From contig JAHBVR010000005.1 in the NCBI GenBank assembly GCA_019637395.1, positions 65,312-129,311 on the forward strand: 64,000 bases of DNA. The letters run 5' to 3'. The stretch's first letter is position 1. Each line of letters opens with the position of its first letter. Of the stretch, positions 1 to 64,000 are shown piece by piece. The notes beneath the pieces were generated by a model. That model was not told the DNA's origin. It ran no database searches and saw only the letters and a list, made by a program, of their open reading frames with translations. A program made the translations under genes and the position numbers. Source of the stretch: Vulcanimicrobiota bacterium (GTDB lineage: Bacteria > Vulcanimicrobiota > Xenobia > Xenobiales > JADMJV01).

Positions 1-1
1 T

Positions 2-697
2 GTTTTCAGCGGTCAGGAGCAGCGGTTTTGGTACGAGACTCTGAAGTTCTACGTTGACTCCGTTCCTGTTCAGTGCTCCGACTGCCGTCGTGAAGCGCGA
101 GCAAGGAAGCGTGCCCAGAAAACCTTGCAAACGCTGCTTCCCCTTCCTCCTCGAGCGGATTGGCGACAGTGTGAGCAGGCGGCCCGAGCGGCCGCACTGG
201 TTGGCGGGTCGAAGGCCCTCGAGTATTGGCGCCGCGCGAAAAATCTATGTGGCGACCCCGAAGAAAGGTTGCGCCTGGAGTCGGAGATCGCTGCATTCAA
301 ACCGCTGCCTGCGCTGCAGGTTCGGAGGGACAGGCTGCTGGTGGAACAGTTGGAGCTGCATTATCGTCGTGAACCGGTGACGAACATCCTGTCGGACGAG
401 GACCGGACCAGCATCTTGAAAGCTCCGGGGTTTCCAAAGAGCAAAAGCAAGCTTGTGGCGCGCATAGAGGGGATGTGGGTCCGCCCCCATCCGGACCTGC
501 AGGACCGGCGGCAACTGGCCTACTTGCATGGCGAAAACATTTGCCCGAATATGCCGCCTCACACGCCCAGGGTCCTCATCGACACAGAGACAGGAGTCTT
601 GATCTACTTGCCTCACTCCGGGACGCGCGGGCAGACGGGGCACCACCGGCACGGAAACAAGATCTTTGGCCCTCCCGGACCGCTGCCATGGCTCTGA
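2..697 (+). CDS. hypothetical protein, 5' partial. The reading frame is open back to the window start. It has a CxxC pair near the N-terminal portion (CSDCRR).
   Basis: ORF 125..697 extends in frame without a stop back to position 2. No recognisable domain. Confidence 0.35.
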   Translation, partial: VFSGQEQRFWYETLKFYVDSVPVQCSDCRREARARKRAQKTLQTLLPLPPRADWRQCEQAARAAALVGGSKALEYWRRAKNLCGDPEERLRLESEIAAFKPLPALQVRRDRLLVEQLELHYRREPVTNILSDEDRTSILKAPGFPKSKSKLVARIEGMWVRPHPDLQDRRQLAYLHGENICPNMPPHTPRVLIDTETGVLIYLPHSGTRGQTGHHRHGNKIFGPPGPLPWL

Positions 698-721
698 GGA
701 CGGCAAGAATTACCGAGCGAT

Positions 722-1192
722 TTGGAGAACGCAAGCGGAATGCAGAACCTGCGCTGGTCGATAGCCTTGCTCTCTCTTTGCGCGATTATCTGTAATGGCG
801 ATTTCCTGAGAGACCTTGAGCCTGAGCCACTGCCGCGTCTGACCAGCAACCTCAGCCTGCAAGATGAGGTGGAGCCTTTTGTTGGAGACACTGTTTATGG
901 AAACGCTGTCACGGACGGAACGGGTAAAATTACCGTGGGGAACGGCAAACGCGACCAGGTGCTAGCCGCTTTCGGACCACCACCCGCCATTTCTTTCGAG
1001 GGCGACCGTGAGATGTGGTGCTATCGATTGCCGCGAGACTCCGGGGGTCAGCGGCTTCATCTGACGGTCTGTTTCGAGGGCTGGCTTGGTATGGACGAAC
1101 TCTACGGCTTCACCCTTGGGAAATCGAAATGGGTTGTATTTGACGAGCCGAATATGAATCCCAGTCCACCGGCCGATGTTTGGAAGATTTAA
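722..1192 (+). CDS. hypothetical protein (156 aa)
   Basis: ORF with GGAGA about 10 nt upstream of the ATG. No recognisable motifs. Confidence 0.35.
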   Translation: MENASGMQNLRWSIALLSLCAIICNGDFLRDLEPEPLPRLTSNLSLQDEVEPFVGDTVYGNAVTDGTGKITVGNGKRDQVLAAFGPPPAISFEGDREMWCYRLPRDSGGQRLHLTVCFEGWLGMDELYGFTLGKSKWVVFDEPNMNPSPPADVWKI

Positions 1193-1336
1193 GGAGCGAG
1201 CCGTGCGCATTACTTTGCTTATTTTCCTGATGCTATCCAGCTTGGCGGCGGGCGAGCCCGAGTTGTTCCAGTCCGAGAATCGTGTTCTTGGCCATGTTTT
1301 GCTGGTCGCCGAGGACGGAGATGCGGAAGCTTCGGT

Positions 1337-2254
1337 TTGGCGCGAATCGGATACAACTGCGCGGTGAGCCACGCCCGCTCCCCCCAAGAGTTGGAGGCTG
1401 ATGAAGCCTGGACTCGCGAGCGCGCTGGATGGGAGATTCCGACGAGCAGAAACGATTGGACGACCAAAAGAAACGAGCTGACGGTTATCGGTCTCGGGGA
1501 TCGGTCTCCCCTGGCCTGGCGGCGCGACGGTGGGGTTGTGTGCATCGATCCGGCTCCCAACCTGGCGGCCTATTTTGACGAAATACCGGGCCCTTTCGAG
1601 ATCATCGGTAGAAGACCGTCTTGCTGTTTTTGGGACCCCGCATACGGTAGAACCTGTGAGAACAGCCTTTATACCGGAATGCCCTTATTTCTGGGAGACC
1701 CGACCCACGGAGTTCCCTTCGAACTCGGCCCAAATAACCACGCTGCCGCCGGCTCGCTGCTGGAAGATGATTCGCAAGTGCAAAAAGAAGTTCGGCGTTG
1801 GCTAGCTATTCATCAACCGCTGCCCGTGCTGGGCTTTCCCGGAACGCGCTACCGTCGCTCGCCCAACTGGGATGTTCGCAACTTGGCTGCCAAAGTCGAC
1901 ACCGTGCTCCTGCGACCGAGCAACACGAAGTCACTGGACGAAGCCGAAGAGCATCTGATCAACGACAGGGAGCCGCGAATGTCAGCGCACTATGTTGTGG
2001 GTAGAGATGGGCGATTCGTGCAGATGGTGGACGAACGCTGGGCTGCCTGGCCTGGCGGTCAAAAGGCTCGGTCCGCGCTTGAGGAACGGTCGATTATCAT
2101 TCAATTGGTGAGCGAGGGAGACGGCAAGGAGAGTTACACGGAGAAGCAACAAGAGGTGGTGGCCCAACTGGTGGCTGATTTTCGGACCCGCTGGAACATA
2201 CCGGGCGACCGTATCTTGACACAGATCCCGACCGCGTTACGGATAGAGCCGTGA
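1337..2254 (+). CDS. PGRP/amidase_2-like domain protein (N-acetylmuramoyl-L-alanine amidase fold), probably non-catalytic or C-terminally degenerate
   Basis: The C-terminal segment SAHYVVGRDGRFVQMVDERWAAWPGG...SIIIQLV...YTEKQQEVVAQLVADFRTRWNIP matches the amidase_2 (AmpD/PGRP) core. The Zn-ligand positions look substituted (TVLLRPS in place of the HHTA-type motif). The terminal GHSD...DPGP block is absent. Confidence 0.5.
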   Translation: MARIGYNCAVSHARSPQELEADEAWTRERAGWEIPTSRNDWTTKRNELTVIGLGDRSPLAWRRDGGVVCIDPAPNLAAYFDEIPGPFEIIGRRPSCCFWDPAYGRTCENSLYTGMPLFLGDPTHGVPFELGPNNHAAAGSLLEDDSQVQKEVRRWLAIHQPLPVLGFPGTRYRRSPNWDVRNLAAKVDTVLLRPSNTKSLDEAEEHLINDREPRMSAHYVVGRDGRFVQMVDERWAAWPGGQKARSALEERSIIIQLVSEGDGKESYTEKQQEVVAQLVADFRTRWNIPGDRILTQIPTALRIEP

Positions 2255-3015
2255 GCGGTGAAGAATGGCACTGGCTATTAGCTGCGCCCAGCCGGCCTCT
2301 CTTTCTGTATCCCTCTGCTCGCGGATTCACATTGCCCCAGCCGTTCTGGTACATTCGCGAAGGGGGCGATGTCGTAACTATCGGTTGGAGTCAGTCAGGC
2401 GTCGTTCAGTCTATCCAACAAGGTTTTGATATCCGTGTTCTGGTGCAATGGTGCGAGGGCGACCTGTCGGTTCTCTTCGATGGCAAGGCCACGGCAGCAG
2501 TCGATGCCCGCGAAGCCGAGACCTGGGAGCAGCGGCTGTGGTCAAAATTCCAGGGTAAAGGCCCTATGGGTTACTCACCAGCGCGGTGCGACACCGTCAT
2601 CCGCTTTAAGCCGTCCAGCGGTCATCAGATTTCGACCGAACAGGTCTCCCATCAGCGAGAGGGCTATCGAGAAGATTCGGGCGATGTATTGGAGTCGAAG
2701 CTTCTGTTCAACCTGGAACGAATGTTGCAGGAACAGGGATTTGCTGCCGCTGGCAGCTTGGATCAACTGGAATTCATACACGCGAAGGATGTTGACATCA
2801 TTCCGAACAAAGCTGCCGTCCTGAAGGTGCGGCTCTGCAAGGTCATACCTCGTAGCGAAAGGCCCGAATTTCTCCGGCGTACATTCATTCCCGGTCCTTC
2901 CTGTCCATCCTGGGTTAATGTGTTGGCCTTCATCGAGAATGGAAGGCCCAGGTTGCTGAAATTCACCGCTCAAGACCCGCCCTTACTCTCATCGCCACAA
3001 TTCGTGGAACCATGA
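2251..3015 (+). CDS. hypothetical protein (254 aa)
   Basis: ORF whose start overlaps the stop of the upstream gene (ATGA). No recognisable domain. Confidence 0.4.
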   Translation: MSGEEWHWLLAAPSRPLFLYPSARGFTLPQPFWYIREGGDVVTIGWSQSGVVQSIQQGFDIRVLVQWCEGDLSVLFDGKATAAVDAREAETWEQRLWSKFQGKGPMGYSPARCDTVIRFKPSSGHQISTEQVSHQREGYREDSGDVLESKLLFNLERMLQEQGFAAAGSLDQLEFIHAKDVDIIPNKAAVLKVRLCKVIPRSERPEFLRRTFIPGPSCPSWVNVLAFIENGRPRLLKFTAQDPPLLSSPQFVEP

Positions 3016-3338
3016 TGATGAGTTGCCGGTCCGACCTGGCTATCGAATTTGAGTAAACGACCGCGGGAAGGCGCACGCACGCCGAGAAGCTCTGTCGGAT
3101 GAATACCGATGACGAAGGTCAAATACCAGATTCGCAACTCGGTCGAGCCCAGTGGCTTGCCGATGAGCTTTCTCTGTGCGGCCACGAGGATATCACCGCT
3201 ATGGACCTGCTGGACGCCCTCGCCAGCGTAGGCTTGAAGCTGGTGCCTGACACCGAGGGAGTCAGCAGCCACGAATATATGGGGGCGCATAAGTCGGTCA
3301 TCCGCTCTCCCAAGGCCGACCAAAATTGAGCCAGTGAA

Positions 3339-3848
3339 ATGGGACAGTTGTGGCTCAGTAAACGGCAGGTCCTCCGCGCCGGCGACCCTGGATGGAACAG
3401 CTACATTCAGTTTGTTGGCCTGACGCACTTGCGGGAGGTCCGAACCATCGACTCATCGTGCAACCCTTGTCTGGACGCGAACTGCCCGATCAGCACGCTC
3501 GATGAGTTGTGGGAGCGAGAGAACAAGGGGTTGCTCCCACCTCCAAATCCTGATGAATATTATCTGTTGTTTACCGACGCTTCCGGCACGAATGGGTCCG
3601 TCGCGCACTCGCGGCTTACCCTGCTTGGATATGACCTGTCTGACGAAACTTGGACATCATCCTTGCTGAACTGCGGACGGTGGCAGGGTGCTCTCGAACC
3701 TATTGCTCAGCGGACCGGTGATAATGGATTGCTTTCGCTTGAGGATGCCAGGCTCGCCCAGGCACTGCTCCCTGGGGCCTGGGAGGGCGATCCGCACAGT
3801 CAGGTCACTGTTTGGGCACTGTTCGAAGTGGCGCCGCCGGAGAGTTGA
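3339..3848 (+). CDS. hypothetical protein (169 aa)
   Basis: ORF only. Confidence 0.3.
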   Translation: MGQLWLSKRQVLRAGDPGWNSYIQFVGLTHLREVRTIDSSCNPCLDANCPISTLDELWERENKGLLPPPNPDEYYLLFTDASGTNGSVAHSRLTLLGYDLSDETWTSSLLNCGRWQGALEPIAQRTGDNGLLSLEDARLAQALLPGAWEGDPHSQVTVWALFEVAPPES

Positions 3849-3849
3849 G

Positions 3850-4179
3850 CTATGTTCGGGCTCGCTCCAGAAAACGGAGGTCGTCGGTAGTCTGGGAAAT
3901 GCCGGCTTCCGCCCGGGCCAGGCAAGCATAGATACTTTCCGACCGCTTGTTGATCAAGCGGATAACCTCTTGTCCTTCTGGATCGCATGCTGCAAAGAAC
4001 CCCGTCATTACTGCGATCTCGTCGACGATTCTGTCTCCCAGACTGGCCCCGGACTGGAGCCAATGCCGCGTTCCAGCGTTGGCGACCGCGTTGAGCAGGT
4101 GAGCCACAAAGTCCGGTAGGTCAAGCCCCTCTTGGTCATTGCCAACACTTTCAGGAGGCGGTTCTTGCGGATCAGGCAT
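3850..4179 (-). CDS. hypothetical protein (109 aa)
   Basis: ORF immediately downstream of the macro-domain fragment on the same strand. Confidence 0.3.
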   Translation of the reverse strand: MPDPQEPPPESVGNDQEGLDLPDFVAHLLNAVANAGTRHWLQSGASLGDRIVDEIAVMTGFFAACDPEGQEVIRLINKRSESIYACLARAEAGISQTTDDLRFLERART

Positions 4180-4531
4180 AAGTGAGGGCTGCCCGATAGT
4201 GCTCTAAATCCTGTTCCTGGAAACAGCAAAACGTCACGTGCCGGGGATTAGAGTGGGCAGCCATGAAGGCCTGAACTTCCTCGACCGCAATACGCGCCGC
4301 CAGGTCGCCCGGAAATTCGTAGACTCCGGCCGCGATACAGGGAAAAGCAATGTGGCTGAGCTCGTGCTCTCGGGCGAGTGCAAGCGAGGCGGGTTTAACG
4401 ACAAGATTTCGACCGGTCCTGGCTGGCAAAGGGCTTGTTCTACCGATGAGGGTAGCGCCCCGGCGGTCAGGGAGAGTAAGACCCAGAGGGCGAGCAAATT
4501 GCGCATCCTGGATTTTTCCCCAGGCAGTTCA
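4172..4531 (-). pseudogene. macro domain (ADP-ribose-binding / O-acetyl-ADP-ribose deacetylase-like) C-terminal fragment. The N-terminal half of the domain is missing.
   Basis: The sequence SHIAFPCIAAGVYEFPGDLAARIAVEEV...HVTFCCF matches the C-terminal half of macro domains (IAFPAISTGVYGYP...). The reading frame hits a stop about 35 codons upstream of the TTG. No glycine-rich N-terminal macro motifs appear in any frame. A different-frame ORF with a signal-peptide-like start overlaps it. Confidence 0.5.
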
Positions 4532-4676
4532 CGGAGCCTCTAGCTGGGTATGTAGACGCTATCAGAAATCGATTGCCACACCTAGCTGAGACCCAGTGTA
4601 TCTCGTGACTACAGGGCGAGCGTGGAAACGAGGCCACGGTCCAGGGCTTAGGACCTGACCGGAGAAGTCACTACCC

Positions 4677-5375
4677 ATGCTTCGGCTCTTTTTTCAGCAT
4701 TTTCGACCCGGCCAGTTCCCGGTGCACGAGGCGGTGATGAGTGAGGAGCTGGCGCGACTGGAGAATTGCATCCGAAGGGGATTTGATCAGGAAGCGGCCC
4801 TGGCTTCAGGTGAGACAGCCCTACACTTAGCCTCCCATGTGGGTTTGCATCGGCAGGTCGAGCGCCTGCTGAAAGCCGGCGCCAATCCCGACGCGCGGAG
4901 CCACGACCGTCGAACGCCACTACATTTGGCAACGGTGGCCTGGGTGATCCCGCCCTGTTGCGAGCGCCGGGATCACGACGAGGCCGCGAGGTTAGAATGC
5001 TGCCGCCTGCTAGTGGAAGCGGGCGCCGACGTGAATGCCAGGTGTGCCAGGGGCTTGCAGTGTCTGCATTTGGTGTCCGGTCGCCAGCCCGCCATCTTGG
5101 AGTATCTGCTCGACCACGGGGCGGACGTCAACGGGGTCGATGACCTTGGGGCCACGCCGCTACACCATTTTTTCGCCCTCGGATGCACCGAACTGGAGCC
5201 TTACCAGATGTTGCTCGATTACGGGGCTGATCCGGCTCGGAAGAACCTTGAGGGCCAGAGTATCGCCGACCTATTCGCTCTGGAAGAGGCGGAGGACTGG
5301 TGGGGTAGCTACTCCGATTTTGCCGAAAAATTCCGGAGGATCCGAGAATTGCTCGGCGTTCCCGTCACCCGATAG
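4677..5375 (+). CDS. ankyrin repeat protein
   Basis: Repeated TALHLA/TPLHLA...LLxAGAxxxA motifs, with at least 4 ANK repeats. Confidence 0.7.
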   Translation: MLRLFFQHFRPGQFPVHEAVMSEELARLENCIRRGFDQEAALASGETALHLASHVGLHRQVERLLKAGANPDARSHDRRTPLHLATVAWVIPPCCERRDHDEAARLECCRLLVEAGADVNARCARGLQCLHLVSGRQPAILEYLLDHGADVNGVDDLGATPLHHFFALGCTELEPYQMLLDYGADPARKNLEGQSIADLFALEEAEDWWGSYSDFAEKFRRIRELLGVPVTR

Positions 5376-5825
5376 GGTTCTGATTGACGACTGCCGTCTA
5401 CAAGGTCGGGTCCGGTAGGTTCTCGGGCAGTTTGATGTCGGCGGGCAGGTCAAACTCCTCGAGCGGTGCCCAGTGAATGAAGTAATCTTCGTCGCTGGCC
5501 CAGGCAATGCGCCCGTTGGCGGCCGCCAGAGCCCAGTAGTAACGGCCGACTCCGCCGTAGCCGCCCATCTCCAGGCTGTCCCCCTGGTCTTTAAGGCATT
5601 TCAACAGCCGGAAACTCGAGGTTGCCTGGCCTTCAAGGTAATGGGTGAGCAGCTTCAACTAAGATTCGCCTGGAGCAACGGTAACGAGATCGGAACAGGA
5701 CTAAGCCGATCCCCCAGGTCGTTCCGTGTCTTTTGGTCGAGATCCTGTCCGTGCCTTGGCCTTTCAGATTCTCGGCAAGTACACCTCCGAATCGAAACTT
5801 GGCACCGGCTGCCACGTTGAGCATC

Positions 5826-7016
5826 CTACAGGGCCTCTCCTGAAACTACGAGCCGCCCGGCTTGCAGAGAGCGAACCGCGTCGAAAATCACGATCCCGTC
5901 TTTTGTCAGTGCAGCCAGTTTTCCACCTCGCGGCGACGAGTTGGGTGTCTTTAATGTCTGCACTGCTCCGAGCCTTTTGCCGTCCCGCATGTCGTATGCG
6001 ACAAACTGATTGTTCGAGTCGACATAGGCAAATCGGGTTCCATGGACATAACTGAAGCCTTTGGTCGCACCCGGAATGACACTGCCGTTCTCGGCAAAGA
6101 GTCCGATTAGCTCTTTCGTTCTGGTAGAACTGATGGGGAACCCACCACAAAGGGTCCACCAGGATACCCTGTGATCCAACGGGCCGCGATAGACAACTTT
6201 GTCCCGATTGAGCACCTCAAGACCCGCCGGCGTGCGCCGCCAATGCAGCTGTCCGTCTGCTCGGGCTTGCGGAGCAGGGTACTCGGAGGCCAGCCGCTGC
6301 AGGCCAGGATAGCTAATCCGGAGGTCACCTCCATTACAGAGCGCATGGGCAGCGTTCTCTGCGTAAGACACCATCATCAGCTGCTGGGTAATTCGGAATG
6401 TGGCCAGCGACGCGCCGGAGCTTGTGGAAAGTGCCTGGACACTGCTGGTGCTACCGTGGAATAAGACTTTGCCGTCGGGAGAGAAGGCGTTCTGGTAATA
6501 TGTCGACTCTGGCCAGGACCAGCTATGCAGCGTCCGTCCCTTGTTGGCATCTAAAAGGATTCCCTTGTCAGAGCTGAGATAAAGCAACTTGCTGCCGGTG
6601 GGACTGAAGGCCAACCCAGGAGACAGTATTCGTGTCGCTGATCGATCTGAAAGCGAAAGCTTCCAAAGCTTCTTTCCCGTATGGCAATCGTAGACGGCAA
6701 GCGAGCCCTCGGGTTCACGCACCGCCAGTCGATGACCCTTTGGGTCCAGAGTCGTCCAAGCCTCGGAGGGAATGCCGGTCAAGTGCAAGATCTGTCGGCG
6801 TGGCTCGAGCTGGAAGACCCAGACTTCCTCTTTGCGCTGGCATAGGATTCGACGACCATCGTCTGAGAAAGACAAGTAGTAATCGGAGGCGGCCGGTAGT
6901 GTGTCTTTTTTCGCCAAAGCCGGGGCTGCCGAGACAGTGAGAAGTGCAGCACTAAGAATAGTCTTTTTCCAGCCCGGCTCGACGATTCGCATGCACAGTT
7001 GCTTCGGGAATTTCAT
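5826..7016 (-). CDS. secreted beta-propeller (WD40/PQQ-like repeat) protein. The start could be ATG 7040, 7016 or 6992.
   Basis: N-terminal signal-like sequence MKFPKQLCMRIVEPGWKKTILSAALLTVSAAPALA. Repeated ~40-aa blocks ending in W/Y (LAVYDCHTGKKLWKL etc.). The ORF track's first Met is a TTG. Confidence 0.55.
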   Translation of the reverse strand: MKFPKQLCMRIVEPGWKKTILSAALLTVSAAPALAKKDTLPAASDYYLSFSDDGRRILCQRKEEVWVFQLEPRRQILHLTGIPSEAWTTLDPKGHRLAVREPEGSLAVYDCHTGKKLWKLSLSDRSATRILSPGLAFSPTGSKLLYLSSDKGILLDANKGRTLHSWSWPESTYYQNAFSPDGKVLFHGSTSSVQALSTSSGASLATFRITQQLMMVSYAENAAHALCNGGDLRISYPGLQRLASEYPAPQARADGQLHWRRTPAGLEVLNRDKVVYRGPLDHRVSWWTLCGGFPISSTRTKELIGLFAENGSVIPGATKGFSYVHGTRFAYVDSNNQFVAYDMRDGKRLGAVQTLKTPNSSPRGGKLAALTKDGIVIFDAVRSLQAGRLVVSGEAL

Positions 7017-7306
7017 GTTGCGGGATTCGCAGCGAGGCATCCTCTGTCCTATTTTCTTGCCTGGCCCAATCGGCCGTATCAAAATGGCCGATCAGCCATC
7101 CAGGATCTGGTCCACTTTGCGGGCTGTCATTGAGCACCCTAAAGGATCCACTCATGAGCGCCCACCGGGATCCAGAGGATCGTTTTGCACCCCCATGCAA
7201 TCTTGGCGCCACCATGCAACCGAACTTCGTTGCACCCTACTTTGTCGAAAGTGAAATTGGCTCTCGGCCACCCATTATTTTTACCGAGTGTTGGGGAGTC
7301 CTGTTG

Positions 7307-8089
7307 TCACTCTCGGCTCTTGCTTTTACTACCGTTCTTTCCACTCGAACTATCCGAAGGCGCCCGGGGCTTCCGGCCGGAGTCCCCCTCGACCACCAGG
7401 CAGTGAGCATTGTCCCGCAGGCGATCCACCGTTGCCGAGGCAAGTAGCGGGTTGGAAAAGGCCTGGCCCCACTCGTTAAAGTCGAGGTTGCTGGTGATGA
7501 TGATGGGATTGCGCTCGTGCCGCTCCGCGATCAGCTCGTGGAAGTCCTCATCCGACGGTGGCCGGAGCGCTTTCAGGCCGAAATCGTCGAGAATGAGTAA
7601 GTCTGCCCGGGTCAGGTTCGCGAACCGGCGCTCGTAACTGCCGTCAGCACGGCCGGCGTTCAAGTGGGCGAGCATCTTCGTCGTGCTCAGATAGAGCACG
7701 TCGTAGCCACGGCGGCAGGCAACGTGGCCCAGCGCCTGGGCTAAGTGACTCTTGCCAACGCCGCTCGGGCCCACGATCAACACGTTCGACCTCTCCTCGA
7801 TGAAGGAGCAGGTTGCAAGGTCGTAGATCAGGGCCCGGTTCAGGCGTGGTCGGGCGTCGAAGTCAAAACCTTCCAGTGTTTTGTTGGACCGGAAACTGGC
7901 CCGCCGGAGCCGGGTCGTCAGCTTCTTTTGTTCCCGACGATCTACCTCATCGGTGGCAAGCTGCATCAGGAACTCGGTGTAGCTAAGCTTTTGGTCAATG
8001 GCCTGTCGGTTCCGCACTTCCAAGGTGTCCAGGATGCCCGACAGGCGCAGTTGCTTAAGTTTGGTGGTTAACTGAGGGGTCAGATTCAT
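7307..8089 (-). CDS. istB: IS21-family transposition helper ATPase IstB
   Basis: Walker A motif GPSGVGKSHLA, Walker B motif LLILDDFG, and an IstB-like C-terminus. Confidence 0.85.
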   Translation of the reverse strand: MNLTPQLTTKLKQLRLSGILDTLEVRNRQAIDQKLSYTEFLMQLATDEVDRREQKKLTTRLRRASFRSNKTLEGFDFDARPRLNRALIYDLATCSFIEERSNVLIVGPSGVGKSHLAQALGHVACRRGYDVLYLSTTKMLAHLNAGRADGSYERRFANLTRADLLILDDFGLKALRPPSDEDFHELIAERHERNPIIITSNLDFNEWGQAFSNPLLASATVDRLRDNAHCLVVEGDSGRKPRAPSDSSSGKNGSKSKSRE

Positions 8090-8199
8090 CTTAAATTCTC
8101 CTTTATTTTACTAGATGCGATAACGGCCGAAACAGGGCCGCCGAGGTGGCGACCTGGCCCGAGCTCGGCTCGGGCGGTTGCTTGGAATCACGGCGCCCT

Positions 8200-9774
8200 C
8201 TAGTTCATCGAGGGGCTAAACAGGTCAGACATCGGCCGTGCGAAGCGCGGAGAGAGCGCGGCAAAGGGCAGCTCAAGCTGGCCGGTTTCCGATTCGTCCA
8301 TCGGCAACTGGTCAAGCCCGTGCTCCAGAATTTTCTTTACTGTGTGATAGCGAATGTTGTCGTAAGCAATCGCACGGCGGCAAGCGTTGTTCAGTCTCTT
8401 CGCGCCGTATTTTTTGGCCAACCGCAAGACACCCTGAGCAGCGCGTAGACGGTCCAGGACTTTATCACCAAGGAGTTCGCTGATGAACTCGACGCAAAAG
8501 TCGCCGATCCTTGTAGCCTGCTCCTTGCACCATGCCGGGGTCTGGTTCAGGTAGGCCATCTTCTCCTCAGGCAGGTGGTCGTTGTTGGTCAGCCATTGGC
8601 CGGATCGTGTTGCGCGTGGGTGGCAGGCGACCATCTCCAAATTCTGGAACAACATGACGGTAGAATCGCCAGCCCTCAAGTCCAACTGTTTGCCCACCAA
8701 TCGAAAGGGCACCGAGTAATACGACTTCTGGAAAATCGCGTGGCAGTCAGGGTGGATTTTGGCAGTGGACCAGACGGCCAACTCCACCCTCTCCGCCGGC
8801 AGTGGCTTGAGTGCTGGCTTCTCTTCCTCCGCGAACACGGTTAATGGAACTAGATGGGTCGTTCCGTGGGTTCGATTTCCGGCTTCCCCCAGGACCCACT
8901 CCATCAACTGGCGATTGGCATCGCCGATGCCGGTGAACGTCCGAGGACTTTTGAGGAACGAGCGCTTTACATAGCGCACCCCAGACTCCACTGTTCCTTT
9001 GTGTTCCGGAGTTTTGGCCACACACGGTGATACCTGAAAGCCGTAACCGCGGGCAAACTCCCCGTAGCTCCTTTGGACCTGCGGGTCGTAGTAACAGGCC
9101 CGGATGATGGCGGCCTTCAGGTTGTCCGGCATGATCTTGGTCGGCACTCCGCCCCAGAACTCAAACGCGTTGCGATGGCACCGGAGCCAGGTGCTGGCAG
9201 TCTGGTCCCAGACGATTTCGGCATACTGGTGGCGACTGTGTGTCAGTGTCATCACGAAGAAATGGGTCTTGCGCGGCTTTCCGGTCACCGGGTCAGGTAA
9301 AATAGGGCCAGAGCCAAAATCGACCTGGGCAACTTCGCCAGGGGAGAAGTGCAGCCGTACGACCGGGTCAGGAATCGTCGCGGAAAGCTTCCGGACGAAG
9401 CGTCGCACCGAAGATGGGCTGCCAGTGTAGCCGTGGTTTTTGTTGAGATAGCTCCAGATCGTCTGGGCTTCCATCTTCTGCTTAACCCAGCCAAGAACTA
9501 ACTCACGATACGGCTCAACCTTTGAGGCTTGGGCTTGGCGAGGCTTTCTCCTGGCCTCCAGGGCAGCCAGAATCTCTTCCTGACTCGGCAACTCGGCTTC
9601 CGGATCCAGCCAGTTCATTTCCAGCGCAAGTCGTCGAATCTCATCGATCTTGCGCGGGCCCATCCGCAGGGCTGCCTGAATGAGTCGGCGGCCTTCGTTG
9701 CGCCGCAGACGGACGATTACATCCTGATAATGAAACACGTTGAGTCTCCTTCTTGCCACAAATGTGACCTCCAA
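8200..9774 (-). CDS. istA: IS21-family transposase IstA
   Basis: N-terminal HTH region, then the DDE/integrase core (HFSPGEVAQVDFG...THFFVMTLTHSRHQY), about 520 aa. Confidence 0.85.
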   Translation of the reverse strand: MEVTFVARRRLNVFHYQDVIVRLRRNEGRRLIQAALRMGPRKIDEIRRLALEMNWLDPEAELPSQEEILAALEARRKPRQAQASKVEPYRELVLGWVKQKMEAQTIWSYLNKNHGYTGSPSSVRRFVRKLSATIPDPVVRLHFSPGEVAQVDFGSGPILPDPVTGKPRKTHFFVMTLTHSRHQYAEIVWDQTASTWLRCHRNAFEFWGGVPTKIMPDNLKAAIIRACYYDPQVQRSYGEFARGYGFQVSPCVAKTPEHKGTVESGVRYVKRSFLKSPRTFTGIGDANRQLMEWVLGEAGNRTHGTTHLVPLTVFAEEEKPALKPLPAERVELAVWSTAKIHPDCHAIFQKSYYSVPFRLVGKQLDLRAGDSTVMLFQNLEMVACHPRATRSGQWLTNNDHLPEEKMAYLNQTPAWCKEQATRIGDFCVEFISELLGDKVLDRLRAAQGVLRLAKKYGAKRLNNACRRAIAYDNIRYHTVKKILEHGLDQLPMDESETGQLELPFAALSPRFARPMSDLFSPSMN

Positions 9775-9839
9775 TTTGGGTCCGTAGACCGATAGAGGTC
9801 ATGGCTAGATGAGCTCGAGGGCTAACCCATTCCGACAAC

Positions 9840-9931
9840 TGGATCCCGGTAGGTGCTCGCGGGTGGATCCTTTAGGTGCTCGCGAGTGGATCCTATGTGG
9901 TGCTCACCAGTGGATCCCGGTAGGTGCTGGC
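9840..9931. repeat. IS21 terminal multimeric repeats (4 copies of a ~23-bp unit); inverted copies lie at 7131-7176
   Basis: Direct visual alignment of GTGGATCC(CGGTA/TTTA/TATGT)GGTGCTC units. Confidence 0.75.
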
Positions 9932-10271
9932 ATCAATTGGTCAAATCCCCATACAGCCTGGAGATGAAGGCCGTGGCTTGACAAACAACAGAAATGCCAG
10001 GCGCGGGATCGGACTCGCAAGTTGGGTGCCCTAAATCGACAAAGCCTGTGGAAGCTGCCGTGCCTATGGAAAAATGCTGGGGCATTTTTCCACAGGCACT
10101 TGGATAACTTGCTCGCTTAGGCTCGCAAGTTACCCACAGCTCCCACAGGCACGACGACGATTACTATTGATAGATCTATATTTTATGGGGCTGGTGGCCG
10201 GGCTTCGCCCGGAACCGAGACGAACCCAGGGCCAGCACCGTGGGCGATAGCTGAGAGGCTGGCGCTTAGCG

Positions 10272-10306
10272 CCAGAACAAAGAAAAGCGGGCTCGCGGGC
10301 CCGCTT
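10272..10306 (-). terminator. rho-independent terminator downstream of the RHS-immunity operon
   Basis: Stem AAGCGGGC/GCCCGCTT with a 6-nt loop, followed on the minus strand by TTTTCTTTGTT. Confidence 0.55.
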
Positions 10307-10426
10307 AAAGATCGGCTTGGTTGAAAGACTTCCGGGTATTTCGACCCCGGCGGTCGAGGGTTCGTGGTTGGGGCTCACGCCCCAACCACGAACTCACTTT
10401 ACAGTGCCCAGAAACCCTGACGGTAT

Positions 10427-10798
10427 CTAGTCCGAAGTGCAAGGTTCGTCAAAGATCAGTGTAACAGCTTTCTGTTCCAACAAGTCTTGGATCTGCTCGC
10501 GTTTTGAGACTTCAAGTTCGACATAAGTCAACTCAATACCCGATTCGAGCTTGTCCTCCATCACTTCAATCAGCTTGCGCACGCCACAAAACACCATTCG
10601 AGCAGGCTTATCGTCACAGTGGGACGATCCCCACTCCAAGTCTTCGTGCTTCTTCCCAAGCGCAAGCGACTTGGCACTTGCCTCTTCTGAATTCTCCGCC
10701 TCAATCAAATGAATGTTCTCCCAAAGCGGAAACTTCTCTTGTCCTTCAAACTCAACCACATACAGGAGATGGGCACAGTACCACATCGCTTCCTCCAC
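10427..10798 (-). CDS. putative RHS-toxin immunity protein; may resemble the DUF4288 family
   Basis: A 123-aa acidic cytoplasmic protein encoded immediately 3' of the RHS gene. Its start abuts the RHS stop. This is the classical toxin-immunity arrangement. Confidence 0.55.
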   Translation of the reverse strand: MEEAMWYCAHLLYVVEFEGQEKFPLWENIHLIEAENSEEASAKSLALGKKHEDLEWGSSHCDDKPARMVFCGVRKLIEVMEDKLESGIELTYVELEVSKREQIQDLLEQKAVTLIFDEPCTSD

Positions 10799-13700
10799 TA
10801 ACTATAATTAACTTCACCGCGCTTGCCCTTGTTGGCACAGCCCTCAAATTTAAGAGCCTGCTTGATCTTCATTTTCTTCGCAGAATCAGTTGTGTTTTTC
10901 AGCAGTTCTCGCAGCCATTTGCAAATGTCTTCCTTCGTGGCGCATCTACCCAGAGTCGTCCGAGCTAAGCGCGTATACTCATTGGACTCCTTGCTACCAT
11001 TCTGAATGTCAGTAGATTGCCTCCTGCGCTCCTGAGCTTGCTTCATTCTCTCCCTCAGGTACTGGTCCTGAGACTTCGGAGTCGGCAACCATTCTGGAAC
11101 ATGTCTGCCGTATCTGTAAAGCCATTCCGAGTACCCTTCCTGAGAATTCCGCAATGCGTCTGCTTCAAATTCATACTCTCCAGCCGAGCTGGGAGGCTGA
11201 TAAGGCCAACGATTACGGTCGGTTCCTACCGGCACAGAGAAACCTCCGGGACCATCTGGGAGAGTGCCTCTCGTGTTAGGATTCCAGGGAACTGGCGCGG
11301 GCTCTGGCAAGCCCCCGCCGCCAAGATTGACGCTATCTGGCATCGACATTGGCGACCTGGGCAAAGCGCCGCCCATACCTCCACCAGGCAAAATGACTGG
11401 ACTGCCACCGCCAGGCCCAAGCCCAGTCGGGTCACTGAGAGACGCGGGGCTGTTGCCGGTGTAGACATATAGATTCGCGCCGGCATCGTGACCAACCGGG
11501 TCACGGGATAGAAAACGCATCAATCGAGGGTCGTAGTGTCTTGCGCGCATATATACGAAGCCTGTCAAGGGATCTTTGCGACATGCAAATCCCCCAACGA
11601 AGCTGTAGCACATACCGCCCGGCACGTTATCAAAGCTGCTTGCGAGGGCGTTACCCCAAGCATCTAGCTCGAATCTGGCAACGATGTCGCCTTGGTCATC
11701 GGTCACTAGACGCACTGAGCCCAGTGCGTCCGTGTGCACATCGTATCGATCCTCACCGCGAATGAAACTCAGCAATTCGCCTTCTGGAGCACAGTAAGTG
11801 GTCGTCAAAACGCCGTCGGTCTCGCGGATCACATCGACATTTTCCCACAAGAATGCCACCACTTGTGAGCCATCATCTCGAGAGAGCATTCGCCCGAAAT
11901 GGTCGTATGCATACGATACATCGACACTTCCTGGCCCCTGCACGCGGGTCAAAAAGTTACCATCCAGCGTGTCCCACGTATAAGTCCACGTGTCCACACC
12001 GTTGGTCTTACCCGTCATATTACCGTTGAGGTCGTAAGAGAACGTCCAAGTATCGCCACCTACGTCCTGTCGCATCACCTGATTCAACGAATTCAGGCGC
12101 TCCCCAGAACTCCAACCAGCGTCGTCGCGGACGTCTTCGCTGACGCCCAGGTCGTCGATAGTCGTGATGCGCAGAATGTTCCCCGCCTCATCATATCGGG
12201 TCCGTAAGACTCGCGAACCGGCATCACTACCGGCGTTGCAGGTCAGCTGGATGTCAGACAGAGTCGGCGTATCCGTCCCGTTGCCGGTCAGCACCGCCCG
12301 CACCATCGCATAGCGGCCCGTCTTGCCCGAGGGCAAGGCCTCGCCGGCGGGAGTCGTAAAATTCCCACCCCCGGTCGGCCCGAACCAGGCCGGAGGACTC
12401 ACAAAGTCCTCGAACTCGGCGTAGTCGTCGGCGACGCAGACCTCCAGCTCCACGTCGCAGCCGGGGGGCAGGTCCTCCACCCATGAGACCCTATCCCATG
12501 ACACGGATCGACCCGCATCATATATAGGACTGGTGTAGACTCCTTCGGTCGCCAGAGCGTTACCGTTCCGCTGCAGGTTGCTGAAGTGGAAGCTCCCTGC
12601 GGTCTGCTTCCCGTAGAAGTTAATCACCAGATTCATGTCATAGGTCGGGGAAGACCCGGTCGTGAACAGCGTGCTCCAGGTCGAAGCCCCCTGTTCGCGG
12701 TGGTAACCCTTAAAGATGTCTCCGGTCCGGGTCAGGCGAATCTGGCCGGCCGGGAACAGGCTGGTGTACCCGAAGGCCGAGCTCGAGCCCGGTAGCACCT
12801 GGCGGAAAGCTACGTTGTTGGCGGAGTTGGTCGACTTGGTGATCTCGATGGCGAACCACGCATAAATTCCGGGATAAGAGGGGGCCTCCAGGGTGTTCGG
12901 GGTCACCGCCAACCGGGCCAACATTCGGCCTCCTGAGTGAGTGAAGGCCGGATCCACCCCGAGGTAGTCCAGAGAGACGTCAAAGTCTCCGCTCAACACC
13001 TCGTTGTGATAGAGGTCCACGTTGTGATCTACCGGGTAGATGTTTCTTTCCGGGTAGCCCCCCCAGGAAGCGCTGTGAAACTCGTTGTCGATGCCCACGT
13101 GGTTGTCGACGGGAGCCCGGTGCAAGTGGCTCTGGTTGTGCAGTGCTCTTGGATAGGTGTAATGCAAGCCGTCCTTATGGCGCAGCTCGCATCCCACCGT
13201 GTCCATCTCGCCGGGAGCGCCTTGCTGGGTCAGTTGGCGACTCTCCACCCTCCAACGCTGCAAATTCAGCTCCGGGCCGGCAAAGTTGTCGTTGAACGGC
13301 AGCAGCTTCATGGTCTGCGTATTGTCGTCGAACTCCAGGCGCTGCCATTGGCCCTGTCTCCACACCGAGGGCTGATGAATGCAGAAGCGGTTATGGCTCT
13401 CCTCCACCAGGCGTCCGGCGCTATCGGTCAGGTAGGTGAAGGTGTCCAGATCGGTCTGCTGGGCGATGCGATCGCCCGCCAGACTGTACCCGTAGCGCAT
13501 CTCCATAAGAGGCTCGCTGCCCTGCACCACCTTGCTCAGCAATTTGCCCACGATGTCATACGACATCAGGTCGGTGAGCGAATTGTTGTGGCTGATCTGG
13601 GTGCAACGCCCGTCCGCATCATATTGCATGGAGGTGGTGTCTGCGTTGGCGTCCTCCACCGTCAGCAAGCGGCCCACGTCGTCTCGGCCCAGGCTGGGCA

Positions 13701-16700
13701 CGCTCCAAATGACCTCATCGCCCCCGTAGCGGGATGAACCGTAGCGAGCCACACCATAGAAGGCTCCCTCTTTCAGGCTCATCCTCTGGCCCGTTTCGTT
13801 GTATTCCGAAACCAGGCTGACCTGGTCGGCATACTGCTGGCCAATCAGGCGGTTTAGCGCATCGTACCGATAGTTCCAACCATTTCCACTACGCTCCACA
13901 GTGGATAGCAGGTTGCCCACCTTGTCGTAAGTCAGTGCTACCGTAGTTGTGTCCGGATACGTGATCCGTTCCAGGCGATGCAGCTCATCGTAAGCATAGA
14001 CGCGCTCCTGAGCCAGGTTGTCCTCATAGCCGGTCAGGTCTCCCGCCGCGCTATACGCGAACGATTCGGTGGTGTTATCCGGATAGAGGATGGTCTTGAG
14101 GCGGTGCAGGGCGTCCCACTCAAATTCGGTGTCCTGGTCCACTCCTTGCGATCGGAGGCGGAACAGCACCAGATCCATCTTTTCATCGTATTCGAAAAAC
14201 AGCTCGTTCCCCAGGCTGTCGGCCACGCGAATCACCCGATCCAGAGTATCAAACTCGCGCAGAATCGTCCGCCCGTCTGGGTCACGCGTCAAAAACGCTC
14301 GGCCCAGCCGGTCGTATTCCGTGCGCTGGCGGGCTCCGTCCGGGAAACAGACCTCACGCAGGTTCTCGCCGTCGAACTCAAAGCAAGTGCTCAGACGCTG
14401 TAGTTGCAGATTTTTGGCTCCCAGCGGCGCACTGCCCGAAGATAGCTTGAGCCGCGCCGAACCCAGTCCGGGCCGGCGCAACGAGGCCTGGATGTCACCG
14501 GGAACGTCCAGTCGGCTGCGCGGCACCTGCTCCCAATCCTGGCTGGTCGGCGCGTAGTCCTCGCCTTCCACGGTGTCCGCCAAAGCCGTGTGGGTGTTGG
14601 ATGGATAGTCTTTGTGCACTCGATACTGAAACTCCATGCGGGCTTCGGTGGTGCCGCTGGTGCCGTCTTCCTTGCGAACCAGGAAATGGGCAATATAGCG
14701 GCCGCCTGCACTGAGGGGAGTATTCTTCTGCTCCCAGGTATGCACCGAAGAAGTCAGCGGAAGATAAGCCTGACCGTTGGCCTCCACCCCGCGGTTGGCG
14801 CTTGCGTTGGGCGTCCAGTAGCGAGGCACGATTTCTCCCCAAGGATCTTCCCAACTATCCACGGCATAAGGTTTGCCTTCCTGGCCGCTCGGATTGTAGA
14901 GGACGTTCTTGGCGCCCTCCAATACGATGTCGTCCAGCTCTTCCTGGTTTCCGTTAGGCGAGGTCACACCCGTCACTCGGCCCAGAGAATCCAGAGCGTA
15001 GCGAAGCTTGGCCTGGTCGGCGTATTCCGTCTCGATCAACTGGTTGGCGCCGTCGTAGCGGAAGTTGGTGACCTTGCCGCGGACATCGGTGACCGTTTCC
15101 ACCTCTCCCGAATTGCGATAGGTCATCAAAGTGGTCTGTTCCAGCGCGTCGGTGATTTTCCACAAGCGTTGGTGCTTGTAGGCAAAGGCCGTCACCCGAC
15201 CTTCCTGGTCCTCGCTTTCGGTCAGACGCCCGCCGGCATCGTAGGTGCGGAAGCTCGAGTTGCCCGCCGCATCCTCTACTTCGATGACCCGGTTGCGGTC
15301 ATCAAAAGTAAACAAGGTCGTGCGCATGTCGGCATCGGTCACGCTGGTCACATTGCCGTTCAGGTCGTAGACGAAAGCCGTGGTGCCTCCCAGCGGGTCC
15401 TCCACGCTGGTCAGGTTCTTGTAGGCGTCTTCGTAGTAATAGAGAGTAGGATTGGTCTGGCCAGGCTCCAGCGAGCTGGTCAGAGTGCCGTCCAGTTCAT
15501 CGTACTCCTTGGTCCAGGTATTCCCGGACCCATCCACCACGCCGATGAGTTGGCCCGCCTCGTTATAGGCCATTCGCGTGGTGCGATTCTCATAGGGGTC
15601 GAAGGCAAGGGCCGAGAGCACGGCATCGCCCACCACGCTCAAGTCAAAATCAACTCCGTCCTCCACCTGCGTGGCATTGTTTCCACGCGCGCGAATCTCG
15701 ACCAGAATGTCGCCCTCGCCGGAGCGCACCGGGAAGGTTGCCCAGCAACCGCCGGCATTGTTGGTTATGCGGAAAGATTGGGTTCCCAAAGAGTCGGTGA
15801 CCAGCATCTCGACATCGTAGCCCAACTGTTCGTTGTATTGCATGGGCACATCGGAGTGCGGCGCGATGTCGGTGGCGCAGGTATACAGCGACAGGTTGAA
15901 GTCGGTCTCTTCTTCCATCTCCAGGGTGAACTGGAAGCGACGGTAGGGGACATCTTCCTCATCCAGCGCCGAGCGCCAGTAGCCCTGGGTCGACTTGATC
16001 CTTCCTTCGTCCGCGTAACGCAAGTTACGGGGGTCTCGGTTGTGAAAGTCGTCGATCAGGTCGAGCTCGGTGATCACCGGCTCCACATCGCCCACGCCCT
16101 TGCTGACGGCGGAAATGTAAGCCGGTAGAGAAGCCACGTCGGCACTGCCGGTGGCACCGCACAGCAAATGCCCATCCTTGCCATAGTGACCCTGCCACTC
16201 GCCCTGAACAGAGAAATTGGCCCGCCCCGGAGTCACCGAGACCAGGCGGTCCTGTGAATACTCATAGTGAGTCATAAGGCCGTTTCCATCCAACGCTAAC
16301 ACCATATTTCCTCGCAGATCATAGACATAGCGTCGAAAGCGCATGTTGGCCTGGTCGCGGATACCCAGGTAGGCAACCCCATTTTCGAAATTCCAGGGAT
16401 CGAAATTCAGATGACCCGAGGCTTCGTAGAGCAATTGCGACTGGGGCCCCCAGAAGAAACGGCGTTGATGATTGTTCGGATCGATGATGCGGCGCAGGTT
16501 GCCGGTCAGGTCAAACACATACCGCCAGCTCTCCCCATTCGCGTCTGTGAGGGTGGTTCGATGAAAGGAGGCTATCTGGCCTGCTTCCGGGCCGGAAACA
16601 TACTCAAAATGAGGGTCGGCATAGGTATAGGTCAGAACTTGTCCCCGCGAATCGGTAACCGTCAGCAACTGGCCGGACGCTCCGAAGGTATAGGCCCACT

Positions 16701-17451
16701 CCTGGTCCACCAACGGCATCTCTTCCGGGTCGCGCGGGATCGGGTCGATACGGCCCGTGCTCAGGTGGTCGTTATAGCGGAAGGTGGTAACGCAACCCTC
16801 GGGTCCCTGGACTTCCACCAGGTCGCCGTTTTCATCGAGCTGCAAGACCCAATCCTTGCCACGGGGGTCGGTGATGGTGATGGTGTCGGTGCCGTAGGCA
16901 AGGAGAATTTTTCGACCCACGGAGACGCCGACGCAGTTCTCCTCTACCTCGGCCAACTGGTCGCTCACATAGCTCAGCTCCAGAGAGTTGCCGATGGTAT
17001 CCAGGCAGCGCAGCAGACGGCCGTTTTCGTCGAACTGGAAGATATTGCCGTCTGGATAGTAGCTGATCTGCCATTCGTCGCCCGGCAGCGAGGTCAGGGT
17101 GAGCTTGTCAAACACCCCTTCATCCAGATCCAGCTCCCAGGTGCCGCTGTTGTCCAGGAAGACAAAGCGCCTGCCGCTCTCATCCACGAAAGCGGGAGCG
17201 GTCGAACTGGGCTCGATCCGGAGTTGCCAGTTGTGATTCCAACCATAGCCGAAACCTTGTGTGGAATCTGCCGACAGACTGTTATAGACCAGGGTGAAGT
17301 TCAGCGAAGGTCCGATGGTCGGAACCGAGATCAAGTTCATGGTCCGAAAAAAGTTGCCGTTTTCCACCCGGACTTTTTCGCTCAGGGCACAGCCCTGAAA
17401 GAGGGATTGATAGCCGTCCACAGAGATCGGCTGGGGAAACATCTGATTCAT
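10798..17451 (-). CDS. RHS/YD-repeat polymorphic toxin (2217 aa). It has a LamG/ConA-like insert and an uncharacterised C-terminal toxin domain.
   Basis: Dozens of YD repeats (YDxxGRL, RYxYDxxGNL). The RHS core end motif NLYVYTGNSPASLSDPTGL lies at ~11411-11470. It is followed by ~205 aa of unrelated sequence. AGGAG RBS upstream of the ATG at 17451. Confidence 0.9.
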   Translation of the reverse strand: MNQMFPQPISVDGYQSLFQGCALSEKVRVENGNFFRTMNLISVPTIGPSLNFTLVYNSLSADSTQGFGYGWNHNWQLRIEPSSTAPAFVDESGRRFVFLDNSGTWELDLDEGVFDKLTLTSLPGDEWQISYYPDGNIFQFDENGRLLRCLDTIGNSLELSYVSDQLAEVEENCVGVSVGRKILLAYGTDTITITDPRGKDWVLQLDENGDLVEVQGPEGCVTTFRYNDHLSTGRIDPIPRDPEEMPLVDQEWAYTFGASGQLLTVTDSRGQVLTYTYADPHFEYVSGPEAGQIASFHRTTLTDANGESWRYVFDLTGNLRRIIDPNNHQRRFFWGPQSQLLYEASGHLNFDPWNFENGVAYLGIRDQANMRFRRYVYDLRGNMVLALDGNGLMTHYEYSQDRLVSVTPGRANFSVQGEWQGHYGKDGHLLCGATGSADVASLPAYISAVSKGVGDVEPVITELDLIDDFHNRDPRNLRYADEGRIKSTQGYWRSALDEEDVPYRRFQFTLEMEEETDFNLSLYTCATDIAPHSDVPMQYNEQLGYDVEMLVTDSLGTQSFRITNNAGGCWATFPVRSGEGDILVEIRARGNNATQVEDGVDFDLSVVGDAVLSALAFDPYENRTTRMAYNEAGQLIGVVDGSGNTWTKEYDELDGTLTSSLEPGQTNPTLYYYEDAYKNLTSVEDPLGGTTAFVYDLNGNVTSVTDADMRTTLFTFDDRNRVIEVEDAAGNSSFRTYDAGGRLTESEDQEGRVTAFAYKHQRLWKITDALEQTTLMTYRNSGEVETVTDVRGKVTNFRYDGANQLIETEYADQAKLRYALDSLGRVTGVTSPNGNQEELDDIVLEGAKNVLYNPSGQEGKPYAVDSWEDPWGEIVPRYWTPNASANRGVEANGQAYLPLTSSVHTWEQKNTPLSAGGRYIAHFLVRKEDGTSGTTEARMEFQYRVHKDYPSNTHTALADTVEGEDYAPTSQDWEQVPRSRLDVPGDIQASLRRPGLGSARLKLSSGSAPLGAKNLQLQRLSTCFEFDGENLREVCFPDGARQRTEYDRLGRAFLTRDPDGRTILREFDTLDRVIRVADSLGNELFFEYDEKMDLVLFRLRSQGVDQDTEFEWDALHRLKTILYPDNTTESFAYSAAGDLTGYEDNLAQERVYAYDELHRLERITYPDTTTVALTYDKVGNLLSTVERSGNGWNYRYDALNRLIGQQYADQVSLVSEYNETGQRMSLKEGAFYGVARYGSSRYGGDEVIWSVPSLGRDDVGRLLTVEDANADTTSMQYDADGRCTQISHNNSLTDLMSYDIVGKLLSKVVQGSEPLMEMRYGYSLAGDRIAQQTDLDTFTYLTDSAGRLVEESHNRFCIHQPSVWRQGQWQRLEFDDNTQTMKLLPFNDNFAGPELNLQRWRVESRQLTQQGAPGEMDTVGCELRHKDGLHYTYPRALHNQSHLHRAPVDNHVGIDNEFHSASWGGYPERNIYPVDHNVDLYHNEVLSGDFDVSLDYLGVDPAFTHSGGRMLARLAVTPNTLEAPSYPGIYAWFAIEITKSTNSANNVAFRQVLPGSSSAFGYTSLFPAGQIRLTRTGDIFKGYHREQGASTWSTLFTTGSSPTYDMNLVINFYGKQTAGSFHFSNLQRNGNALATEGVYTSPIYDAGRSVSWDRVSWVEDLPPGCDVELEVCVADDYAEFEDFVSPPAWFGPTGGGNFTTPAGEALPSGKTGRYAMVRAVLTGNGTDTPTLSDIQLTCNAGSDAGSRVLRTRYDEAGNILRITTIDDLGVSEDVRDDAGWSSGERLNSLNQVMRQDVGGDTWTFSYDLNGNMTGKTNGVDTWTYTWDTLDGNFLTRVQGPGSVDVSYAYDHFGRMLSRDDGSQVVAFLWENVDVIRETDGVLTTTYCAPEGELLSFIRGEDRYDVHTDALGSVRLVTDDQGDIVARFELDAWGNALASSFDNVPGGMCYSFVGGFACRKDPLTGFVYMRARHYDPRLMRFLSRDPVGHDAGANLYVYTGNSPASLSDPTGLGPGGGSPVILPGGGMGGALPRSPMSMPDSVNLGGGGLPEPAPVPWNPNTRGTLPDGPGGFSVPVGTDRNRWPYQPPSSAGEYEFEADALRNSQEGYSEWLYRYGRHVPEWLPTPKSQDQYLRERMKQAQERRRQSTDIQNGSKESNEYTRLARTTLGRCATKEDICKWLRELLKNTTDSAKKMKIKQALKFEGCANKGKRGEVNYS

Positions 17452-17469
17452 TTCGATACTCCTTAAATT

Positions 17470-18063
17470 TTACTGTTTCTTGTTGCTGGGACAGGTCGGT
17501 CCGCCGCGGGTTTTAGGAACCGGCCGGTTCTTGTAGATACCGAGGCGCTCCATATCGGTGGTCCCGATGCCGTGGTTACTGGGCAGGCCGCCCGCTAACC
17601 CGACTCCGCCAGCGCCGACCGAACCCGAGCTGCGCAGCAGTCCGCCGCCAAACCCGGGGGGCAGCAGGGGCGCAATCCAGGCCAGGTCGTCGATGAAATA
17701 GGGCGATGCCCGCTTGATTTGAGGGCTCGCCGAGTAATCATGGTAAGAACGGCCCGTTTCCTGACCGCCCACCGGCACGCCGCCGCAAGCGCCATTGCTG
17801 CCGCCCGCCGCCACCGCACTGGCTCCGCTGAGCGAAGCTCCGCCGGCGCCAGCCGGTCCACCGCCCGGGCCGGCGGCTCCACCGCACAAACTGGCGGTGC
17901 CGCCGCTGGAAGCCAGAGACTGTTGGCCCATCACCAGCAGGCGATTGGCCTGTTGGCTGTAGAGCACGCTTCCAACTGAACCATTCAGCCCGTCCGTCAC
18001 AAAAGGTGTATAAACTGCCCTGGCATTCACCAATTGGGCTATTTTAGGATGTAAAAGGAACAT
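17470..18063 (-). CDS. glycine-rich repeat protein (197 aa, 3 Cys), candidate substrate or partner of the adjacent radical SAM/SPASM enzyme
   Basis: ATG sits 4 nt after the radical SAM stop, with a GGAGGAGG RBS. Composition is GG(A/S/P)-rich (GGAAGPGGGPAGAGGASLSGASAVAAGGSNGACGG). It ends 18 nt before the RHS start. Confidence 0.55.
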   Translation of the reverse strand: MFLLHPKIAQLVNARAVYTPFVTDGLNGSVGSVLYSQQANRLLVMGQQSLASSGGTASLCGGAAGPGGGPAGAGGASLSGASAVAAGGSNGACGGVPVGGQETGRSYHDYSASPQIKRASPYFIDDLAWIAPLLPPGFGGGLLRSSGSVGAGGVGLAGGLPSNHGIGTTDMERLGIYKNRPVPKTRGGPTCPSNKKQ

Positions 18064-18067
18064 ACAT

Positions 18068-19300
18068 TTAAACCTCCTCCGAGATAGGTCGCGCCTCCTG
18101 AAACATCAGGGGCATTTCTTGTTGAGATAGGACCGTCGCGAGAAACTGCGGGTCCCCCCGAAGCTCCTGGTAGATGCGGTCGACCTGTAGGACCAGCTCC
18201 CGATTCAGGAGGCACTGGTTGGGATGAACCCCGTTCAAACCCAGACCGGCCTCCAGGGGAATCACGCGACAGCCGCCCGCGCATACGGTGCGGGCGATGC
18301 AGGTGGCGCAATCGGGGATCTGCGCCCGCGACAGGTGGACATAGTCCCAGCGTCGCGGAGGCAGACCAAGCTGGCGCCCGGCCACGCCGAATCGCTCGTG
18401 TTTCCGATAGAGATAGCGATGGCAGGGCAGAATGTTGCCTGCCGTGTCAAAGGCGAGCAGAGAAGTGCCCAGCGGGCAGGCCTTGGCCGGGCGCTCCTCC
18501 GTGCCGTAACGCAGGTGGTATTGGAGCAAACAGCTCCAGTAGTGGTGTAAAGCCGCAATCTTGCCGGCCCGAAACTCCGAGATGAACCAGTCAGCCAGGC
18601 GCTCAGACTGCATCCGCAGCTCCTCATGGTGCTGGCTCCAATCGGCCTCGACGACCGGCGCCAGCAAGATCCAACCCGCCCCCAGCTCCTGAGCGGCCAG
18701 CACCTTATCCAGCAGGTTCAGAGAACCAGGATGAAAGGTCATGCGGATGCTGGAGCTGGGACTCCAGGAAATCAGCTTGTTCAGATTGCGGCGCAGGTGG
18801 CCCCAGGAGTTACCCCCCGAAACCTTGGGCCTGAAATGGTGACTGGCTTCGTCCCCATCCAGACTGATCAGCAACTGCACCTCGCCTTCTTGCACAAAGC
18901 GACGAACCGACTCACCAGCCAGGGTTCCGTTGGTGGTCACTCCCAGAACGACCCGGTCCGCCCTCGGCCGAGTCCGCAAGTAACCCAACAAATCCAGCAG
19001 CAGCTCGCTGCGCAACAACGGCTCGCCCCCGAAGAAGTTGAGCCCTATGCACTCCTGGCCGGAAACCTCCGGCTGCAGGCAGTAGTCCACCACCTTCTTA
19101 GCCGTCTCGAAGGTCATGTGGCGGGGCTGCTTTTTGACGAAGCAATAGGTGCAGCGCAAATTGCACTCCTCGGTCACATAGACCATGAACGTAGTGACGG
19201 GCACCAAAGGCCGGCTCTCACGAACCGGCAAAGACATAAGCACAGTCAGACCCTCCTTAAAGTAGCGCCAGGCAGACGGCTTTGACGGCCATCCAGGCAT
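18068..19300 (-). CDS. radical SAM / SPASM-domain enzyme (peptide-modifying or maturase type)
   Basis: CNLRCTYC (CxxxCxxC) near the N-terminus. GGEPLL motif. A C-terminal Cys cluster CATCIARTVCAGGCRV is typical of SPASM auxiliary clusters. Confidence 0.8.
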   Translation of the reverse strand: MPGWPSKPSAWRYFKEGLTVLMSLPVRESRPLVPVTTFMVYVTEECNLRCTYCFVKKQPRHMTFETAKKVVDYCLQPEVSGQECIGLNFFGGEPLLRSELLLDLLGYLRTRPRADRVVLGVTTNGTLAGESVRRFVQEGEVQLLISLDGDEASHHFRPKVSGGNSWGHLRRNLNKLISWSPSSSIRMTFHPGSLNLLDKVLAAQELGAGWILLAPVVEADWSQHHEELRMQSERLADWFISEFRAGKIAALHHYWSCLLQYHLRYGTEERPAKACPLGTSLLAFDTAGNILPCHRYLYRKHERFGVAGRQLGLPPRRWDYVHLSRAQIPDCATCIARTVCAGGCRVIPLEAGLGLNGVHPNQCLLNRELVLQVDRIYQELRGDPQFLATVLSQQEMPLMFQEARPISEEV

Positions 19301-19601
19301 AAAAGCAACGTTGTGGCGGCAACCCGCCCAGGTCGCGAACGACCTGCTCGACCGTCAGCTCCTGGTCCGCCCTGCGCCCCACCAATCGCTCGTAGAGGTA
19401 GCCTCCACAGGCGATGGCGGGCACACAACGGGGACAAGAGAACGCCAGGGCTTTCACGATGCCGTGTGCGTCGATTTCCAGTTGTAGTTGAAAGTAGTGG
19501 CCCTGTTCCGCGCTTCCCACCCTACTTTGATGAGTCGGAGCGTCCAGCGAACCGAAGCCTCGAGCATTGTCGAAGTAGCGGCGGGTCTGCGGGGAAAACA
19601 T
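19257..19601 (-). CDS. IscU/NifU-N-terminal-like domain protein with altered cluster ligands
   Basis: It aligns over its length with IscU (NxRxxGSLD ... AIA ... PP..C motifs). The first ligand Cys (CGD) and the His are replaced; two Cys are retained. Confidence 0.55.
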   Translation of the reverse strand: MFSPQTRRYFDNARGFGSLDAPTHQSRVGSAEQGHYFQLQLEIDAHGIVKALAFSCPRCVPAIACGGYLYERLVGRRADQELTVEQVVRDLGGLPPQRCFYAWMAVKAVCLALL

Positions 19602-19603
19602 TA

Positions 19604-19948
19604 CTAAAAAGGTAGTATCTCGAGGATGAGTAGTAGTATTTTACGGATCTCCTCCGCCTGGAACTCAGCCTTCTGCCCCTTCAGTTGCTGCAATCTCTCG
19701 ATTACCTCGGGCTTGCGGGGATCTGGGACGAAGACCGGGGCTTCGACCTCTTCTGGTTCCGGCTCGGGTTCCGGCTCGACAATTTCATATCCGCCCGCAT
19801 AGTAAGCGGCTTCTACGAATTCGTTGGCCGAGGGCGCCGGAACGTCTACTGTATAGCGATGCTGTTCTTTTTCAGCGGAGAACTGTTTCAAGGCCTCGTC
19901 AAAATCAAAGCCCAGTTTATCAAAAATGACTCGTTCGATTTTCAACAT
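19604..19948 (-). CDS. hypothetical acidic protein (114 aa) with an EPEPEPEPEE tract
   Basis: ORF tightly packed between the fibre gene and the NifU-like gene. Confidence 0.4.
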   Translation of the reverse strand: MLKIERVIFDKLGFDFDEALKQFSAEKEQHRYTVDVPAPSANEFVEAAYYAGGYEIVEPEPEPEPEEVEAPVFVPDPRKPEVIERLQQLKGQKAEFQAEEIRKILLLILEILPF

Positions 19949-19950
19949 GA

Positions 19951-21036
19951 TTACACTCCTGCATAAATGATGTAGTTCAGGACCATGGTGGGCTGAACGT
20001 TGTTATGAGATCCTCCACCACCGGTAGAGTTGCTGGAAGCGCCAGAACTAAAGTTCTGCATGACGTTGTTAGCCTGCGGTGCCACATAGGCTTGGAAATA
20101 GATGGGATTCCAAGGCAAAGTATGGCTATGACTGGGAATCTCTGACGTAATCAGCGTGTGAGATTGCGAACCCCCTGACTGGCCCATCGTCGTGCTCGTC
20201 AGCCGGGTGCTCAATCTCGCGGCGTTCGAGCCCCCCATATTGTCAAGACCGGCAACCACTCGGCCGCGGAGATCGGGAATTCCGAAAGTGCCCGCTCCCG
20301 ATCCGAAGGTCGTGCCGATGATCGAATAAAGAGAAGCGTAAGTTGCCGTGCTGACCAATTGGCCATAGCACATCAGCCATCCACTCGGAGCGGTTACGCC
20401 CGCGAACGGGATCACGGAGCCAATCGGGCCGATGGAACCACTGGCACCTGTGGGTCCGGTGGCGCCCGCAGGTCCCGTTGCTCCGGTTGCTCCATTTGAG
20501 CCAGGGCCACCAGTTGCACCAGTGGCGCCCGCAGGGCCTGTTGCACCGGTCGCTCCATTGGAGCCAGGGCTACCGGTTGCTCCAGTAGCACCGGTCGCGC
20601 CAGTTGCACCCGCCGCGCCCGCCGGCCCGACACCCCCCAGCATCTCGAAGCGACCGCCGCTCGCGTCGTTATAAACGGCGGCTACCATTTGATTGGCCAG
20701 AATATCTCCCGAGGAGAGGGCGCTTCCGCCCGCTTTCGTGAGAGATTTTGCCGTCAGGGCGCCGCCGGGACCGACCACCTGCAAGGTGGAAGCCCCGGTA
20801 TTGGCGTTGGCCGCCTTGAAAACCACCAACATGCCCTTCTTGTAGGCCGTGAACTGATTCTGGTTGTCAGGAGAACCGTCGAAGTTGACTTGATAGGCGT
20901 CAGCCGAGCCGACGTCATCGCGGTAGAAAGCCTGGCCGTCCTCCAGGTCGGCCAGAACCGGGAATAGTTGGGCTATGTGCTCGGCCTCGATTACATCGCC
21001 CGTATTGATTGTATTGTCTGATAATGGACTGGACAT
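19951..21036 (-). CDS. collagen-like (GxT/GAT repeat) phage tail-collar domain fibre protein
   Basis: Gly-X-Y tract [31 protein letters not shown]... is followed by [49 protein letters not shown]..., the phage tail-collar signature. AAGGAA RBS before the ATG at 21036. Confidence 0.75.
20412..20640. repeat. tandem 9-bp-periodic GC-rich DNA repeats encoding the collagen-like G-A-T tract
   Basis: Repeated GCACCGGT / GCGCCAGT / GCTCCAGT units are visible. Confidence 0.6.
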
Positions 21037-21163
21037 TTGGATTCCTTTCGGTTGCTCCCGAGGCAGCACGAAGCCAGACCCGGTGCGAATGAGATTTTTA
21101 GAACTAGAAAATGGGTCTACAAGGAGTCGGGGAGCTCAGGGGGGCTCCCGGCTACTTTCGGGC

Positions 21164-22261
21164 CTACAGAAGGGCATGCTGGCGCCTCCCTTCGCAGGTT
21201 AAGCAATGAAGCAGATTGTTTTGCAGTCGCTGCCGGTCCATTTCGGGCAGGGCAGCTTCCTGCAAAAGTTTCTCCGTGCGCTCTCGCGCCTGGCCAAAAC
21301 GCCCGGTATAAAACTCCGCCACAGCCAGTTCATCCTGCGCCCGCCACCGGTAGGCGGGTTCTTCTAAAAAGAGCCCCTCCACCGGCATTTTCAGCTCGGC
21401 CGCCCTGCCGGCGAAAAGGTGGGCCAGATTCCATTGGCCGTGCTCCCGATAAAACTGAGCCAGCTCGGTCAGCGCTTCGGCTCGATAGGGATTCAACTGG
21501 TAAGCAAAGAGCAGTTCCGCCGGCACCTGAGTCGGATTTTGCAGGCGTTTCAGCAGCCGTGCCCGCTCCAGATGAGCCACATAGCGCTCCTCCACCCAGC
21601 CCTCCAGCCGGCAACGGCGCTCATAAGCTTCGGCCGCCTCCGGCAGGAGACCGGCATCGCGATAACTTTGCGCCAGATAAAACACATGGCGGGGCTCATC
21701 GGGCTCGGCTACCAGGGCTTTCTCGAGCAGCCGCGCGTCGTCCAGATATTTCTGAGGATTGCGAGACCGGGCGCCCTCCCCAGCGCTTACGTGATATTCG
21801 AGCCCCGGAAGATACCCGGGAACCGTGGCTTCCGGGCAATCCGCATACTCGTGAACCACTCCCTTATAACGCCAGGCCAAAGCAGTGCGGAAAAGCTGGG
21901 GACGGTAATAACGTACCTCTCCAAAGTGCACCCGAAGCGAATACCAATCCGCCTGCAGCTCCGGCGTTTTAAGTTCATGCCTTTCGAGCCGATCATCCGC
22001 GTCCACCACCAGGTGGTAGTCGCCCCGCCCCCGGTTCAGCTCAAAGGCCTCACTGCGATTCTCGGCAAAATTGCGCCAGGGACGGTGGTGCAGTTGGCCC
22101 GGTAAGTGGCTCAATACCGACTCCACAAGGGCCGGAGTATCATCGCTCGAGCCCGTGTCCACCACGGTCCAGCCGTCCAACAACGGCAGCACCGACCGGA
22201 GACAGCGCTCGATCACGGCGGATTCATCTTTTACAATCATGCATAAACTAATGGTCGACAT
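21164..22261 (-). CDS. family-2 glycosyltransferase with C-terminal TPR repeats
   Basis: N-terminal SLCMIVKDES...VVDTGSSDDT (GT2 DxD region). C-terminal TPR-like helices. Confidence 0.7.
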   Translation of the reverse strand: MSTISLCMIVKDESAVIERCLRSVLPLLDGWTVVDTGSSDDTPALVESVLSHLPGQLHHRPWRNFAENRSEAFELNRGRGDYHLVVDADDRLERHELKTPELQADWYSLRVHFGEVRYYRPQLFRTALAWRYKGVVHEYADCPEATVPGYLPGLEYHVSAGEGARSRNPQKYLDDARLLEKALVAEPDEPRHVFYLAQSYRDAGLLPEAAEAYERRCRLEGWVEERYVAHLERARLLKRLQNPTQVPAELLFAYQLNPYRAEALTELAQFYREHGQWNLAHLFAGRAAELKMPVEGLFLEEPAYRWRAQDELAVAEFYTGRFGQARERTEKLLQEAALPEMDRQRLQNNLLHCLTCEGRRQHALL

Positions 22262-22426
22262 GGAACTCCTTTCGCGCTCTCTCCGGGCATAGCCAGGCTA
22301 AGCCCGGAGAGAGCGTCATTTCATGTGGGATTGTGAGAAAGCTATTTCTTGGTCAGCCGGACAGCCGCTTCCAAGGCGGCCTCAGTAAAAAGGCGGGCGG
22401 GTCCGGGCCGTGATAGTGAATTGGAG

Positions 22427-23101
22427 CTACCATCGGCTTCTATACCCCCTTACATCTACATGACAAAATCCGTCCAGCGGATAGAAACCAACGCCACCGT
22501 GGTCCCCAATCACCGCCTCACAAACCTTAAGCAGGGCTTCGGTGGAAATACCCGCTGCCTGAATGTCGGCCGCCAGCCCGTCGATATGAGTACTGTTGCT
22601 TGCCGCACCTTTTAGTGAGGCGTTATAGGCCGGCGGTCTATAAGCCGAGTTTATCGTGATCGGCGCACCACCCAGTTGGGTGCGGATCATCTCCAGTCGC
22701 CGCACCAACTCCGGCGACACACGCAAGAATGCGTAGGAGCTGTCGTGACACATGAATTCCCCCGCCGTGAAGTGTTCGCTGAGCCGGTCCGATGGTTTCG
22801 CCGCCAGCAGCGGCGCGGCCGTGTAGGCGCCGGTGGTGCCATACCGAGCCGCTTCGGCCTCGGACAGCACTGCTTTGGGAATCGACAGGCCGCTGGGGTA
22901 TTTCACTCCTTCGCCGGCGCCGGAAGCTCCCGGCCTGGGACCCTCGGGGAGACCCAGGAAGAACTTCTGCCGCGCGTCGTCTCGCCCGACACGCAGACCC
23001 AACTGTTCGGCCACCGTCATCAGCAACGGCAGTTGGGATTCTTCAATCTCGATCGGGCGCCGCCAATCTTCCGGGGGCGCAAACACTCGCCACTTATTCA
23101 T
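22427..23101 (-). CDS. peptidase M15-family (D-Ala-D-Ala carboxypeptidase / endolysin-like) protein
   Basis: SNSTHIDGLAADI and FCHVDVRG motifs (HxxxxxxD ... H zinc site), preceded by HFTAGEF. Confidence 0.7.
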   Translation of the reverse strand: MNKWRVFAPPEDWRRPIEIEESQLPLLMTVAEQLGLRVGRDDARQKFFLGLPEGPRPGASGAGEGVKYPSGLSIPKAVLSEAEAARYGTTGAYTAAPLLAAKPSDRLSEHFTAGEFMCHDSSYAFLRVSPELVRRLEMIRTQLGGAPITINSAYRPPAYNASLKGAASNSTHIDGLAADIQAAGISTEALLKVCEAVIGDHGGVGFYPLDGFCHVDVRGYRSRW

Positions 23102-23408
23102 CTTTGGAACCTCCTTTCACGGTTTTGCCGCGTAAAATGCGCAATAATTCATCGGTCGATCCGTGCGTCTCTATATTTCTGCCGCGACAGGTAGCGTCGT
23201 GGTAAATAAGAATTATGGAAAGACGTTCTAGAGCCTCCGCTACCTCCCGCAATCCCCGCTCGGAGGCCTCCCGTTCGCGCTGCAAATCCTGCCGGAATTG
23301 CTCCGTGAGCGTGGGTATCGTCTTTGAGAAGGTTTGTAATACGAGCCAGGCCACCAGCGCGAAAGAGGTAGCCTCGATGGCCAGGCCTTTGAGCATCTCT
23401 GCTTCCAT
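23094..23408 (-). CDS. small single-TM protein, possible holin
   Basis: Contains a single predicted TM segment (GLAIEATSFALVAWLVLQTF). Confidence 0.3.
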   Translation of the reverse strand: MEAEMLKGLAIEATSFALVAWLVLQTFSKTIPTLTEQFRQDLQREREASERGLREVAEALERLSIILIYHDATCRGRNIETHGSTDELLRILRGKTVKGGSKDE

Positions 23409-23675
23409 CAGGAAGCCTCCTCTCGAATCGTCTCCAACACGGTGGGACCTCTCTCTCTATAGCGTTGCCGGGGGCTTCTTGAAGAAGCCACCGTTGGCCA
23501 GATCCTGGTTTCGAGCCACTCGACCCTGAATACAGGCAGTGAAAACTCCCCGGCCCAATAGTTTTCCAATGGCAGGCAGACATAATGGATCTCCAATTGC
23601 TTAGTCTATTTGGGCAATAGCAAAGCTAGAACCCCGGGCTTGAGTGACTTAAACGGACCGCTTAAATTCTAAAAC

Positions 23676-23903
23676 TTATTCCTCTTCATGCAGAATGTAG
23701 AGGTCATGAATCGTGCAGTCGAGTGCATCAGCCAACTTCTTGACCGTCGCCGGATGTGGCTTCACTTTGCAATTTTCATAGCAACTGATTTGTTTTTGGC
23801 TTACACCGCTCGTATCCGCGACACCGGACTGGGATAATCCCTTCTGGCGGCGGCACCACAGCAATCCCCGAACATAATCGTTGCCCTTGTTTACTCCCTT
23901 CAT
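23676..23903 (-). CDS. XRE-family helix-turn-helix transcriptional regulator
   Basis: GLSQSGVADTSGVSQKQISCYENCKVKPHPATVKKLADAL is a Cro/C1-type HTH. Confidence 0.65.
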   Translation of the reverse strand: MKGVNKGNDYVRGLLWCRRQKGLSQSGVADTSGVSQKQISCYENCKVKPHPATVKKLADALDCTIHDLYILHEEE

Positions 23904-24159
23904 TGCTCCCCCCCGTTTCTCGATGATAACCCCTTTTGACCCGCCCATGTAATCCCTGATCCATCCCTAATCCATCCCTTTTCTATCCCTTTTCCATTCC
24001 TTTTCTGCACTATTTTCGAAAAGAGAGCCTGGCGAAGGTCCTCCGGACTTGCGACCCGACCTCCGAGATTTGTGTTTTTGTAAGTATCCATCTTGGTCTT
24101 CCTCCGGTTATGTTTAGCTTCTAACTGCAGAACATTTTTTAGGAGGCACAGGAAGCCGA

Positions 24160-24780
24160 TCATGCCATCCGCCCAAAAGCGAAGCGACGAGCCAATTCGT
24201 GAGCCAGAGGCAGCACCTGGATCAGGCGCCGGCGTGAGTCAACCTGGGCGAGGCCATACATTTCCAGCGCACTGGCCAGAAACCAGCCGGTCACGCGGAA
24301 CTCCTCAGCCAGGCGCGAGACCTGGCGCCAGCGCTGCTGCTGGGTCTCGGCCTGCAAGAGTTTGGCCATCGGGAAGCGCGTCACCAAATTTACGATAGGC
24401 ACCAGAAATACACGCGCGTAAACGCCGGCTTCTTTCTCCCAGATCCGCCGCTTGATGGTCTGCTCCAACATCTGGGCTAGATGCAAACGCACATGGCCCA
24501 GTTCGTGGGCCAGCGTTTCGTTCATCACGGCCGCGGCCGTCTCCGGTACGCGCAAGCGCTGGCGAAAATCCACCGGTAGTTTTAAGACTCGCTCCTCAGG
24601 GCAACACAGGCCCAGCAAGCTGGGATGCAGGTTCTCCACTCGCTGGATACGCCATTGGCAGTGCAAAATCGCCTCGCGCACCACCTGTGCCGGCACTCCG
24701 CCGCGCACCCCTTTTCGACGCAACGCCAGGAGCAGACGTTCACGGTCCTTCGCGAAATTATCCAGTAGTTGACTGTCCAT
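24160..24780 (-). CDS. ImmA/IrrE-family metallopeptidase (anti-repressor protease type)
   Basis: HELGHV (HExxH) motif in a ~200-aa protein adjacent to the XRE regulator. Confidence 0.6.
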   Translation of the reverse strand: MDSQLLDNFAKDRERLLLALRRKGVRGGVPAQVVREAILHCQWRIQRVENLHPSLLGLCCPEERVLKLPVDFRQRLRVPETAAAVMNETLAHELGHVRLHLAQMLEQTIKRRIWEKEAGVYARVFLVPIVNLVTRFPMAKLLQAETQQQRWRQVSRLAEEFRVTGWFLASALEMYGLAQVDSRRRLIQVLPLAHELARRFAFGRMA

Positions 24781-24879
24781 TGTCCACTAAAAATATCAAA
24801 AACCAGGCTGGTATACAAGTGTCGGAGTCTTGAATTTGATTCGACCTTGCGAGCCCGCCAGAAAAGGCTTCCTGAGGTT

Positions 24880-24935
24880 GCGCGACCAATTTTGTCGCGC
24901 AAAAACTTACGGGTTGATTCGAAAATCAACCCGTA
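24880..24935. promoter_or_regulatory. two tandem perfect palindromes in a divergent intergenic region: operator candidates or a minus-strand terminator
   Basis: GCGCGAC-caatttt-GTCGCGC at 24880-24900. TACGGGTTGATT-cgaa-AATCAACCCGTA at 24908-24935. They are separated by AAAAA. Confidence 0.45.
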
Positions 24936-25140
24936 GAAAAAAATCTTCCCCTGGTTTTATCTTACAATCCCCCCATGAAACGCCTGAGTCTCTGTGGCTA
25001 ACGATACTTAATTTTTTTGTGGATTCGAGAGCTTATGAGACGCGGCTTAAGTCCTTGCCGGGGGAGAGCAAGTGATTCCCGCCGCCGCCGGCTACCGGTG
25101 TCAAGGGGATTTCCCGTCGTTCCCCAACTATGCACTGGCA

Positions 25141-26316
25141 ATGGCAGAGAAACTTTCCGACCTGGAGCGTTGGCTCCAACAGATGCAGGGCGAGGGGGAG
25201 CGCGATTCCTCCGGGCATTTCACGGTGGATGCCGGCTCACGCCTCGATCGCTACCGTAGCCTGCTCGAACTCAACCCCAGCCTGCCCTGGCTGCAGCTGA
25301 CGCAGTGGGCTCACCGGCAGCGGGCCGTCGCAATCGAGTTTCGCGTCCTGCGTGACGCGGTCGAATGGGTGGCCAGGGGGTTGCAATCTGACGAGGATTG
25401 GTGCGAGCGGCTCGGCCAGGTCAGCGGCGAGGATTCTCTGCTGCTCCTGCTGCACGCCTGGAAGCCACAGGCGATGCAGTTTGTTTGGACCCACCGCAAG
25501 GCCGGTTGGGCTTGGGCCTGGCCCGGGCCGGCTCAGGTCCAGACGCGCGCTGTGGAAGATTCCGTCCAGGGAGAAATGGTGGTTCGCCTGCAAATCAGCC
25601 TCACGCCTACCCAACGCCGCGACCTGCTCAGCGAATTTACCGCCCGCACTCACTTCGCGCCCATTCCTATGCGTATTGACGGGCGGCCGCATCCCAGCCG
25701 GCTCGACCTCACTTCGGCCCAGTCGCGTTCTTTCGGAGTAGCGGCTGACCTGGTCAGCGCTCGAACGCAGTCCGGGGCTGACTACTTCGCGGTCGTGCAT
25801 CCCGCCGCTCACGAGGCCCGCCTGACTTTGGTCAACGCCGGGCGCGCTACCTCCATGCATCAGGAGCCGGGAGAAGCGCCTCCCGGCAAAGTGGCCTGTT
25901 ATCACCTCCACCATCCCGAGTTGGCTGCCGCGACCTGCTCCAAGCACGAAATCGCTATCGACCTGGGCCAGCTTGGACTTCGTGACAGCGCGGATTTCCT
26001 GGACATGCCCCGGCGCTGGAGTGGCTGGAGTTTTCTGGGTATCCAGTTTATGGCTCAGACCTTGCGCCCCCTGCGGGCCCGTTCGCTCTACCTGCTCAGC
26101 GCCCATCCGGATAAGGGCACCGTCTTCATCATTCCCGTGCGCCAGGGTGTGAGCCTCAATCCCATCAGCACCAACGGTTCGCGCCGCGGCAGCACCACCA
26201 TCAGTATCTGCCCCGAGGGGCTCAAAACCGACCTCTCCGGCCTGCGCCTGGTGGAAGACGCCGCCTGTGGAGCCTGGCTTCAGGGCGTGGTCGACGCCAG
26301 CCGCCGCTGTTTATAG
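25141..26316 (+). CDS. hypothetical protein (~390 aa)
   Basis: Long ORF; the start is taken at MAEKLSD. No recognisable domain. Confidence 0.4.
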   Translation: MAEKLSDLERWLQQMQGEGERDSSGHFTVDAGSRLDRYRSLLELNPSLPWLQLTQWAHRQRAVAIEFRVLRDAVEWVARGLQSDEDWCERLGQVSGEDSLLLLLHAWKPQAMQFVWTHRKAGWAWAWPGPAQVQTRAVEDSVQGEMVVRLQISLTPTQRRDLLSEFTARTHFAPIPMRIDGRPHPSRLDLTSAQSRSFGVAADLVSARTQSGADYFAVVHPAAHEARLTLVNAGRATSMHQEPGEAPPGKVACYHLHHPELAAATCSKHEIAIDLGQLGLRDSADFLDMPRRWSGWSFLGIQFMAQTLRPLRARSLYLLSAHPDKGTVFIIPVRQGVSLNPISTNGSRRGSTTISICPEGLKTDLSGLRLVEDAACGAWLQGVVDASRRCL

Positions 26317-26326
26317 CCCGCCGAAC

Positions 26327-26620
26327 TTATCCGGATTGCGCATAATGAAGAGCTGCTGGATGCGCCCTTTGGTCACTTCCGGCAAGAACGCCGAAATCAG
26401 CGCGCCGTCCTGGTAGAGCAACAGGCAGGCCTGACCGTTGCTGGCCGCCGTCTCCCGGTAGAGACAACCGCGGCAGTGCTTGTCCGGCGGCCAGTTGATG
26501 GAGGCGTGTGCGCTCCACGAACTCAGAGCTGCCGTTGACCAGCAGCACCGGCTCTCCAGCCGCTCTCAACTTGAGAGCGCACAGCAGACCCGCATAGCCC
26601 CCGCCTAAAATCAAGTTCAT
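26327..26620 (-). pseudogene. N-terminal fragment of an FAD/NAD(P)-binding oxidoreductase (Ndh-like)
   Basis: MNLILGGGYAGLLCALKL is a Rossmann GxGxxG motif. The ORF is only 97 aa and runs into a convergent gene. Confidence 0.35.
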
Positions 26621-26671
26621 CTCGTCTACCTCTCTTTCATGGAATAGACGAGACAGGCTTCAAAAATGTGA

Positions 26672-28060
26672 TCAGCGGTGGCGAGGATCGGCCAGATATT
26701 CCGAAGCCAGCGACAGGCCTTCTTCCTGACTCTCGAATTCACCATCCACGAAGTCGGCCAGCAGGGCATCTAGAATCCGCCGCAGCGTCCGCTCGTCCAG
26801 AACTCCGAACTGCTCCAGCAGCTCTTCTCGCGAAACCGGCAGGCATGGGTTGGCCAGAAAGCCCTGTTCGAAGTACTGCTGCAGCAAAAAGTCCACGAAC
26901 TCTTTTTGCTCCTCCAGGCGCAGCAGCGTCTGCGCAGGCCCGCGCGCCGCCTCCACGTCGGCCAGCGAAAGCAGGGCCAGTTCCGGTAAGCGCCGCCCCT
27001 GCTTCACGAACAAGGCATGAATGCGCGACGGCAGGCCATGGTCGTGGGGGATCAGGACCGGCTCCATGTGTTGAGCCACCAGCGCCACCAGTTCCTTGCG
27101 CTCCTGGCCGCCCAATCCTAATTGATAAGCAATTTCCGCAGCCCGCTGCGCACTTACTTCTTCATGTCCAAGAAATCGGATCCGACCGTCACGAGTGAAC
27201 GATTGGGTGGCCGGTTTGCCCAGATCGTGGCAGAAGGCCGCCAGGCGCAGCAAGGGAACGTCCACGCAGGTCCTCAGTTGTTCCTGCCAGAGAGGAAAAC
27301 GTGTGAATCCATCCGTTGCCATGGCCTCTATTCCGGCAACCGCCGCCAGCGTGTGGTCATAGACGTCCAGATGGTGAAAACCGTTTTGCAGCACTCCTCG
27401 GCAGGCCTCCAGAGCGGGCAGACTCCACTGCGCTAAGGTGCGCCAATCCTGGCCGGCCGGCCTTTCCCTCTGAGAAAGCAGTCCGCGCAGTTCGGCCAGC
27501 GTGCCCCGGCGCATGGGACCGCCGGTGATACCGCAGCGCGGCTGCTCGAAGCGATGTTCCCAGTCATAGACGGTGACTTCGCAGGCGTAACCGCCTACAT
27601 CGGCCAGTTGCACGTGGATGAACTCGGCCTCCTTGGCACGCACCACCACCACTTCCGGAGCCCACTCGGCCAACGCTTCCACCACCTGCTCGACCTCGTC
27701 GCAGTAAAGGTTGATGTCGATATCCGAACCCTGGCGAATGTGGCCGGTCCAAACCGAACCGATGAGCCGTGGCTGCATGTCCGGCACGCGCTCCATCACC
27801 TCCAGCGCGCAGCGACGCATGCTCTCGAGGCGAGCCGCATGTTCTTCGCCCTCCAGGCGGCGGGCGATATGCAGTAGTTGCTCGTGGATTTCCCGGTTGC
27901 TGGGCAGGTGAAGGGTGCCTTGCCGTTTGGCGGCCACTCGCTTGGCCTGGAAATACTCGCGGTATTCCCGGTGATAAAGGAGACGGGCCGCTTCCACGGC
28001 TACCCGGTGGCGAACGCTGGCCCGATGAGCCGGTTCCCAGTGACTTCCGCGCTTGTTCAT
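26672..28060 (-). CDS. nucleotidyltransferase (pol-beta-like) plus HD-domain protein
   Basis: GSVWTGHIRQGSDIDINLY is an NTase GS..D.D motif. HHLDVYDHTL...AAFCHDLGK is an HD motif. Confidence 0.6.
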   Translation of the reverse strand: MNKRGSHWEPAHRASVRHRVAVEAARLLYHREYREYFQAKRVAAKRQGTLHLPSNREIHEQLLHIARRLEGEEHAARLESMRRCALEVMERVPDMQPRLIGSVWTGHIRQGSDIDINLYCDEVEQVVEALAEWAPEVVVVRAKEAEFIHVQLADVGGYACEVTVYDWEHRFEQPRCGITGGPMRRGTLAELRGLLSQRERPAGQDWRTLAQWSLPALEACRGVLQNGFHHLDVYDHTLAAVAGIEAMATDGFTRFPLWQEQLRTCVDVPLLRLAAFCHDLGKPATQSFTRDGRIRFLGHEEVSAQRAAEIAYQLGLGGQERKELVALVAQHMEPVLIPHDHGLPSRIHALFVKQGRRLPELALLSLADVEAARGPAQTLLRLEEQKEFVDFLLQQYFEQGFLANPCLPVSREELLEQFGVLDERTLRRILDALLADFVDGEFESQEEGLSLASEYLADPRHR

Positions 28061-28138
28061 CGCGTAGAGTGCTTCAAACCACAGACCCTGAAGCCGGGCG
28101 CTAAAATGAGGTTACCAGTGTAGCAGGCCAGCTCCTCG

Positions 28139-28882
28139 TTGCCAAGGAACCGCCGGGGAATGCACTGGAAGCTGCTCACCTACCTGGAGATCCAGGCACT
28201 CGACCGAGCCACCACCGTTCCCATCCTGCCGGTCGGGGCCATCGAAGCCCATGGGCCTCATCTGCCGCTGTGCACCGATGACATTATCTCAGAGGCTATG
28301 GCCGAGAGCGCCTGCCGCCAACTCCCTGAATATGGCCTGCGAGGCATCATTCTGCCTACCTGGAGCTTCAACCCGGCCGGCTTCGCGCGCGAGCATTCCG
28401 GGACGTTGCACTTCTCGGCGGCCACCACCCGAGCCATGTTTCAGGACCTGGGAGACAATCTGCAAGCCCAGGGCTGGAGGACTCTGGCCGTCGCCAACTC
28501 GCATTTTGATCCCACCCATCTGGAGAGCCTGAAACAGGCGCTGCAAAACCTGCCGCTACAAATCGCCTTCCCCGACCTGACCAGAGGTCAGAACGCCCGC
28601 CGGCTCACCGCCGAGTTTCAAAGCGGGGCCTGTCACGCCGGACAGTATGAGACGTCCATTGTGCTGGCTCGCCAACCACAACTGGTCAAAGACCACCAGT
28701 TGCCCCAGGTCCCCCACTCCCTGGTCGAGGCGATGAGGCAGGGCAAGTCCACCTTCGCCGAGGCCGGCGGACCTCGGGCTTATTTTGGCACACCCGCTCA
28801 GGCCAGCCCCGAAGAAGGCCGGCTAACGGTGGAAGAGCTGGGACGTATTCTGGTCGAGGCAATTTTCAGCACAACCAGGTGA
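28139..28882 (+). CDS. creatininase-family amidohydrolase
   Basis: LPVGAIEAHGPHLPLCTDD is the creatininase signature. Confidence 0.7.
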   Translation: MPRNRRGMHWKLLTYLEIQALDRATTVPILPVGAIEAHGPHLPLCTDDIISEAMAESACRQLPEYGLRGIILPTWSFNPAGFAREHSGTLHFSAATTRAMFQDLGDNLQAQGWRTLAVANSHFDPTHLESLKQALQNLPLQIAFPDLTRGQNARRLTAEFQSGACHAGQYETSIVLARQPQLVKDHQLPQVPHSLVEAMRQGKSTFAEAGGPRAYFGTPAQASPEEGRLTVEELGRILVEAIFSTTR

Positions 28883-28915
28883 GCGGCTATCCCGCTTCGC
28901 GGGACTCGCCGAAAA

Positions 28916-29380
28916 TTAGTTCTGGTTGGATTCGTCGAGTTCGCGCACATACATAAAGTATTCGGCGTCAAATTGCTCGACCAGGGCAGCCGGAATGTTG
29001 ATCAGACCTTCGTAGGTACCGATGCGGGCGCGGTCGCCGATCATCTCACGAACGCGCATCTCCTTGTGCTGGGGCAGCAACACGATGACGTGGGCGCCGG
29101 GCACCAGGTCGGACTGGGAAGCCATGCGGCTGCCGAACCACATCGGCTGGCTGGCCGGTACCGAGAACGTCAACTTCTTGTCGTCTTCGGTGGTCAGGAA
29201 GACCTGGCCGCTTTGATAGGCGGTAACGGTGGCCGGGATTTTGCCGGTTTCATACATGACAATGGCCACGCCGGGCTGAATTTTATCCACCTGCTGGCGG
29301 TTCTCCATACGGTTTTGGGCCGAAACCGGTCCCAACAGGGCCGCGGCGGCGGCGACTACAGCAAGGCTCTTTTTCCACAT
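28916..29380 (-). CDS. secreted hypothetical protein
   Basis: ATG at 29380 with a GGAGGA RBS. Signal peptide MWKKSLAVVAAAAALLGPVSAQ. Confidence 0.5.
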   Translation of the reverse strand: MWKKSLAVVAAAAALLGPVSAQNRMENRQQVDKIQPGVAIVMYETGKIPATVTAYQSGQVFLTTEDDKKLTFSVPASQPMWFGSRMASQSDLVPGAHVIVLLPQHKEMRVREMIGDRARIGTYEGLINIPAALVEQFDAEYFMYVRELDESNQN

Positions 29381-29596
29381 AAAGTTCTTCCTCCACAATT
29401 CGCGGGCCTCGGGGGCGCCGCCATCTTCAGCATCATAGGCGGCTAACCGACGAATGGCCTGGGATCGAAGTACCTCCAGCCCCAGGATTTTGCGTGGCAA
29501 TTTTGAGGACGCCACTTCCTAAGCAGAGCGACCCCGGCTCAAGTAATCTGGAGGCGAGCAGCCACGAGGCTGCCAACCCAAGTGGAGGAAGATATC

Positions 29597-29983
29597 ATGA
29601 AGAAAGCACTGTTAGCCACCGCAATCCTGATGAGTTCGGTATGCGCCGCCCCGGCCGTATACGCCCAGGATTCCCCCAGCTATTCGAATACCGTCGAGTC
29701 GACCCCGACGCCCGTCGAGAAGACCGACGTCAATGTCAATGTGGAGGCTCCTCCCACCGAGGTGGTTCAGGCTCCGGCCCCCGACGTTAATGTTCACGTG
29801 GACAACCCGTCCTCCGTGGCGGTCCCCAGCACCTCGACCGAGAAGACTACCAGGGAGACTTCGGTAACTCGCATCGTGCAGACGCCCACCACCGATGATT
29901 CCAGCAATATGGCTTTCCTGCTGGTGGGTGGCGGTATTGCCGCCCTGGCCGTAGCCGGGCTGTTCGCTTCCACCCGACGATAG
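29597..29983 (+). CDS. secreted Thr/Pro/Val-rich protein with a C-terminal hydrophobic anchor followed by RR
   Basis: GGAGGAAGATATC-ATG start. Signal peptide MKKALLATAILMSSVCAAPAVYA. C-terminus FLLVGGGIAALAVAGLFASTRR. Confidence 0.55.
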   Translation: MKKALLATAILMSSVCAAPAVYAQDSPSYSNTVESTPTPVEKTDVNVNVEAPPTEVVQAPAPDVNVHVDNPSSVAVPSTSTEKTTRETSVTRIVQTPTTDDSSNMAFLLVGGGIAALAVAGLFASTRR

Positions 29984-29993
29984 TTGGATAGCG

Positions 29994-30034
29994 CCCCCGC
30001 GTTGACTGAGCAGGGGCGCTGTCCTTTTTATTCG
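29994..30034 (+). terminator. rho-independent terminator
   Basis: AGCGCCCC ... GGGGCGCT stem followed by GTCCTTTTTATT. Confidence 0.5.
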
Positions 30035-30576
30035 ACGTGCATGACCAGAGGTGGGGGAGCGGGGGGTTTGCCGTGGATGAAAACACCGCCTTGCAGGAAC
30101 GGCTGGTCGGCGTCGATATCGTGCCAGCGCTGTAGGAATTCCTGGCGGGGTATGGAGCCCAGGCTGCCCAGGATCGAGGGATCTTCCAGGTAGACGTTGT
30201 GCTCGTCGATGCCCACCGCCACCATCCAGTGTCCGCTGTCCCAAATGTTGCTCCAGGGAGTCTGCAGTTGGTCCTCGTTGCGCCAGGCCTGCCCGGCCAC
30301 CATGACGGGAATGCCGTTTTCAATGGATTTTTGCAGGTCGTCCAGGGTCAGGTTCTGGCGAATCTCGGCCTGAAAGCCCAGCGAGCGGGCGGCTTCGGCC
30401 AGGCGTTCCGGCGGCGTCCCCTCCTGCGGATCGGCCTGGCAGAGCTCCATCAAGTCCTGCTCGAAGTGCTCCTCGCCATAGTAACCGAGAACCGCCTGCA
30501 GAGCGGTGGGTCCGCACGAGTAGTCGGTGGTCTGACGTACGTCGGGCAGACGCAGCAGGTTGGCGGGGAGCTTCAT
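30028..30576 (-). CDS. peptidase C39-like (papain-fold) domain protein
   Basis: TDYSCGPTALQAVLGYYG catalytic-Cys motif of Peptidase_C39_2. Confidence 0.6.
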   Translation of the reverse strand: MKLPANLLRLPDVRQTTDYSCGPTALQAVLGYYGEEHFEQDLMELCQADPQEGTPPERLAEAARSLGFQAEIRQNLTLDDLQKSIENGIPVMVAGQAWRNEDQLQTPWSNIWDSGHWMVAVGIDEHNVYLEDPSILGSLGSIPRQEFLQRWHDIDADQPFLQGGVFIHGKPPAPPPLVMHVE

Positions 30577-30625
30577 ATTCCCAGACTATCCCAAAAGCGG
30601 CGCACGGTGGCTAAGGAAATGTAAA

Positions 30626-33052
30626 CTAGGGGTTATGGATGATGGTCGGGGCGCTGGTCCTGCCCACCAGCCGGCCGTTCACGAAGGCTTCCACTTCAAA
30701 GCGGTAGTCACCGGCTTTTTCCGGGAAGGGATAGGGATCCAGAGTCAGTTCGCGCAGTTCGCCGGGCGCCAGGCGGGTTCGGGGTAGAATCATCTCCTCC
30801 ACCGTTTTATCCGGCCGGGTGACCAGCATATGGAGTTCCACTTCGGCCTCCAGCTTGCTGTCCTGATTTTTTATGGCTATGCGGCCCTGGCGCAGGCGAT
30901 CGGTATTGGTGGGCGGGGCCATCTTCAAGGGTTCCATCATCAGGAACGGCTGCGGATCTTGAGGATTGGCCGCATAGGGGTCGCTGACCGCCTGCGGGCC
31001 CGGTTCGGTTTCGCGGGGTTCCCATTGGGCCTGGCTGGGCAGTGGCTCTTTGCTCAGAAATTGGGCGTAGGCGGCGTCGATCCGGTTGATATCTTCGGGT
31101 CCGCTGACCACGTAGGGGGTCAGGGCGATGAAGAGCGAGGTTTTTTTCTGCTCGTTGCGCAGTTCCCGGAACAAATTTTGTATCAAGGGAATGTCGCCCA
31201 GGATGGGTACCTTGCGGATGGTCTCGGTGGTGCGCCGGCTGATCAGGCCGCCGATGAGCAGAGTCTCGCCGTCCTTGAGGTTGACGTCGGTCTTGACGCG
31301 CCGGTTGGAAATCAACGGAATGACGTAACCGAAGCCGCCCAGGTTCTGGTTGAGGAATTCGGTGACTTCCTGGACTTCTTGTTCGAGTTCCAGGCGAATG
31401 GTCGAGCCCTGCGAGATATGCGGAGTGAAGGACAGATTGATGCCTACATCCTTGTAGTCGTAAGTGACCAGCGGCTGTCCGGTTTGCGAGAAGCGAGCGC
31501 CGGTGGCGAAGGGCACGACGTTGCCCACCTTCATTTCCGCTTTCTTGTGATCGGTGGCCACCAGGCGGGGCGAGGAGATCAGTTCGAAGTTGGTATTGGC
31601 CCGCTCACCGGTCAGAAAGCCGAAGAGGCTGGGAACCTGCACATCGCGCCCCCCCACGTTGACGGTCCGCGAACTGCCCCCGCTGGCGCCCACCAGGAAT
31701 TGCCCGGAGGTCAGGAAGGAGAGCAGTCCTTCCTCGCTGGCGCCGCCGTTAAAGCTGGCCACCGGTCCGCTGGTGTCGAAGAGTTGAAGTTTGGAGCCGG
31801 CGTTGAGCAGGTCGGTGAGACTGACCTCGGCCACCACCGCATGCACCAGGATCTGCTTGCGCTTGCGGTCCAGACTGGCCAGCAGGGAGCGAATACTCGG
31901 ATACTCGCTGGGACTGATATAGACGAGCACGGCGTTCAGTTCCGGGTCGGCGCCCACCCGCGCCCCTACGTAGACCAATTGGGCCGGGGAGCCCGGGGTG
32001 GAGCCGGTCACCGGCGTAGGAATCGGGGTCGTGGCCAGGCCGCCGGGAGTCGATGGGGGAGGGGTGTTGGCGGTGCCGACGGCGGTGGTATTGGCGTTGC
32101 CCGTGCTTGAACCGGCCGCCTGGCGGCCGCGCCGGCTTTCCTCTTCGTCCTGCGCGCGCTTGCGTTCCGTCAGCAGTTCCTGCACGATTTTGGCCACGTC
32201 CTCGGCCTTGCCTTGCTGCAATTTGTAGACGAAATAGCGGGGTTTTTCCACTGTCAGCGGAGCCGAGCGGGCCACGTCCAGAGAGGCTACCGTTTCGCGA
32301 ATCTCCTTCATTTGGGCGGGCGTGGCCTGCACCAGCAGAGCATTGGTGGGCGGGAAAGCCGTTACCAGGGGTTGGGAAGTTCCTGGCAAAGCCTGCGTCC
32401 GCTGCATCACGCTCTGCAGCACGGGAGCCATTTTTTCGGCCTCGGCGTATTGCAGGAAGATCGTTTCCATGCTGATCTTGGGCGTGGCCCGGTCGAGGGA
32501 GCGCACCAGCGCCGCCACTTGGCGCAGAACTTCGGGGGTATCCACCAGGACCAGCGCCTTGCCCAGAGCGTAAACCTGAGCGCCATTGGGATCGCTGATG
32601 TAGGGGCGAATGGCCGTCAGAACCTGGCTGGCATCGCCTTCTCGTAAGATGACGGCCATGCTGGAATTGCGGGAATCACGGCGCACATCGGCCAGCGGCA
32701 TGACCTGGTAAATTCCGCCGGACTGGCGCAGAGCGAAGCCGTTCTTGCTGAGCACGCCCTGGAAAACTTGCCACAGCTCTTCGGAGGTCAGTTGGGAGCT
32801 GGCCAGCAGCGTTACCTTGCCGGTTACACCCTCGTCCAGCACCACCGTGCGCCCCGTCAGTTCGGAGACAATGCGGGCCAGCACGCGGATATCCAGATTC
32901 TCATAATTCATGGAAATGGGACCGCGGCGCAGGGCGCGCTGAGCGTCCTGCTTGATCAGCGGTCCCCCGGGCTGGGGCGGGCTCTGGGGCGGTTGAGCCC
33001 AGACCAGAGTGCTGGCCAGGCCGCTCACCAGTAGACAAGTTTTCAATTTCAC
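30626..33052 (-). CDS. secretin (GspD/PilQ-type outer-membrane channel) with a ~150-aa C-terminal extension
   Basis: Signal peptide, N0/N-domains, and the secretin core (VPILGDIPLIQNLF...TSLFIALTPYVV). No other T2SS or T4P genes are adjacent. Confidence 0.8.
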   Translation of the reverse strand: MKLKTCLLVSGLASTLVWAQPPQSPPQPGGPLIKQDAQRALRRGPISMNYENLDIRVLARIVSELTGRTVVLDEGVTGKVTLLASSQLTSEELWQVFQGVLSKNGFALRQSGGIYQVMPLADVRRDSRNSSMAVILREGDASQVLTAIRPYISDPNGAQVYALGKALVLVDTPEVLRQVAALVRSLDRATPKISMETIFLQYAEAEKMAPVLQSVMQRTQALPGTSQPLVTAFPPTNALLVQATPAQMKEIRETVASLDVARSAPLTVEKPRYFVYKLQQGKAEDVAKIVQELLTERKRAQDEEESRRGRQAAGSSTGNANTTAVGTANTPPPSTPGGLATTPIPTPVTGSTPGSPAQLVYVGARVGADPELNAVLVYISPSEYPSIRSLLASLDRKRKQILVHAVVAEVSLTDLLNAGSKLQLFDTSGPVASFNGGASEEGLLSFLTSGQFLVGASGGSSRTVNVGGRDVQVPSLFGFLTGERANTNFELISSPRLVATDHKKAEMKVGNVVPFATGARFSQTGQPLVTYDYKDVGINLSFTPHISQGSTIRLELEQEVQEVTEFLNQNLGGFGYVIPLISNRRVKTDVNLKDGETLLIGGLISRRTTETIRKVPILGDIPLIQNLFRELRNEQKKTSLFIALTPYVVSGPEDINRIDAAYAQFLSKEPLPSQAQWEPRETEPGPQAVSDPYAANPQDPQPFLMMEPLKMAPPTNTDRLRQGRIAIKNQDSKLEAEVELHMLVTRPDKTVEEMILPRTRLAPGELRELTLDPYPFPEKAGDYRFEVEAFVNGRLVGRTSAPTIIHNP

Positions 33053-33131
33053 GAGGGCGATTTAGAGTTCCGCCTCCCTTTTCCTTTTCTGCAAAAGGAG
33101 TATCCGCAGTAGAGGTGTTGAAACACAATCG

Positions 33132-34712
33132 GTGGAGAGCGGTCGGCTGCGGCAAATAGGGCCCTATCGTTTAGTGCGCAAGCTAGGTCAGGGCGGCATG
33201 AGCAGTGTTTTTCTGGCCGAAGACGAGCAAGGCCGGTCCTTTGCTTTAAAATTACTCAATTTGAGCCTCGAGAGCGAGCCGGAGTTTCGCAAACGTTTCC
33301 AGCGTGAAGCTGAACTCACTCAACGCCTGAGCCATCCCAATATCGTCAAAACGCTGACCTGGCAGGACGATCCGGACGTGGGCGTCTACCTGGTGATGGA
33401 ATACGTGGCCGGCGGCAACCTGCGTGTGCATCTGGAGGAAAATAGCCAGTTGTGGACGGTGGAACACTGCGTGCGTTTGTTTGCGCCGGTGGCCGCGGCC
33501 CTGGACTACGCGCACGCCGAAAAGGTCGTGCACCGCGATCTCAAGCCGGAGAATCTGCTGTTCGAAGGCAGCGATTGCTTGAAAATCGCCGACTTTGGAG
33601 TGGCCCGGGTGGAACATGGCAGCCGTCTGACGCGCACCGGCGTCCTGCCGGGCACCCCGGAGTATATGGCTCCCGAGCAGTTTTCCGATCAAGTGGCCGG
33701 ACCCGCAGCCGATGTCTACAGTCTGGCCACTATCCTTTACGAGTGCCTGGTGGGCGCCACCCCCTTTCGCTCGGAAAATCTGGCCCAGGTCCTGCAGCGC
33801 CAGGCCTTCGACAAGCCACAGCCGCCTACTCAGCGCCGCGAGGAACTTCCTTACTATGTGGATCGGGTCTTGCTCAAGGCCTTGGAAAAGCAGCCCGAGC
33901 AGCGCTATGCCAGCGCCGGGCAACTGCTGGACGCGCTGGCCACTCCCCCGGCCAGCCTGCCTTCCCGTCCAAGCCGTCCCGACGCCATCAGCGAACTCCC
34001 GACCCGATATGTCAGCTACAAGCCGGGCGCCGCGGCGCCGCGTGGGAAATCCTTGCCCTGGGGCCTGGTCTGGCTGATTTGGACGCTGGCCGGAATCGCC
34101 TGGTGCTGGCGCAGCCTGCCGCCCCCTATCCCGCCCGCCTGGCTGGATCAGGCTTTGGGTTGGCAACCGGCCCCTCTTGGCCGACAACTGTGCGCTTCGG
34201 TGGTCTGGTGCGGCATCGAGGTGGCGCTGTTGGAGCCCACTCAACAGCTTAAAGCCCTCGAGCGTGCCCGCTTCGCGGCCGGTCTCTGGGGCGATTGGAT
34301 CCATGGAGAGGGGCCCAAGAGCCTGCGCGGCGCCAAGGACGGTGACGACTACGCCATCTCGGTGGCGGAAGGAGAGTGGCTGCGCGTGGACGGCCAGATG
34401 GCCGCCAATTTGCGGGCTACCCCGGAACAGGTCGGGGAATACTGGTTGGCCCTGCTGGAGGATGTCCAGGCCATTCGCATGGGGAAGACTCCCAACCGGG
34501 TCAAGGACCTGGAGCGCCGCCGCCCCCTGCGTCTGGATGGCACTCCGCCGCGTTACCCCCTGCTGGACAGGCTCTATGATCGTTGTCGGATTCAAAGCCG
34601 CGAAGGCCAGATCGACGCGCAAGTGATGGCGGAGGCGTTGCGCTCGCTGGGCAACCCCGATATCCGGCGTCTGCGGGAGGCGGCCCGCTCGATTCCGCTG
34701 CCCAAACCGTGA
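33132..34712 (+). CDS. Hanks-type Ser/Thr protein kinase with a TM segment and C-terminal domain
   Basis: GQGGMSSVF...ALK, HRDLKPENLL, DFGVA, APE motifs. TM segment WGLVWLIWTLAGIAWCW. Confidence 0.85.
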   Translation: MESGRLRQIGPYRLVRKLGQGGMSSVFLAEDEQGRSFALKLLNLSLESEPEFRKRFQREAELTQRLSHPNIVKTLTWQDDPDVGVYLVMEYVAGGNLRVHLEENSQLWTVEHCVRLFAPVAAALDYAHAEKVVHRDLKPENLLFEGSDCLKIADFGVARVEHGSRLTRTGVLPGTPEYMAPEQFSDQVAGPAADVYSLATILYECLVGATPFRSENLAQVLQRQAFDKPQPPTQRREELPYYVDRVLLKALEKQPEQRYASAGQLLDALATPPASLPSRPSRPDAISELPTRYVSYKPGAAAPRGKSLPWGLVWLIWTLAGIAWCWRSLPPPIPPAWLDQALGWQPAPLGRQLCASVVWCGIEVALLEPTQQLKALERARFAAGLWGDWIHGEGPKSLRGAKDGDDYAISVAEGEWLRVDGQMAANLRATPEQVGEYWLALLEDVQAIRMGKTPNRVKDLERRRPLRLDGTPPRYPLLDRLYDRCRIQSREGQIDAQVMAEALRSLGNPDIRRLREAARSIPLPKP

Positions 34713-36637
34713 GCCTGATTCGTATCGGCCGGAACCCCGATTGTGATCTGGTGCTGGATAGCCCGCTGGTCAGCCGTTATCATGCCGAACTGGAGCTTAA
34801 CGGCAGCGGCGCCTGGTTGCGTGATCTGGACAGTGCCAACGGCACCTTCGTGGGCGGCCAGCGCGTCTCTCAGGCGCAGTTGCGTTCCGGCCAGGGTCTC
34901 TATCTGGCCAACGTCCATCTGCTTTTTGATGGCCAAAAGCTAAGTGAGGACGGCGCTCATAGCGCTGTGGGCATCGAGGTCGAGGACGTCAGCTTCCGCC
35001 CGCCCACGGCCAACCGGATGTTGCTCGACCACATTCGCTTCTCGGTGCGGCCCGGCCAGTTCGTGGCCCTGGTGGGAACCAGTGGGGCCGGAAAATCCAC
35101 CTTGATGAGTCTGCTGTTGGGACAACAGGCCCCCACGCAGGGAGCGGTGCTGATCAACGGACAATCGGCCTATGCCCATCAGGAGCAATTTCGCCATCTG
35201 ATCGGCTTCGTGCCTCAGGATGACATTGTCCACCGCGTGCTCCCGGTGGAGGCGGCTCTGGACTACGCCGCCCGCTTGCGCCTGCCGGCCGACACCAGTT
35301 TGGAAGAGCGGCAGCGGCGGGTGGAAATCGCCATGACCACCATGGAATTGGGGCACCGCCGCGAGGTGGCCATTTCACGCCTCAGCGGCGGCGAACGCAA
35401 ACGCGTGAGCATGGCCGCCGAGCTGCTGACGGAGCCCAGCCTGTTGTTTTTGGATGAACCGACCAGCGGTCTGGATCCGGGCATGGAGAAAAAGACCATG
35501 CAGCTACTGTCCCGGCTGTGCCGCCAGGGGCGCACGGTGGTTTTGATCACCCACGCCACTCAGAACATCGTTCTTTGCGATCAAGTCGCCCTGCTCGCGC
35601 CGGGAGGACGCCTGGTTTACTATGGCCCGCCCCGCGACGCCCTGGAATTTTTCGAGGTTCCCGACTTCGCGGAAATCTATTTGGAAATCGGCAGCCTGGA
35701 GAGCGGTTTGACCTGGCAGAAACGTTTTAATAAGCTACGACCCGAACCGGAAGGGCAGCCAGAGGCCGGGCCCGCCGGCCTGGGGCAGGCGGCCTCGCGT
35801 CTGCCCTGGGGGACTTCCTGGCGGCAGTGGTGGGTGCTGAGCCAGCGCTATAGCCATCAACTCTGGGCCGATCGCTCTAATTTAATGCTTATGGCCCTGC
35901 AGGCGCCGCTCATCGGGCTGGTGCTGTCCCTGCTCTTCGATCCGCATCTCTATGATTTGCGCCAGATCGCCGGTGAAAACAGCTATCCCATCAAGGAAGG
36001 GCCGACGCTGCTCTTCCTGCTGGTGGTCAGTTGCCTGTTTTTCGGCTCCATCAATTCTTGCCGCGAGATCGTCAAGGAACTGCCGATCCTGCGCCGGGAA
36101 CGGCTGGTGAATCTGCGCCTGCTTCCCTATTTTTTGTCCAAGGTGGCGGTGCTTTCCCTGGTCGGGGCCGTGCAGGCGATGGCCTTGCTGGCCATCGTGC
36201 AAATGCGCATACCTCTGGGCCTGAGCGCCGAATTGCAGATGATGCTGCTGGCTTTCCTGGTGGCGGCCGCGGTGGGCGGAACCCTGCTGGGGCTCATGCT
36301 CAGCTGCCTGGCCGGCTCGGCCGAACAAGCCTCCTCGCTGGTCTCCGTGCTTTTGATCCTGCAGCTGTCCCTGTCCGGAGCCTTTATCAAGCCGGAACAG
36401 ATGCTGCCGGCCTTACGCTGGATTTCCTGTCTGAGTATCTCGCGTTGGACCTTTGCCGGTGTGGGCTCGGTGGCCGGGCTGAACGCCCGCTTCATGGAAC
36501 TGCAGATGGGCTGGATCAGCAGCGATTTCTACCTGCCCATGCAGCCGCTCTGGGGTATCATCGCCCCGCTGCTGGGAATGCATGCGCTCATCGCCATCGC
36601 CGCCTTGCGCTGGCGCGAAGGACAATCCGAGCGATGA
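34709..36637 (+). CDS. FHA-domain ABC transporter (FHA + ABC ATPase + ABC-2 permease fusion; Rv1747-like)
   Basis: The GTG start overlaps the kinase stop. FHA domain (IRIGRNPDCDLVLDSPLVSRYHAEL). Walker A GTSGAGKST. Signature motif LSGGERKRV. C-terminal multi-TM region. Confidence 0.8.
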   Translation: MSLIRIGRNPDCDLVLDSPLVSRYHAELELNGSGAWLRDLDSANGTFVGGQRVSQAQLRSGQGLYLANVHLLFDGQKLSEDGAHSAVGIEVEDVSFRPPTANRMLLDHIRFSVRPGQFVALVGTSGAGKSTLMSLLLGQQAPTQGAVLINGQSAYAHQEQFRHLIGFVPQDDIVHRVLPVEAALDYAARLRLPADTSLEERQRRVEIAMTTMELGHRREVAISRLSGGERKRVSMAAELLTEPSLLFLDEPTSGLDPGMEKKTMQLLSRLCRQGRTVVLITHATQNIVLCDQVALLAPGGRLVYYGPPRDALEFFEVPDFAEIYLEIGSLESGLTWQKRFNKLRPEPEGQPEAGPAGLGQAASRLPWGTSWRQWWVLSQRYSHQLWADRSNLMLMALQAPLIGLVLSLLFDPHLYDLRQIAGENSYPIKEGPTLLFLLVVSCLFFGSINSCREIVKELPILRRERLVNLRLLPYFLSKVAVLSLVGAVQAMALLAIVQMRIPLGLSAELQMMLLAFLVAAAVGGTLLGLMLSCLAGSAEQASSLVSVLLILQLSLSGAFIKPEQMLPALRWISCLSISRWTFAGVGSVAGLNARFMELQMGWISSDFYLPMQPLWGIIAPLLGMHALIAIAALRWREGQSER

Positions 36638-38238
36638 AGCGGCCCCTGCTCTGGTTGCTGCTGGTGGGCCTGGCCTGGGCTCAAACCCCGGAACGCAAGC
36701 TGGTTTTTTTGCGCTCTCAAGGACTGAGTTCCTGGGCCGAGAGCGATCCCGGTTTCGACTACACTTGCTACCTGCCCCGCCGCTACAGCCTGCGCGGACT
36801 GGAAGATTCCCTGATCAAGGCCAGCGCCAGTTCGGGCGGCTTACCCACTCGTCTGCTGGGAGTTTTTGTTGGTGACCAGGTCCAGGTGGCTCCGCTGAAT
36901 TTACGCCTGGAACCGCCGCTCTTGCCTCTGAGCCTGACCGTGCGCAATCCCTGGCGCGGAGTAGTGTTTCTGCGCAAGGAAGGTCAGGAGATGGCGGCGA
37001 CGCCGGGCCTCTGGCAGCCATGTGTGGCCGCCGGTGCCGGCGATGGCCTTTATCAAGTGACCGCCTGGAACGAAGGCGGTCACTTGCAACTGCAGGATTT
37101 GATCTCCTTGGGGCCGGCGCCGCCCCCCGCCCAACTCCAGGGGCCCCTGCGGGCCGTCGTCAGCGAAGGCTTTCTGGACCGCACTCTGAGACTTTATCGC
37201 CAGGCCCATCCGCAGTTTTTTCGCTTCTCGGAACCGGGTGGCCGGGCCGGCTTTGAACTTTCCTCGCTGGGCCTGACCACCATCCCCGGGCACCTGCGCG
37301 CCTACGCCTCGGTCAACGGCCAGATTCAGGGCTTGGGAAAACTGGTCGAGGGGGAATGGGAGGCGCCGCTCCAGTTGGAGTTACAGGGTGGCTACGCGCG
37401 GCTGAAGTTGGGGGTGCAGGGACAGAGTGTGCGCCTGGTCAAGCCCGTCTTCGCGGAAATGCCGCAGAGTTGGGCGGACCAGTTGAGCGCCATGGCCCAG
37501 CGCATCTTTTCTACTCCGCTGGCCGTGCCGGTGCCGGGGGCCTATTTGCAGCCTCTGCTGGCCAGCGGTCTGGTGACGCAGGCCGAGCTGGAACAACTGA
37601 AGATTACGCCAGCGGGCTGGGGCGATCGGCGCAGCGGCTGTCTGTTGCTCAGCAGCTCTCCGGCCGCCTCACCCCCCGAACAGCTGGCCCTGGCGGCCCC
37701 CGAGGGTTTTGTGCTGGGCCTGAGCAGCCAGGCGCTCAACCGGGGTATCGCTCAATCGCTGCGTCTGCCCATGCGAGTGGACCTGCCCGCCGACCGCGTG
37801 CCCTCGCCCCAGGTGCTGATCTTCAAAGTGCAGCTTAAACAACTGGAGCTCCAGCAACTGAACCTTCGCTACCAGGAGGGAGCCTTTCACTTCGACCCGT
37901 GTGTGCTGGCGGTGGCCTGGCAGATGGGCCCGCTCTCGGGGCTGGAGCCGGGCGCCCGGGTAGTGGGTAGTGCGCTGCCGGCTTTGCAAAACGGCCAACT
38001 GCAATTACGCATGAAGATCGACCAGCTGGACATTCTCAGCCCGCAGATCCTGCAACAGTCTCCCCAGGAGCAGCAGCGCCTGCGCCGGCAGATTCTGGAT
38101 GGGCTGCAGAAGACGCCGCTACCGCTGCCTTTTCCCACCCGGCTGAACACCGAAGTCCACCCCCAGGCGCAACTGCAAATCACCCGCCTCGATCCCCAGG
38201 CCGACGCCCTCTGGCTGGCCGGCCACTGGGACCGCTAG
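36634..38238 (+). CDS. secreted hypothetical protein (~534 aa)
   Basis: ATG overlaps the ABC transporter stop. Signal peptide MKRPLLWLLLVGLAWAQ. The longer ORF from 36031 overlaps the ABC gene and is rejected. Confidence 0.5.
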   Translation: MKRPLLWLLLVGLAWAQTPERKLVFLRSQGLSSWAESDPGFDYTCYLPRRYSLRGLEDSLIKASASSGGLPTRLLGVFVGDQVQVAPLNLRLEPPLLPLSLTVRNPWRGVVFLRKEGQEMAATPGLWQPCVAAGAGDGLYQVTAWNEGGHLQLQDLISLGPAPPPAQLQGPLRAVVSEGFLDRTLRLYRQAHPQFFRFSEPGGRAGFELSSLGLTTIPGHLRAYASVNGQIQGLGKLVEGEWEAPLQLELQGGYARLKLGVQGQSVRLVKPVFAEMPQSWADQLSAMAQRIFSTPLAVPVPGAYLQPLLASGLVTQAELEQLKITPAGWGDRRSGCLLLSSSPAASPPEQLALAAPEGFVLGLSSQALNRGIAQSLRLPMRVDLPADRVPSPQVLIFKVQLKQLELQQLNLRYQEGAFHFDPCVLAVAWQMGPLSGLEPGARVVGSALPALQNGQLQLRMKIDQLDILSPQILQQSPQEQQRLRRQILDGLQKTPLPLPFPTRLNTEVHPQAQLQITRLDPQADALWLAGHWDR

Positions 38239-38801
38239 GGGCCGGTCCAGGGGGGGAAGAGCTGCTGGGGGAGGCCGAGGGTGTCGAGAATTTTGCCCAC
38301 CACATGATCGATCAGATCTTGCATCGTTTGGGGTTGGTGATAAAAGCCGGGCATGGGGGGAAGCACCACCGCTCCCATCTCCGTCACCGCCAACATGTTC
38401 TTCAGATGCACGGCGTGGAGCGGTGTCTCGCGGGTGACCAGCACCAGTTTACGCCGTTCTTTGAGCATGACGTCGGCGGCCCGGGTCAGTAAATTGTCGC
38501 TGAATCCGTGGGCGATGGCGGCCAGGGAACGCATGCTGCAAGGCACCACCGCCATGGAATCCACCGCGAAGGAACCGCTGGCGATGCTGGCCGCGATATC
38601 TCCCTCCCGATGGACGACGTGAGCCAGCTCGTGGACGGCCGTCAGTTCCCACTCGGGATTCTCCAGGCGCAGCGTGACGGCGCCCGAGCGTGTGACCACC
38701 AGGTGGATCTCCAGCTCCGGCAACTGGCGCAATGCCTGCAGTAGCCGGATGCCGTAGACGATTCCGCTGGCTCCGCTGATCCCCACGATGATACGCCGCA
38801 T
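38235..38801 (-). CDS. ubiX: flavin prenyltransferase UbiX
   Basis: MRRIIVGISGASG ... LKERR ... VRETPLH ... MP..PGFYH gives near-colinear identity to UbiX/Pad1. Confidence 0.8.
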   Translation of the reverse strand: MRRIIVGISGASGIVYGIRLLQALRQLPELEIHLVVTRSGAVTLRLENPEWELTAVHELAHVVHREGDIAASIASGSFAVDSMAVVPCSMRSLAAIAHGFSDNLLTRAADVMLKERRKLVLVTRETPLHAVHLKNMLAVTEMGAVVLPPMPGFYHQPQTMQDLIDHVVGKILDTLGLPQQLFPPWTGP

Positions 38802-38977
38802 CGCTCCGGCTTCTCCCAGACAGGAAGCTACCCCTTGAAAAGAGGGGACCAGTCCCCCTGGAGCCTAGAAAATAGGACTCTGGACAGGGGTGTTTAGCAA
38901 CATGGTTATGTTACCCTTAGAGAAGGGGGCCCTGACCCAGGGAATCCGGCCGCGGGGCCACGAAGGCGGAGGTCACT

Positions 38978-39670
38978 GTGCAGTTTGACAGGATCTTGAG
39001 TCAATTCTCCGGGGAACTCCCGCTTTTCCCTCTGCCCAAGGTGGTGCTCTTTCCCGGTGCCCGCCTCCCTCTGCACATCTTCGAACCGCGCTATCGTCAG
39101 ATGATCAGCGATGCCGAAGAGAATGAGGGGCTGATCGGGATGGTCTGCCTGCGCGAGCGCCGCAGTAAATCGGACACAGGCAACAGCCCGGTGCACTCGG
39201 TGGCCTGCCTGAGCCAGATCCGCAACCTGCAGCGCCTGCCCGACGGCCGCTTTCTCATGCAGTTGCAGGGCATCCAGCGCGCCCGCATTCGCGAGGAGCT
39301 GGACGTGCCGAAGCCCTATCGCATCGCCCGGGTGGACCTTGTTCCTGACATCGTCAACCCGCTCGAGCCGACGCCCATCGAGAACCTTTTTGAGCGCGCT
39401 CTGGATTCTTTCAATCAAGTGTTGCGCAACCTGGCTGATTTACCCGGTTCGCTGGTCTCGATTCAGAAGGAGGCTCCGGCCGGGCTCTTATTGGATGTGC
39501 TTGCTTACTATCTGCCGGTGGATTCCCTGATCAAGCAGCGCCTGCTGGAAGAAAGCGAAGTGCACCAGCGCGCCCGTCTGCTCTCGCGCATCCTGGATGA
39601 GCTGGCGCAGGTGGTTCCCGACGACGACACCGTGCGCTTTCGTATCTTCCCTAAACCCAGTTGGAACTAA
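38978..39670 (+). CDS. Lon N-terminal (LON substrate-binding) domain protein
   Basis: LPLFPLPKVVLFPGARLPLHIFEPRYRQMI is typical of the Lon N-terminal domain. Confidence 0.6.
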   Translation: MQFDRILSQFSGELPLFPLPKVVLFPGARLPLHIFEPRYRQMISDAEENEGLIGMVCLRERRSKSDTGNSPVHSVACLSQIRNLQRLPDGRFLMQLQGIQRARIREELDVPKPYRIARVDLVPDIVNPLEPTPIENLFERALDSFNQVLRNLADLPGSLVSIQKEAPAGLLLDVLAYYLPVDSLIKQRLLEESEVHQRARLLSRILDELAQVVPDDDTVRFRIFPKPSWN

Positions 39671-40560
39671 GTGGCCCACTCCGACCACTTGAGGCGGCTG
39701 CCGCCCAGTCGCGCCTGACAATAGCGGTAGAAGCGGCTTAAAAAGAGGTGCCGTTCTTCAGAAAGACGCCGGTTGGCGCCGGTGGAGATCTCGTTCAGAT
39801 CCCAGCCCGGCCGGACCCCTTTCTGGCGGGCCAGAATGTCCTGGAGAGAGACCTTGTCAGCGTTCTGGAGCATGTCATACATGGCCAGGAAGGTGCTGGT
39901 CCGCCCCACCCCGGCGCGGCAATGAAAATGCACCCACTGCGGACGTTGTTCGAGGGCCTGTAGAAAGCGCTCGACCTCTTCGTCGCCAGGATGGAGATGA
40001 TCGGTGACGGTCAGGCGCAGGTAATCCTGGCCGGTGGAACGCACCAATTCCTCTTCGCTGCTCACCCGAGAGACGGGTAAGACTTCTCCTCCGGCGCGCT
40101 GGCCGCGATCATAATCTTCTTCGGTCAGCAGCTCGACTTCGGAGCGCTCGGCCAGCTCCTTGAGCTGTGCCCGCTCTGTGGCCAGCACCTGGTCGTGGCT
40201 CAAGCCCCGGTTGGCCCAATTGTGTTCGGCATTCCAGGTGAGAATGTGATCGCCTAAAAAACCATGGGATTCCTGGCGCAGATCCACCACCAGCACTTTC
40301 TGACTGGGAATCAGGGACAGGACTTCGGCAATCGTTTCGGGTCCGAATTGAGCGCTTCCCGACATGGGCAGCGCGGCCAGACCGGTGACGTTGCCCGCAT
40401 AGTGCTCGGCCATCATGGCCGCGCTCCGAAAATACAGCGGCGCTCCGACATCCTCGACCAGACAGGAAGGGTTTTGAGCCCACACCAGGCGGGCCAGACA
40501 AAGGAGCAGGAAGAGCTTGCGCACGCCTCTATATGGCCGTTCGCATGTAAATGTAAACAT
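39667..40560 (-). CDS. secreted protein tyrosine / dual-specificity phosphatase
   Basis: Signal peptide. HCRAGVGRTS is a CX5R P-loop. Confidence 0.7.
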   Translation of the reverse strand: MFTFTCERPYRGVRKLFLLLCLARLVWAQNPSCLVEDVGAPLYFRSAAMMAEHYAGNVTGLAALPMSGSAQFGPETIAEVLSLIPSQKVLVVDLRQESHGFLGDHILTWNAEHNWANRGLSHDQVLATERAQLKELAERSEVELLTEEDYDRGQRAGGEVLPVSRVSSEEELVRSTGQDYLRLTVTDHLHPGDEEVERFLQALEQRPQWVHFHCRAGVGRTSTFLAMYDMLQNADKVSLQDILARQKGVRPGWDLNEISTGANRRLSEERHLFLSRFYRYCQARLGGSRLKWSEWAT

Positions 40561-40636
40561 TTTGTGGCAGGCTTGTAACTATTTGAGCAGAACCTCCTCG
40601 TTAAGATGGACAGCGCATTGGCTCGGCAGGAACTCG

Positions 40637-41821
40637 GTGAATCCGCTTAATTCCTTTAACCTCTCGGAGAAGCTCAGCGGCGTTTCAGGGACAGCGAAAC
40701 TAACTTTCAAGGCGCCCGTTGTCCCGGTCCAGGATTTTCAGACCCAAGATGGTTTTGTGGCGAGTTCCGTGGCTACGCCGGCTCCGGCTTACGTGCCTGA
40801 AGTCACGCCGGGAACAGAAGTCTCCGTTGCTGCCCCTGCGCCTGAAGAGACCCGGCCATCCAATCCTCCCGCCCCGCCGTTGCTCGCCCCCACGCTCTTG
40901 GGCCAGGAGCAATTTCTGGCCGGGCAGTTTTTGATTCCAACCGATGTCTCGAGTAAGCCGGGTGACATCACCTACGCGCCTTTGGCGTTTGATCTGTCCA
41001 AGCCGCTAAGCGGAGTTCTGGCTATCCCGGAGATCGATTATATCGAGCAGCTCCAGCCGTTGAACACTCGTTATCCCGGGCTGACCGAGCGTCTCAAGGA
41101 AGCGGAGGCGCGCGCCTGGATTGTCAGCGTCACCAGTGCGGGGGCGGGAAAAGGACGTCATACCGACGAGGTGCTGAAGAATCCACCCTGGCCCACCAGC
41201 AGCTTTGGCTCCAGTCGCCAGAACATCAGGGAAAAAGCGCTGCAGTTGCAAGAGGCCAATCCCAAACTGTCTTCCAGCCGGGTCGAAGACTATGATTTTG
41301 AGCAGGCCAAAGATCGGGCCGAGGACTTGTTTGCCGAAATGGAGCAGATGTTTCCTGAATCGGAGTTCGCCGGCGCCAAATTTGCCACTCGCGCCAAGAC
41401 GCCGCAGAGCCTGGAGAAGAAGTTGGCCAAGCGCAACCAGGAAGGCGGGCCAGAATTTTCGCTGGCTCACCTGACCGACTCGGTCGGCGCCCGCCTCGAT
41501 TGCACCAGCTTGAAGATGATGGGCGAGGCGGCTCATAAGCTGGAGAAGCACTACGAAGGCAAAATCGTGGCCAAGGACGACTATGTCTCGCAACCGGGCG
41601 CCCTGGGCTACCGGGCGCTTCATTATATTGTAGACCTGGGTGACCGCATGGCCGAAATCCAACTTTCCACCCACGACCTGCGGGCCACCGACCTGGCCAC
41701 CCACGACACCCTTTACAAGCCGGAGTTTCCCATCGACGCGGAGACGGCTGAAAAGCTCAGCGGTTCGGCGGATCGCGTGATGGAAGCGGAAAGCTTCCGG
41801 TATCGGACGGGTTTCCGATGA
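40637..41821 (+). CDS. RelA/SpoT (RSH) nucleotide pyrophosphokinase-domain protein with a unique ~250-aa Pro/Ala-rich N-terminal region
   Basis: The C-terminal 150 aa carry synthetase motifs: RAKTPQSLEKKLAKR, DSVGARLD, GYRALHYIV, EIQLSTHDL, HDTLYK. The GTG at 40637 is preceded by AGGAA. The upstream TTG-initiated extension overlaps the divergent phosphatase gene. Confidence 0.65.
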   Translation: MNPLNSFNLSEKLSGVSGTAKLTFKAPVVPVQDFQTQDGFVASSVATPAPAYVPEVTPGTEVSVAAPAPEETRPSNPPAPPLLAPTLLGQEQFLAGQFLIPTDVSSKPGDITYAPLAFDLSKPLSGVLAIPEIDYIEQLQPLNTRYPGLTERLKEAEARAWIVSVTSAGAGKGRHTDEVLKNPPWPTSSFGSSRQNIREKALQLQEANPKLSSSRVEDYDFEQAKDRAEDLFAEMEQMFPESEFAGAKFATRAKTPQSLEKKLAKRNQEGGPEFSLAHLTDSVGARLDCTSLKMMGEAAHKLEKHYEGKIVAKDDYVSQPGALGYRALHYIVDLGDRMAEIQLSTHDLRATDLATHDTLYKPEFPIDAETAEKLSGSADRVMEAESFRYRTGFR

Positions 41822-42060
41822 TCACCGTCGTGGCCACCTACGATCGCCAGACCGGCGCCTGCGAAGTCCACCTGGCGCTTTCTTCAGCTCTGGACAAAGC
41901 AGAGCGGCGCTCGCTGGCCAATGCCAAGGTGGAGGAATTATCGCAGAAGCTCGACAGCGAGCGCTTTGAAGTGATTTACTCCGTGGCGCGCACCGTGGAT
42001 GACTTCGTCTCTACCGACGGGCGCTTCCAGACCGTCCGTTACGCTCCGGGGGTGCAATGA
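41818..42060 (+). CDS. small protein (80 aa), candidate antitoxin/immunity
   Basis: Its start overlaps the RSH gene stop (ATGA). Its N-terminus resembles that of the next small ORF. Confidence 0.4.
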   Translation: MITVVATYDRQTGACEVHLALSSALDKAERRSLANAKVEELSQKLDSERFEVIYSVARTVDDFVSTDGRFQTVRYAPGVQ

Positions 42061-42311
42061 TCAGCCTGGTGATCTCCGAAGACAAAGAGACTGGCGAACA
42101 GCGTATCGAGACGATGCTGGATTGGAAGAACTTTGCGGAGCCCGAAGACCGGCACGACCAGTTGGATGAAACCGTGAATCGCCTCCACGAACTGTATCAA
42201 GGCCAGAGATTTCTATATACCAGGCATGCGCAAAACTTGTTCACGTTTTTGCAAGAAAACCCGGCTCTGGGCCCTAACCAGGCTGTTGACGAAGTGAAAG
42301 GACCTCAGTAA
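42057..42311 (+). CDS. small protein (84 aa), possible paralog of the preceding gene
   Basis: Its start overlaps the previous stop. Shared MI(T/S)xVxxxDxxTG N-terminus. Confidence 0.4.
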   Translation: MISLVISEDKETGEQRIETMLDWKNFAEPEDRHDQLDETVNRLHELYQGQRFLYTRHAQNLFTFLQENPALGPNQAVDEVKGPQ

Positions 42312-43981
42312 TGCAGATCAATCCGTTCAAGTTCTTCACCTCCCCCAAGGTGGAGCCCACTTCGACAGCCACAACCACGCCGACGCCGAGCTTGCAGCAA
42401 CCGGTGGCCGCTCCTCTGGAACAGTTCACCCCCTCGGCCGCCCCGAAAACCGTGCCCGACCTTCCTCTGAAGACTGAGGCGCCGCCGCAACCCGTCGAGG
42501 CCAAGCTCCCCCCGGCCCCCCAGCTGAAGTCCGAACCCCCCGTCGAGAGCAAGTTGCCCGCCAAAGAAAGCTGGATGGACCAGGATTGGAACCTCGGGCC
42601 GGGTTCTAACGCTAAAGCCGAACCCCACGAGAGTCTCTGGAAGTATCCCACACCGCAGGCGCCGATAGAACACAAGAAGATGATGGTTGTGGACGACGAA
42701 GCCACCTATTTTGTGGGTGGAGGTGAGTCCAAAGGCGGCGAGGCCAAGAAATCGGAGTTGGATCCGCTCATGGCCAAGTTCACGGAGCTTAGCAAGAATC
42801 ATGGTCTGAAGAAAAGCTCGGATCATTTAGGGCTGGGAGTGGGCGCCATGGCCGGGGTCGTAGCGGGCATGGCCGGAATGGCGGGAATGGGCGGAATCGG
42901 TATGTTGGGTATGATGCCCTCCATGAACTCCTTTTTCAGTGGAGTTGGCTCTGCTGGAAAGTTCAATCAGGACATCCTGGCCCATGAAATCGGCCACGCT
43001 TCCCCTTCGCCCAACCCGAGCGGCTTCGGAGGAGGCATTACCAACTTCAGCCATCTTGCGGCCGAGCAGCAGAAGTTTTTGGAAGACCTGAAGAAGCTGG
43101 ACAAGGGAGCCCCTTCCTCGGCTCAGGGTAGTATCACCAACTTTAACCAGATGGCTCTCGAGCAGCAGACGGCCCTTCAGGATCTCGCCAAAGCTCAGGA
43201 AATAAAAAATACCGCCGCTGTTAGCGAGGCCAAGCCTGTGCCCACCTGCGGGGGCCTGACCCGGGCCCAGGTGATCCAAGGCGTCGACGCCAAGTTGGCA
43301 GCTCTTGGGAAGACGAGCGTCCGCTATTCGGTGGATGAGAAGATGTTTTCGTCGATGGACAAGCTGAATCTCGACCCGGTCGATTTCTTTACTGCCCGCG
43401 CCTGCTGGCAGGGAGTATCTACCAAGCGCCGCGCCGTTCTGGAAAAGGTCTTGGACCAGTTTCCGGAACTGCCCAAGGACCAGAAGAACTGGCAGGCGGC
43501 GGTGGCCTCGGCTGAGGCCAAGGGCACGAAGATTACCGACACGGATAAGGTCTTCATCCAGTATTTCATTGAAAATCGTAAGGCGATGAAGAGCCTGTTC
43601 CGGGCCACCCTGCCCAGCGGCTTCCAGGGAAATTCGGCGATCTGCTATCGCGGCCAATCGAACAGCTCGGAGTATGGCCCTCATTCCACCAAACCGTTGG
43701 GCTGTTACTCGATCGATCCGGAGATCTCCGAGAGCTGGGCGACAGGCGGTAACCTCAAGCAGTTCAAAGTGAAGCTGAGTGACGTCTGGTCAACTTACAC
43801 GGCCACACAGAACAACAATCGCTGCGAACGAGAACTGACCGTGTATTCCCGCGGTGGAATTCGCAGAGGTGAAAAAGTCAAGGATATACCTGCCGCCAAA
43901 CGCGAATTCCAGGCCAGCTACGCCGGCGATAAGCTGGCAAAGGATCTGGAAACTTCACAATATAATAAATCCGGTTGGTAA
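42311..43981 (+). CDS. Pro-rich, Met/Gly-repeat protein with an HExxH motif and a C-terminal domain of unknown function
   Basis: ATG overlaps the upstream TAA. The Pro/Thr-rich N-terminal third resembles that of the RSH protein. MAGMAGMGGIGMLGMM tract. LAHEIGHA motif. Confidence 0.5.
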   Translation: MQINPFKFFTSPKVEPTSTATTTPTPSLQQPVAAPLEQFTPSAAPKTVPDLPLKTEAPPQPVEAKLPPAPQLKSEPPVESKLPAKESWMDQDWNLGPGSNAKAEPHESLWKYPTPQAPIEHKKMMVVDDEATYFVGGGESKGGEAKKSELDPLMAKFTELSKNHGLKKSSDHLGLGVGAMAGVVAGMAGMAGMGGIGMLGMMPSMNSFFSGVGSAGKFNQDILAHEIGHASPSPNPSGFGGGITNFSHLAAEQQKFLEDLKKLDKGAPSSAQGSITNFNQMALEQQTALQDLAKAQEIKNTAAVSEAKPVPTCGGLTRAQVIQGVDAKLAALGKTSVRYSVDEKMFSSMDKLNLDPVDFFTARACWQGVSTKRRAVLEKVLDQFPELPKDQKNWQAAVASAEAKGTKITDTDKVFIQYFIENRKAMKSLFRATLPSGFQGNSAICYRGQSNSSEYGPHSTKPLGCYSIDPEISESWATGGNLKQFKVKLSDVWSTYTATQNNNRCERELTVYSRGGIRRGEKVKDIPAAKREFQASYAGDKLAKDLETSQYNKSGW

Positions 43982-44082
43982 GAGAAAGGACCGCGGTACT
44001 CCCCGAAAAGCGTACCTTGTCCAGTACAAAATCAGCTTAAAATTGGAAACTCCACCGCCCGATCCTGAGTTTTTCCTGGTGC

Positions 44083-46743
44083 ATGCGACTGTCGCTCTCC
44101 CGTGCCCTGGCCGGCCTGTCCACTCGCCACCCGAGGGCGGTGGTCCTGGCGGCCATGGCTTCGGCTCTTTTCTGCCTGCTGACGGCCCTGCAAGGTCTCA
44201 GTTTCACCGTCGAGCGCACCGACATGCTGGCTCCCAACCATCCCGTGCAGCGAAACTGGCGGGCTTACCGCCAGGAATTCGGCAATCTCTCGGACTATGT
44301 GGTGATGGTCAAAGGGGATCCCGAAAAGGCCAGATTGGCCGTCGAGGACCTGGGCCAGCGACTCAAGGCCGAACCACAGACTTTTAGCAACGTTCTCTAC
44401 CGATTTGACCTGCCCGATCTGCTCAAGTCGTCGCTCTACTATATCTCCTTGCCCAGCCTTCATGCTTTAGAAGAGCAGTTGGAGCGGGGGCATCAACTGC
44501 TGGCCCCGCTTTCGGCGCGCAACGGCCTGGAGGCCTTGCTGCGCAGCCTGGCTCGTCCCAGTTCGGCGCGCCAGGTGGCCGGCCGCCTGGGCCCCTCTCT
44601 GCCTATCATGAATAAAGTGCTGGAATCGCTGGTCGTCTGTCTGGAGAGTCGGGGCGAGTGGTCCGCGCCTTCGTTTTCGACCGAGATTACCTCCGATTTG
44701 CCTGACCTGCAGGAGCTGGGGATTAAACCGGGACAAAAAAGTTTTTATATGACCGTGGACGGCGGTCATGCTTATGTGCTGCTCCTCAGCGCCCGAGATT
44801 CTTCCGGCAACTACGCCACCAGTCTGTTCACCATCGCGCGCTTGCGCGCTCTGGCCGAGCAGGTCCGCCGCCAGCATTTTGACGTCGAGGTCATGGTCAG
44901 TGGCGAGCCGGTCATCAACGCCGATGAAACCCAGATGGCCTTGCGCGACGCGCTGCGCGCTTCGCTCTACGCCTTCGCGCTGGTGGGACTGCTGCTCATG
45001 GTGGTGTTCCGGGCCGTGCGCAAGCCGGCCGCCGTGATGCTTTCCATGCTGGTGGGAATTTGTTGGACCTCGGCCCTGGCCGCCTGGACTCTGGGCGAAA
45101 TCAACCTGCTCACGATTAACTATGTGACCATGTTGGTGGGCCTGGGCATGAGTTTCGGGATTCACATCCTCTACCGTTTCCAGCTGGAACGCTCCATCGG
45201 ATTGGAGCCCGCCCAGGCCATCCGCAGCACCCTGGGAATGGAACGAGGCAACTTCGTGGGCGCTCTCTCCACCGCTGTGGCCTTCTGGGCGCTTTATTTC
45301 ACATCATTTCGGGCCGCCGGCCAGCTGGGTCTGGTGACGGGCAGCGGCATGCTGCTCTGCTATCTATCCAATGTGACCACCCTGCCCTCGCTCTTGATGT
45401 TGCTGGACCAGGGACGCCAGGAGTTCTGCCCTCACTGGCGCTGGATGAGCCTTACCAATTCATGGATCCTGGCCCGCCGTAAGTGGGTTTTATTGGGCTC
45501 GCTGATCGTCAGTCTGTATAGCCTGAGCTGGGTGACGCGCATTCCCTTCGATTACAACCTGATGAATATCCAGGCAGACAATGCGCCGGCTCTCTCGGTG
45601 GAACGTTACCTGCAGCGCTATCAATTCTCCGCCCTCTACGGCGTGTTGATCGCCGACAATCTGGAGGAAGCGCGCCAATTGAGCCGTCGCCTCGAGATTC
45701 AACCTACCGTGGGGAGGGTCGCTTCGGTCACTTCTTTCGAGCCGCGTTCCGTCGAAGAGAAGCGACCGGTAGTGGAACGGCTGATCGAGTTGGGACAGGG
45801 TTTGGAGCTACCGAGCTTTCCGCCCATCCGCACTGGTGAGCAATTGGAAAACCTGTATGCCGCCTACCTGGCCGCCCGGCGCCAGACCAAGGTGGCCCTC
45901 AAAGTCTGGCGCACCAGTCCCCTCCGTCAGGAAGCTGATCGTTTCGAAGCCCTGCTCAATCGCCTGGATGCCGCGCTGGACGCGGACAATCCCGGACCGA
46001 TGCAGGACGCCATGAAGGCGTTCGAGCGTCACGAGATCGGTCAGGTGACTTTGGAGCTGGCGTTGCTGAAACAACAGAGCGGCCAGCCGCCCCAGGTCCT
46101 TCCCTCCTTGCCGCCCGCTCTGGTCAGCCGGGTGGTCTCACCGCGGGGGCGTATCAGCTTGCGAGTTTTTCCACGAGAGAATTGCTGGGAGCGCGACGCG
46201 CTGGGACGCTTCGTGAAGAACCTTCGGCACATCGACCGCAATGCCACCGGCTACGCGGTGCTTGTCTATTACTATCTGGAAGACATGCGCAAAGCCTACA
46301 TTCAGTCCGGCCGCAATGCGCTGGTGGTGATCTTCGTGCTGCTGATCTTTCACTTCCGCTCGCTGTCTACAGCCATGCTGGCTATGTTCCCCAAACTGCT
46401 GGGAGTGCTCTGGATGATCGGGGCCATGGGCTGGCTGGGAGTCGGCTTCAACCCCATCAATTTTCTGTCCTTACCGCTCACCTTGGGAATTGGTTTGATC
46501 TTCGGTCTGCACGTGCTGGAAGCTCGCCACCATTGCCTTTTTCGCGACAGCACCGGACCGGCCATCGTGCTCTCCGGACTGGCCACCATGATTGGCTTTG
46601 CCACCGTGCTGACGGCCGAGCATAAAGGAGTGGCCAGCTTCGGCCTGTTGATGGTGCTGGGGGTCGGTGCCAACCTGTTGAGCAGCGTAATCACCCTGCC
46701 CGCTCTGCTGAAGAGCGAGCCGGGCTTGCTGGAGCCGGAGTAA
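44083..46743 (+). CDS. MMPL/RND-superfamily exporter (HpnN-like; two 6-TM bundles with periplasmic domains)
   Basis: 886 aa. Topology and motifs are typical of MMPL/RND transporters. Confidence 0.75.
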   Translation: MRLSLSRALAGLSTRHPRAVVLAAMASALFCLLTALQGLSFTVERTDMLAPNHPVQRNWRAYRQEFGNLSDYVVMVKGDPEKARLAVEDLGQRLKAEPQTFSNVLYRFDLPDLLKSSLYYISLPSLHALEEQLERGHQLLAPLSARNGLEALLRSLARPSSARQVAGRLGPSLPIMNKVLESLVVCLESRGEWSAPSFSTEITSDLPDLQELGIKPGQKSFYMTVDGGHAYVLLLSARDSSGNYATSLFTIARLRALAEQVRRQHFDVEVMVSGEPVINADETQMALRDALRASLYAFALVGLLLMVVFRAVRKPAAVMLSMLVGICWTSALAAWTLGEINLLTINYVTMLVGLGMSFGIHILYRFQLERSIGLEPAQAIRSTLGMERGNFVGALSTAVAFWALYFTSFRAAGQLGLVTGSGMLLCYLSNVTTLPSLLMLLDQGRQEFCPHWRWMSLTNSWILARRKWVLLGSLIVSLYSLSWVTRIPFDYNLMNIQADNAPALSVERYLQRYQFSALYGVLIADNLEEARQLSRRLEIQPTVGRVASVTSFEPRSVEEKRPVVERLIELGQGLELPSFPPIRTGEQLENLYAAYLAARRQTKVALKVWRTSPLRQEADRFEALLNRLDAALDADNPGPMQDAMKAFERHEIGQVTLELALLKQQSGQPPQVLPSLPPALVSRVVSPRGRISLRVFPRENCWERDALGRFVKNLRHIDRNATGYAVLVYYYLEDMRKAYIQSGRNALVVIFVLLIFHFRSLSTAMLAMFPKLLGVLWMIGAMGWLGVGFNPINFLSLPLTLGIGLIFGLHVLEARHHCLFRDSTGPAIVLSGLATMIGFATVLTAEHKGVASFGLLMVLGVGANLLSSVITLPALLKSEPGLLEPE

Positions 46744-46749
46744 GTCTGC

Positions 46750-47220
46750 TTACTGCTGGGGTTTGGCGGCGGCCTTGAAGGCCATCAGGCCCCCCATCAG
46801 AGCGGCCGACACGCCCAGCGTGGCTGCCAGAACCGGGCTGCCGCTGCTGGTCAGAAAGGCCTGGGTGATGCCGGCGCCGGCCCCCAGCAGACCGCCCACG
46901 ATGCCCCCACCAATGGCCCGATATTCACTGCTGCTGGGGCCGAACTTCTCGGCGGCGATCCCGCCCAGGAGGGCGCCTCCCACGGCCAGGCCGGGAATCG
47001 AGCAGAGGGCCACGGCTTCGGCCACGAATCCGCCGTGCAGGCCGGCGGCCACGCCCAGGGCGGCTCCGCCGAGCACGCAACCACCGGCAATGGCTACTTT
47101 AGAGTAAGAGATATCCACCTGGTCCGGCTGATCCGGCTGGGGGGGAGTGCTCGGAATCTGAGGCTTGTTGTTCTGGGGAACTTTGTTCAGCGTGAACTGT
47201 GGGGCTGCGGTGACTTTCAT
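46750..47220 (-). CDS. glycine-zipper membrane protein
   Basis: GxxxG-rich hydrophobic repeats (GGALLGGIAA..., GGIVGGLLGAGAG). Confidence 0.4.
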   Translation of the reverse strand: MKVTAAPQFTLNKVPQNNKPQIPSTPPQPDQPDQVDISYSKVAIAGGCVLGGAALGVAAGLHGGFVAEAVALCSIPGLAVGGALLGGIAAEKFGPSSSEYRAIGGGIVGGLLGAGAGITQAFLTSSGSPVLAATLGVSAALMGGLMAFKAAAKPQQ

Positions 47221-47425
47221 TGGTGTGCTTCCTCTATATCTGTTTTTGTCAGTAATTGTCAGGCCGAAATCGAAGGTTCGGACTTATCATCTGGATTGTA
47301 TGCACGGGTCAAACACCATGCATGGGCATTTGTGTGAACTTTTCGCCGGGGGGAATTCCCTGGCCGGCGGGAGAACGCAAAATTTAGACAAGACCTGTAT
47401 CTTACCGATACACTGGAGGACATGA

Positions 47426-48673
47426 ATGCAAAAAGTCGCTCGCACACTAATAGCTGGCTTGCTGGTCAGCCTGCCCAGTTGGGCCCAGAATGTTTTTCCC
47501 CCGGCCAATTCCACTATCACTCAGATGCGCCCCTCGATTGGCTGCGATTGGGGCGGCGGCGCTCGCAACCTGCAACTGATCATCGACGGCCGGGATTGGA
47601 CCCAGGAGGCCAACAAGAATGGCGGCCGCATCGACCTCAACCCGATCTTCGACGTCGGTTACGGCACCCATACCGTGGAGTCGCGGGCCACCGGGCTGCT
47701 CGGGTTGCCCGTGGCCAAGACCTGGACCTTCACTATCGTCAACCCGAACGGCAACGTCCCCGTCAATTCCAACAACCCGGCCACCCGGACCTATCCGCTG
47801 GCCGACAGCGTCGTCAATGAGACCCGGCCGCGCATCAGCGCCGATTTCCCGGAGAACCTGCGCGCCGCTCGCGCTTACCTGGACGGCCAGGAAGTTCCGG
47901 CTGGTATCAACGGCAATAACGTCGCCTTCACGCCGCAGGTTGACCTGTCTCGCGGAACCCACCAGGTCAGTACCGAAGTGACTTACCTGTCGGGCGCTCG
48001 GGTGACCCAGAACTGGACGTTCAACGTGCGCCCGACGAACCAGGGCAACAACAATAACCTCGGCAACGGGCAGTTTACCAATTTTTCCCCCCCCCAGAAT
48101 GGACAGGTGAACAACTCCCGGCCTCTGCTCTCGGCCGACTTCGGCGTGGTAATGGATAATCTGCGCATCTACGTGGACAAGAACGAGGTTACCAACCAGG
48201 CTCAGATTACCAGCAACCGCATTTCCTGGAACCCGACCTATGACTTGAATCCCGGGCTTCACTGGGTCCGCCTCGAAGGACGCCAGACCAGCAACAACCA
48301 GTTCGTGAGCACGGAATGGCAGTTCGAGGTCAACGGTCGGAATGGCGGCTGGAACAACAATCCTGGCAACCAGAACGACTCCGTCAACTTCGGCGTGGAC
48401 AGCCCCAGCCAGGGCGCCCGCGTGAGTAATAGTTTTCGCGTGTCAGGCAGCGCCCGCCCCGATGCCACCGTGCGCATCTCGGTCAAGCCGCTGCCGAACA
48501 AAAATAAGGTGGCCAGTTTCTCGGGCAAGGCCGACGCCAGGGGCTACTACAGTATCCCGGTCGCGCCCACCTGGGCCACCCGGGGCCAGCGCCTGGAGGT
48601 CACTACCACGATGCTGGACCGTCGTGGTCGGGTCCTGGCGGACCCGGTCGTGATCCAGGTCATCCGCAGGTAG
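47426..48673 (+). CDS. secreted protein with three tandem ~100-aa repeats
   Basis: Signal peptide MQKVARTLIAGLLVSLPSWAQ. Three repeats, each with a conserved GTH and an internal (T/N)W(T/Q)F motif. Confidence 0.55.
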   Translation: MQKVARTLIAGLLVSLPSWAQNVFPPANSTITQMRPSIGCDWGGGARNLQLIIDGRDWTQEANKNGGRIDLNPIFDVGYGTHTVESRATGLLGLPVAKTWTFTIVNPNGNVPVNSNNPATRTYPLADSVVNETRPRISADFPENLRAARAYLDGQEVPAGINGNNVAFTPQVDLSRGTHQVSTEVTYLSGARVTQNWTFNVRPTNQGNNNNLGNGQFTNFSPPQNGQVNNSRPLLSADFGVVMDNLRIYVDKNEVTNQAQITSNRISWNPTYDLNPGLHWVRLEGRQTSNNQFVSTEWQFEVNGRNGGWNNNPGNQNDSVNFGVDSPSQGARVSNSFRVSGSARPDATVRISVKPLPNKNKVASFSGKADARGYYSIPVAPTWATRGQRLEVTTTMLDRRGRVLADPVVIQVIRR

Positions 48674-48680
48674 GCGAGAG

Positions 48681-48710
48681 GAGAGGGACTCGCTCTCACG
48701 CGAGTCCCTC
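48681..48710. terminator. possible bidirectional terminator between convergent genes
   Basis: Perfect 11-bp stem GAGGGACTCGC/GCGAGTCCCTC. Confidence 0.45.
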
Positions 48711-48717
48711 TCTGCCC

Positions 48718-50559
48718 CTATTTGGGCGGTGCGATTTTTTCCGGCGAGCGCCACAGGCGCGAGACCAGCAGTTCCTTCTCCATCAAGAAGTCCAGCGGCA
48801 GCTTGTCCTTCAGGGTGATGAAGAATTGCTCATGGGCCACCGTCTGAGCCTTGAAGGCTTCCCGATCCAAGGTTTGCAGGCGGTTGAATTGCTCGCGGCT
48901 GTAATCCAGGCCGGTCCAGTCCAGGTCGCGATAGCGCGGCATCCAGCCCAGCGGAGTTTCCACACCGTAGCCGTGACCCTGGGCCCGCTCCACAATCCAC
49001 TTGAGCACGCGCATATTCTGGCCGTACCCGGGCCACATAAATTGGCCCGCTTCGTCTTTGGCGAACCAGTTGACGCGGAAGATGCGGGGCGGCTCGGGGA
49101 GCTTGCGTCCGATGGTAAGCCAGTGGTCAAAATATTCCGCCATGTGGTAGCCGCAGAAGGGGAGCATGGCCATGGGGTCGCGGCGGAAGTCGCCCACCTT
49201 GCCGGCCGCCGCGGCCGTTTTTTCTGAGCCGAGGGTGGCCGCCAGGTAGACGCCGTGGCCCCAGTTGAAGGCCTGATAGACCAGTGGTTGGTTCTGGCTG
49301 GCCCGGCCTCCGAAGATAAAGGCCTTGATGGGGACGCCGTTGGGATCTTCCCAGGCCGGGTCGATGGTGGGGCATTGCGAGGCCGGCGAAGTAAAGCGCG
49401 AATTGGGATGGGCCGCTTTGCGTCCGCAGCCCGGGGTCCATTCCTGGCCGGTCCAGTCGATCAACTTCTCCGGCGGATTCTCGGTCATCCCCTCCCACCA
49501 CACGTCACCATCGGGAGTCAGCGCCACGTTGGTGAAGATCGAGTTCTTCGAACACGATTCCATGGCCATGGAGTTACTCTCCACGCTGGTTCCCGGAGCC
49601 ACGCCGAAGAAGCCGGCCTCCGGGTTGATGGCGTGTAGAGCCCCGTCCTCGCCGGGCTTGATCCAGGCGATGTCGTCGCCCACCGTAAAGACTTTCCAGC
49701 CCTCGAATCCCTTGGGCGGAATCATCATGGCGAAATTGGTCTTGCCGCAGGCCGAGGGGAAGGCGGCCGCCACATAGGTTTTCTCGCCCTGGGGCGATTC
49801 CACGCCGAGAATCAGCATGTGCTCGGCCAACCAGCCCTCGTCGCGACCCATCACCGAAGCGATACGCAGGGCCAGGCATTTTTTGCCGAGCAGCGCGTTG
49901 CCGCCGTAGCCGGAGCCATAGCTCCAAATTTCCCGGTCCTCGGGAAAGTGCACGATGTATTTCTGCTTGTGGTTGCAGGGCCAGGGAACGTCCAGTTCGC
50001 CGGGCGAGAGAGGCAAGCCCACCGAGTGTACGCAGGGTACGAAGGTGCCGTTTTTGCCGAGCACATCCCAGACGGCCGAGCCCATTCGGGTCATGATTTT
50101 CATGCTGACGACCACGTAGGGGGAGTCGGTGACCTGCACGCCGATGCGGGCAATATGGGAACCGATGGGGCCCATGCTGAAGGGGACCACGTACATGGTC
50201 CGCCCCTTCATGCAGCCGGTAAACAGGCCCTTAAGGCGTTCGCGCATCTCCTTGGGGTCGACCCAGTTGTTGGTGGGCCCGGCGTCTTTCTCGAAGCGCG
50301 AGCAAATGAAGGTACGGTCTTCCACGCGAGCCACATCGTCCGGATGGGATCTGGCCAGGAAACTGTTGGGGCGCTTTTCGGGATTGAGGCGAATGAAGGT
50401 GCCGGCATCCACCATCTGGGAACACAGGCGGTCGTATTCTTCCTGCGAGCCGTCACACCAACAGATGGCTTCGGGTTGGCACAGCTCCTTCATTCGACCC
50501 ACCCAGTCGAGAACTTCCTGGTGCTGACAATTGCCGGGTGGACTCATTAAAACGGGCAT
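48718..50559 (-). CDS. pckG: phosphoenolpyruvate carboxykinase (GTP)
   Basis: Full-length colinear match to GTP-PEPCK, including the kinase-1a region [14 protein letters not shown]. Confidence 0.9.
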
Positions 50560-50649
50560 GAAGGGACCTCTTCCATTGGGAAAATTGTCCCGGGGGCTTC
50601 CTTACCGCGCCTGCTTCACCCTCCTGCAGGATACGACTGGACACACTAA

Positions 50650-52140
<1,491 letters not shown>

Positions 52141-52164
52141 CCTGCCGGGGAAGAAGTTCTTGGA

Positions 52165-52487
52165 ATGGAGATTCCACCGATACTCCAGGAAAGACTTCCC
52201 ATGGACGAACTGCTGGCCTATTGCCGGCGTCACCCTGTCATCGAAGGACTCTATGTTTTTGGTTCGGTGCTGAATGACTGGCGCCCCGACAGCGATGTGG
52301 ATCTGCTGGTGCGTTTTCCCGCGGAGCGATTTCCCGACTATTCGGACATTTGCGATATGCGTGACGAGCTGGCGGCACTCATCGGACGCGAAGTCGATCT
52401 GATTCCCACCGATTGGGTCGACAATCCTTCGTGAAAGCGCACATCCGTAAGACCAGGGTGCTCGTCTATGGCGCCTGAGGAACGTGA
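52165..52487 (+). pseudogene. MNT-type minimal nucleotidyltransferase (antitoxin-like) with a 3' frameshift and no HEPN partner
   Basis: YVFGSVLNDWRPDSDVDLLVRF ... REVDLIP. The ORF then stops (..VDNPS*). The next frame continues IRKTRVLVYGA*, matching the usual MNT C-terminus. Confidence 0.45.
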
Positions 52488-52599
52488 CCCCGCCTTGCTC
52501 TAACCCTCTTGGGGAGCGATCTCTCTACGAATTTTAAAAGACATAGAACGGACAAACTGGTGTAAACACACGGTCCAGCTCTGGAGCTAAGCTGCGGCC

Positions 52600-53511
52600 A
52601 TGAGTCAGGGGCAGACCGACTACGATCTCCACTGGAAGATCGCCATTACCCAATACTTCAGGGCCTTTCTGGAATTCTTCTTTCCCCGCATCGCCGCCGA
52701 AATCGACTGGGGGCGCGCCTGGGCGCCATTGGACAAAGAACTCCTCCCCGGCAGAGGGGATGACGAGGTCGGGGCCCGGGAGGCCGACCTGCTTTTTCGT
52801 GTCTATCGGAATACCGGTGAAGAGAGTTGGGTCCTGATTCATCTCGAGATTCAGGCCACCCGGCAGGCTCTTCAGGTTTTCGAGGAGCGCGTGTGGGTCT
52901 ATGCTGCTCGGACCCGGCTGCGCTACCACAGGAAGGTGTGCAGCCTGGCGATTCTGGCCGACCTCAGCCCCTCCTGGAGGCCCCATTGTTTCTTGGAGGA
53001 ACTGTGGGGGTGCCGAATGAGTCTGTCTTTTCCCACCGTCAAGCTACTCGACCTGGAGAAGACACTGGGCCCCCTTTCCGACAACCCCTTTTCCTGGATC
53101 GTGCGCTTCCATTTGGCGGCCAAGCGCTCCAAGGCCGGCGGGGTCCAGCGACGCAGCTACAAACGGGCCTACCTCCTGGCTTTCTGGAGAGCCGTGCGCC
53201 AGGGACTGCTCGACCGCAAGGATGTCAACAAGCTCAGGACTATCGAGAATATGATCGACGGCCTCTTGTCACTCAGCCACGAGAACGATAAGCTTTTCAG
53301 GAAAGAGCTGGAACGAGATGAGGAGATTGGCCAGATGAAAAAGCAGATGCCCCGGCTGACGATGTTTGAACGCTGGGCCCGCGAGGATGCCCTCGAGGAA
53401 GGGCGGCGATGGGCCGAGCAGGAGCGGCAGCGGGCAGACGAGGAGCGGCAGCGGGCCGAGCGTTTCGCTCAGAAGCTGCGTGAGTTGGGAGTCGATCCAG
53501 GTAGCCTGTAG
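52600..53511 (+). CDS. Rpn/YhgA-like PD-(D/E)XK nuclease-family protein (putative transposase_31 / DUF4351-type)
   Basis: DYDLHWKIAITQYFRAFLEFFFP...WVLIHLEIQ...RVWVYAARTRLRY matches from memory the conserved N-terminus of this family. Confidence 0.5.
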   Translation: MSQGQTDYDLHWKIAITQYFRAFLEFFFPRIAAEIDWGRAWAPLDKELLPGRGDDEVGAREADLLFRVYRNTGEESWVLIHLEIQATRQALQVFEERVWVYAARTRLRYHRKVCSLAILADLSPSWRPHCFLEELWGCRMSLSFPTVKLLDLEKTLGPLSDNPFSWIVRFHLAAKRSKAGGVQRRSYKRAYLLAFWRAVRQGLLDRKDVNKLRTIENMIDGLLSLSHENDKLFRKELERDEEIGQMKKQMPRLTMFERWAREDALEEGRRWAEQERQRADEERQRAERFAQKLRELGVDPGSL

Positions 53512-53515
53512 CCGG

Positions 53516-54343
53516 CTAACCTACGATCTGGCGAACCACCAGGCTGGCGCAGAAATTGCCGAAAGTGCCGGTCACAAAACCGGCGGTGCCGTAGATGACC
53601 GAGCGCTCCTCGCAAGAATGGAGGTCGTTTTTTCCACCCGGGCACACGCAACGAAAGCCCTTGCCCTCGTCGTAGTGCAGTTCGTGGGGTTCGGCGGCCG
53701 GTTCGGTGGAGAAGACGGCCGGGATGTCGAACTTGCCCTTGGCCGGAAAGCCATACTTGGCACGCAAGATCTTGCGCACGGCCGAGGCTAACGGGTCCAC
53801 TCGAGTCTCCGCGAGATCGCCTACTTTGATGTGGGAGGGGTCGATGCGGCCCGAGGCGCCGGTGCTGCAGATCACCTTCAGATGGCGTTCACGGCAGGTG
53901 GCCAGCAGATGGCATTTGGCCGTGATATTGTCGATACAGTCGATCACGTAATCGGGCTGGCGCTCCAGTAGCATGGCCGAGGTGCGTTCGTTATAAAAGT
54001 GACGGATGGCTTCGATTTCGGCCTGCGGATTGATCTTCTGCAGGCGCTCGGCCAGGATGTCGGCCTTGAACTTGCCGATGGTCCCCTGCATGGCCTGGAG
54101 CTGGCGGTTGCTGTTGGTGATACACACCTTGTCAAAATCCACCAAGCACAACCGACCCACCCCGGAACGGCACAAAGCCTCGGCTGCAAACGAACCGACT
54201 CCGCCCAGACCGATCACCATCACCTTGGCGCCCAACAAACGCGCCATTTTATCATCCCCCACCAGGCGGCCGATACGATCAAAGCGCCGGTGCAGGCGAT
54301 AATTGTCCTCGACTTCCAAATCGAGGTCGGTGGTCAGGGTCAT
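53516..54343 (-). CDS. tcdA: tRNA threonylcarbamoyladenosine dehydratase (ThiF/MoeB-family E1-like)
   Basis: VMVIGLGGVGSFAAEALCRSGVGRLCLVDFDKVCITNSNRQ. Confidence 0.75.
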   Translation of the reverse strand: MTLTTDLDLEVEDNYRLHRRFDRIGRLVGDDKMARLLGAKVMVIGLGGVGSFAAEALCRSGVGRLCLVDFDKVCITNSNRQLQAMQGTIGKFKADILAERLQKINPQAEIEAIRHFYNERTSAMLLERQPDYVIDCIDNITAKCHLLATCRERHLKVICSTGASGRIDPSHIKVGDLAETRVDPLASAVRKILRAKYGFPAKGKFDIPAVFSTEPAAEPHELHYDEGKGFRCVCPGGKNDLHSCEERSVIYGTAGFVTGTFGNFCASLVVRQIVG

Positions 54344-54481
54344 GCTCAGCTCCTAAGTTTTTCTAAGCCCCAAATTGCCCCCCGCCTTGCGGTTGGTCGC
54401 CAGCAAGCTGGCTCCACTCCCGCGTGCTGTTAGTGGGGCAATTCGGGGCACATCCTGGTAAGCGGCTATCCGCTGCGCGGA

Positions 54482-55198
54482 CTAGCCTTTGAATTGGCGT
54501 CCCCCCGCCATTCCCCTCTCGATCCCGAGGAAGCGAAAAAGGTTGGTCTGAAACAGGTCGGGCTGCAGCGGTTGGACCTGCTGCCAGGCTTCCAGCACCG
54601 GGCGCAAGTCCAGCAGCGAGGCTCCACGGGAGGGGGCGTCGGTCTCGATGAGCACCCGATCCAGCGGAAGGTGACGCATCAAGTCACTGCGCGATAGAGC
54701 ATGGGGGCCGAGCGAGAGATAGTCTCCTCGCCTCAACCAGGCCTGAGCGTCGGCCGGGCTGCCCAAGAAGCCGTGAATCATGCAGCGCACCTCGGGAAAG
54801 GCATCCATCTCCTGCAGCAGAGCCTGGTGAGCGCGCACGCAGTGCAGCACCACCGGCTTTTTCCAACGTTTGGCCAGTTTCAACTGCTGCCGCAGAACCA
54901 GTTTTTGGAGTTCGCGCCCCTCCGGGTCGCGGGCGCGATAAAAATCCAGGCCGCATTCTCCGATGGCCACCGCTTCCGTCACGAATTTTTCCAACCCCTC
55001 ACAGCCTTGCTCGGCATACCAGGGGTGCAGGCCCTGCGCTAAAAGCACCCCGGGACTCCGAGATAATTCGCGCTGGAGGGCCCAACTGGCGCGATCCGAG
55101 GCGCAGCTCAGCCAGCCGTGAATTCCCTGACGGCGGGCGCTTTCCAGCCGGGCGGGCAGGTCTTCGACCTGGGCCAGGTGACAGTGACAGTCCCACAT
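54482..55198 (-). CDS. tatD: TatD-family metal-dependent hydrolase
   Basis: MWDCHCHL start and TatD motifs. The longer ORF start overlaps the upstream gene and is rejected. Confidence 0.75.
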   Translation of the reverse strand: MWDCHCHLAQVEDLPARLESARRQGIHGWLSCASDRASWALQRELSRSPGVLLAQGLHPWYAEQGCEGLEKFVTEAVAIGECGLDFYRARDPEGRELQKLVLRQQLKLAKRWKKPVVLHCVRAHQALLQEMDAFPEVRCMIHGFLGSPADAQAWLRRGDYLSLGPHALSRSDLMRHLPLDRVLIETDAPSRGASLLDLRPVLEAWQQVQPLQPDLFQTNLFRFLGIERGMAGGRQFKG

Positions 55199-55199
55199 T

Positions 55200-55940
55200 T
55201 TAGACGTCTTTGAGGTTGCGCGATTTTCTGACCTTCTGAATAAAGGGACCGTTGCCCAGAGCGCGGCTCCGCCCCAGCAAGTAAACCAGCGAGGCGCCGT
55301 AGTCGGGATCGCTATGACGAGTGATCCGTTGGGCCTCGGAGGTATGGCCACCGGACATCAGGTATTGGTATTGCACCCAACAGGCCATCCCCTCGGTGAG
55401 GGCGCGGTCTTGTTGAATACAGGCCCGGCTCTCCCAGGCGTGGGTCAGCTCGTGAGCCAGATGGGAACCGCTCTCCACCTCGGTTTCCCCGGTCAGCAAA
55501 TAGACCATCTCCGGATTATAGGGCCGGTAAAAAGCCACCACATCCACGGCCCGCCCGCTTTCGTTGAATTTGGTGCGCAGTTCGTCGTAGTCGACCAGTT
55601 GGATCGGCGGCAAAGTCTTGGCTTCGGCCCCCAGCAGGCCGGCCATGTAGCTCTGCACCTGGGTGGCCAGCGCGGCCACCTTGCCTTTATCGAACATGCC
55701 GGTCTTCAGGCAGCTGGGGCAGATGAAACGGCCGTCTCGGTAGGCGGGCCTGGAACTGGGGTTAGCGCACAGCGAACAATTGGGCAGGGAGGAACGGCAC
55801 TTGGAGCAGACCTGGTAGAGGCCGTCGCGATAGCTGAAAGGCTGCAGGTCCACATTGCCCTTGCAGTAGCGGCAGGCTTGCTGCGCCAGGCCCAGCCCGC
55901 CCAAGAAAAGCACCAGAAAAAAGAAAAGAGACCGCATCAT
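55200..55940 (-). CDS. secreted Cys-rich (LIM-like zinc-finger) HExxH protein, DA1-like peptidase candidate
   Basis: Signal peptide. CxxC x4 cluster (CRYCKG..CSKCRSS..CSLC..CPSC). HELTHAW plus downstream EGMACWVQYQY. Confidence 0.45.
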   Translation of the reverse strand: MMRSLFFFLVLFLGGLGLAQQACRYCKGNVDLQPFSYRDGLYQVCSKCRSSLPNCSLCANPSSRPAYRDGRFICPSCLKTGMFDKGKVAALATQVQSYMAGLLGAEAKTLPPIQLVDYDELRTKFNESGRAVDVVAFYRPYNPEMVYLLTGETEVESGSHLAHELTHAWESRACIQQDRALTEGMACWVQYQYLMSGGHTSEAQRITRHSDPDYGASLVYLLGRSRALGNGPFIQKVRKSRNLKDV

Positions 55941-55950
55941 CTCGCGGCGG

Positions 55951-57387
55951 CTAGAAGTCGCGCTCGATGGCGTAAGAGCTGCAACGGATGGCCCCTTCCA
56001 GCTTGGAAATCGAACCCATCTGCAGGGGAATGACCTCGTAGTCGTTGCCCTTGTAGATGTTTTCGGCCATTTTGTCGAGCACCTCGCAACCGTATTGGGG
56101 CAGGTAGACTTTCTTGGTCTCGGTGCCGTCGGCGGCCGGGTAGCGTTCCATAATACAGTTGTTGTAGGTAAGGTAGGGCACGCTCCAGGTGGTGCGCAGG
56201 CCCATCATGGCCGGCATCCGCTCGATCTCGTAGCCGGCCTCTTTGAGTTCGGCGGCCAGGGCGTCGTAGTTGGCCTGGTTCTGAGCGTTGTCCTCGGCGG
56301 CGATCAGCTTCCCGATCAGGTCCTCGCCGCTGGTGATGCCGGCGTTGAGGGCCATCTCCCGATTGCTGGCGGCCCGTTCCTCAGGGCTCAAAGCCTTGAG
56401 GGCCCGGATGGCCAGGCTCGGATCGCCCACCAGGAATTTTTTGTCGCCGATGGGCGTGGCGCACATGTCGATGTGGAAAGCCGGTTGGTCGTGGTCGCGG
56501 GCGAGCACCAGCACGGGCCGGCCGAATTCACTTTCAAAGACCAGCTGGGGGAGTTCTTCCCACATCTTGTCTTTGTCGTCGGCCGGCTGGCCGCTGGCTT
56601 TGGTGTAAAATTCCTCGATTTCTTGGGCCCGGGCCGGGTCCTGAGCCAGTTCCTGCAGGCGAGCGCGGGTGTGGCGAATGGAATCGCTGCCCACGAAGAT
56701 CTGCTTGGAATTGCTGAGGACATTGCCGCCGTCGATGCGCAGCGCCGGGTGTGCCTGGGAGGTGATGCTCTCACCATGCACCTGGGCCAGGGTCGGGGCG
56801 ATGGTGTTGTCGCCGGCTCCGGGCCAGTAAGTGCGATCCTGGATGAGCAGTTTGGTGTGGCCGTCTTCGGCCCGCACCGGCAGCATGGAATCGCGGATCC
56901 AGATGGACATCTTGTCGGCCTGGGCGGGTACCACCGAGACCCGGCCGGGATCGGTGCCGCTATCCTGGACTAATTGGTTGACGTCATCGATGCCGCGCTG
57001 GTCGGCGCAGACCACCGTGAAGTGGGTCTCCGGCATGTGCGTAAAGAGCTGATTCCAGACGCCCAACAGGCCGTTGTGGGTTTCCTCGGGCAGGGGTTTG
57101 TCGAATTCGACGTTACCCAGTTGTAGAGCCATTTCCTTGATCTTGCCGGTGCTATCCGGGAAGATCAAGCCGCCTACGCCAAAGAGAGGAGCCGCCGGTT
57201 CGGCTGCTTTGAAAGCCACTTGCTCCTGACCGCTCTTCAGAGAGGCGGCCGAATACCGGGTGGTCCGCGTATCTCGTGAGATCTGCGCGGTGTCGGCCGG
57301 CAACCCCTCTGCCGCCGGTGCCGGCGCCTGGGCCAGCGGACGGGCGGGCGCCAGGGATCGAATTGGAGTGTGACTTTGAATGAGCAT
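55951..57387 (-). CDS. agmatine deiminase / porphyranase-type peptidylarginine deiminase-family protein with a ~170-aa N-terminal extension
   Basis: IWIRDSMLP, GGNVLSN, and a C-terminal GAIRCSS (catalytic Cys). Confidence 0.65.
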   Translation of the reverse strand: MLIQSHTPIRSLAPARPLAQAPAPAAEGLPADTAQISRDTRTTRYSAASLKSGQEQVAFKAAEPAAPLFGVGGLIFPDSTGKIKEMALQLGNVEFDKPLPEETHNGLLGVWNQLFTHMPETHFTVVCADQRGIDDVNQLVQDSGTDPGRVSVVPAQADKMSIWIRDSMLPVRAEDGHTKLLIQDRTYWPGAGDNTIAPTLAQVHGESITSQAHPALRIDGGNVLSNSKQIFVGSDSIRHTRARLQELAQDPARAQEIEEFYTKASGQPADDKDKMWEELPQLVFESEFGRPVLVLARDHDQPAFHIDMCATPIGDKKFLVGDPSLAIRALKALSPEERAASNREMALNAGITSGEDLIGKLIAAEDNAQNQANYDALAAELKEAGYEIERMPAMMGLRTTWSVPYLTYNNCIMERYPAADGTETKKVYLPQYGCEVLDKMAENIYKGNDYEVIPLQMGSISKLEGAIRCSSYAIERDF

Positions 57388-57432
57388 GCTACTACTATGG
57401 CGCTTGCGCCACGCCCTGGCTTGAACAGGAAG

Positions 57433-57942
57433 TTACATTCTGAGCGGGTGGCCGACCACCACCAGAGGGACCCCGTTATCTTTGGTGGACAACGTCACCT
57501 TGATTTTGTTCGTCTGTACATCCACGGTAAAATCCGTTACATCGCGGGCCACCACTCGGTAGCCGGCCGCCAAATTCGCATCCGTCTTGCGCAGTTCGTG
57601 GCTGTTCACGTCCAGCCAATACTCCACGGGCAAAGTGGGCAGGGTGATGGGAATAGCCGAACCCGTTTCCCGGGTCGTGCGTCGCCAGGTCAGCTGGCCG
57701 GGGGCGGTGGGATGCTGCAGACCACTTCCCACGGCCGGCGCGGTCCAGGCAAAGCAAACGGCCATTTCTCGTAGAATCTCGCTCATGGCCAGCGCTCCCT
57801 GGCGTTGGGCGGCGGTTCGTTCCAGGGTTTTTCGGTGAGCGCGAAATCCCATAACCAGAGCCCGACTGACCATGAGCACAAAGAGACCGAGCAATCCGGT
57901 GACAAAGACCACCTCCAGCAAAGTCATGGCTCGCCGCTTCAT
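57433..57942 (-). CDS. type II secretion / type IV pilus pseudopilin (prepilin-type N-terminal domain)
   Basis: MKRRAMTLLEVVFVTGLLGLFVLMV: leader followed by a hydrophobic helix with Glu at +5. Confidence 0.55.
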   Translation of the reverse strand: MKRRAMTLLEVVFVTGLLGLFVLMVSRALVMGFRAHRKTLERTAAQRQGALAMSEILREMAVCFAWTAPAVGSGLQHPTAPGQLTWRRTTRETGSAIPITLPTLPVEYWLDVNSHELRKTDANLAAGYRVVARDVTDFTVDVQTNKIKVTLSTKDNGVPLVVVGHPLRM

Positions 57943-58409
57943 AGATCGACGTCCCATATGAAGAGATGCATGAGCTGGCGCCCGAACGGGACCATGGGCG
58001 CGGCCAGTTCGCGGCGCGCCAGGAGCTTGTTGTCGGTCGAGTAGATGAGCCCGCGAGCGTGGATCTGTTTGCTCGGGTTGGGCTCTTCTTCTTTCCAGAT
58101 CAGGAACCCCTGGGTTTCGGTGGCATCGGCCCAATAGATCAGAGGAGTGGTTCCGATGCAGTCGGGACCATAGTTCAATTCCTGCGAGCGAGCAAAAAAG
58201 ATGCCTGCCTGGGCCATCGACTGAGCTTGCTGGGCCCGCTGCATGGTCAGACCGAAGCGGCTATCCTGATCCAGAAAATAGAGCAGAGTCAGGCCCATAA
58301 CGAAAAGAAAAACGGTCAAAAACAGCGAGAGCATCAAGGCGATGCCCCGCTCCTTGCCGGTATACGCCCCCGAATTGCGCATCCATGCATCTTCTGACTT
58401 GGCAAACAA
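57939..58409 (-). CDS. pseudopilin-like protein (the start is uncertain)
   Basis: Contains a single hydrophobic segment (ALMLSLFLTVFLFVMGLTLLYF). Confidence 0.4.
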   Translation of the reverse strand: MFAKSEDAWMRNSGAYTGKERGIALMLSLFLTVFLFVMGLTLLYFLDQDSRFGLTMQRAQQAQSMAQAGIFFARSQELNYGPDCIGTTPLIYWADATETQGFLIWKEEEPNPSKQIHARGLIYSTDNKLLARRELAAPMVPFGRQLMHLFIWDVDL

Positions 58410-58459
58410 AGACCTGTCACCGCCCAGGGATGGTCCGGCGAGCGGTAGAATTTGGGCAC

Positions 58460-59065
58460 ATGCGTCTCCACATCGCGACTCTGGCCCTGGCGTTGGTCGG
58501 TTGTAGCAGCGGCTCCGGACCTTCCTCCAAGCCTGGGAAGTCCGGCGCCCCGTCTACGCCCCGCCCCCAGGCGGCCGAATTCAATATGGCCGGCGGGGGC
58601 GTGGGCAGCGCCGCGGGAGTCCCAGGCCCGTCGGGGGGGTCCGGCACGATTCCCGAGCAAAGCGACCCGGGTTCGAACACCCCGTCGCAAGCCGGGTCCG
58701 CCGCTGCCAGCCCCCTTCGCCGGCCTCCCATCGAGCCGGGATTGTGGAGAATGCCCGGTTACCAACCCAGTCTGGTGGTAGTCAATCCAGGCTCTGACAC
58801 GCTGGCCCGCGGTTATAACTTGTATATGCAAAATTGTGCCATGTGCCACGGCGCGGACCTGCGCGGTGAATTCTCGGCGTCGAACGTGCCGGTGCGGGAT
58901 TTGACCCGGTTCAAGGATTACAAGTTCGGCAGTACCGATCAGGCGATCTATCGCTCCATCGTTTACGGCATTCCCAAAACGGCCATGGGAAGTTATCAGC
59001 ACGCCCTGAAGCCTCAACAGGTGTGGGACCTGATCAATTTTATGAAATCCAAGCGAACTGACTGA
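58460..59065 (+). CDS. lipoprotein c-type cytochrome (class I)
   Basis: Lipobox LALALVGCSS. CAMCHG heme motif. Distal Met region. Confidence 0.7.
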   Translation: MRLHIATLALALVGCSSGSGPSSKPGKSGAPSTPRPQAAEFNMAGGGVGSAAGVPGPSGGSGTIPEQSDPGSNTPSQAGSAAASPLRRPPIEPGLWRMPGYQPSLVVVNPGSDTLARGYNLYMQNCAMCHGADLRGEFSASNVPVRDLTRFKDYKFGSTDQAIYRSIVYGIPKTAMGSYQHALKPQQVWDLINFMKSKRTD

Positions 59066-59067
59066 AC

Positions 59068-60006
59068 GTGAGTAAAAAGATTTTTTTACGTTTCGGCCTG
59101 CTCTTTGGCGGGTTATTCGGGGGTGTGGTCGCCGGGGAAACCGCCTTGCGTATTCTGAAACCACCGGCTTCTTCAGGCGGTATACAGCAGACGCGGTTCC
59201 CGGTGGGACAGTTGACGGATTACACTCCGGACGATGAGTGCGGCTATCTCCCGAAAATTAACGGCGAGGGATATGGCGCCCAGGGCTGTCTCTATAATGA
59301 CTATAAGCTGGAGAAGACTCCGGGACGCCGTCGGGTCCTGTTCGTAGGGGATTCGGTCACTCATCGGGGGCGCCTCATCACCCCGCTACGGTCGCTTTAC
59401 GGGGAGGAAAAATTCGAGTATTGGAACGCCGGCGTGGAAAGTTTCAATACCGCCCAGGAAGTCGTGCTTTACCGCCGCTACAACTACCTCATCAAGCCCG
59501 ACCTGGTGGTGCTGACTTTTCATAACAACGATTTTATGCAGACTCCGCTGGTCTACCGGGAAAAAGGCAAGCTGCAACTGCTGACCCCTTTGCATGACCG
59601 CAATCACATCAACACCTGGCTCTTTGAAAACAGTTACATCTATCGATGTTACGTGGGACGCAGTTGGCGCGCCGACCAGGAAGAAAAGGCCGTGCGCGTT
59701 CGCGAGAATCTGCGGGAACTGGACAGGCTGGTCAGGGATGGCGGCGGTCAGTTGCGGGTGGTGCTTCTGCCTCTGATGAAACCGCTTAAAGACTACGACC
59801 CGGGTGAAAATTGGTCCCGCAATCACGCCCTGGCCATCGTCAAAGAACTCAAGCTAAACAGCATCGACCTGACCCCCGCGTTGGAGGAGATTCTTCCCGA
59901 GAACCAGCCTGTCGAAGAAACGGCCGGGGATTATTGGCATCCCAGCCAGTGGGCCGCCGACCGTCTGGCCAGGACCCTGTATCAGCAAGATATCTTAGCC
60001 CCTTAA
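59068..60006 (+). CDS. SGNH/GDSL-like hydrolase
   Basis: N-terminal TM/signal sequence, then a VLFVGDSVT (GDS) block. Confidence 0.5.
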   Translation: MSKKIFLRFGLLFGGLFGGVVAGETALRILKPPASSGGIQQTRFPVGQLTDYTPDDECGYLPKINGEGYGAQGCLYNDYKLEKTPGRRRVLFVGDSVTHRGRLITPLRSLYGEEKFEYWNAGVESFNTAQEVVLYRRYNYLIKPDLVVLTFHNNDFMQTPLVYREKGKLQLLTPLHDRNHINTWLFENSYIYRCYVGRSWRADQEEKAVRVRENLRELDRLVRDGGGQLRVVLLPLMKPLKDYDPGENWSRNHALAIVKELKLNSIDLTPALEEILPENQPVEETAGDYWHPSQWAADRLARTLYQQDILAP

Positions 60007-60692
60007 AAAGACTTGATATAGGCGGTTAGCGCCTGCAGATCTTCTTCGGGCATAGCATTGATGTCCGGATAAGCATCCATGGCCACAGTATAGCCGGCCA
60101 CTTCGAAAGCCAGCGGGTCGCGAACCGATTCTCGAATGTACTCGTCGATGGTCAGGGCGGGACCGGGCAGGCCGGAGGCATTGCGATCGTTCATTCCCTG
60201 GGTAAGGGTGGCCATGGAGAGGTTGGGTGCGCTGGGGTTGGGAGTGGTGGTCCCGGTAGCGTGACACGAATTGCAGGCGTAGGCGGCGAACAGCGCGGCT
60301 CCGTTGGGTCGGACAAATAGCCCGCGCAAGGAGCTGGTCGTTTCATAGGGCTTGGGGCCTTTAACGGTCACGATGACCCAGGAACTATCGGAATCGAAGT
60401 TGGCAATTTCGGTGTCCACCCGAAACTCGTAGTCCGGATTGCCATAGTAGGTATTATAGCCACCGCTGTATGTGGGGGGCGTCGAGTCAGCCAGCAATTC
60501 GTCCAGCTTGGCCTTCACCAGGGCGTCCCGCACGACCACATACTGGGTCCGGCGAGGGTAACCGGAACCGGCCACCAGGATGGTCATGACGCCGCCCGCG
60601 GCCACGAACAAAAGCCCCATGGCCAGGACCAGCTCCATCATGGTCACCGCTCGAATTCGTTCGCGCCAACTCATCATTTCATATCCTAACAA
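60003..60692 (-). CDS. prepilin-type N-terminal domain protein fused to a C-terminal class I cytochrome c domain
   Basis: RAVTMMELVLAMGLLFVAAGG is a pilin-like N-terminus. YACNSCHATG is a CxxCH motif. The downstream region is Met-containing. Confidence 0.6.
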   Translation of the reverse strand: MLGYEMMSWRERIRAVTMMELVLAMGLLFVAAGGVMTILVAGSGYPRRTQYVVVRDALVKAKLDELLADSTPPTYSGGYNTYYGNPDYEFRVDTEIANFDSDSSWVIVTVKGPKPYETTSSLRGLFVRPNGAALFAAYACNSCHATGTTTPNPSAPNLSMATLTQGMNDRNASGLPGPALTIDEYIRESVRDPLAFEVAGYTVAMDAYPDINAMPEEDLQALTAYIKSF

Positions 60693-60701
60693 AAGATAAG
60701 G

Positions 60702-61790
60702 CTAGGCGCCAATGTCCGAAAGCATCCCGTAGACCGGCATGAACAGGCCCACGAAGAAGAAAGCGGTGACCACACCGAGCCCGCAAATCATGATCGGTTC
60801 CAGCAAGGTGACGATCGAGCGAATGGTCATATCGACTTCCTGTTCCAGAATGTTGCTCATGGACCCCAGCAGGGTATCCAGGTTGCCGACTTCCTGGCCC
60901 ACCGTGGCCACGGTGGTCAGCATGCTCGGGAAGTAGCTGACGTTGGCCATGCTCTCGGCGAAATCGCCTTCCTCGAGCAGGGCGGCGTGGAATTTTTTCA
61001 GATAGGAGCGATGGGTCCGGAAAGGCGCGGTGTGCGCGATCATCTGCACGGCTTTGACCAGGCTGACCCCTTCCTTGACCAGCGAGCCGAGAATATCGCA
61101 AAACTGGGCGCCGAGCACAATGCCGATCCAGCGTTCAAAGAGTGGAATCTGTAAGGCGCGGGCAAAGGCGCGCTCCTGGATTTCCGTCCAATAGCTCTTC
61201 AGGATAATGGCGCAGGTGAGCAAGCTGATGAAGAAGAGCGGGTGGTTGCAAATATTGACTACCTGGATGACGATCTGCGTGATTTGCGGCAGTTCCACGT
61301 TCATGCCGGAATACATGTCGATGAAGCGCGGCATGACGAACCTGACGCAGCCGTAGAGAATGACCGAGGCCACCACCACCGTCAGGAACGGCGCGGTCAT
61401 GGCCGATTTGACCTGGCGAACCAGATGGTCATTGCGTTCCATCAGCATGCCGGCGCGTCGCAAGCGTGAGGCCATGTCACCGGTGGCTTCGCCGGCCTGG
61501 ACGAAGAGTACGCAATAGGCGGGGAACACTTGAGGATACTGAGCGAAAGCCTGGGAAAGCTTCCAGCCCTGGCGGGTGACCTTATATTCGATATCCTCCA
61601 GGGTCTTTTCGAAGACAACGTCATCCATCTGGGTGCGCACGGCGTTGAAGACCTCGGTCATACCCACGCCGGATTCCAGCATGATGGCCATCAATTGCAG
61701 GGCGACGGAGACGGTTTTTCGGCCAGGATTCGGCGGTTTAGGCTTGATTCTGGCCCACAGCCCTGGTTTCGTCTGCTGCTTAACCCCCAT
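60702..61790 (-). CDS. GspF/PilC-family inner-membrane platform protein
   Basis: 362 aa with two GspF-like repeats and 3 TM segments. Confidence 0.7.
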   Translation of the reverse strand: MGVKQQTKPGLWARIKPKPPNPGRKTVSVALQLMAIMLESGVGMTEVFNAVRTQMDDVVFEKTLEDIEYKVTRQGWKLSQAFAQYPQVFPAYCVLFVQAGEATGDMASRLRRAGMLMERNDHLVRQVKSAMTAPFLTVVVASVILYGCVRFVMPRFIDMYSGMNVELPQITQIVIQVVNICNHPLFFISLLTCAIILKSYWTEIQERAFARALQIPLFERWIGIVLGAQFCDILGSLVKEGVSLVKAVQMIAHTAPFRTHRSYLKKFHAALLEEGDFAESMANVSYFPSMLTTVATVGQEVGNLDTLLGSMSNILEQEVDMTIRSIVTLLEPIMICGLGVVTAFFFVGLFMPVYGMLSDIGA

Positions 61791-61905
61791 GGCCGCCTTT
61801 TCGCTGCCTGAGTAGATCCGCCCTACTATCTCCTAGGACTAAAGTCTCAGGAGGCACACAAAAGAAAGCCCCCGGCCGTCAGACCGGGGGCTTTCTTGGT
61901 GCCGC

Positions 61906-63381
61906 TTAGAAAACGATCTTGGTGCGGTGGAATTCGCGCTCGCCTTTGGCGTTGGGAGCCACGTAGGCGGCGTAGGCGGTGCCGTCGGGGCGGAAGATGT
62001 CGCCCAGGTCGGGGTTGGTCTTGTCGGTGAAAAGCACTTCGCCGTCGGCGGCCAGCAGGCGGGCCCCCTTTTCGGCTTCCGCGATGGTCGAGTTGGTCAG
62101 TCCCACCAGGCCGAAAGCCGGCTGGTCGACAAGACTGCTCATTTTGACACCGGCCAGCTGGCCGGCGTCGTTGCCGATGAAGAATTCCTGGCGAACCGGT
62201 TCGGCGTTGAACAGGCGGGCGCCGTTTTGGCGGCTGGGCGGAGGGGCGTCGGCGTCCATCAGGCCGCGCTTCACCATGACGTTCTTGATCAGCTCACCGC
62301 GAGCGCCGCCGTTGAACTGGGCGTCGGCGGCGGCCATGTTGGCGGCCATCTCGTGGAAAGTGGTCTCGGAGGCTTTGGGAGACAGCTCGACCTGTCCCAC
62401 CAGCAGCTTCCAGCACTCTTCACCGGCGGCCATCAAAGCTTCCTTGGGAGCCATGCCGGCGGCGCGGTTGGCGTCGGAGATGCCGTCGATGACGTCGTAG
62501 AAAGCTCCCGACCAGAGGCGCGAGAAGTCGTGCACTTCACGTCCCAGGTGGTTTTCGTCACCGTGCTCGGGCAGGCTGGCCGGATCGGCGTAGACGAACT
62601 CGTTCTTGGAGGTGCGGATGCCACCCTCACGGCCCAGGGCGTGGCCGAAGGCTTCGCCCATGTCGGAGAGCATGTTGCGCCTGGTGGAGAGGTCGCCGCC
62701 TTCGGTCTGAGCGACCAGGGCTTCGACGGCCTTCTCGTTGCCCAGGGTCATCAGCATCGACAGGCAGTCGCCGAAGGCTTCGTGATAAGCGCCGGTTTCC
62801 GAACCGGAGCCCTCCATGAAGCCGGGGCGTTGCGAATCGAGGATGGCGTGGCCGGCTTCGTGGGAGGAGACTTCCCCGGACGCGGCCGTGCTGGTGGTCT
62901 TGTAGTGGAAGAAGTGCAGACCCTTGAACTGGCGGGCGTAGAAAGCGTTGGGCCAATCGCCGGTCTCGGGAGAGACCTTGATCTGCTTGTCGCCGAAAGC
63001 CCACTCGATGTTTTTGCCGGTCAGTTCGCCGAGCACCTGATTATACTTGTTGACCGTCTCGGCCACGGCGCCGAAGGCGTTGGCGCCGTTGAAGTTCTTA
63101 TCGCTGTTGTCGGCATAGACGAAGTTGCCGTCAGCGTTGGGGGTCAGCTTGTAGGCGGGGTCAGGTCTCAGGCCGACCAGATTGCCCATCACGAAGATGG
63201 CCTTCTTGTTCTCCAGCACCACCGAGTCGGTGGAGGGCTTGCCACCGTTGGCGCTCACATTGGGGATATCGACGGTGTCGTTGGGCAGGGCGTCGTGGTC
63301 CTGCGGATTGTTGCTAAACTTTACGGTGTTGCCCTGGGGGGCGGCCAAGCGGGGGCCGTGGTTGGCGCAGCAGATATTCAT
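61906..63381 (-). CDS. thermolysin-like (gluzincin) zinc metallopeptidase
   Basis: HEAGHAILD plus a downstream YHEAFGD (third-ligand Glu motif). AGGAG RBS before the ATG at 63381. Confidence 0.6.
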   Translation of the reverse strand: MNICCANHGPRLAAPQGNTVKFSNNPQDHDALPNDTVDIPNVSANGGKPSTDSVVLENKKAIFVMGNLVGLRPDPAYKLTPNADGNFVYADNSDKNFNGANAFGAVAETVNKYNQVLGELTGKNIEWAFGDKQIKVSPETGDWPNAFYARQFKGLHFFHYKTTSTAASGEVSSHEAGHAILDSQRPGFMEGSGSETGAYHEAFGDCLSMLMTLGNEKAVEALVAQTEGGDLSTRRNMLSDMGEAFGHALGREGGIRTSKNEFVYADPASLPEHGDENHLGREVHDFSRLWSGAFYDVIDGISDANRAAGMAPKEALMAAGEECWKLLVGQVELSPKASETTFHEMAANMAAADAQFNGGARGELIKNVMVKRGLMDADAPPPSRQNGARLFNAEPVRQEFFIGNDAGQLAGVKMSSLVDQPAFGLVGLTNSTIAEAEKGARLLAADGEVLFTDKTNPDLGDIFRPDGTAYAAYVAPNAKGEREFHRTKIVF

Positions 63382-63509
63382 TGTGGGAGGTGCTCCTGTG
63401 GTGGTGTATGTGCTGTGACACCATATCCGAGGTCTAAGGTCCATGTTGGATCCAAAAAGTTAACTAAAATCCGGGGAAGATTTTTGCCGGGCGTGCGAAA
63501 ATTAGCATT

Positions 63510-64000
63510 ATGAAGAAGCTTGTCGTAGTGGCCCTCGGCCTCTGTTTACTCTCCACCGCTCCGTTGGTGCGCGCCGACGATGACGAAGAAGGCAAGGTCA
63601 AAACCCTGGGTTGGTCGGTCTATGTGAACGGTGTCAAGAGCGCCGCCAATTCGGTCAACGTCAACGGTATGGACTGGTTTGAAGCCCAGCAGTTGGTGAC
63701 GGCCATCGGAATGAGCTTTCAGTCGAACGAGAGCGGTGCTTATGCTAACGGGCAGCCGATCATTCCCATCATTCGCGCCAACGGGGTTGTGTTCACCACC
63801 CCCGAGGCGGTGGCCAAAGCGGCCGGCGCCGTGGTGCAAAAAGATCCGGTGCGCGCCAGCATCTTCTACCAGATGGCCGCCAGTAATCCCGGCGGAATCC
63901 CCTATTACAGCGCCGACTACATTCCTCCGGCCGAGGAATACAAACGTCAGCGGCGGGCCGACCTGGGCATGTCTCCGGGCGATGCCATGCTGGAAGATTG
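63510..64000 (+). CDS. secreted hypothetical protein, 3' partial (runs off the window)
   Basis: ATG at 63510. Signal peptide MKKLVVVALGLCLLSTAPLVRA. Open to the window end. Absent from the ORF table because no stop falls inside the window. Confidence 0.5.
   Translation, partial: MKKLVVVALGLCLLSTAPLVRADDDEEGKVKTLGWSVYVNGVKSAANSVNVNGMDWFEAQQLVTAIGMSFQSNESGAYANGQPIIPIIRANGVVFTTPEAVAKAAGAVVQKDPVRASIFYQMAASNPGGIPYYSADYIPPAEEYKRQRRADLGMSPGDAMLED

Follow-up and report, generated by a model that had tools for sequence, protein, structure and literature searches.

A cytochrome c domain fused to a predicted minor pilin in a conserved gene module of Eremiobacterota

A gene from a soil bacterium (Eremiobacterota) joins a small, pilus-tip-type subunit to a heme protein, and in the loci examined it occurs with two other tip-type pilin genes, usually with a second, tethered cytochrome c and often with its own pilus-assembly platform gene, pointing to an undescribed pilus-like device that carries a redox center. 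A prior sequence-only reading of the 64,000-nucleotide stretch of DNA analyzed here (the window) had described a 229-amino-acid (aa) product with a prepilin-like N terminus and a C-terminal class I cytochrome c domain, followed immediately by an orphan PilC/GspF-like gene and lying near two pseudopilins and a lipoprotein cytochrome c. Every element of that description is present in the sequence, and the observation is confirmed.

The open reading frame at 60003-60692 on the minus strand encodes 229 aa from a TTG start, but translation most likely begins at the ATG at 60677, which is preceded by AGGA 7 nt upstream and lies 24 nt after the stop codon of the PilC-like gene. The identical NCBI protein (P0001), annotated as "hypothetical protein," uses the same start, giving a gene at 60003-60677(-) that encodes 224 aa plus the stop. 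Positions 60648-60677(-) encode a predicted class III (prepilin) leader, MMSWRERIRA, with predicted cleavage between Ala and Val (followed by VTMMELV) and Glu at +5 of the mature protein. The roughly 110-aa pilin module is encoded at 60312-60647(-) and the cytochrome c domain at 60006-60311(-). The heme motif CNSCH (60261-60275) occupies ORF residues 140 to 144, and the distal Met205 lies 61 residues after His144. The domain matches Pfam PF00034 (24.4 against a cutoff of 21.3), PF13442 (27.2 against 27, a marginal score), and PF14495, and all 18 close relatives hit both PF00034 and PF13442. The closest solved sequence is the diheme protein 7zs0 (E = 9e-10), followed by the caa3 subunit II cytochrome c domain 1w2l and PsbV.

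About 36 relatives keep this architecture, and its motifs are retained in 36 aligned sequences down to 21 to 30% identity, which is more than chance. CxxCH is invariant, and Met205 is kept in at least 90% of the 36 sequences. Among 28 intact leaders, which range from 4 to 19 aa with net charges of 0 to +6, position -1 is Gly in 26 and Ala in 2 (plus Ala in the window protein), +1 is Leu, Val, Phe, or Met, and both Ser/Thr at +2 and Glu at +5 occur in 28 of 28. The alpha1 region is far more conserved than the cytochrome domain (87% against 55% identity across family alignment A1), as expected for an assembly interface. Every retrieved hit to the pilin module carries CxxCH, the only exception being a 127-aa protein (P0026) whose sequence departs from the family after the first ~80 residues. 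A second homology search with a broad alignment added only two proteins (P0054 and P0090) among the candidates examined. The recurrence of the architecture in about 36 clusters from independent assemblies and sources led us to reject a gene-fusion artifact of assembly. One member is labeled "Proteobacteria bacterium" on a 4-kb MAG contig, a label that we do not trust as taxonomy. All family members with a source name are annotated only as "hypothetical protein" or "cytochrome c."

In contrast to the cytochrome domain, the N terminus is not recovered by curated models. The window protein has no hit to the N-terminal methylation models PF07963 and TIGR02532, and of 18 close relatives, 7 hit PF07963 with a best E of 0.011, below the 21.2-bit cutoff. 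Similarly, the gspI model TIGR01707 gave no hit for the window protein at E values up to 0.1, and a profile search of PDB sequences with the pilin module returned nothing significant, the best pilin-like hit being Geobacter PilA-N (E = 1.4). An AlphaFold (AF2) model of the full-length protein was poor (pLDDT 58.8), and a Foldseek search with it returned only noise, but modeling of the pilin module alone with a more diverse alignment gave a pLDDT of 90.1. The predicted structure has the lollipop shape of a pilin, with a continuous 51-residue helix (residues 18 to 68) packed on a sheet of four strands (residues 80 to 126). Its best PDB matches are the GspI minor pseudopilins XcpV (5bw0_F; probability 1.00, TM 0.66 on the target, 90 columns) and EpsI (2ret_G; probability 0.94, TM 0.69), although the E values are 0.019 and 0.53 and no hit reaches 0.001.

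The gene at 60702-61790(-) encodes a PilC/GspF-like platform paralog of 362 aa and is probably cotranscribed with the fusion gene. It is a two-domain T2SSF protein by PF00482, which matches in two stretches (E = 1.3e-41), in line with the two T2SSF domains and three transmembrane segments that define platform proteins. Matches to the NCBIfam equivalog models for PilC, GspF, HofC, and ComGB fall far below their cutoffs (181 against 700, 176 against 700, 170 against 424, 149 against 401, and 121 against 240 bits, with PilC at 181 against 700 and GspF at 170 against 424) and start at profile positions 60 to 80, indicating a short N terminus. Orthologs with 44% and 30% identity sit next to distant pilin-cytochrome genes, and a second paralog (42 to 43%) in the same genomes sits next to a second complete module, such that the whole set is duplicated within single Eremiobacterota genomes.

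Two further pilin-like genes and a second cytochrome gene complete the locus. The gene at 57939-58382(-) encodes a 147-aa PilX/GspK-like minor pilin that reads KERG|IALMLSL and has no Glu at +5. Its assignment is sub-threshold, with matches to PilX_N at E values of 0.02 to 0.1 and to the GspK N terminus at 2.8e-4 (in the ortholog from locus L003) to 0.26. The gene at 57433-57942(-) encodes a 169-aa GspJ/ComGF-like minor pilin that reads KRRA|MTLLEVV, its start overlapping the stop of the K-like gene in an ATGA junction. It is likewise assigned only from sub-threshold matches to ComGF (E = 0.008; 2.6e-4 in locus L009) and N_methyl (E = 0.005 to 0.05), and it shares an A|xTLxE pattern with the fusion protein. 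The Glu5 pattern, in which the I- and J-like proteins have this residue and the K-like protein lacks it, matches the T2SS/T4P rule for minor pilins. On the plus strand, 58460-59065 encodes a 201-aa lipoprotein class I cytochrome c (PF00034, E = 4.7e-11) with the lipobox LVGC and the heme motif CAMCH. A scan of 57300-62000 for promoters and terminators returned no promoter and only intragenic terminator-like hairpins.

The two pilin-like genes adjoin the fusion gene in nine different gene orders: the window type and those of the loci denoted L017/L018, L011, L009, L010, L012, L027, L028, and L029. A J-like gene is present in all arrangements and a K-like counterpart in nearly every one. A membrane-tethered partner cytochrome c is present in 7 of the 9, with orthologous cytochrome domains (40% identity and a shared YxYG..AIYR..YG.P..AMG motif) lying in or beside the pilin operon in L010, L011, L017/L018, L027, L028, and L029, and a divergent PilC-like gene is adjacent or close in 5 of the 9. 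The gene order of L027 came from a metagenome scan with a further alignment (A5), which returned only three short loci. No assembly ATPase, major pilin, PilM/N/O, or prepilin peptidase lies within 10 kb in any window-type locus, and L011 has only two PilT-sized T2SSE genes about 5 kb away. A cultured member of the phylum is diderm and is reported to encode pilD, pilB-pilT-pilC, pilQ, and pilM (PMC9758169).

The sequence-only reading had interpreted the gene as a pilin-anchored cytochrome, suggesting an extracellular or periplasmic electron-transfer appendage, and had named a plain signal anchor without links to pilus machinery as the outcome that would overturn this view. When examined, the family-wide leader followed the canonical class III pattern, a short basic leader followed by G/A|(L/V/F/M)(S/T)xxE; the modeled fold was that of a pilin; and linkage to pilin-like genes persisted across rearrangement and duplication. 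The interpretation is therefore supported, with two refinements: the protein is best read as a minor, tip-type (GspI-like) pseudopilin within a K-J-I set and not as a filament-forming major pilin, and the PilC-like gene, although it lacks a neighboring ATPase, is a dedicated component of the module and not a stray gene. The phrase "electron-transfer appendage" remains an inference resting on the conserved His/Met heme ligands and the conserved partner cytochrome c.

Our preferred reading, to which we assign a probability of roughly 0.55, is that the gene encodes a modular minor pseudopilin with a canonical His/Met class I cytochrome c grafted onto its C terminus, within a conserved module of up to five parts: a K-like pilin without Glu5, a J-like pilin, the I-like-cytochrome fusion, a membrane-tethered partner cytochrome c, and a dedicated PilC-like platform protein. 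In this view, the three pilin-like proteins would be inserted in the inner membrane, processed by the prepilin peptidase, and assembled, as are GspI-J-K or PilV-W-X, into a tip or priming complex on the PilC-like platform, which would hold the heme domain on a stalk above the inner membrane. If the type IV ATPase and major pilin of the cell extend this complex, the heme domain would be projected further, and there it would exchange electrons with the partner lipoprotein cytochrome c and an unidentified outer partner. The domain architecture, motif conservation, pilin fold (as modeled), gene linkage, and coduplication are shown by our analyses, whereas leader cleavage and N-methylation, covalent heme attachment and its redox activity, formation of a K-J-I complex, use of the platform, and the electron-transfer role are inferred. 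All of the evidence is computational and comes from metagenome assemblies, one heme on a nonconductive stalk cannot wire electrons along a filament, and no respiratory enzyme or obvious redox partner is encoded nearby. A bolder possibility, which we consider unlikely, is a heme-tipped pilus or pseudopilus that is pushed out from the inner membrane by the pilus motor and pulled back by the retraction ATPase, such that the single heme acts as a mobile electron shuttle, loaded or unloaded at the membrane by the partner cytochrome and unloaded or loaded at the outer membrane or outside the cell on minerals, humics, or a neighboring cell. This would constitute a mechanical, and not a conductive, route for long-range electron transfer, and a natural pilin that carries a cytochrome.

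Among the alternatives, the least improbable, though still unlikely, is that the heme domain has a structural, sensing, or adhesive role at the tip or priming complex of the ordinary type IV pilus, such as redox or ligand sensing for pilus-driven taxis, or mineral binding. The Myxococcus cytochrome c TfcP, encoded in a minor-pilin/PilY1 operon, acts by stabilizing PilY1 and not by electron transfer, its heme serving only to stabilize the protein (PMC8833165); modular pilins generally display binding modules at pilus tips (PMC8179133); the isolate of the phylum uses type IV pili for phototaxis (PMC9758169); and no respiratory genes lie nearby. However, TfcP is soluble, with a type I signal peptide and His/Cys ligation, and is restricted to Myxococcales, whereas the fusion family conserves CxxCH and the distal Met, no PilY1-like gene is in the module, and the orthologous class I cytochrome c that accompanies 7 of 9 arrangements is what an electron-transfer pair would look like. 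Somewhat more doubtful is a reduced type II secretion-like piston, in which the K-J-I set and the PilC-like protein push the lipoprotein cytochrome c or the flanking enzymes across the outer membrane, with the heme domain as the cargo-docking site. A GspD-type secretin (N0 domain, three N domains, and secretin domain) is present in the window at 30626-33052, the cultured relative is diderm, and in close relatives a gluzincin-like protein and a deiminase-fold protein flank the module. Shewanella needs its T2SS to place the lipoprotein cytochromes MtrC and OmcA on the surface, and Geobacter uses a PilA-N/C pseudopilus to export cytochrome nanowires. Yet the secretin is 27 kb away and is not linked in other loci, no GspE, GspG, GspC, GspL, or GspM was found among the ORFs scanned in the window or its flanks or near any module, the flanking enzymes have no recognizable signal peptide and are absent from distant modules, and this model gives no reason for a conserved functional heme site on the pilin itself.

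That the N-terminal helix is merely a Sec signal anchor, as in cytochrome c_y or Gram-positive membrane cytochromes, with coincidental pilin-like neighbors, is very unlikely, and we rejected it. Membrane-tethered class I cytochromes are common, curated prepilin models do not reach threshold, the window copy has Ala at -1, and a VAG|S site at residue 42 could in principle be cut by signal peptidase I. These points are outweighed by the conservation of Gly/Ala at -1, Ser/Thr at +2, and Glu at +5 across sequences sharing only 21 to 30% identity, by the modeled 51-residue helix packed on a sheet, with GspI proteins as its best matches, and by linkage to two pilin-like genes through nine rearrangements and a whole-module duplication. 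A TfcP ortholog was rejected because the ligand, signal peptide, and architecture differ, there being no charged C-terminal extension in the fusion protein, and a canonical T2SS or T4aP operon was rejected because the core genes are absent.

Literature searches for a pilin- or pseudopilin-cytochrome fusion found no prior description. Modular type IV pilins such as PilB and PilC of Streptococcus sanguinis (Raynaud et al. 2021, PMC8179133) likewise carry a functional domain grafted to a small pilin module through a short or Pro-rich linker and are expected to sit at a filament tip. In this case, however, the grafted module is a heme c redox domain, an entry found in none of the 264 architectures in Dataset S1 of that survey, and the leader is too divergent for the IPR012902/N_methyl signature used there. 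Pilins and c-type cytochromes have been treated as separate and rival players in extracellular electron transfer, and their natural, conserved fusion, with its own platform protein, tip-type partners, and partner cytochrome, provides a directly testable object for asking whether type IV filament machinery can position or move a redox center. It would extend the repertoire of modular pilins from binding and hydrolytic modules to redox cofactors and would add a physiological trait to Eremiobacterota, an abundant but barely cultured soil phylum known for trace-gas oxidation and phototrophy. Even if the heme proves to be structural or sensory, the module would be a second, independent case after TfcP of cytochromes recruited to pilus biology.

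Other systems share individual features with this module. The T2SS tip complex GspI-GspJ-GspK (XcpV/W/X and EpsI/J/K; PDB 5BW0 and 2RET) supplies the best structural matches to the pilin module and also pairs J-like (with Glu5) and K-like (without Glu5) pilins and a GspF/PilC-family platform protein, but here there is no GspG, GspH, GspE, GspC, GspL, or GspM and no linked secretin, the K-like protein is 147 aa against about 330 aa for GspK, the J-like and K-like assignments are sub-threshold, and the I-like subunit carries an extra domain of roughly 100 aa. TfcP (Herfurth et al. 2022, PMC8833165) is also a monoheme cytochrome c embedded in a minor-pilin operon (the minor-pilin/PilY1 cluster_1), but it is periplasmic, has a potential near -310 mV, and is not part of the pilus. 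In the Sulfolobus bindosome (Bas) system (Zolghadr et al. 2011, PMC3047682), functional nonfilament proteins carry class III signal peptides and depend on a PilC-like membrane protein (BasF) and three small pilin-like proteins (BasABC); that system is archaeal, its cargo is sugar-binding proteins, and it includes a dedicated ATPase (BasE); the resemblance is one of logic only. Geobacter e-pili and cytochrome nanowires and the T2SS-dependent surface cytochromes of Shewanella also link type IV filament machinery to extracellular electron transfer, but there the pilins and cytochromes are separate proteins and the cytochromes are multiheme, whereas here a single heme domain is covalently part of a minor pilin. 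Membrane-tethered electron carriers such as cytochrome c_y and the lipoproteins c551/c550 of Gram-positive bacteria hold a class I His/Met domain by a Sec signal anchor or lipid anchor, not by a pilin fold with Glu5, and are not known to be linked to pilin or PilC genes. The partner gene at 58460-59065 is exactly this kind, a lipoprotein cytochrome c with its closest family hits in the CcoP/CcoO type.

The sequence-only reading had described a pilin-cytochrome c fusion beside a PilC/GspF-like gene, with two further pseudopilin-like genes and a lipoprotein cytochrome c close by, and these elements are all present in the region. The ORF at 60003-60692(-) encodes MLGYEMMSWRERIRAVTMMELVLAMGLLFVAAGG..., with CNSCH at residues 140-144. 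On the minus strand, the stop codon of the PilC-like gene is followed, 24 nt later, by ATG 60677 with AGGA 7 nt upstream, such that the likely product is the 224-aa protein that is also called by NCBI (P0001, 100% identical, annotated as "hypothetical protein" in Candidatus Eremiobacteraeota MAG GCA_026129085.1). Pfam places a cytochrome c domain at residues 130-228, with scores that are marginal but at threshold (24.4 versus a cutoff of 21.3 for PF00034, and 27.2 versus 27 for PF13442). The upstream gene, 60702-61790(-), encodes a two-domain T2SSF protein (E = 1.3e-41) that scores far below every PilC, GspF, HofC, and ComGB equivalog cutoff and lacks the first 60-80 residues of those profiles. 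A lipoprotein class I cytochrome c is encoded at 58460-59065(+), and two small proteins with prepilin-like N termini are encoded at 57939-58382(-) (KERG|IALML, without Glu5) and 57433-57942(-) (KRRA|MTLLE).

Whether the N terminus of the fusion carries a class III signal was assessed across its relatives. A word-indexed search found 17 relatives at 47-100% identity, in which the first roughly 60 residues are nearly invariant. A profile search of 1.84 billion cluster representatives returned 863 hits at E values up to 0.001; most of the 150 hits listed were ordinary cytochrome c domains, but about 35 also matched over the pilin module, and these carry CxxCH, the one exception being P0026, a 127-aa protein that departs from the family after its first ~80 residues. 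In an alignment of 36 sequences, the distant members display the textbook motif, as in KRG|LTFLE, KG|FSLAE, and RG|MTLAE. Among the 28 leaders that had not been truncated by gene callers, position -1 is Gly in 26 and Ala in 2 (with Ala in the window copy as well), position +1 is L, V, F, or M, position +2 is Ser/Thr in 28 of 28, and position +5 is Glu in 28 of 28; these leaders are 4-19 residues long with a net charge of 0 to +6. The Ala at -1 is shared by the J-like pilins of the same lineage and therefore looks like a lineage habit and not a defect. Curated HMMs do not detect the motif (N_methyl matches 7 of 18 members, with a best E of 0.011), which probably explains why every family member that carries a source name is labelled only "hypothetical protein" or "cytochrome c."

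An AF2 model of the full-length protein was poor (pLDDT 58.8) and of no use for fold searches, but the pilin module alone, modelled with 29 diverse sequences, gave a pLDDT of 90.1. The predicted fold consists of one continuous helix at residues 18-68 followed by four strands, which is the pilin lollipop. Against the PDB, the top hit is XcpV, the GspI of Pseudomonas (5bw0_F; prob 1.00, 90 of 91 target residues aligned, TM 0.66 on the target), and Vibrio EpsI also matches (2ret_G; prob 0.94, TM 0.69), although the E values of 0.019 and 0.53, respectively, are not formally significant. The module is therefore termed GspI-like without being assigned to GspI. Within the close family, the alpha1 region is 87% identical, as opposed to 61% for the sheet and 55% for the cytochrome domain, a pattern that fits a helix used as an assembly interface.

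In the cytochrome domain, CxxCH is invariant, and a Met situated 61 residues after the His is kept in at least 90% of the 36 sequences. The closest solved sequences are a diheme protein (7zs0, E = 9e-10), the cytochrome c domain of caa3 oxidase subunit II (1w2l), and PsbV. Several family members (P0044, P0054, P0060, P0090, P0143, P0035, and P0047) are architectural variants of the fusion, some with Pro-rich linkers of up to about 40 residues between the pilin and heme modules or at the C terminus, and one (P0044) with two CxxCH motifs. The two modules therefore behave as separable units.

The strongest evidence comes from gene context. In close relatives, the whole neighborhood is syntenic, housekeeping genes included, so synteny there proves little, but more distant members show nine different gene orders (with the fusion abbreviated I-cyt, the lipoprotein cytochrome c abbreviated lipo-cyt c, and the K-like and J-like pilin genes abbreviated K and J). 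The window type reads PilC-like→I-cyt, then ←(SGNH) ←lipo-cyt c, then K→J. Among the related loci, the order in L017 and L018 is PilC-like, ←lipo-cyt c, K→J→I-cyt; that in L011 is ←lipo-cyt c, (K)→J→I-cyt→PilC-like; that in L009 is K→J→I-cyt→PilC-like; and that in L027 is I-cyt→lipo-cyt c→K→J. In L010, the order is K→(561-aa cytochrome c with the same C-terminal domain)→J→I-cyt, and in L012 it is simply K→J→I-cyt. L028 has two minus-strand genes of 170 and 246 aa (J- and K-like by position and size only), then cyt c→I-cyt, with a T2SSF gene 4.5 kb away, and L029 has ←cyt c, then two genes of 236 and 205 aa (K- and J-like by position and size only), then →I-cyt.

K-like and J-like genes are thus present in all nine orders, with the assignments in L028 and L029 resting on position and size alone. 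The partner cytochrome c is present in seven of nine, and its domain is 40% identical between the window and L011. A PilC-like gene is present in five of nine, and three of the remaining contigs end close by. The PilC-like proteins are orthologous, the window protein being 44% identical to that of L011 and 30% identical to that of L009. A scan of one genome per GTDB species with an alignment of these proteins found this clade only in MAGs titled Vulcanimicrobiota (the current NCBI name of Eremiobacterota), apart from two further hits with uninformative titles (isolate SZAS-1 "EREM-KAN-1" and MAG_50). In two of those genomes, there are two paralogous copies, at 85-87% and 42-43% identity to the window protein, the second of which sits beside a second complete module. 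This second module, at L017 5941-9243 and L018 6001-9236 (in the same genomes as loci L013 and L014), comprises the PilC-like gene, a divergently transcribed lipoprotein cytochrome c gene, and then the K-like, J-like, and pilin-cytochrome c genes. Co-duplication of all five parts argues that they work together.

The fusion and the J-like protein have Glu5, and the K-like protein does not, which is the rule for GspI/J versus GspK and for PilV/W versus PilX among the minor pilins of the T2SS and T4P. HMM matches point the same way, but all are subthreshold: the K-like proteins match the GspK N terminus at E = 2.8e-4 to 0.26 and PilX_N at E = 0.02-0.1, and the J-like proteins match ComGF at E = 2.6e-4 to 0.008. 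These features suggest a GspI/J/K-like or PilV/W/X-like tip or priming trio in which the I subunit carries a heme domain.

In contrast to these linked components, no ATPase, major pilin, PilM/N/O, or prepilin peptidase lies within 10 kb of the window-type loci. The only ATPase genes seen near any module are two PilT-sized T2SSE genes in L011 (10224-12503, minus strand), about 5 kb from that distant module, next to which also lies a gene for a 459-aa Pro-rich protein (6319-7698, minus strand) whose C terminus appears PilZ-like by inspection alone. Elsewhere in the window, the only related gene among the ORFs scanned is that of a GspD-type secretin at 30626-33052(-) (808 aa, with an N0 domain, three Secretin_N domains, and a Secretin domain), which is followed by a C39-family cysteine peptidase-like gene at 30028-30576(-), with no other T2SS or T4P genes around them. 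This secretin is a possible outer membrane conduit, but it is 27 kb from the module and is not linked to it in other loci. The cultured member of the phylum is diderm, makes type IV pili, and encodes pilB-pilT-pilC, pilD, pilQ, pilM, and a Tad system (PMC9758169), indicating that a peptidase and motors are available in the lineage, if judged from that member.

The most likely mechanism, to which we assign a probability of roughly 0.55 for the whole chain and about 0.85 for the architecture and machinery link alone, is that the three proteins are processed as prepilins and assemble into a K-J-I complex on a dedicated PilC-like platform. In this view, the complex would present the heme domain above the inner membrane, either as a short stalk or carried outward by a filament, where it would exchange electrons with the tethered partner cytochrome c and with a further partner that is not encoded nearby. 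The domain architecture, the conservation of its motifs, and the linkage and co-duplication of the genes are established from the sequences, and the pilin fold from a predicted model, whereas leader processing, heme attachment, complex formation, use of the platform, and electron exchange are inferred. The interpretation offered by the sequence-only reading is supported with regard to a prepilin-type N terminus linked to pilus machinery, with the electron-transfer role of the proposed appendage remaining an inference.

Other explanations are less likely. A nonredox tip or accessory role resembling that of TfcP (PMC8833165) is possible but improbable, TfcP being a separate, soluble protein with His/Cys ligation. 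A reduced secretion piston acting on the lipoprotein cytochrome or the flanking enzymes is somewhat more doubtful still. The candidate enzymes, which may be cargo or bystanders, are encoded by two conserved flanking genes without a recognizable signal peptide: one at 61906-63381(-) for a 491-aa gluzincin-like protein (HEAGH...EAFGD; weak M36 hit, E = 0.011) and one at 55951-57387(-) for a 478-aa deiminase-fold protein (weak PAD_porph hit; C-terminal GAIRCSS). These genes flank the module in all close relatives but are absent from distant modules. That the N terminus is a plain signal anchor is very unlikely.

The closest concept is the modular pilin (PMC8179133), whose catalogue of 264 architectures contains no cytochrome c entry. 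The Sulfolobus bindosome shares the logic of functional class III proteins combined with a PilC-like protein and three small pilins, but it is archaeal and has its own ATPase (PMC3047682). Full-text searches for a pilin- or pseudopilin-cytochrome fusion found none, although most subscription journals fell outside the searched literature, and absence there is not proof. The feature is real, conserved, and previously unannotated, and is best read as a modular minor pilin within a type IV filament-like module, differing from catalogued modular pilins in carrying a cytochrome c domain.

Additional features occur around the module and elsewhere in the window. An SGNH/GDSL-like protein (312 aa, weak Pfam hit) is encoded at 59068-60006(+), codirectional with the lipoprotein cytochrome c, and its 3' end overlaps the pilin-cytochrome c gene by 4 nt in convergent orientation; it is missing in the related locus L008 and is thus probably a lineage-specific passenger. 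A 246-aa secreted protein with an N-terminal Cys-rich region (CxxC x3) and an HELTH zinc peptidase-like motif (weak DA1-like and BSP hits) is encoded at 55200-55940(-) and is conserved next to the deiminase-fold gene in relatives. At 52165-53511(+), genes for an 89-aa nucleotidyltransferase (NTP_transf_2/Polbeta) and a 303-aa protein of unknown function lie between those for argininosuccinate synthase and ThiF and are absent at this position in the related loci L001, L003, and L008, suggesting a small insertion. A 372-aa protein with collagen repeats, a phage tail collar domain, and a Gp10-like C terminus is encoded at 19951-21069(-), with an M15 peptidase nearby at 22427-23101, perhaps representing a prophage or tailocin remnant. 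A 2217-aa RHS-repeat protein encoded at 10798-17451(-) has an N-terminal DUF6531 domain, which is the architecture of a polymorphic toxin, and an IS21-family element at 7307-9774(-) comprises a transposase (rve plus Mu-transposase C-terminal domain, 524 aa) followed by the IstB ATPase (260 aa).
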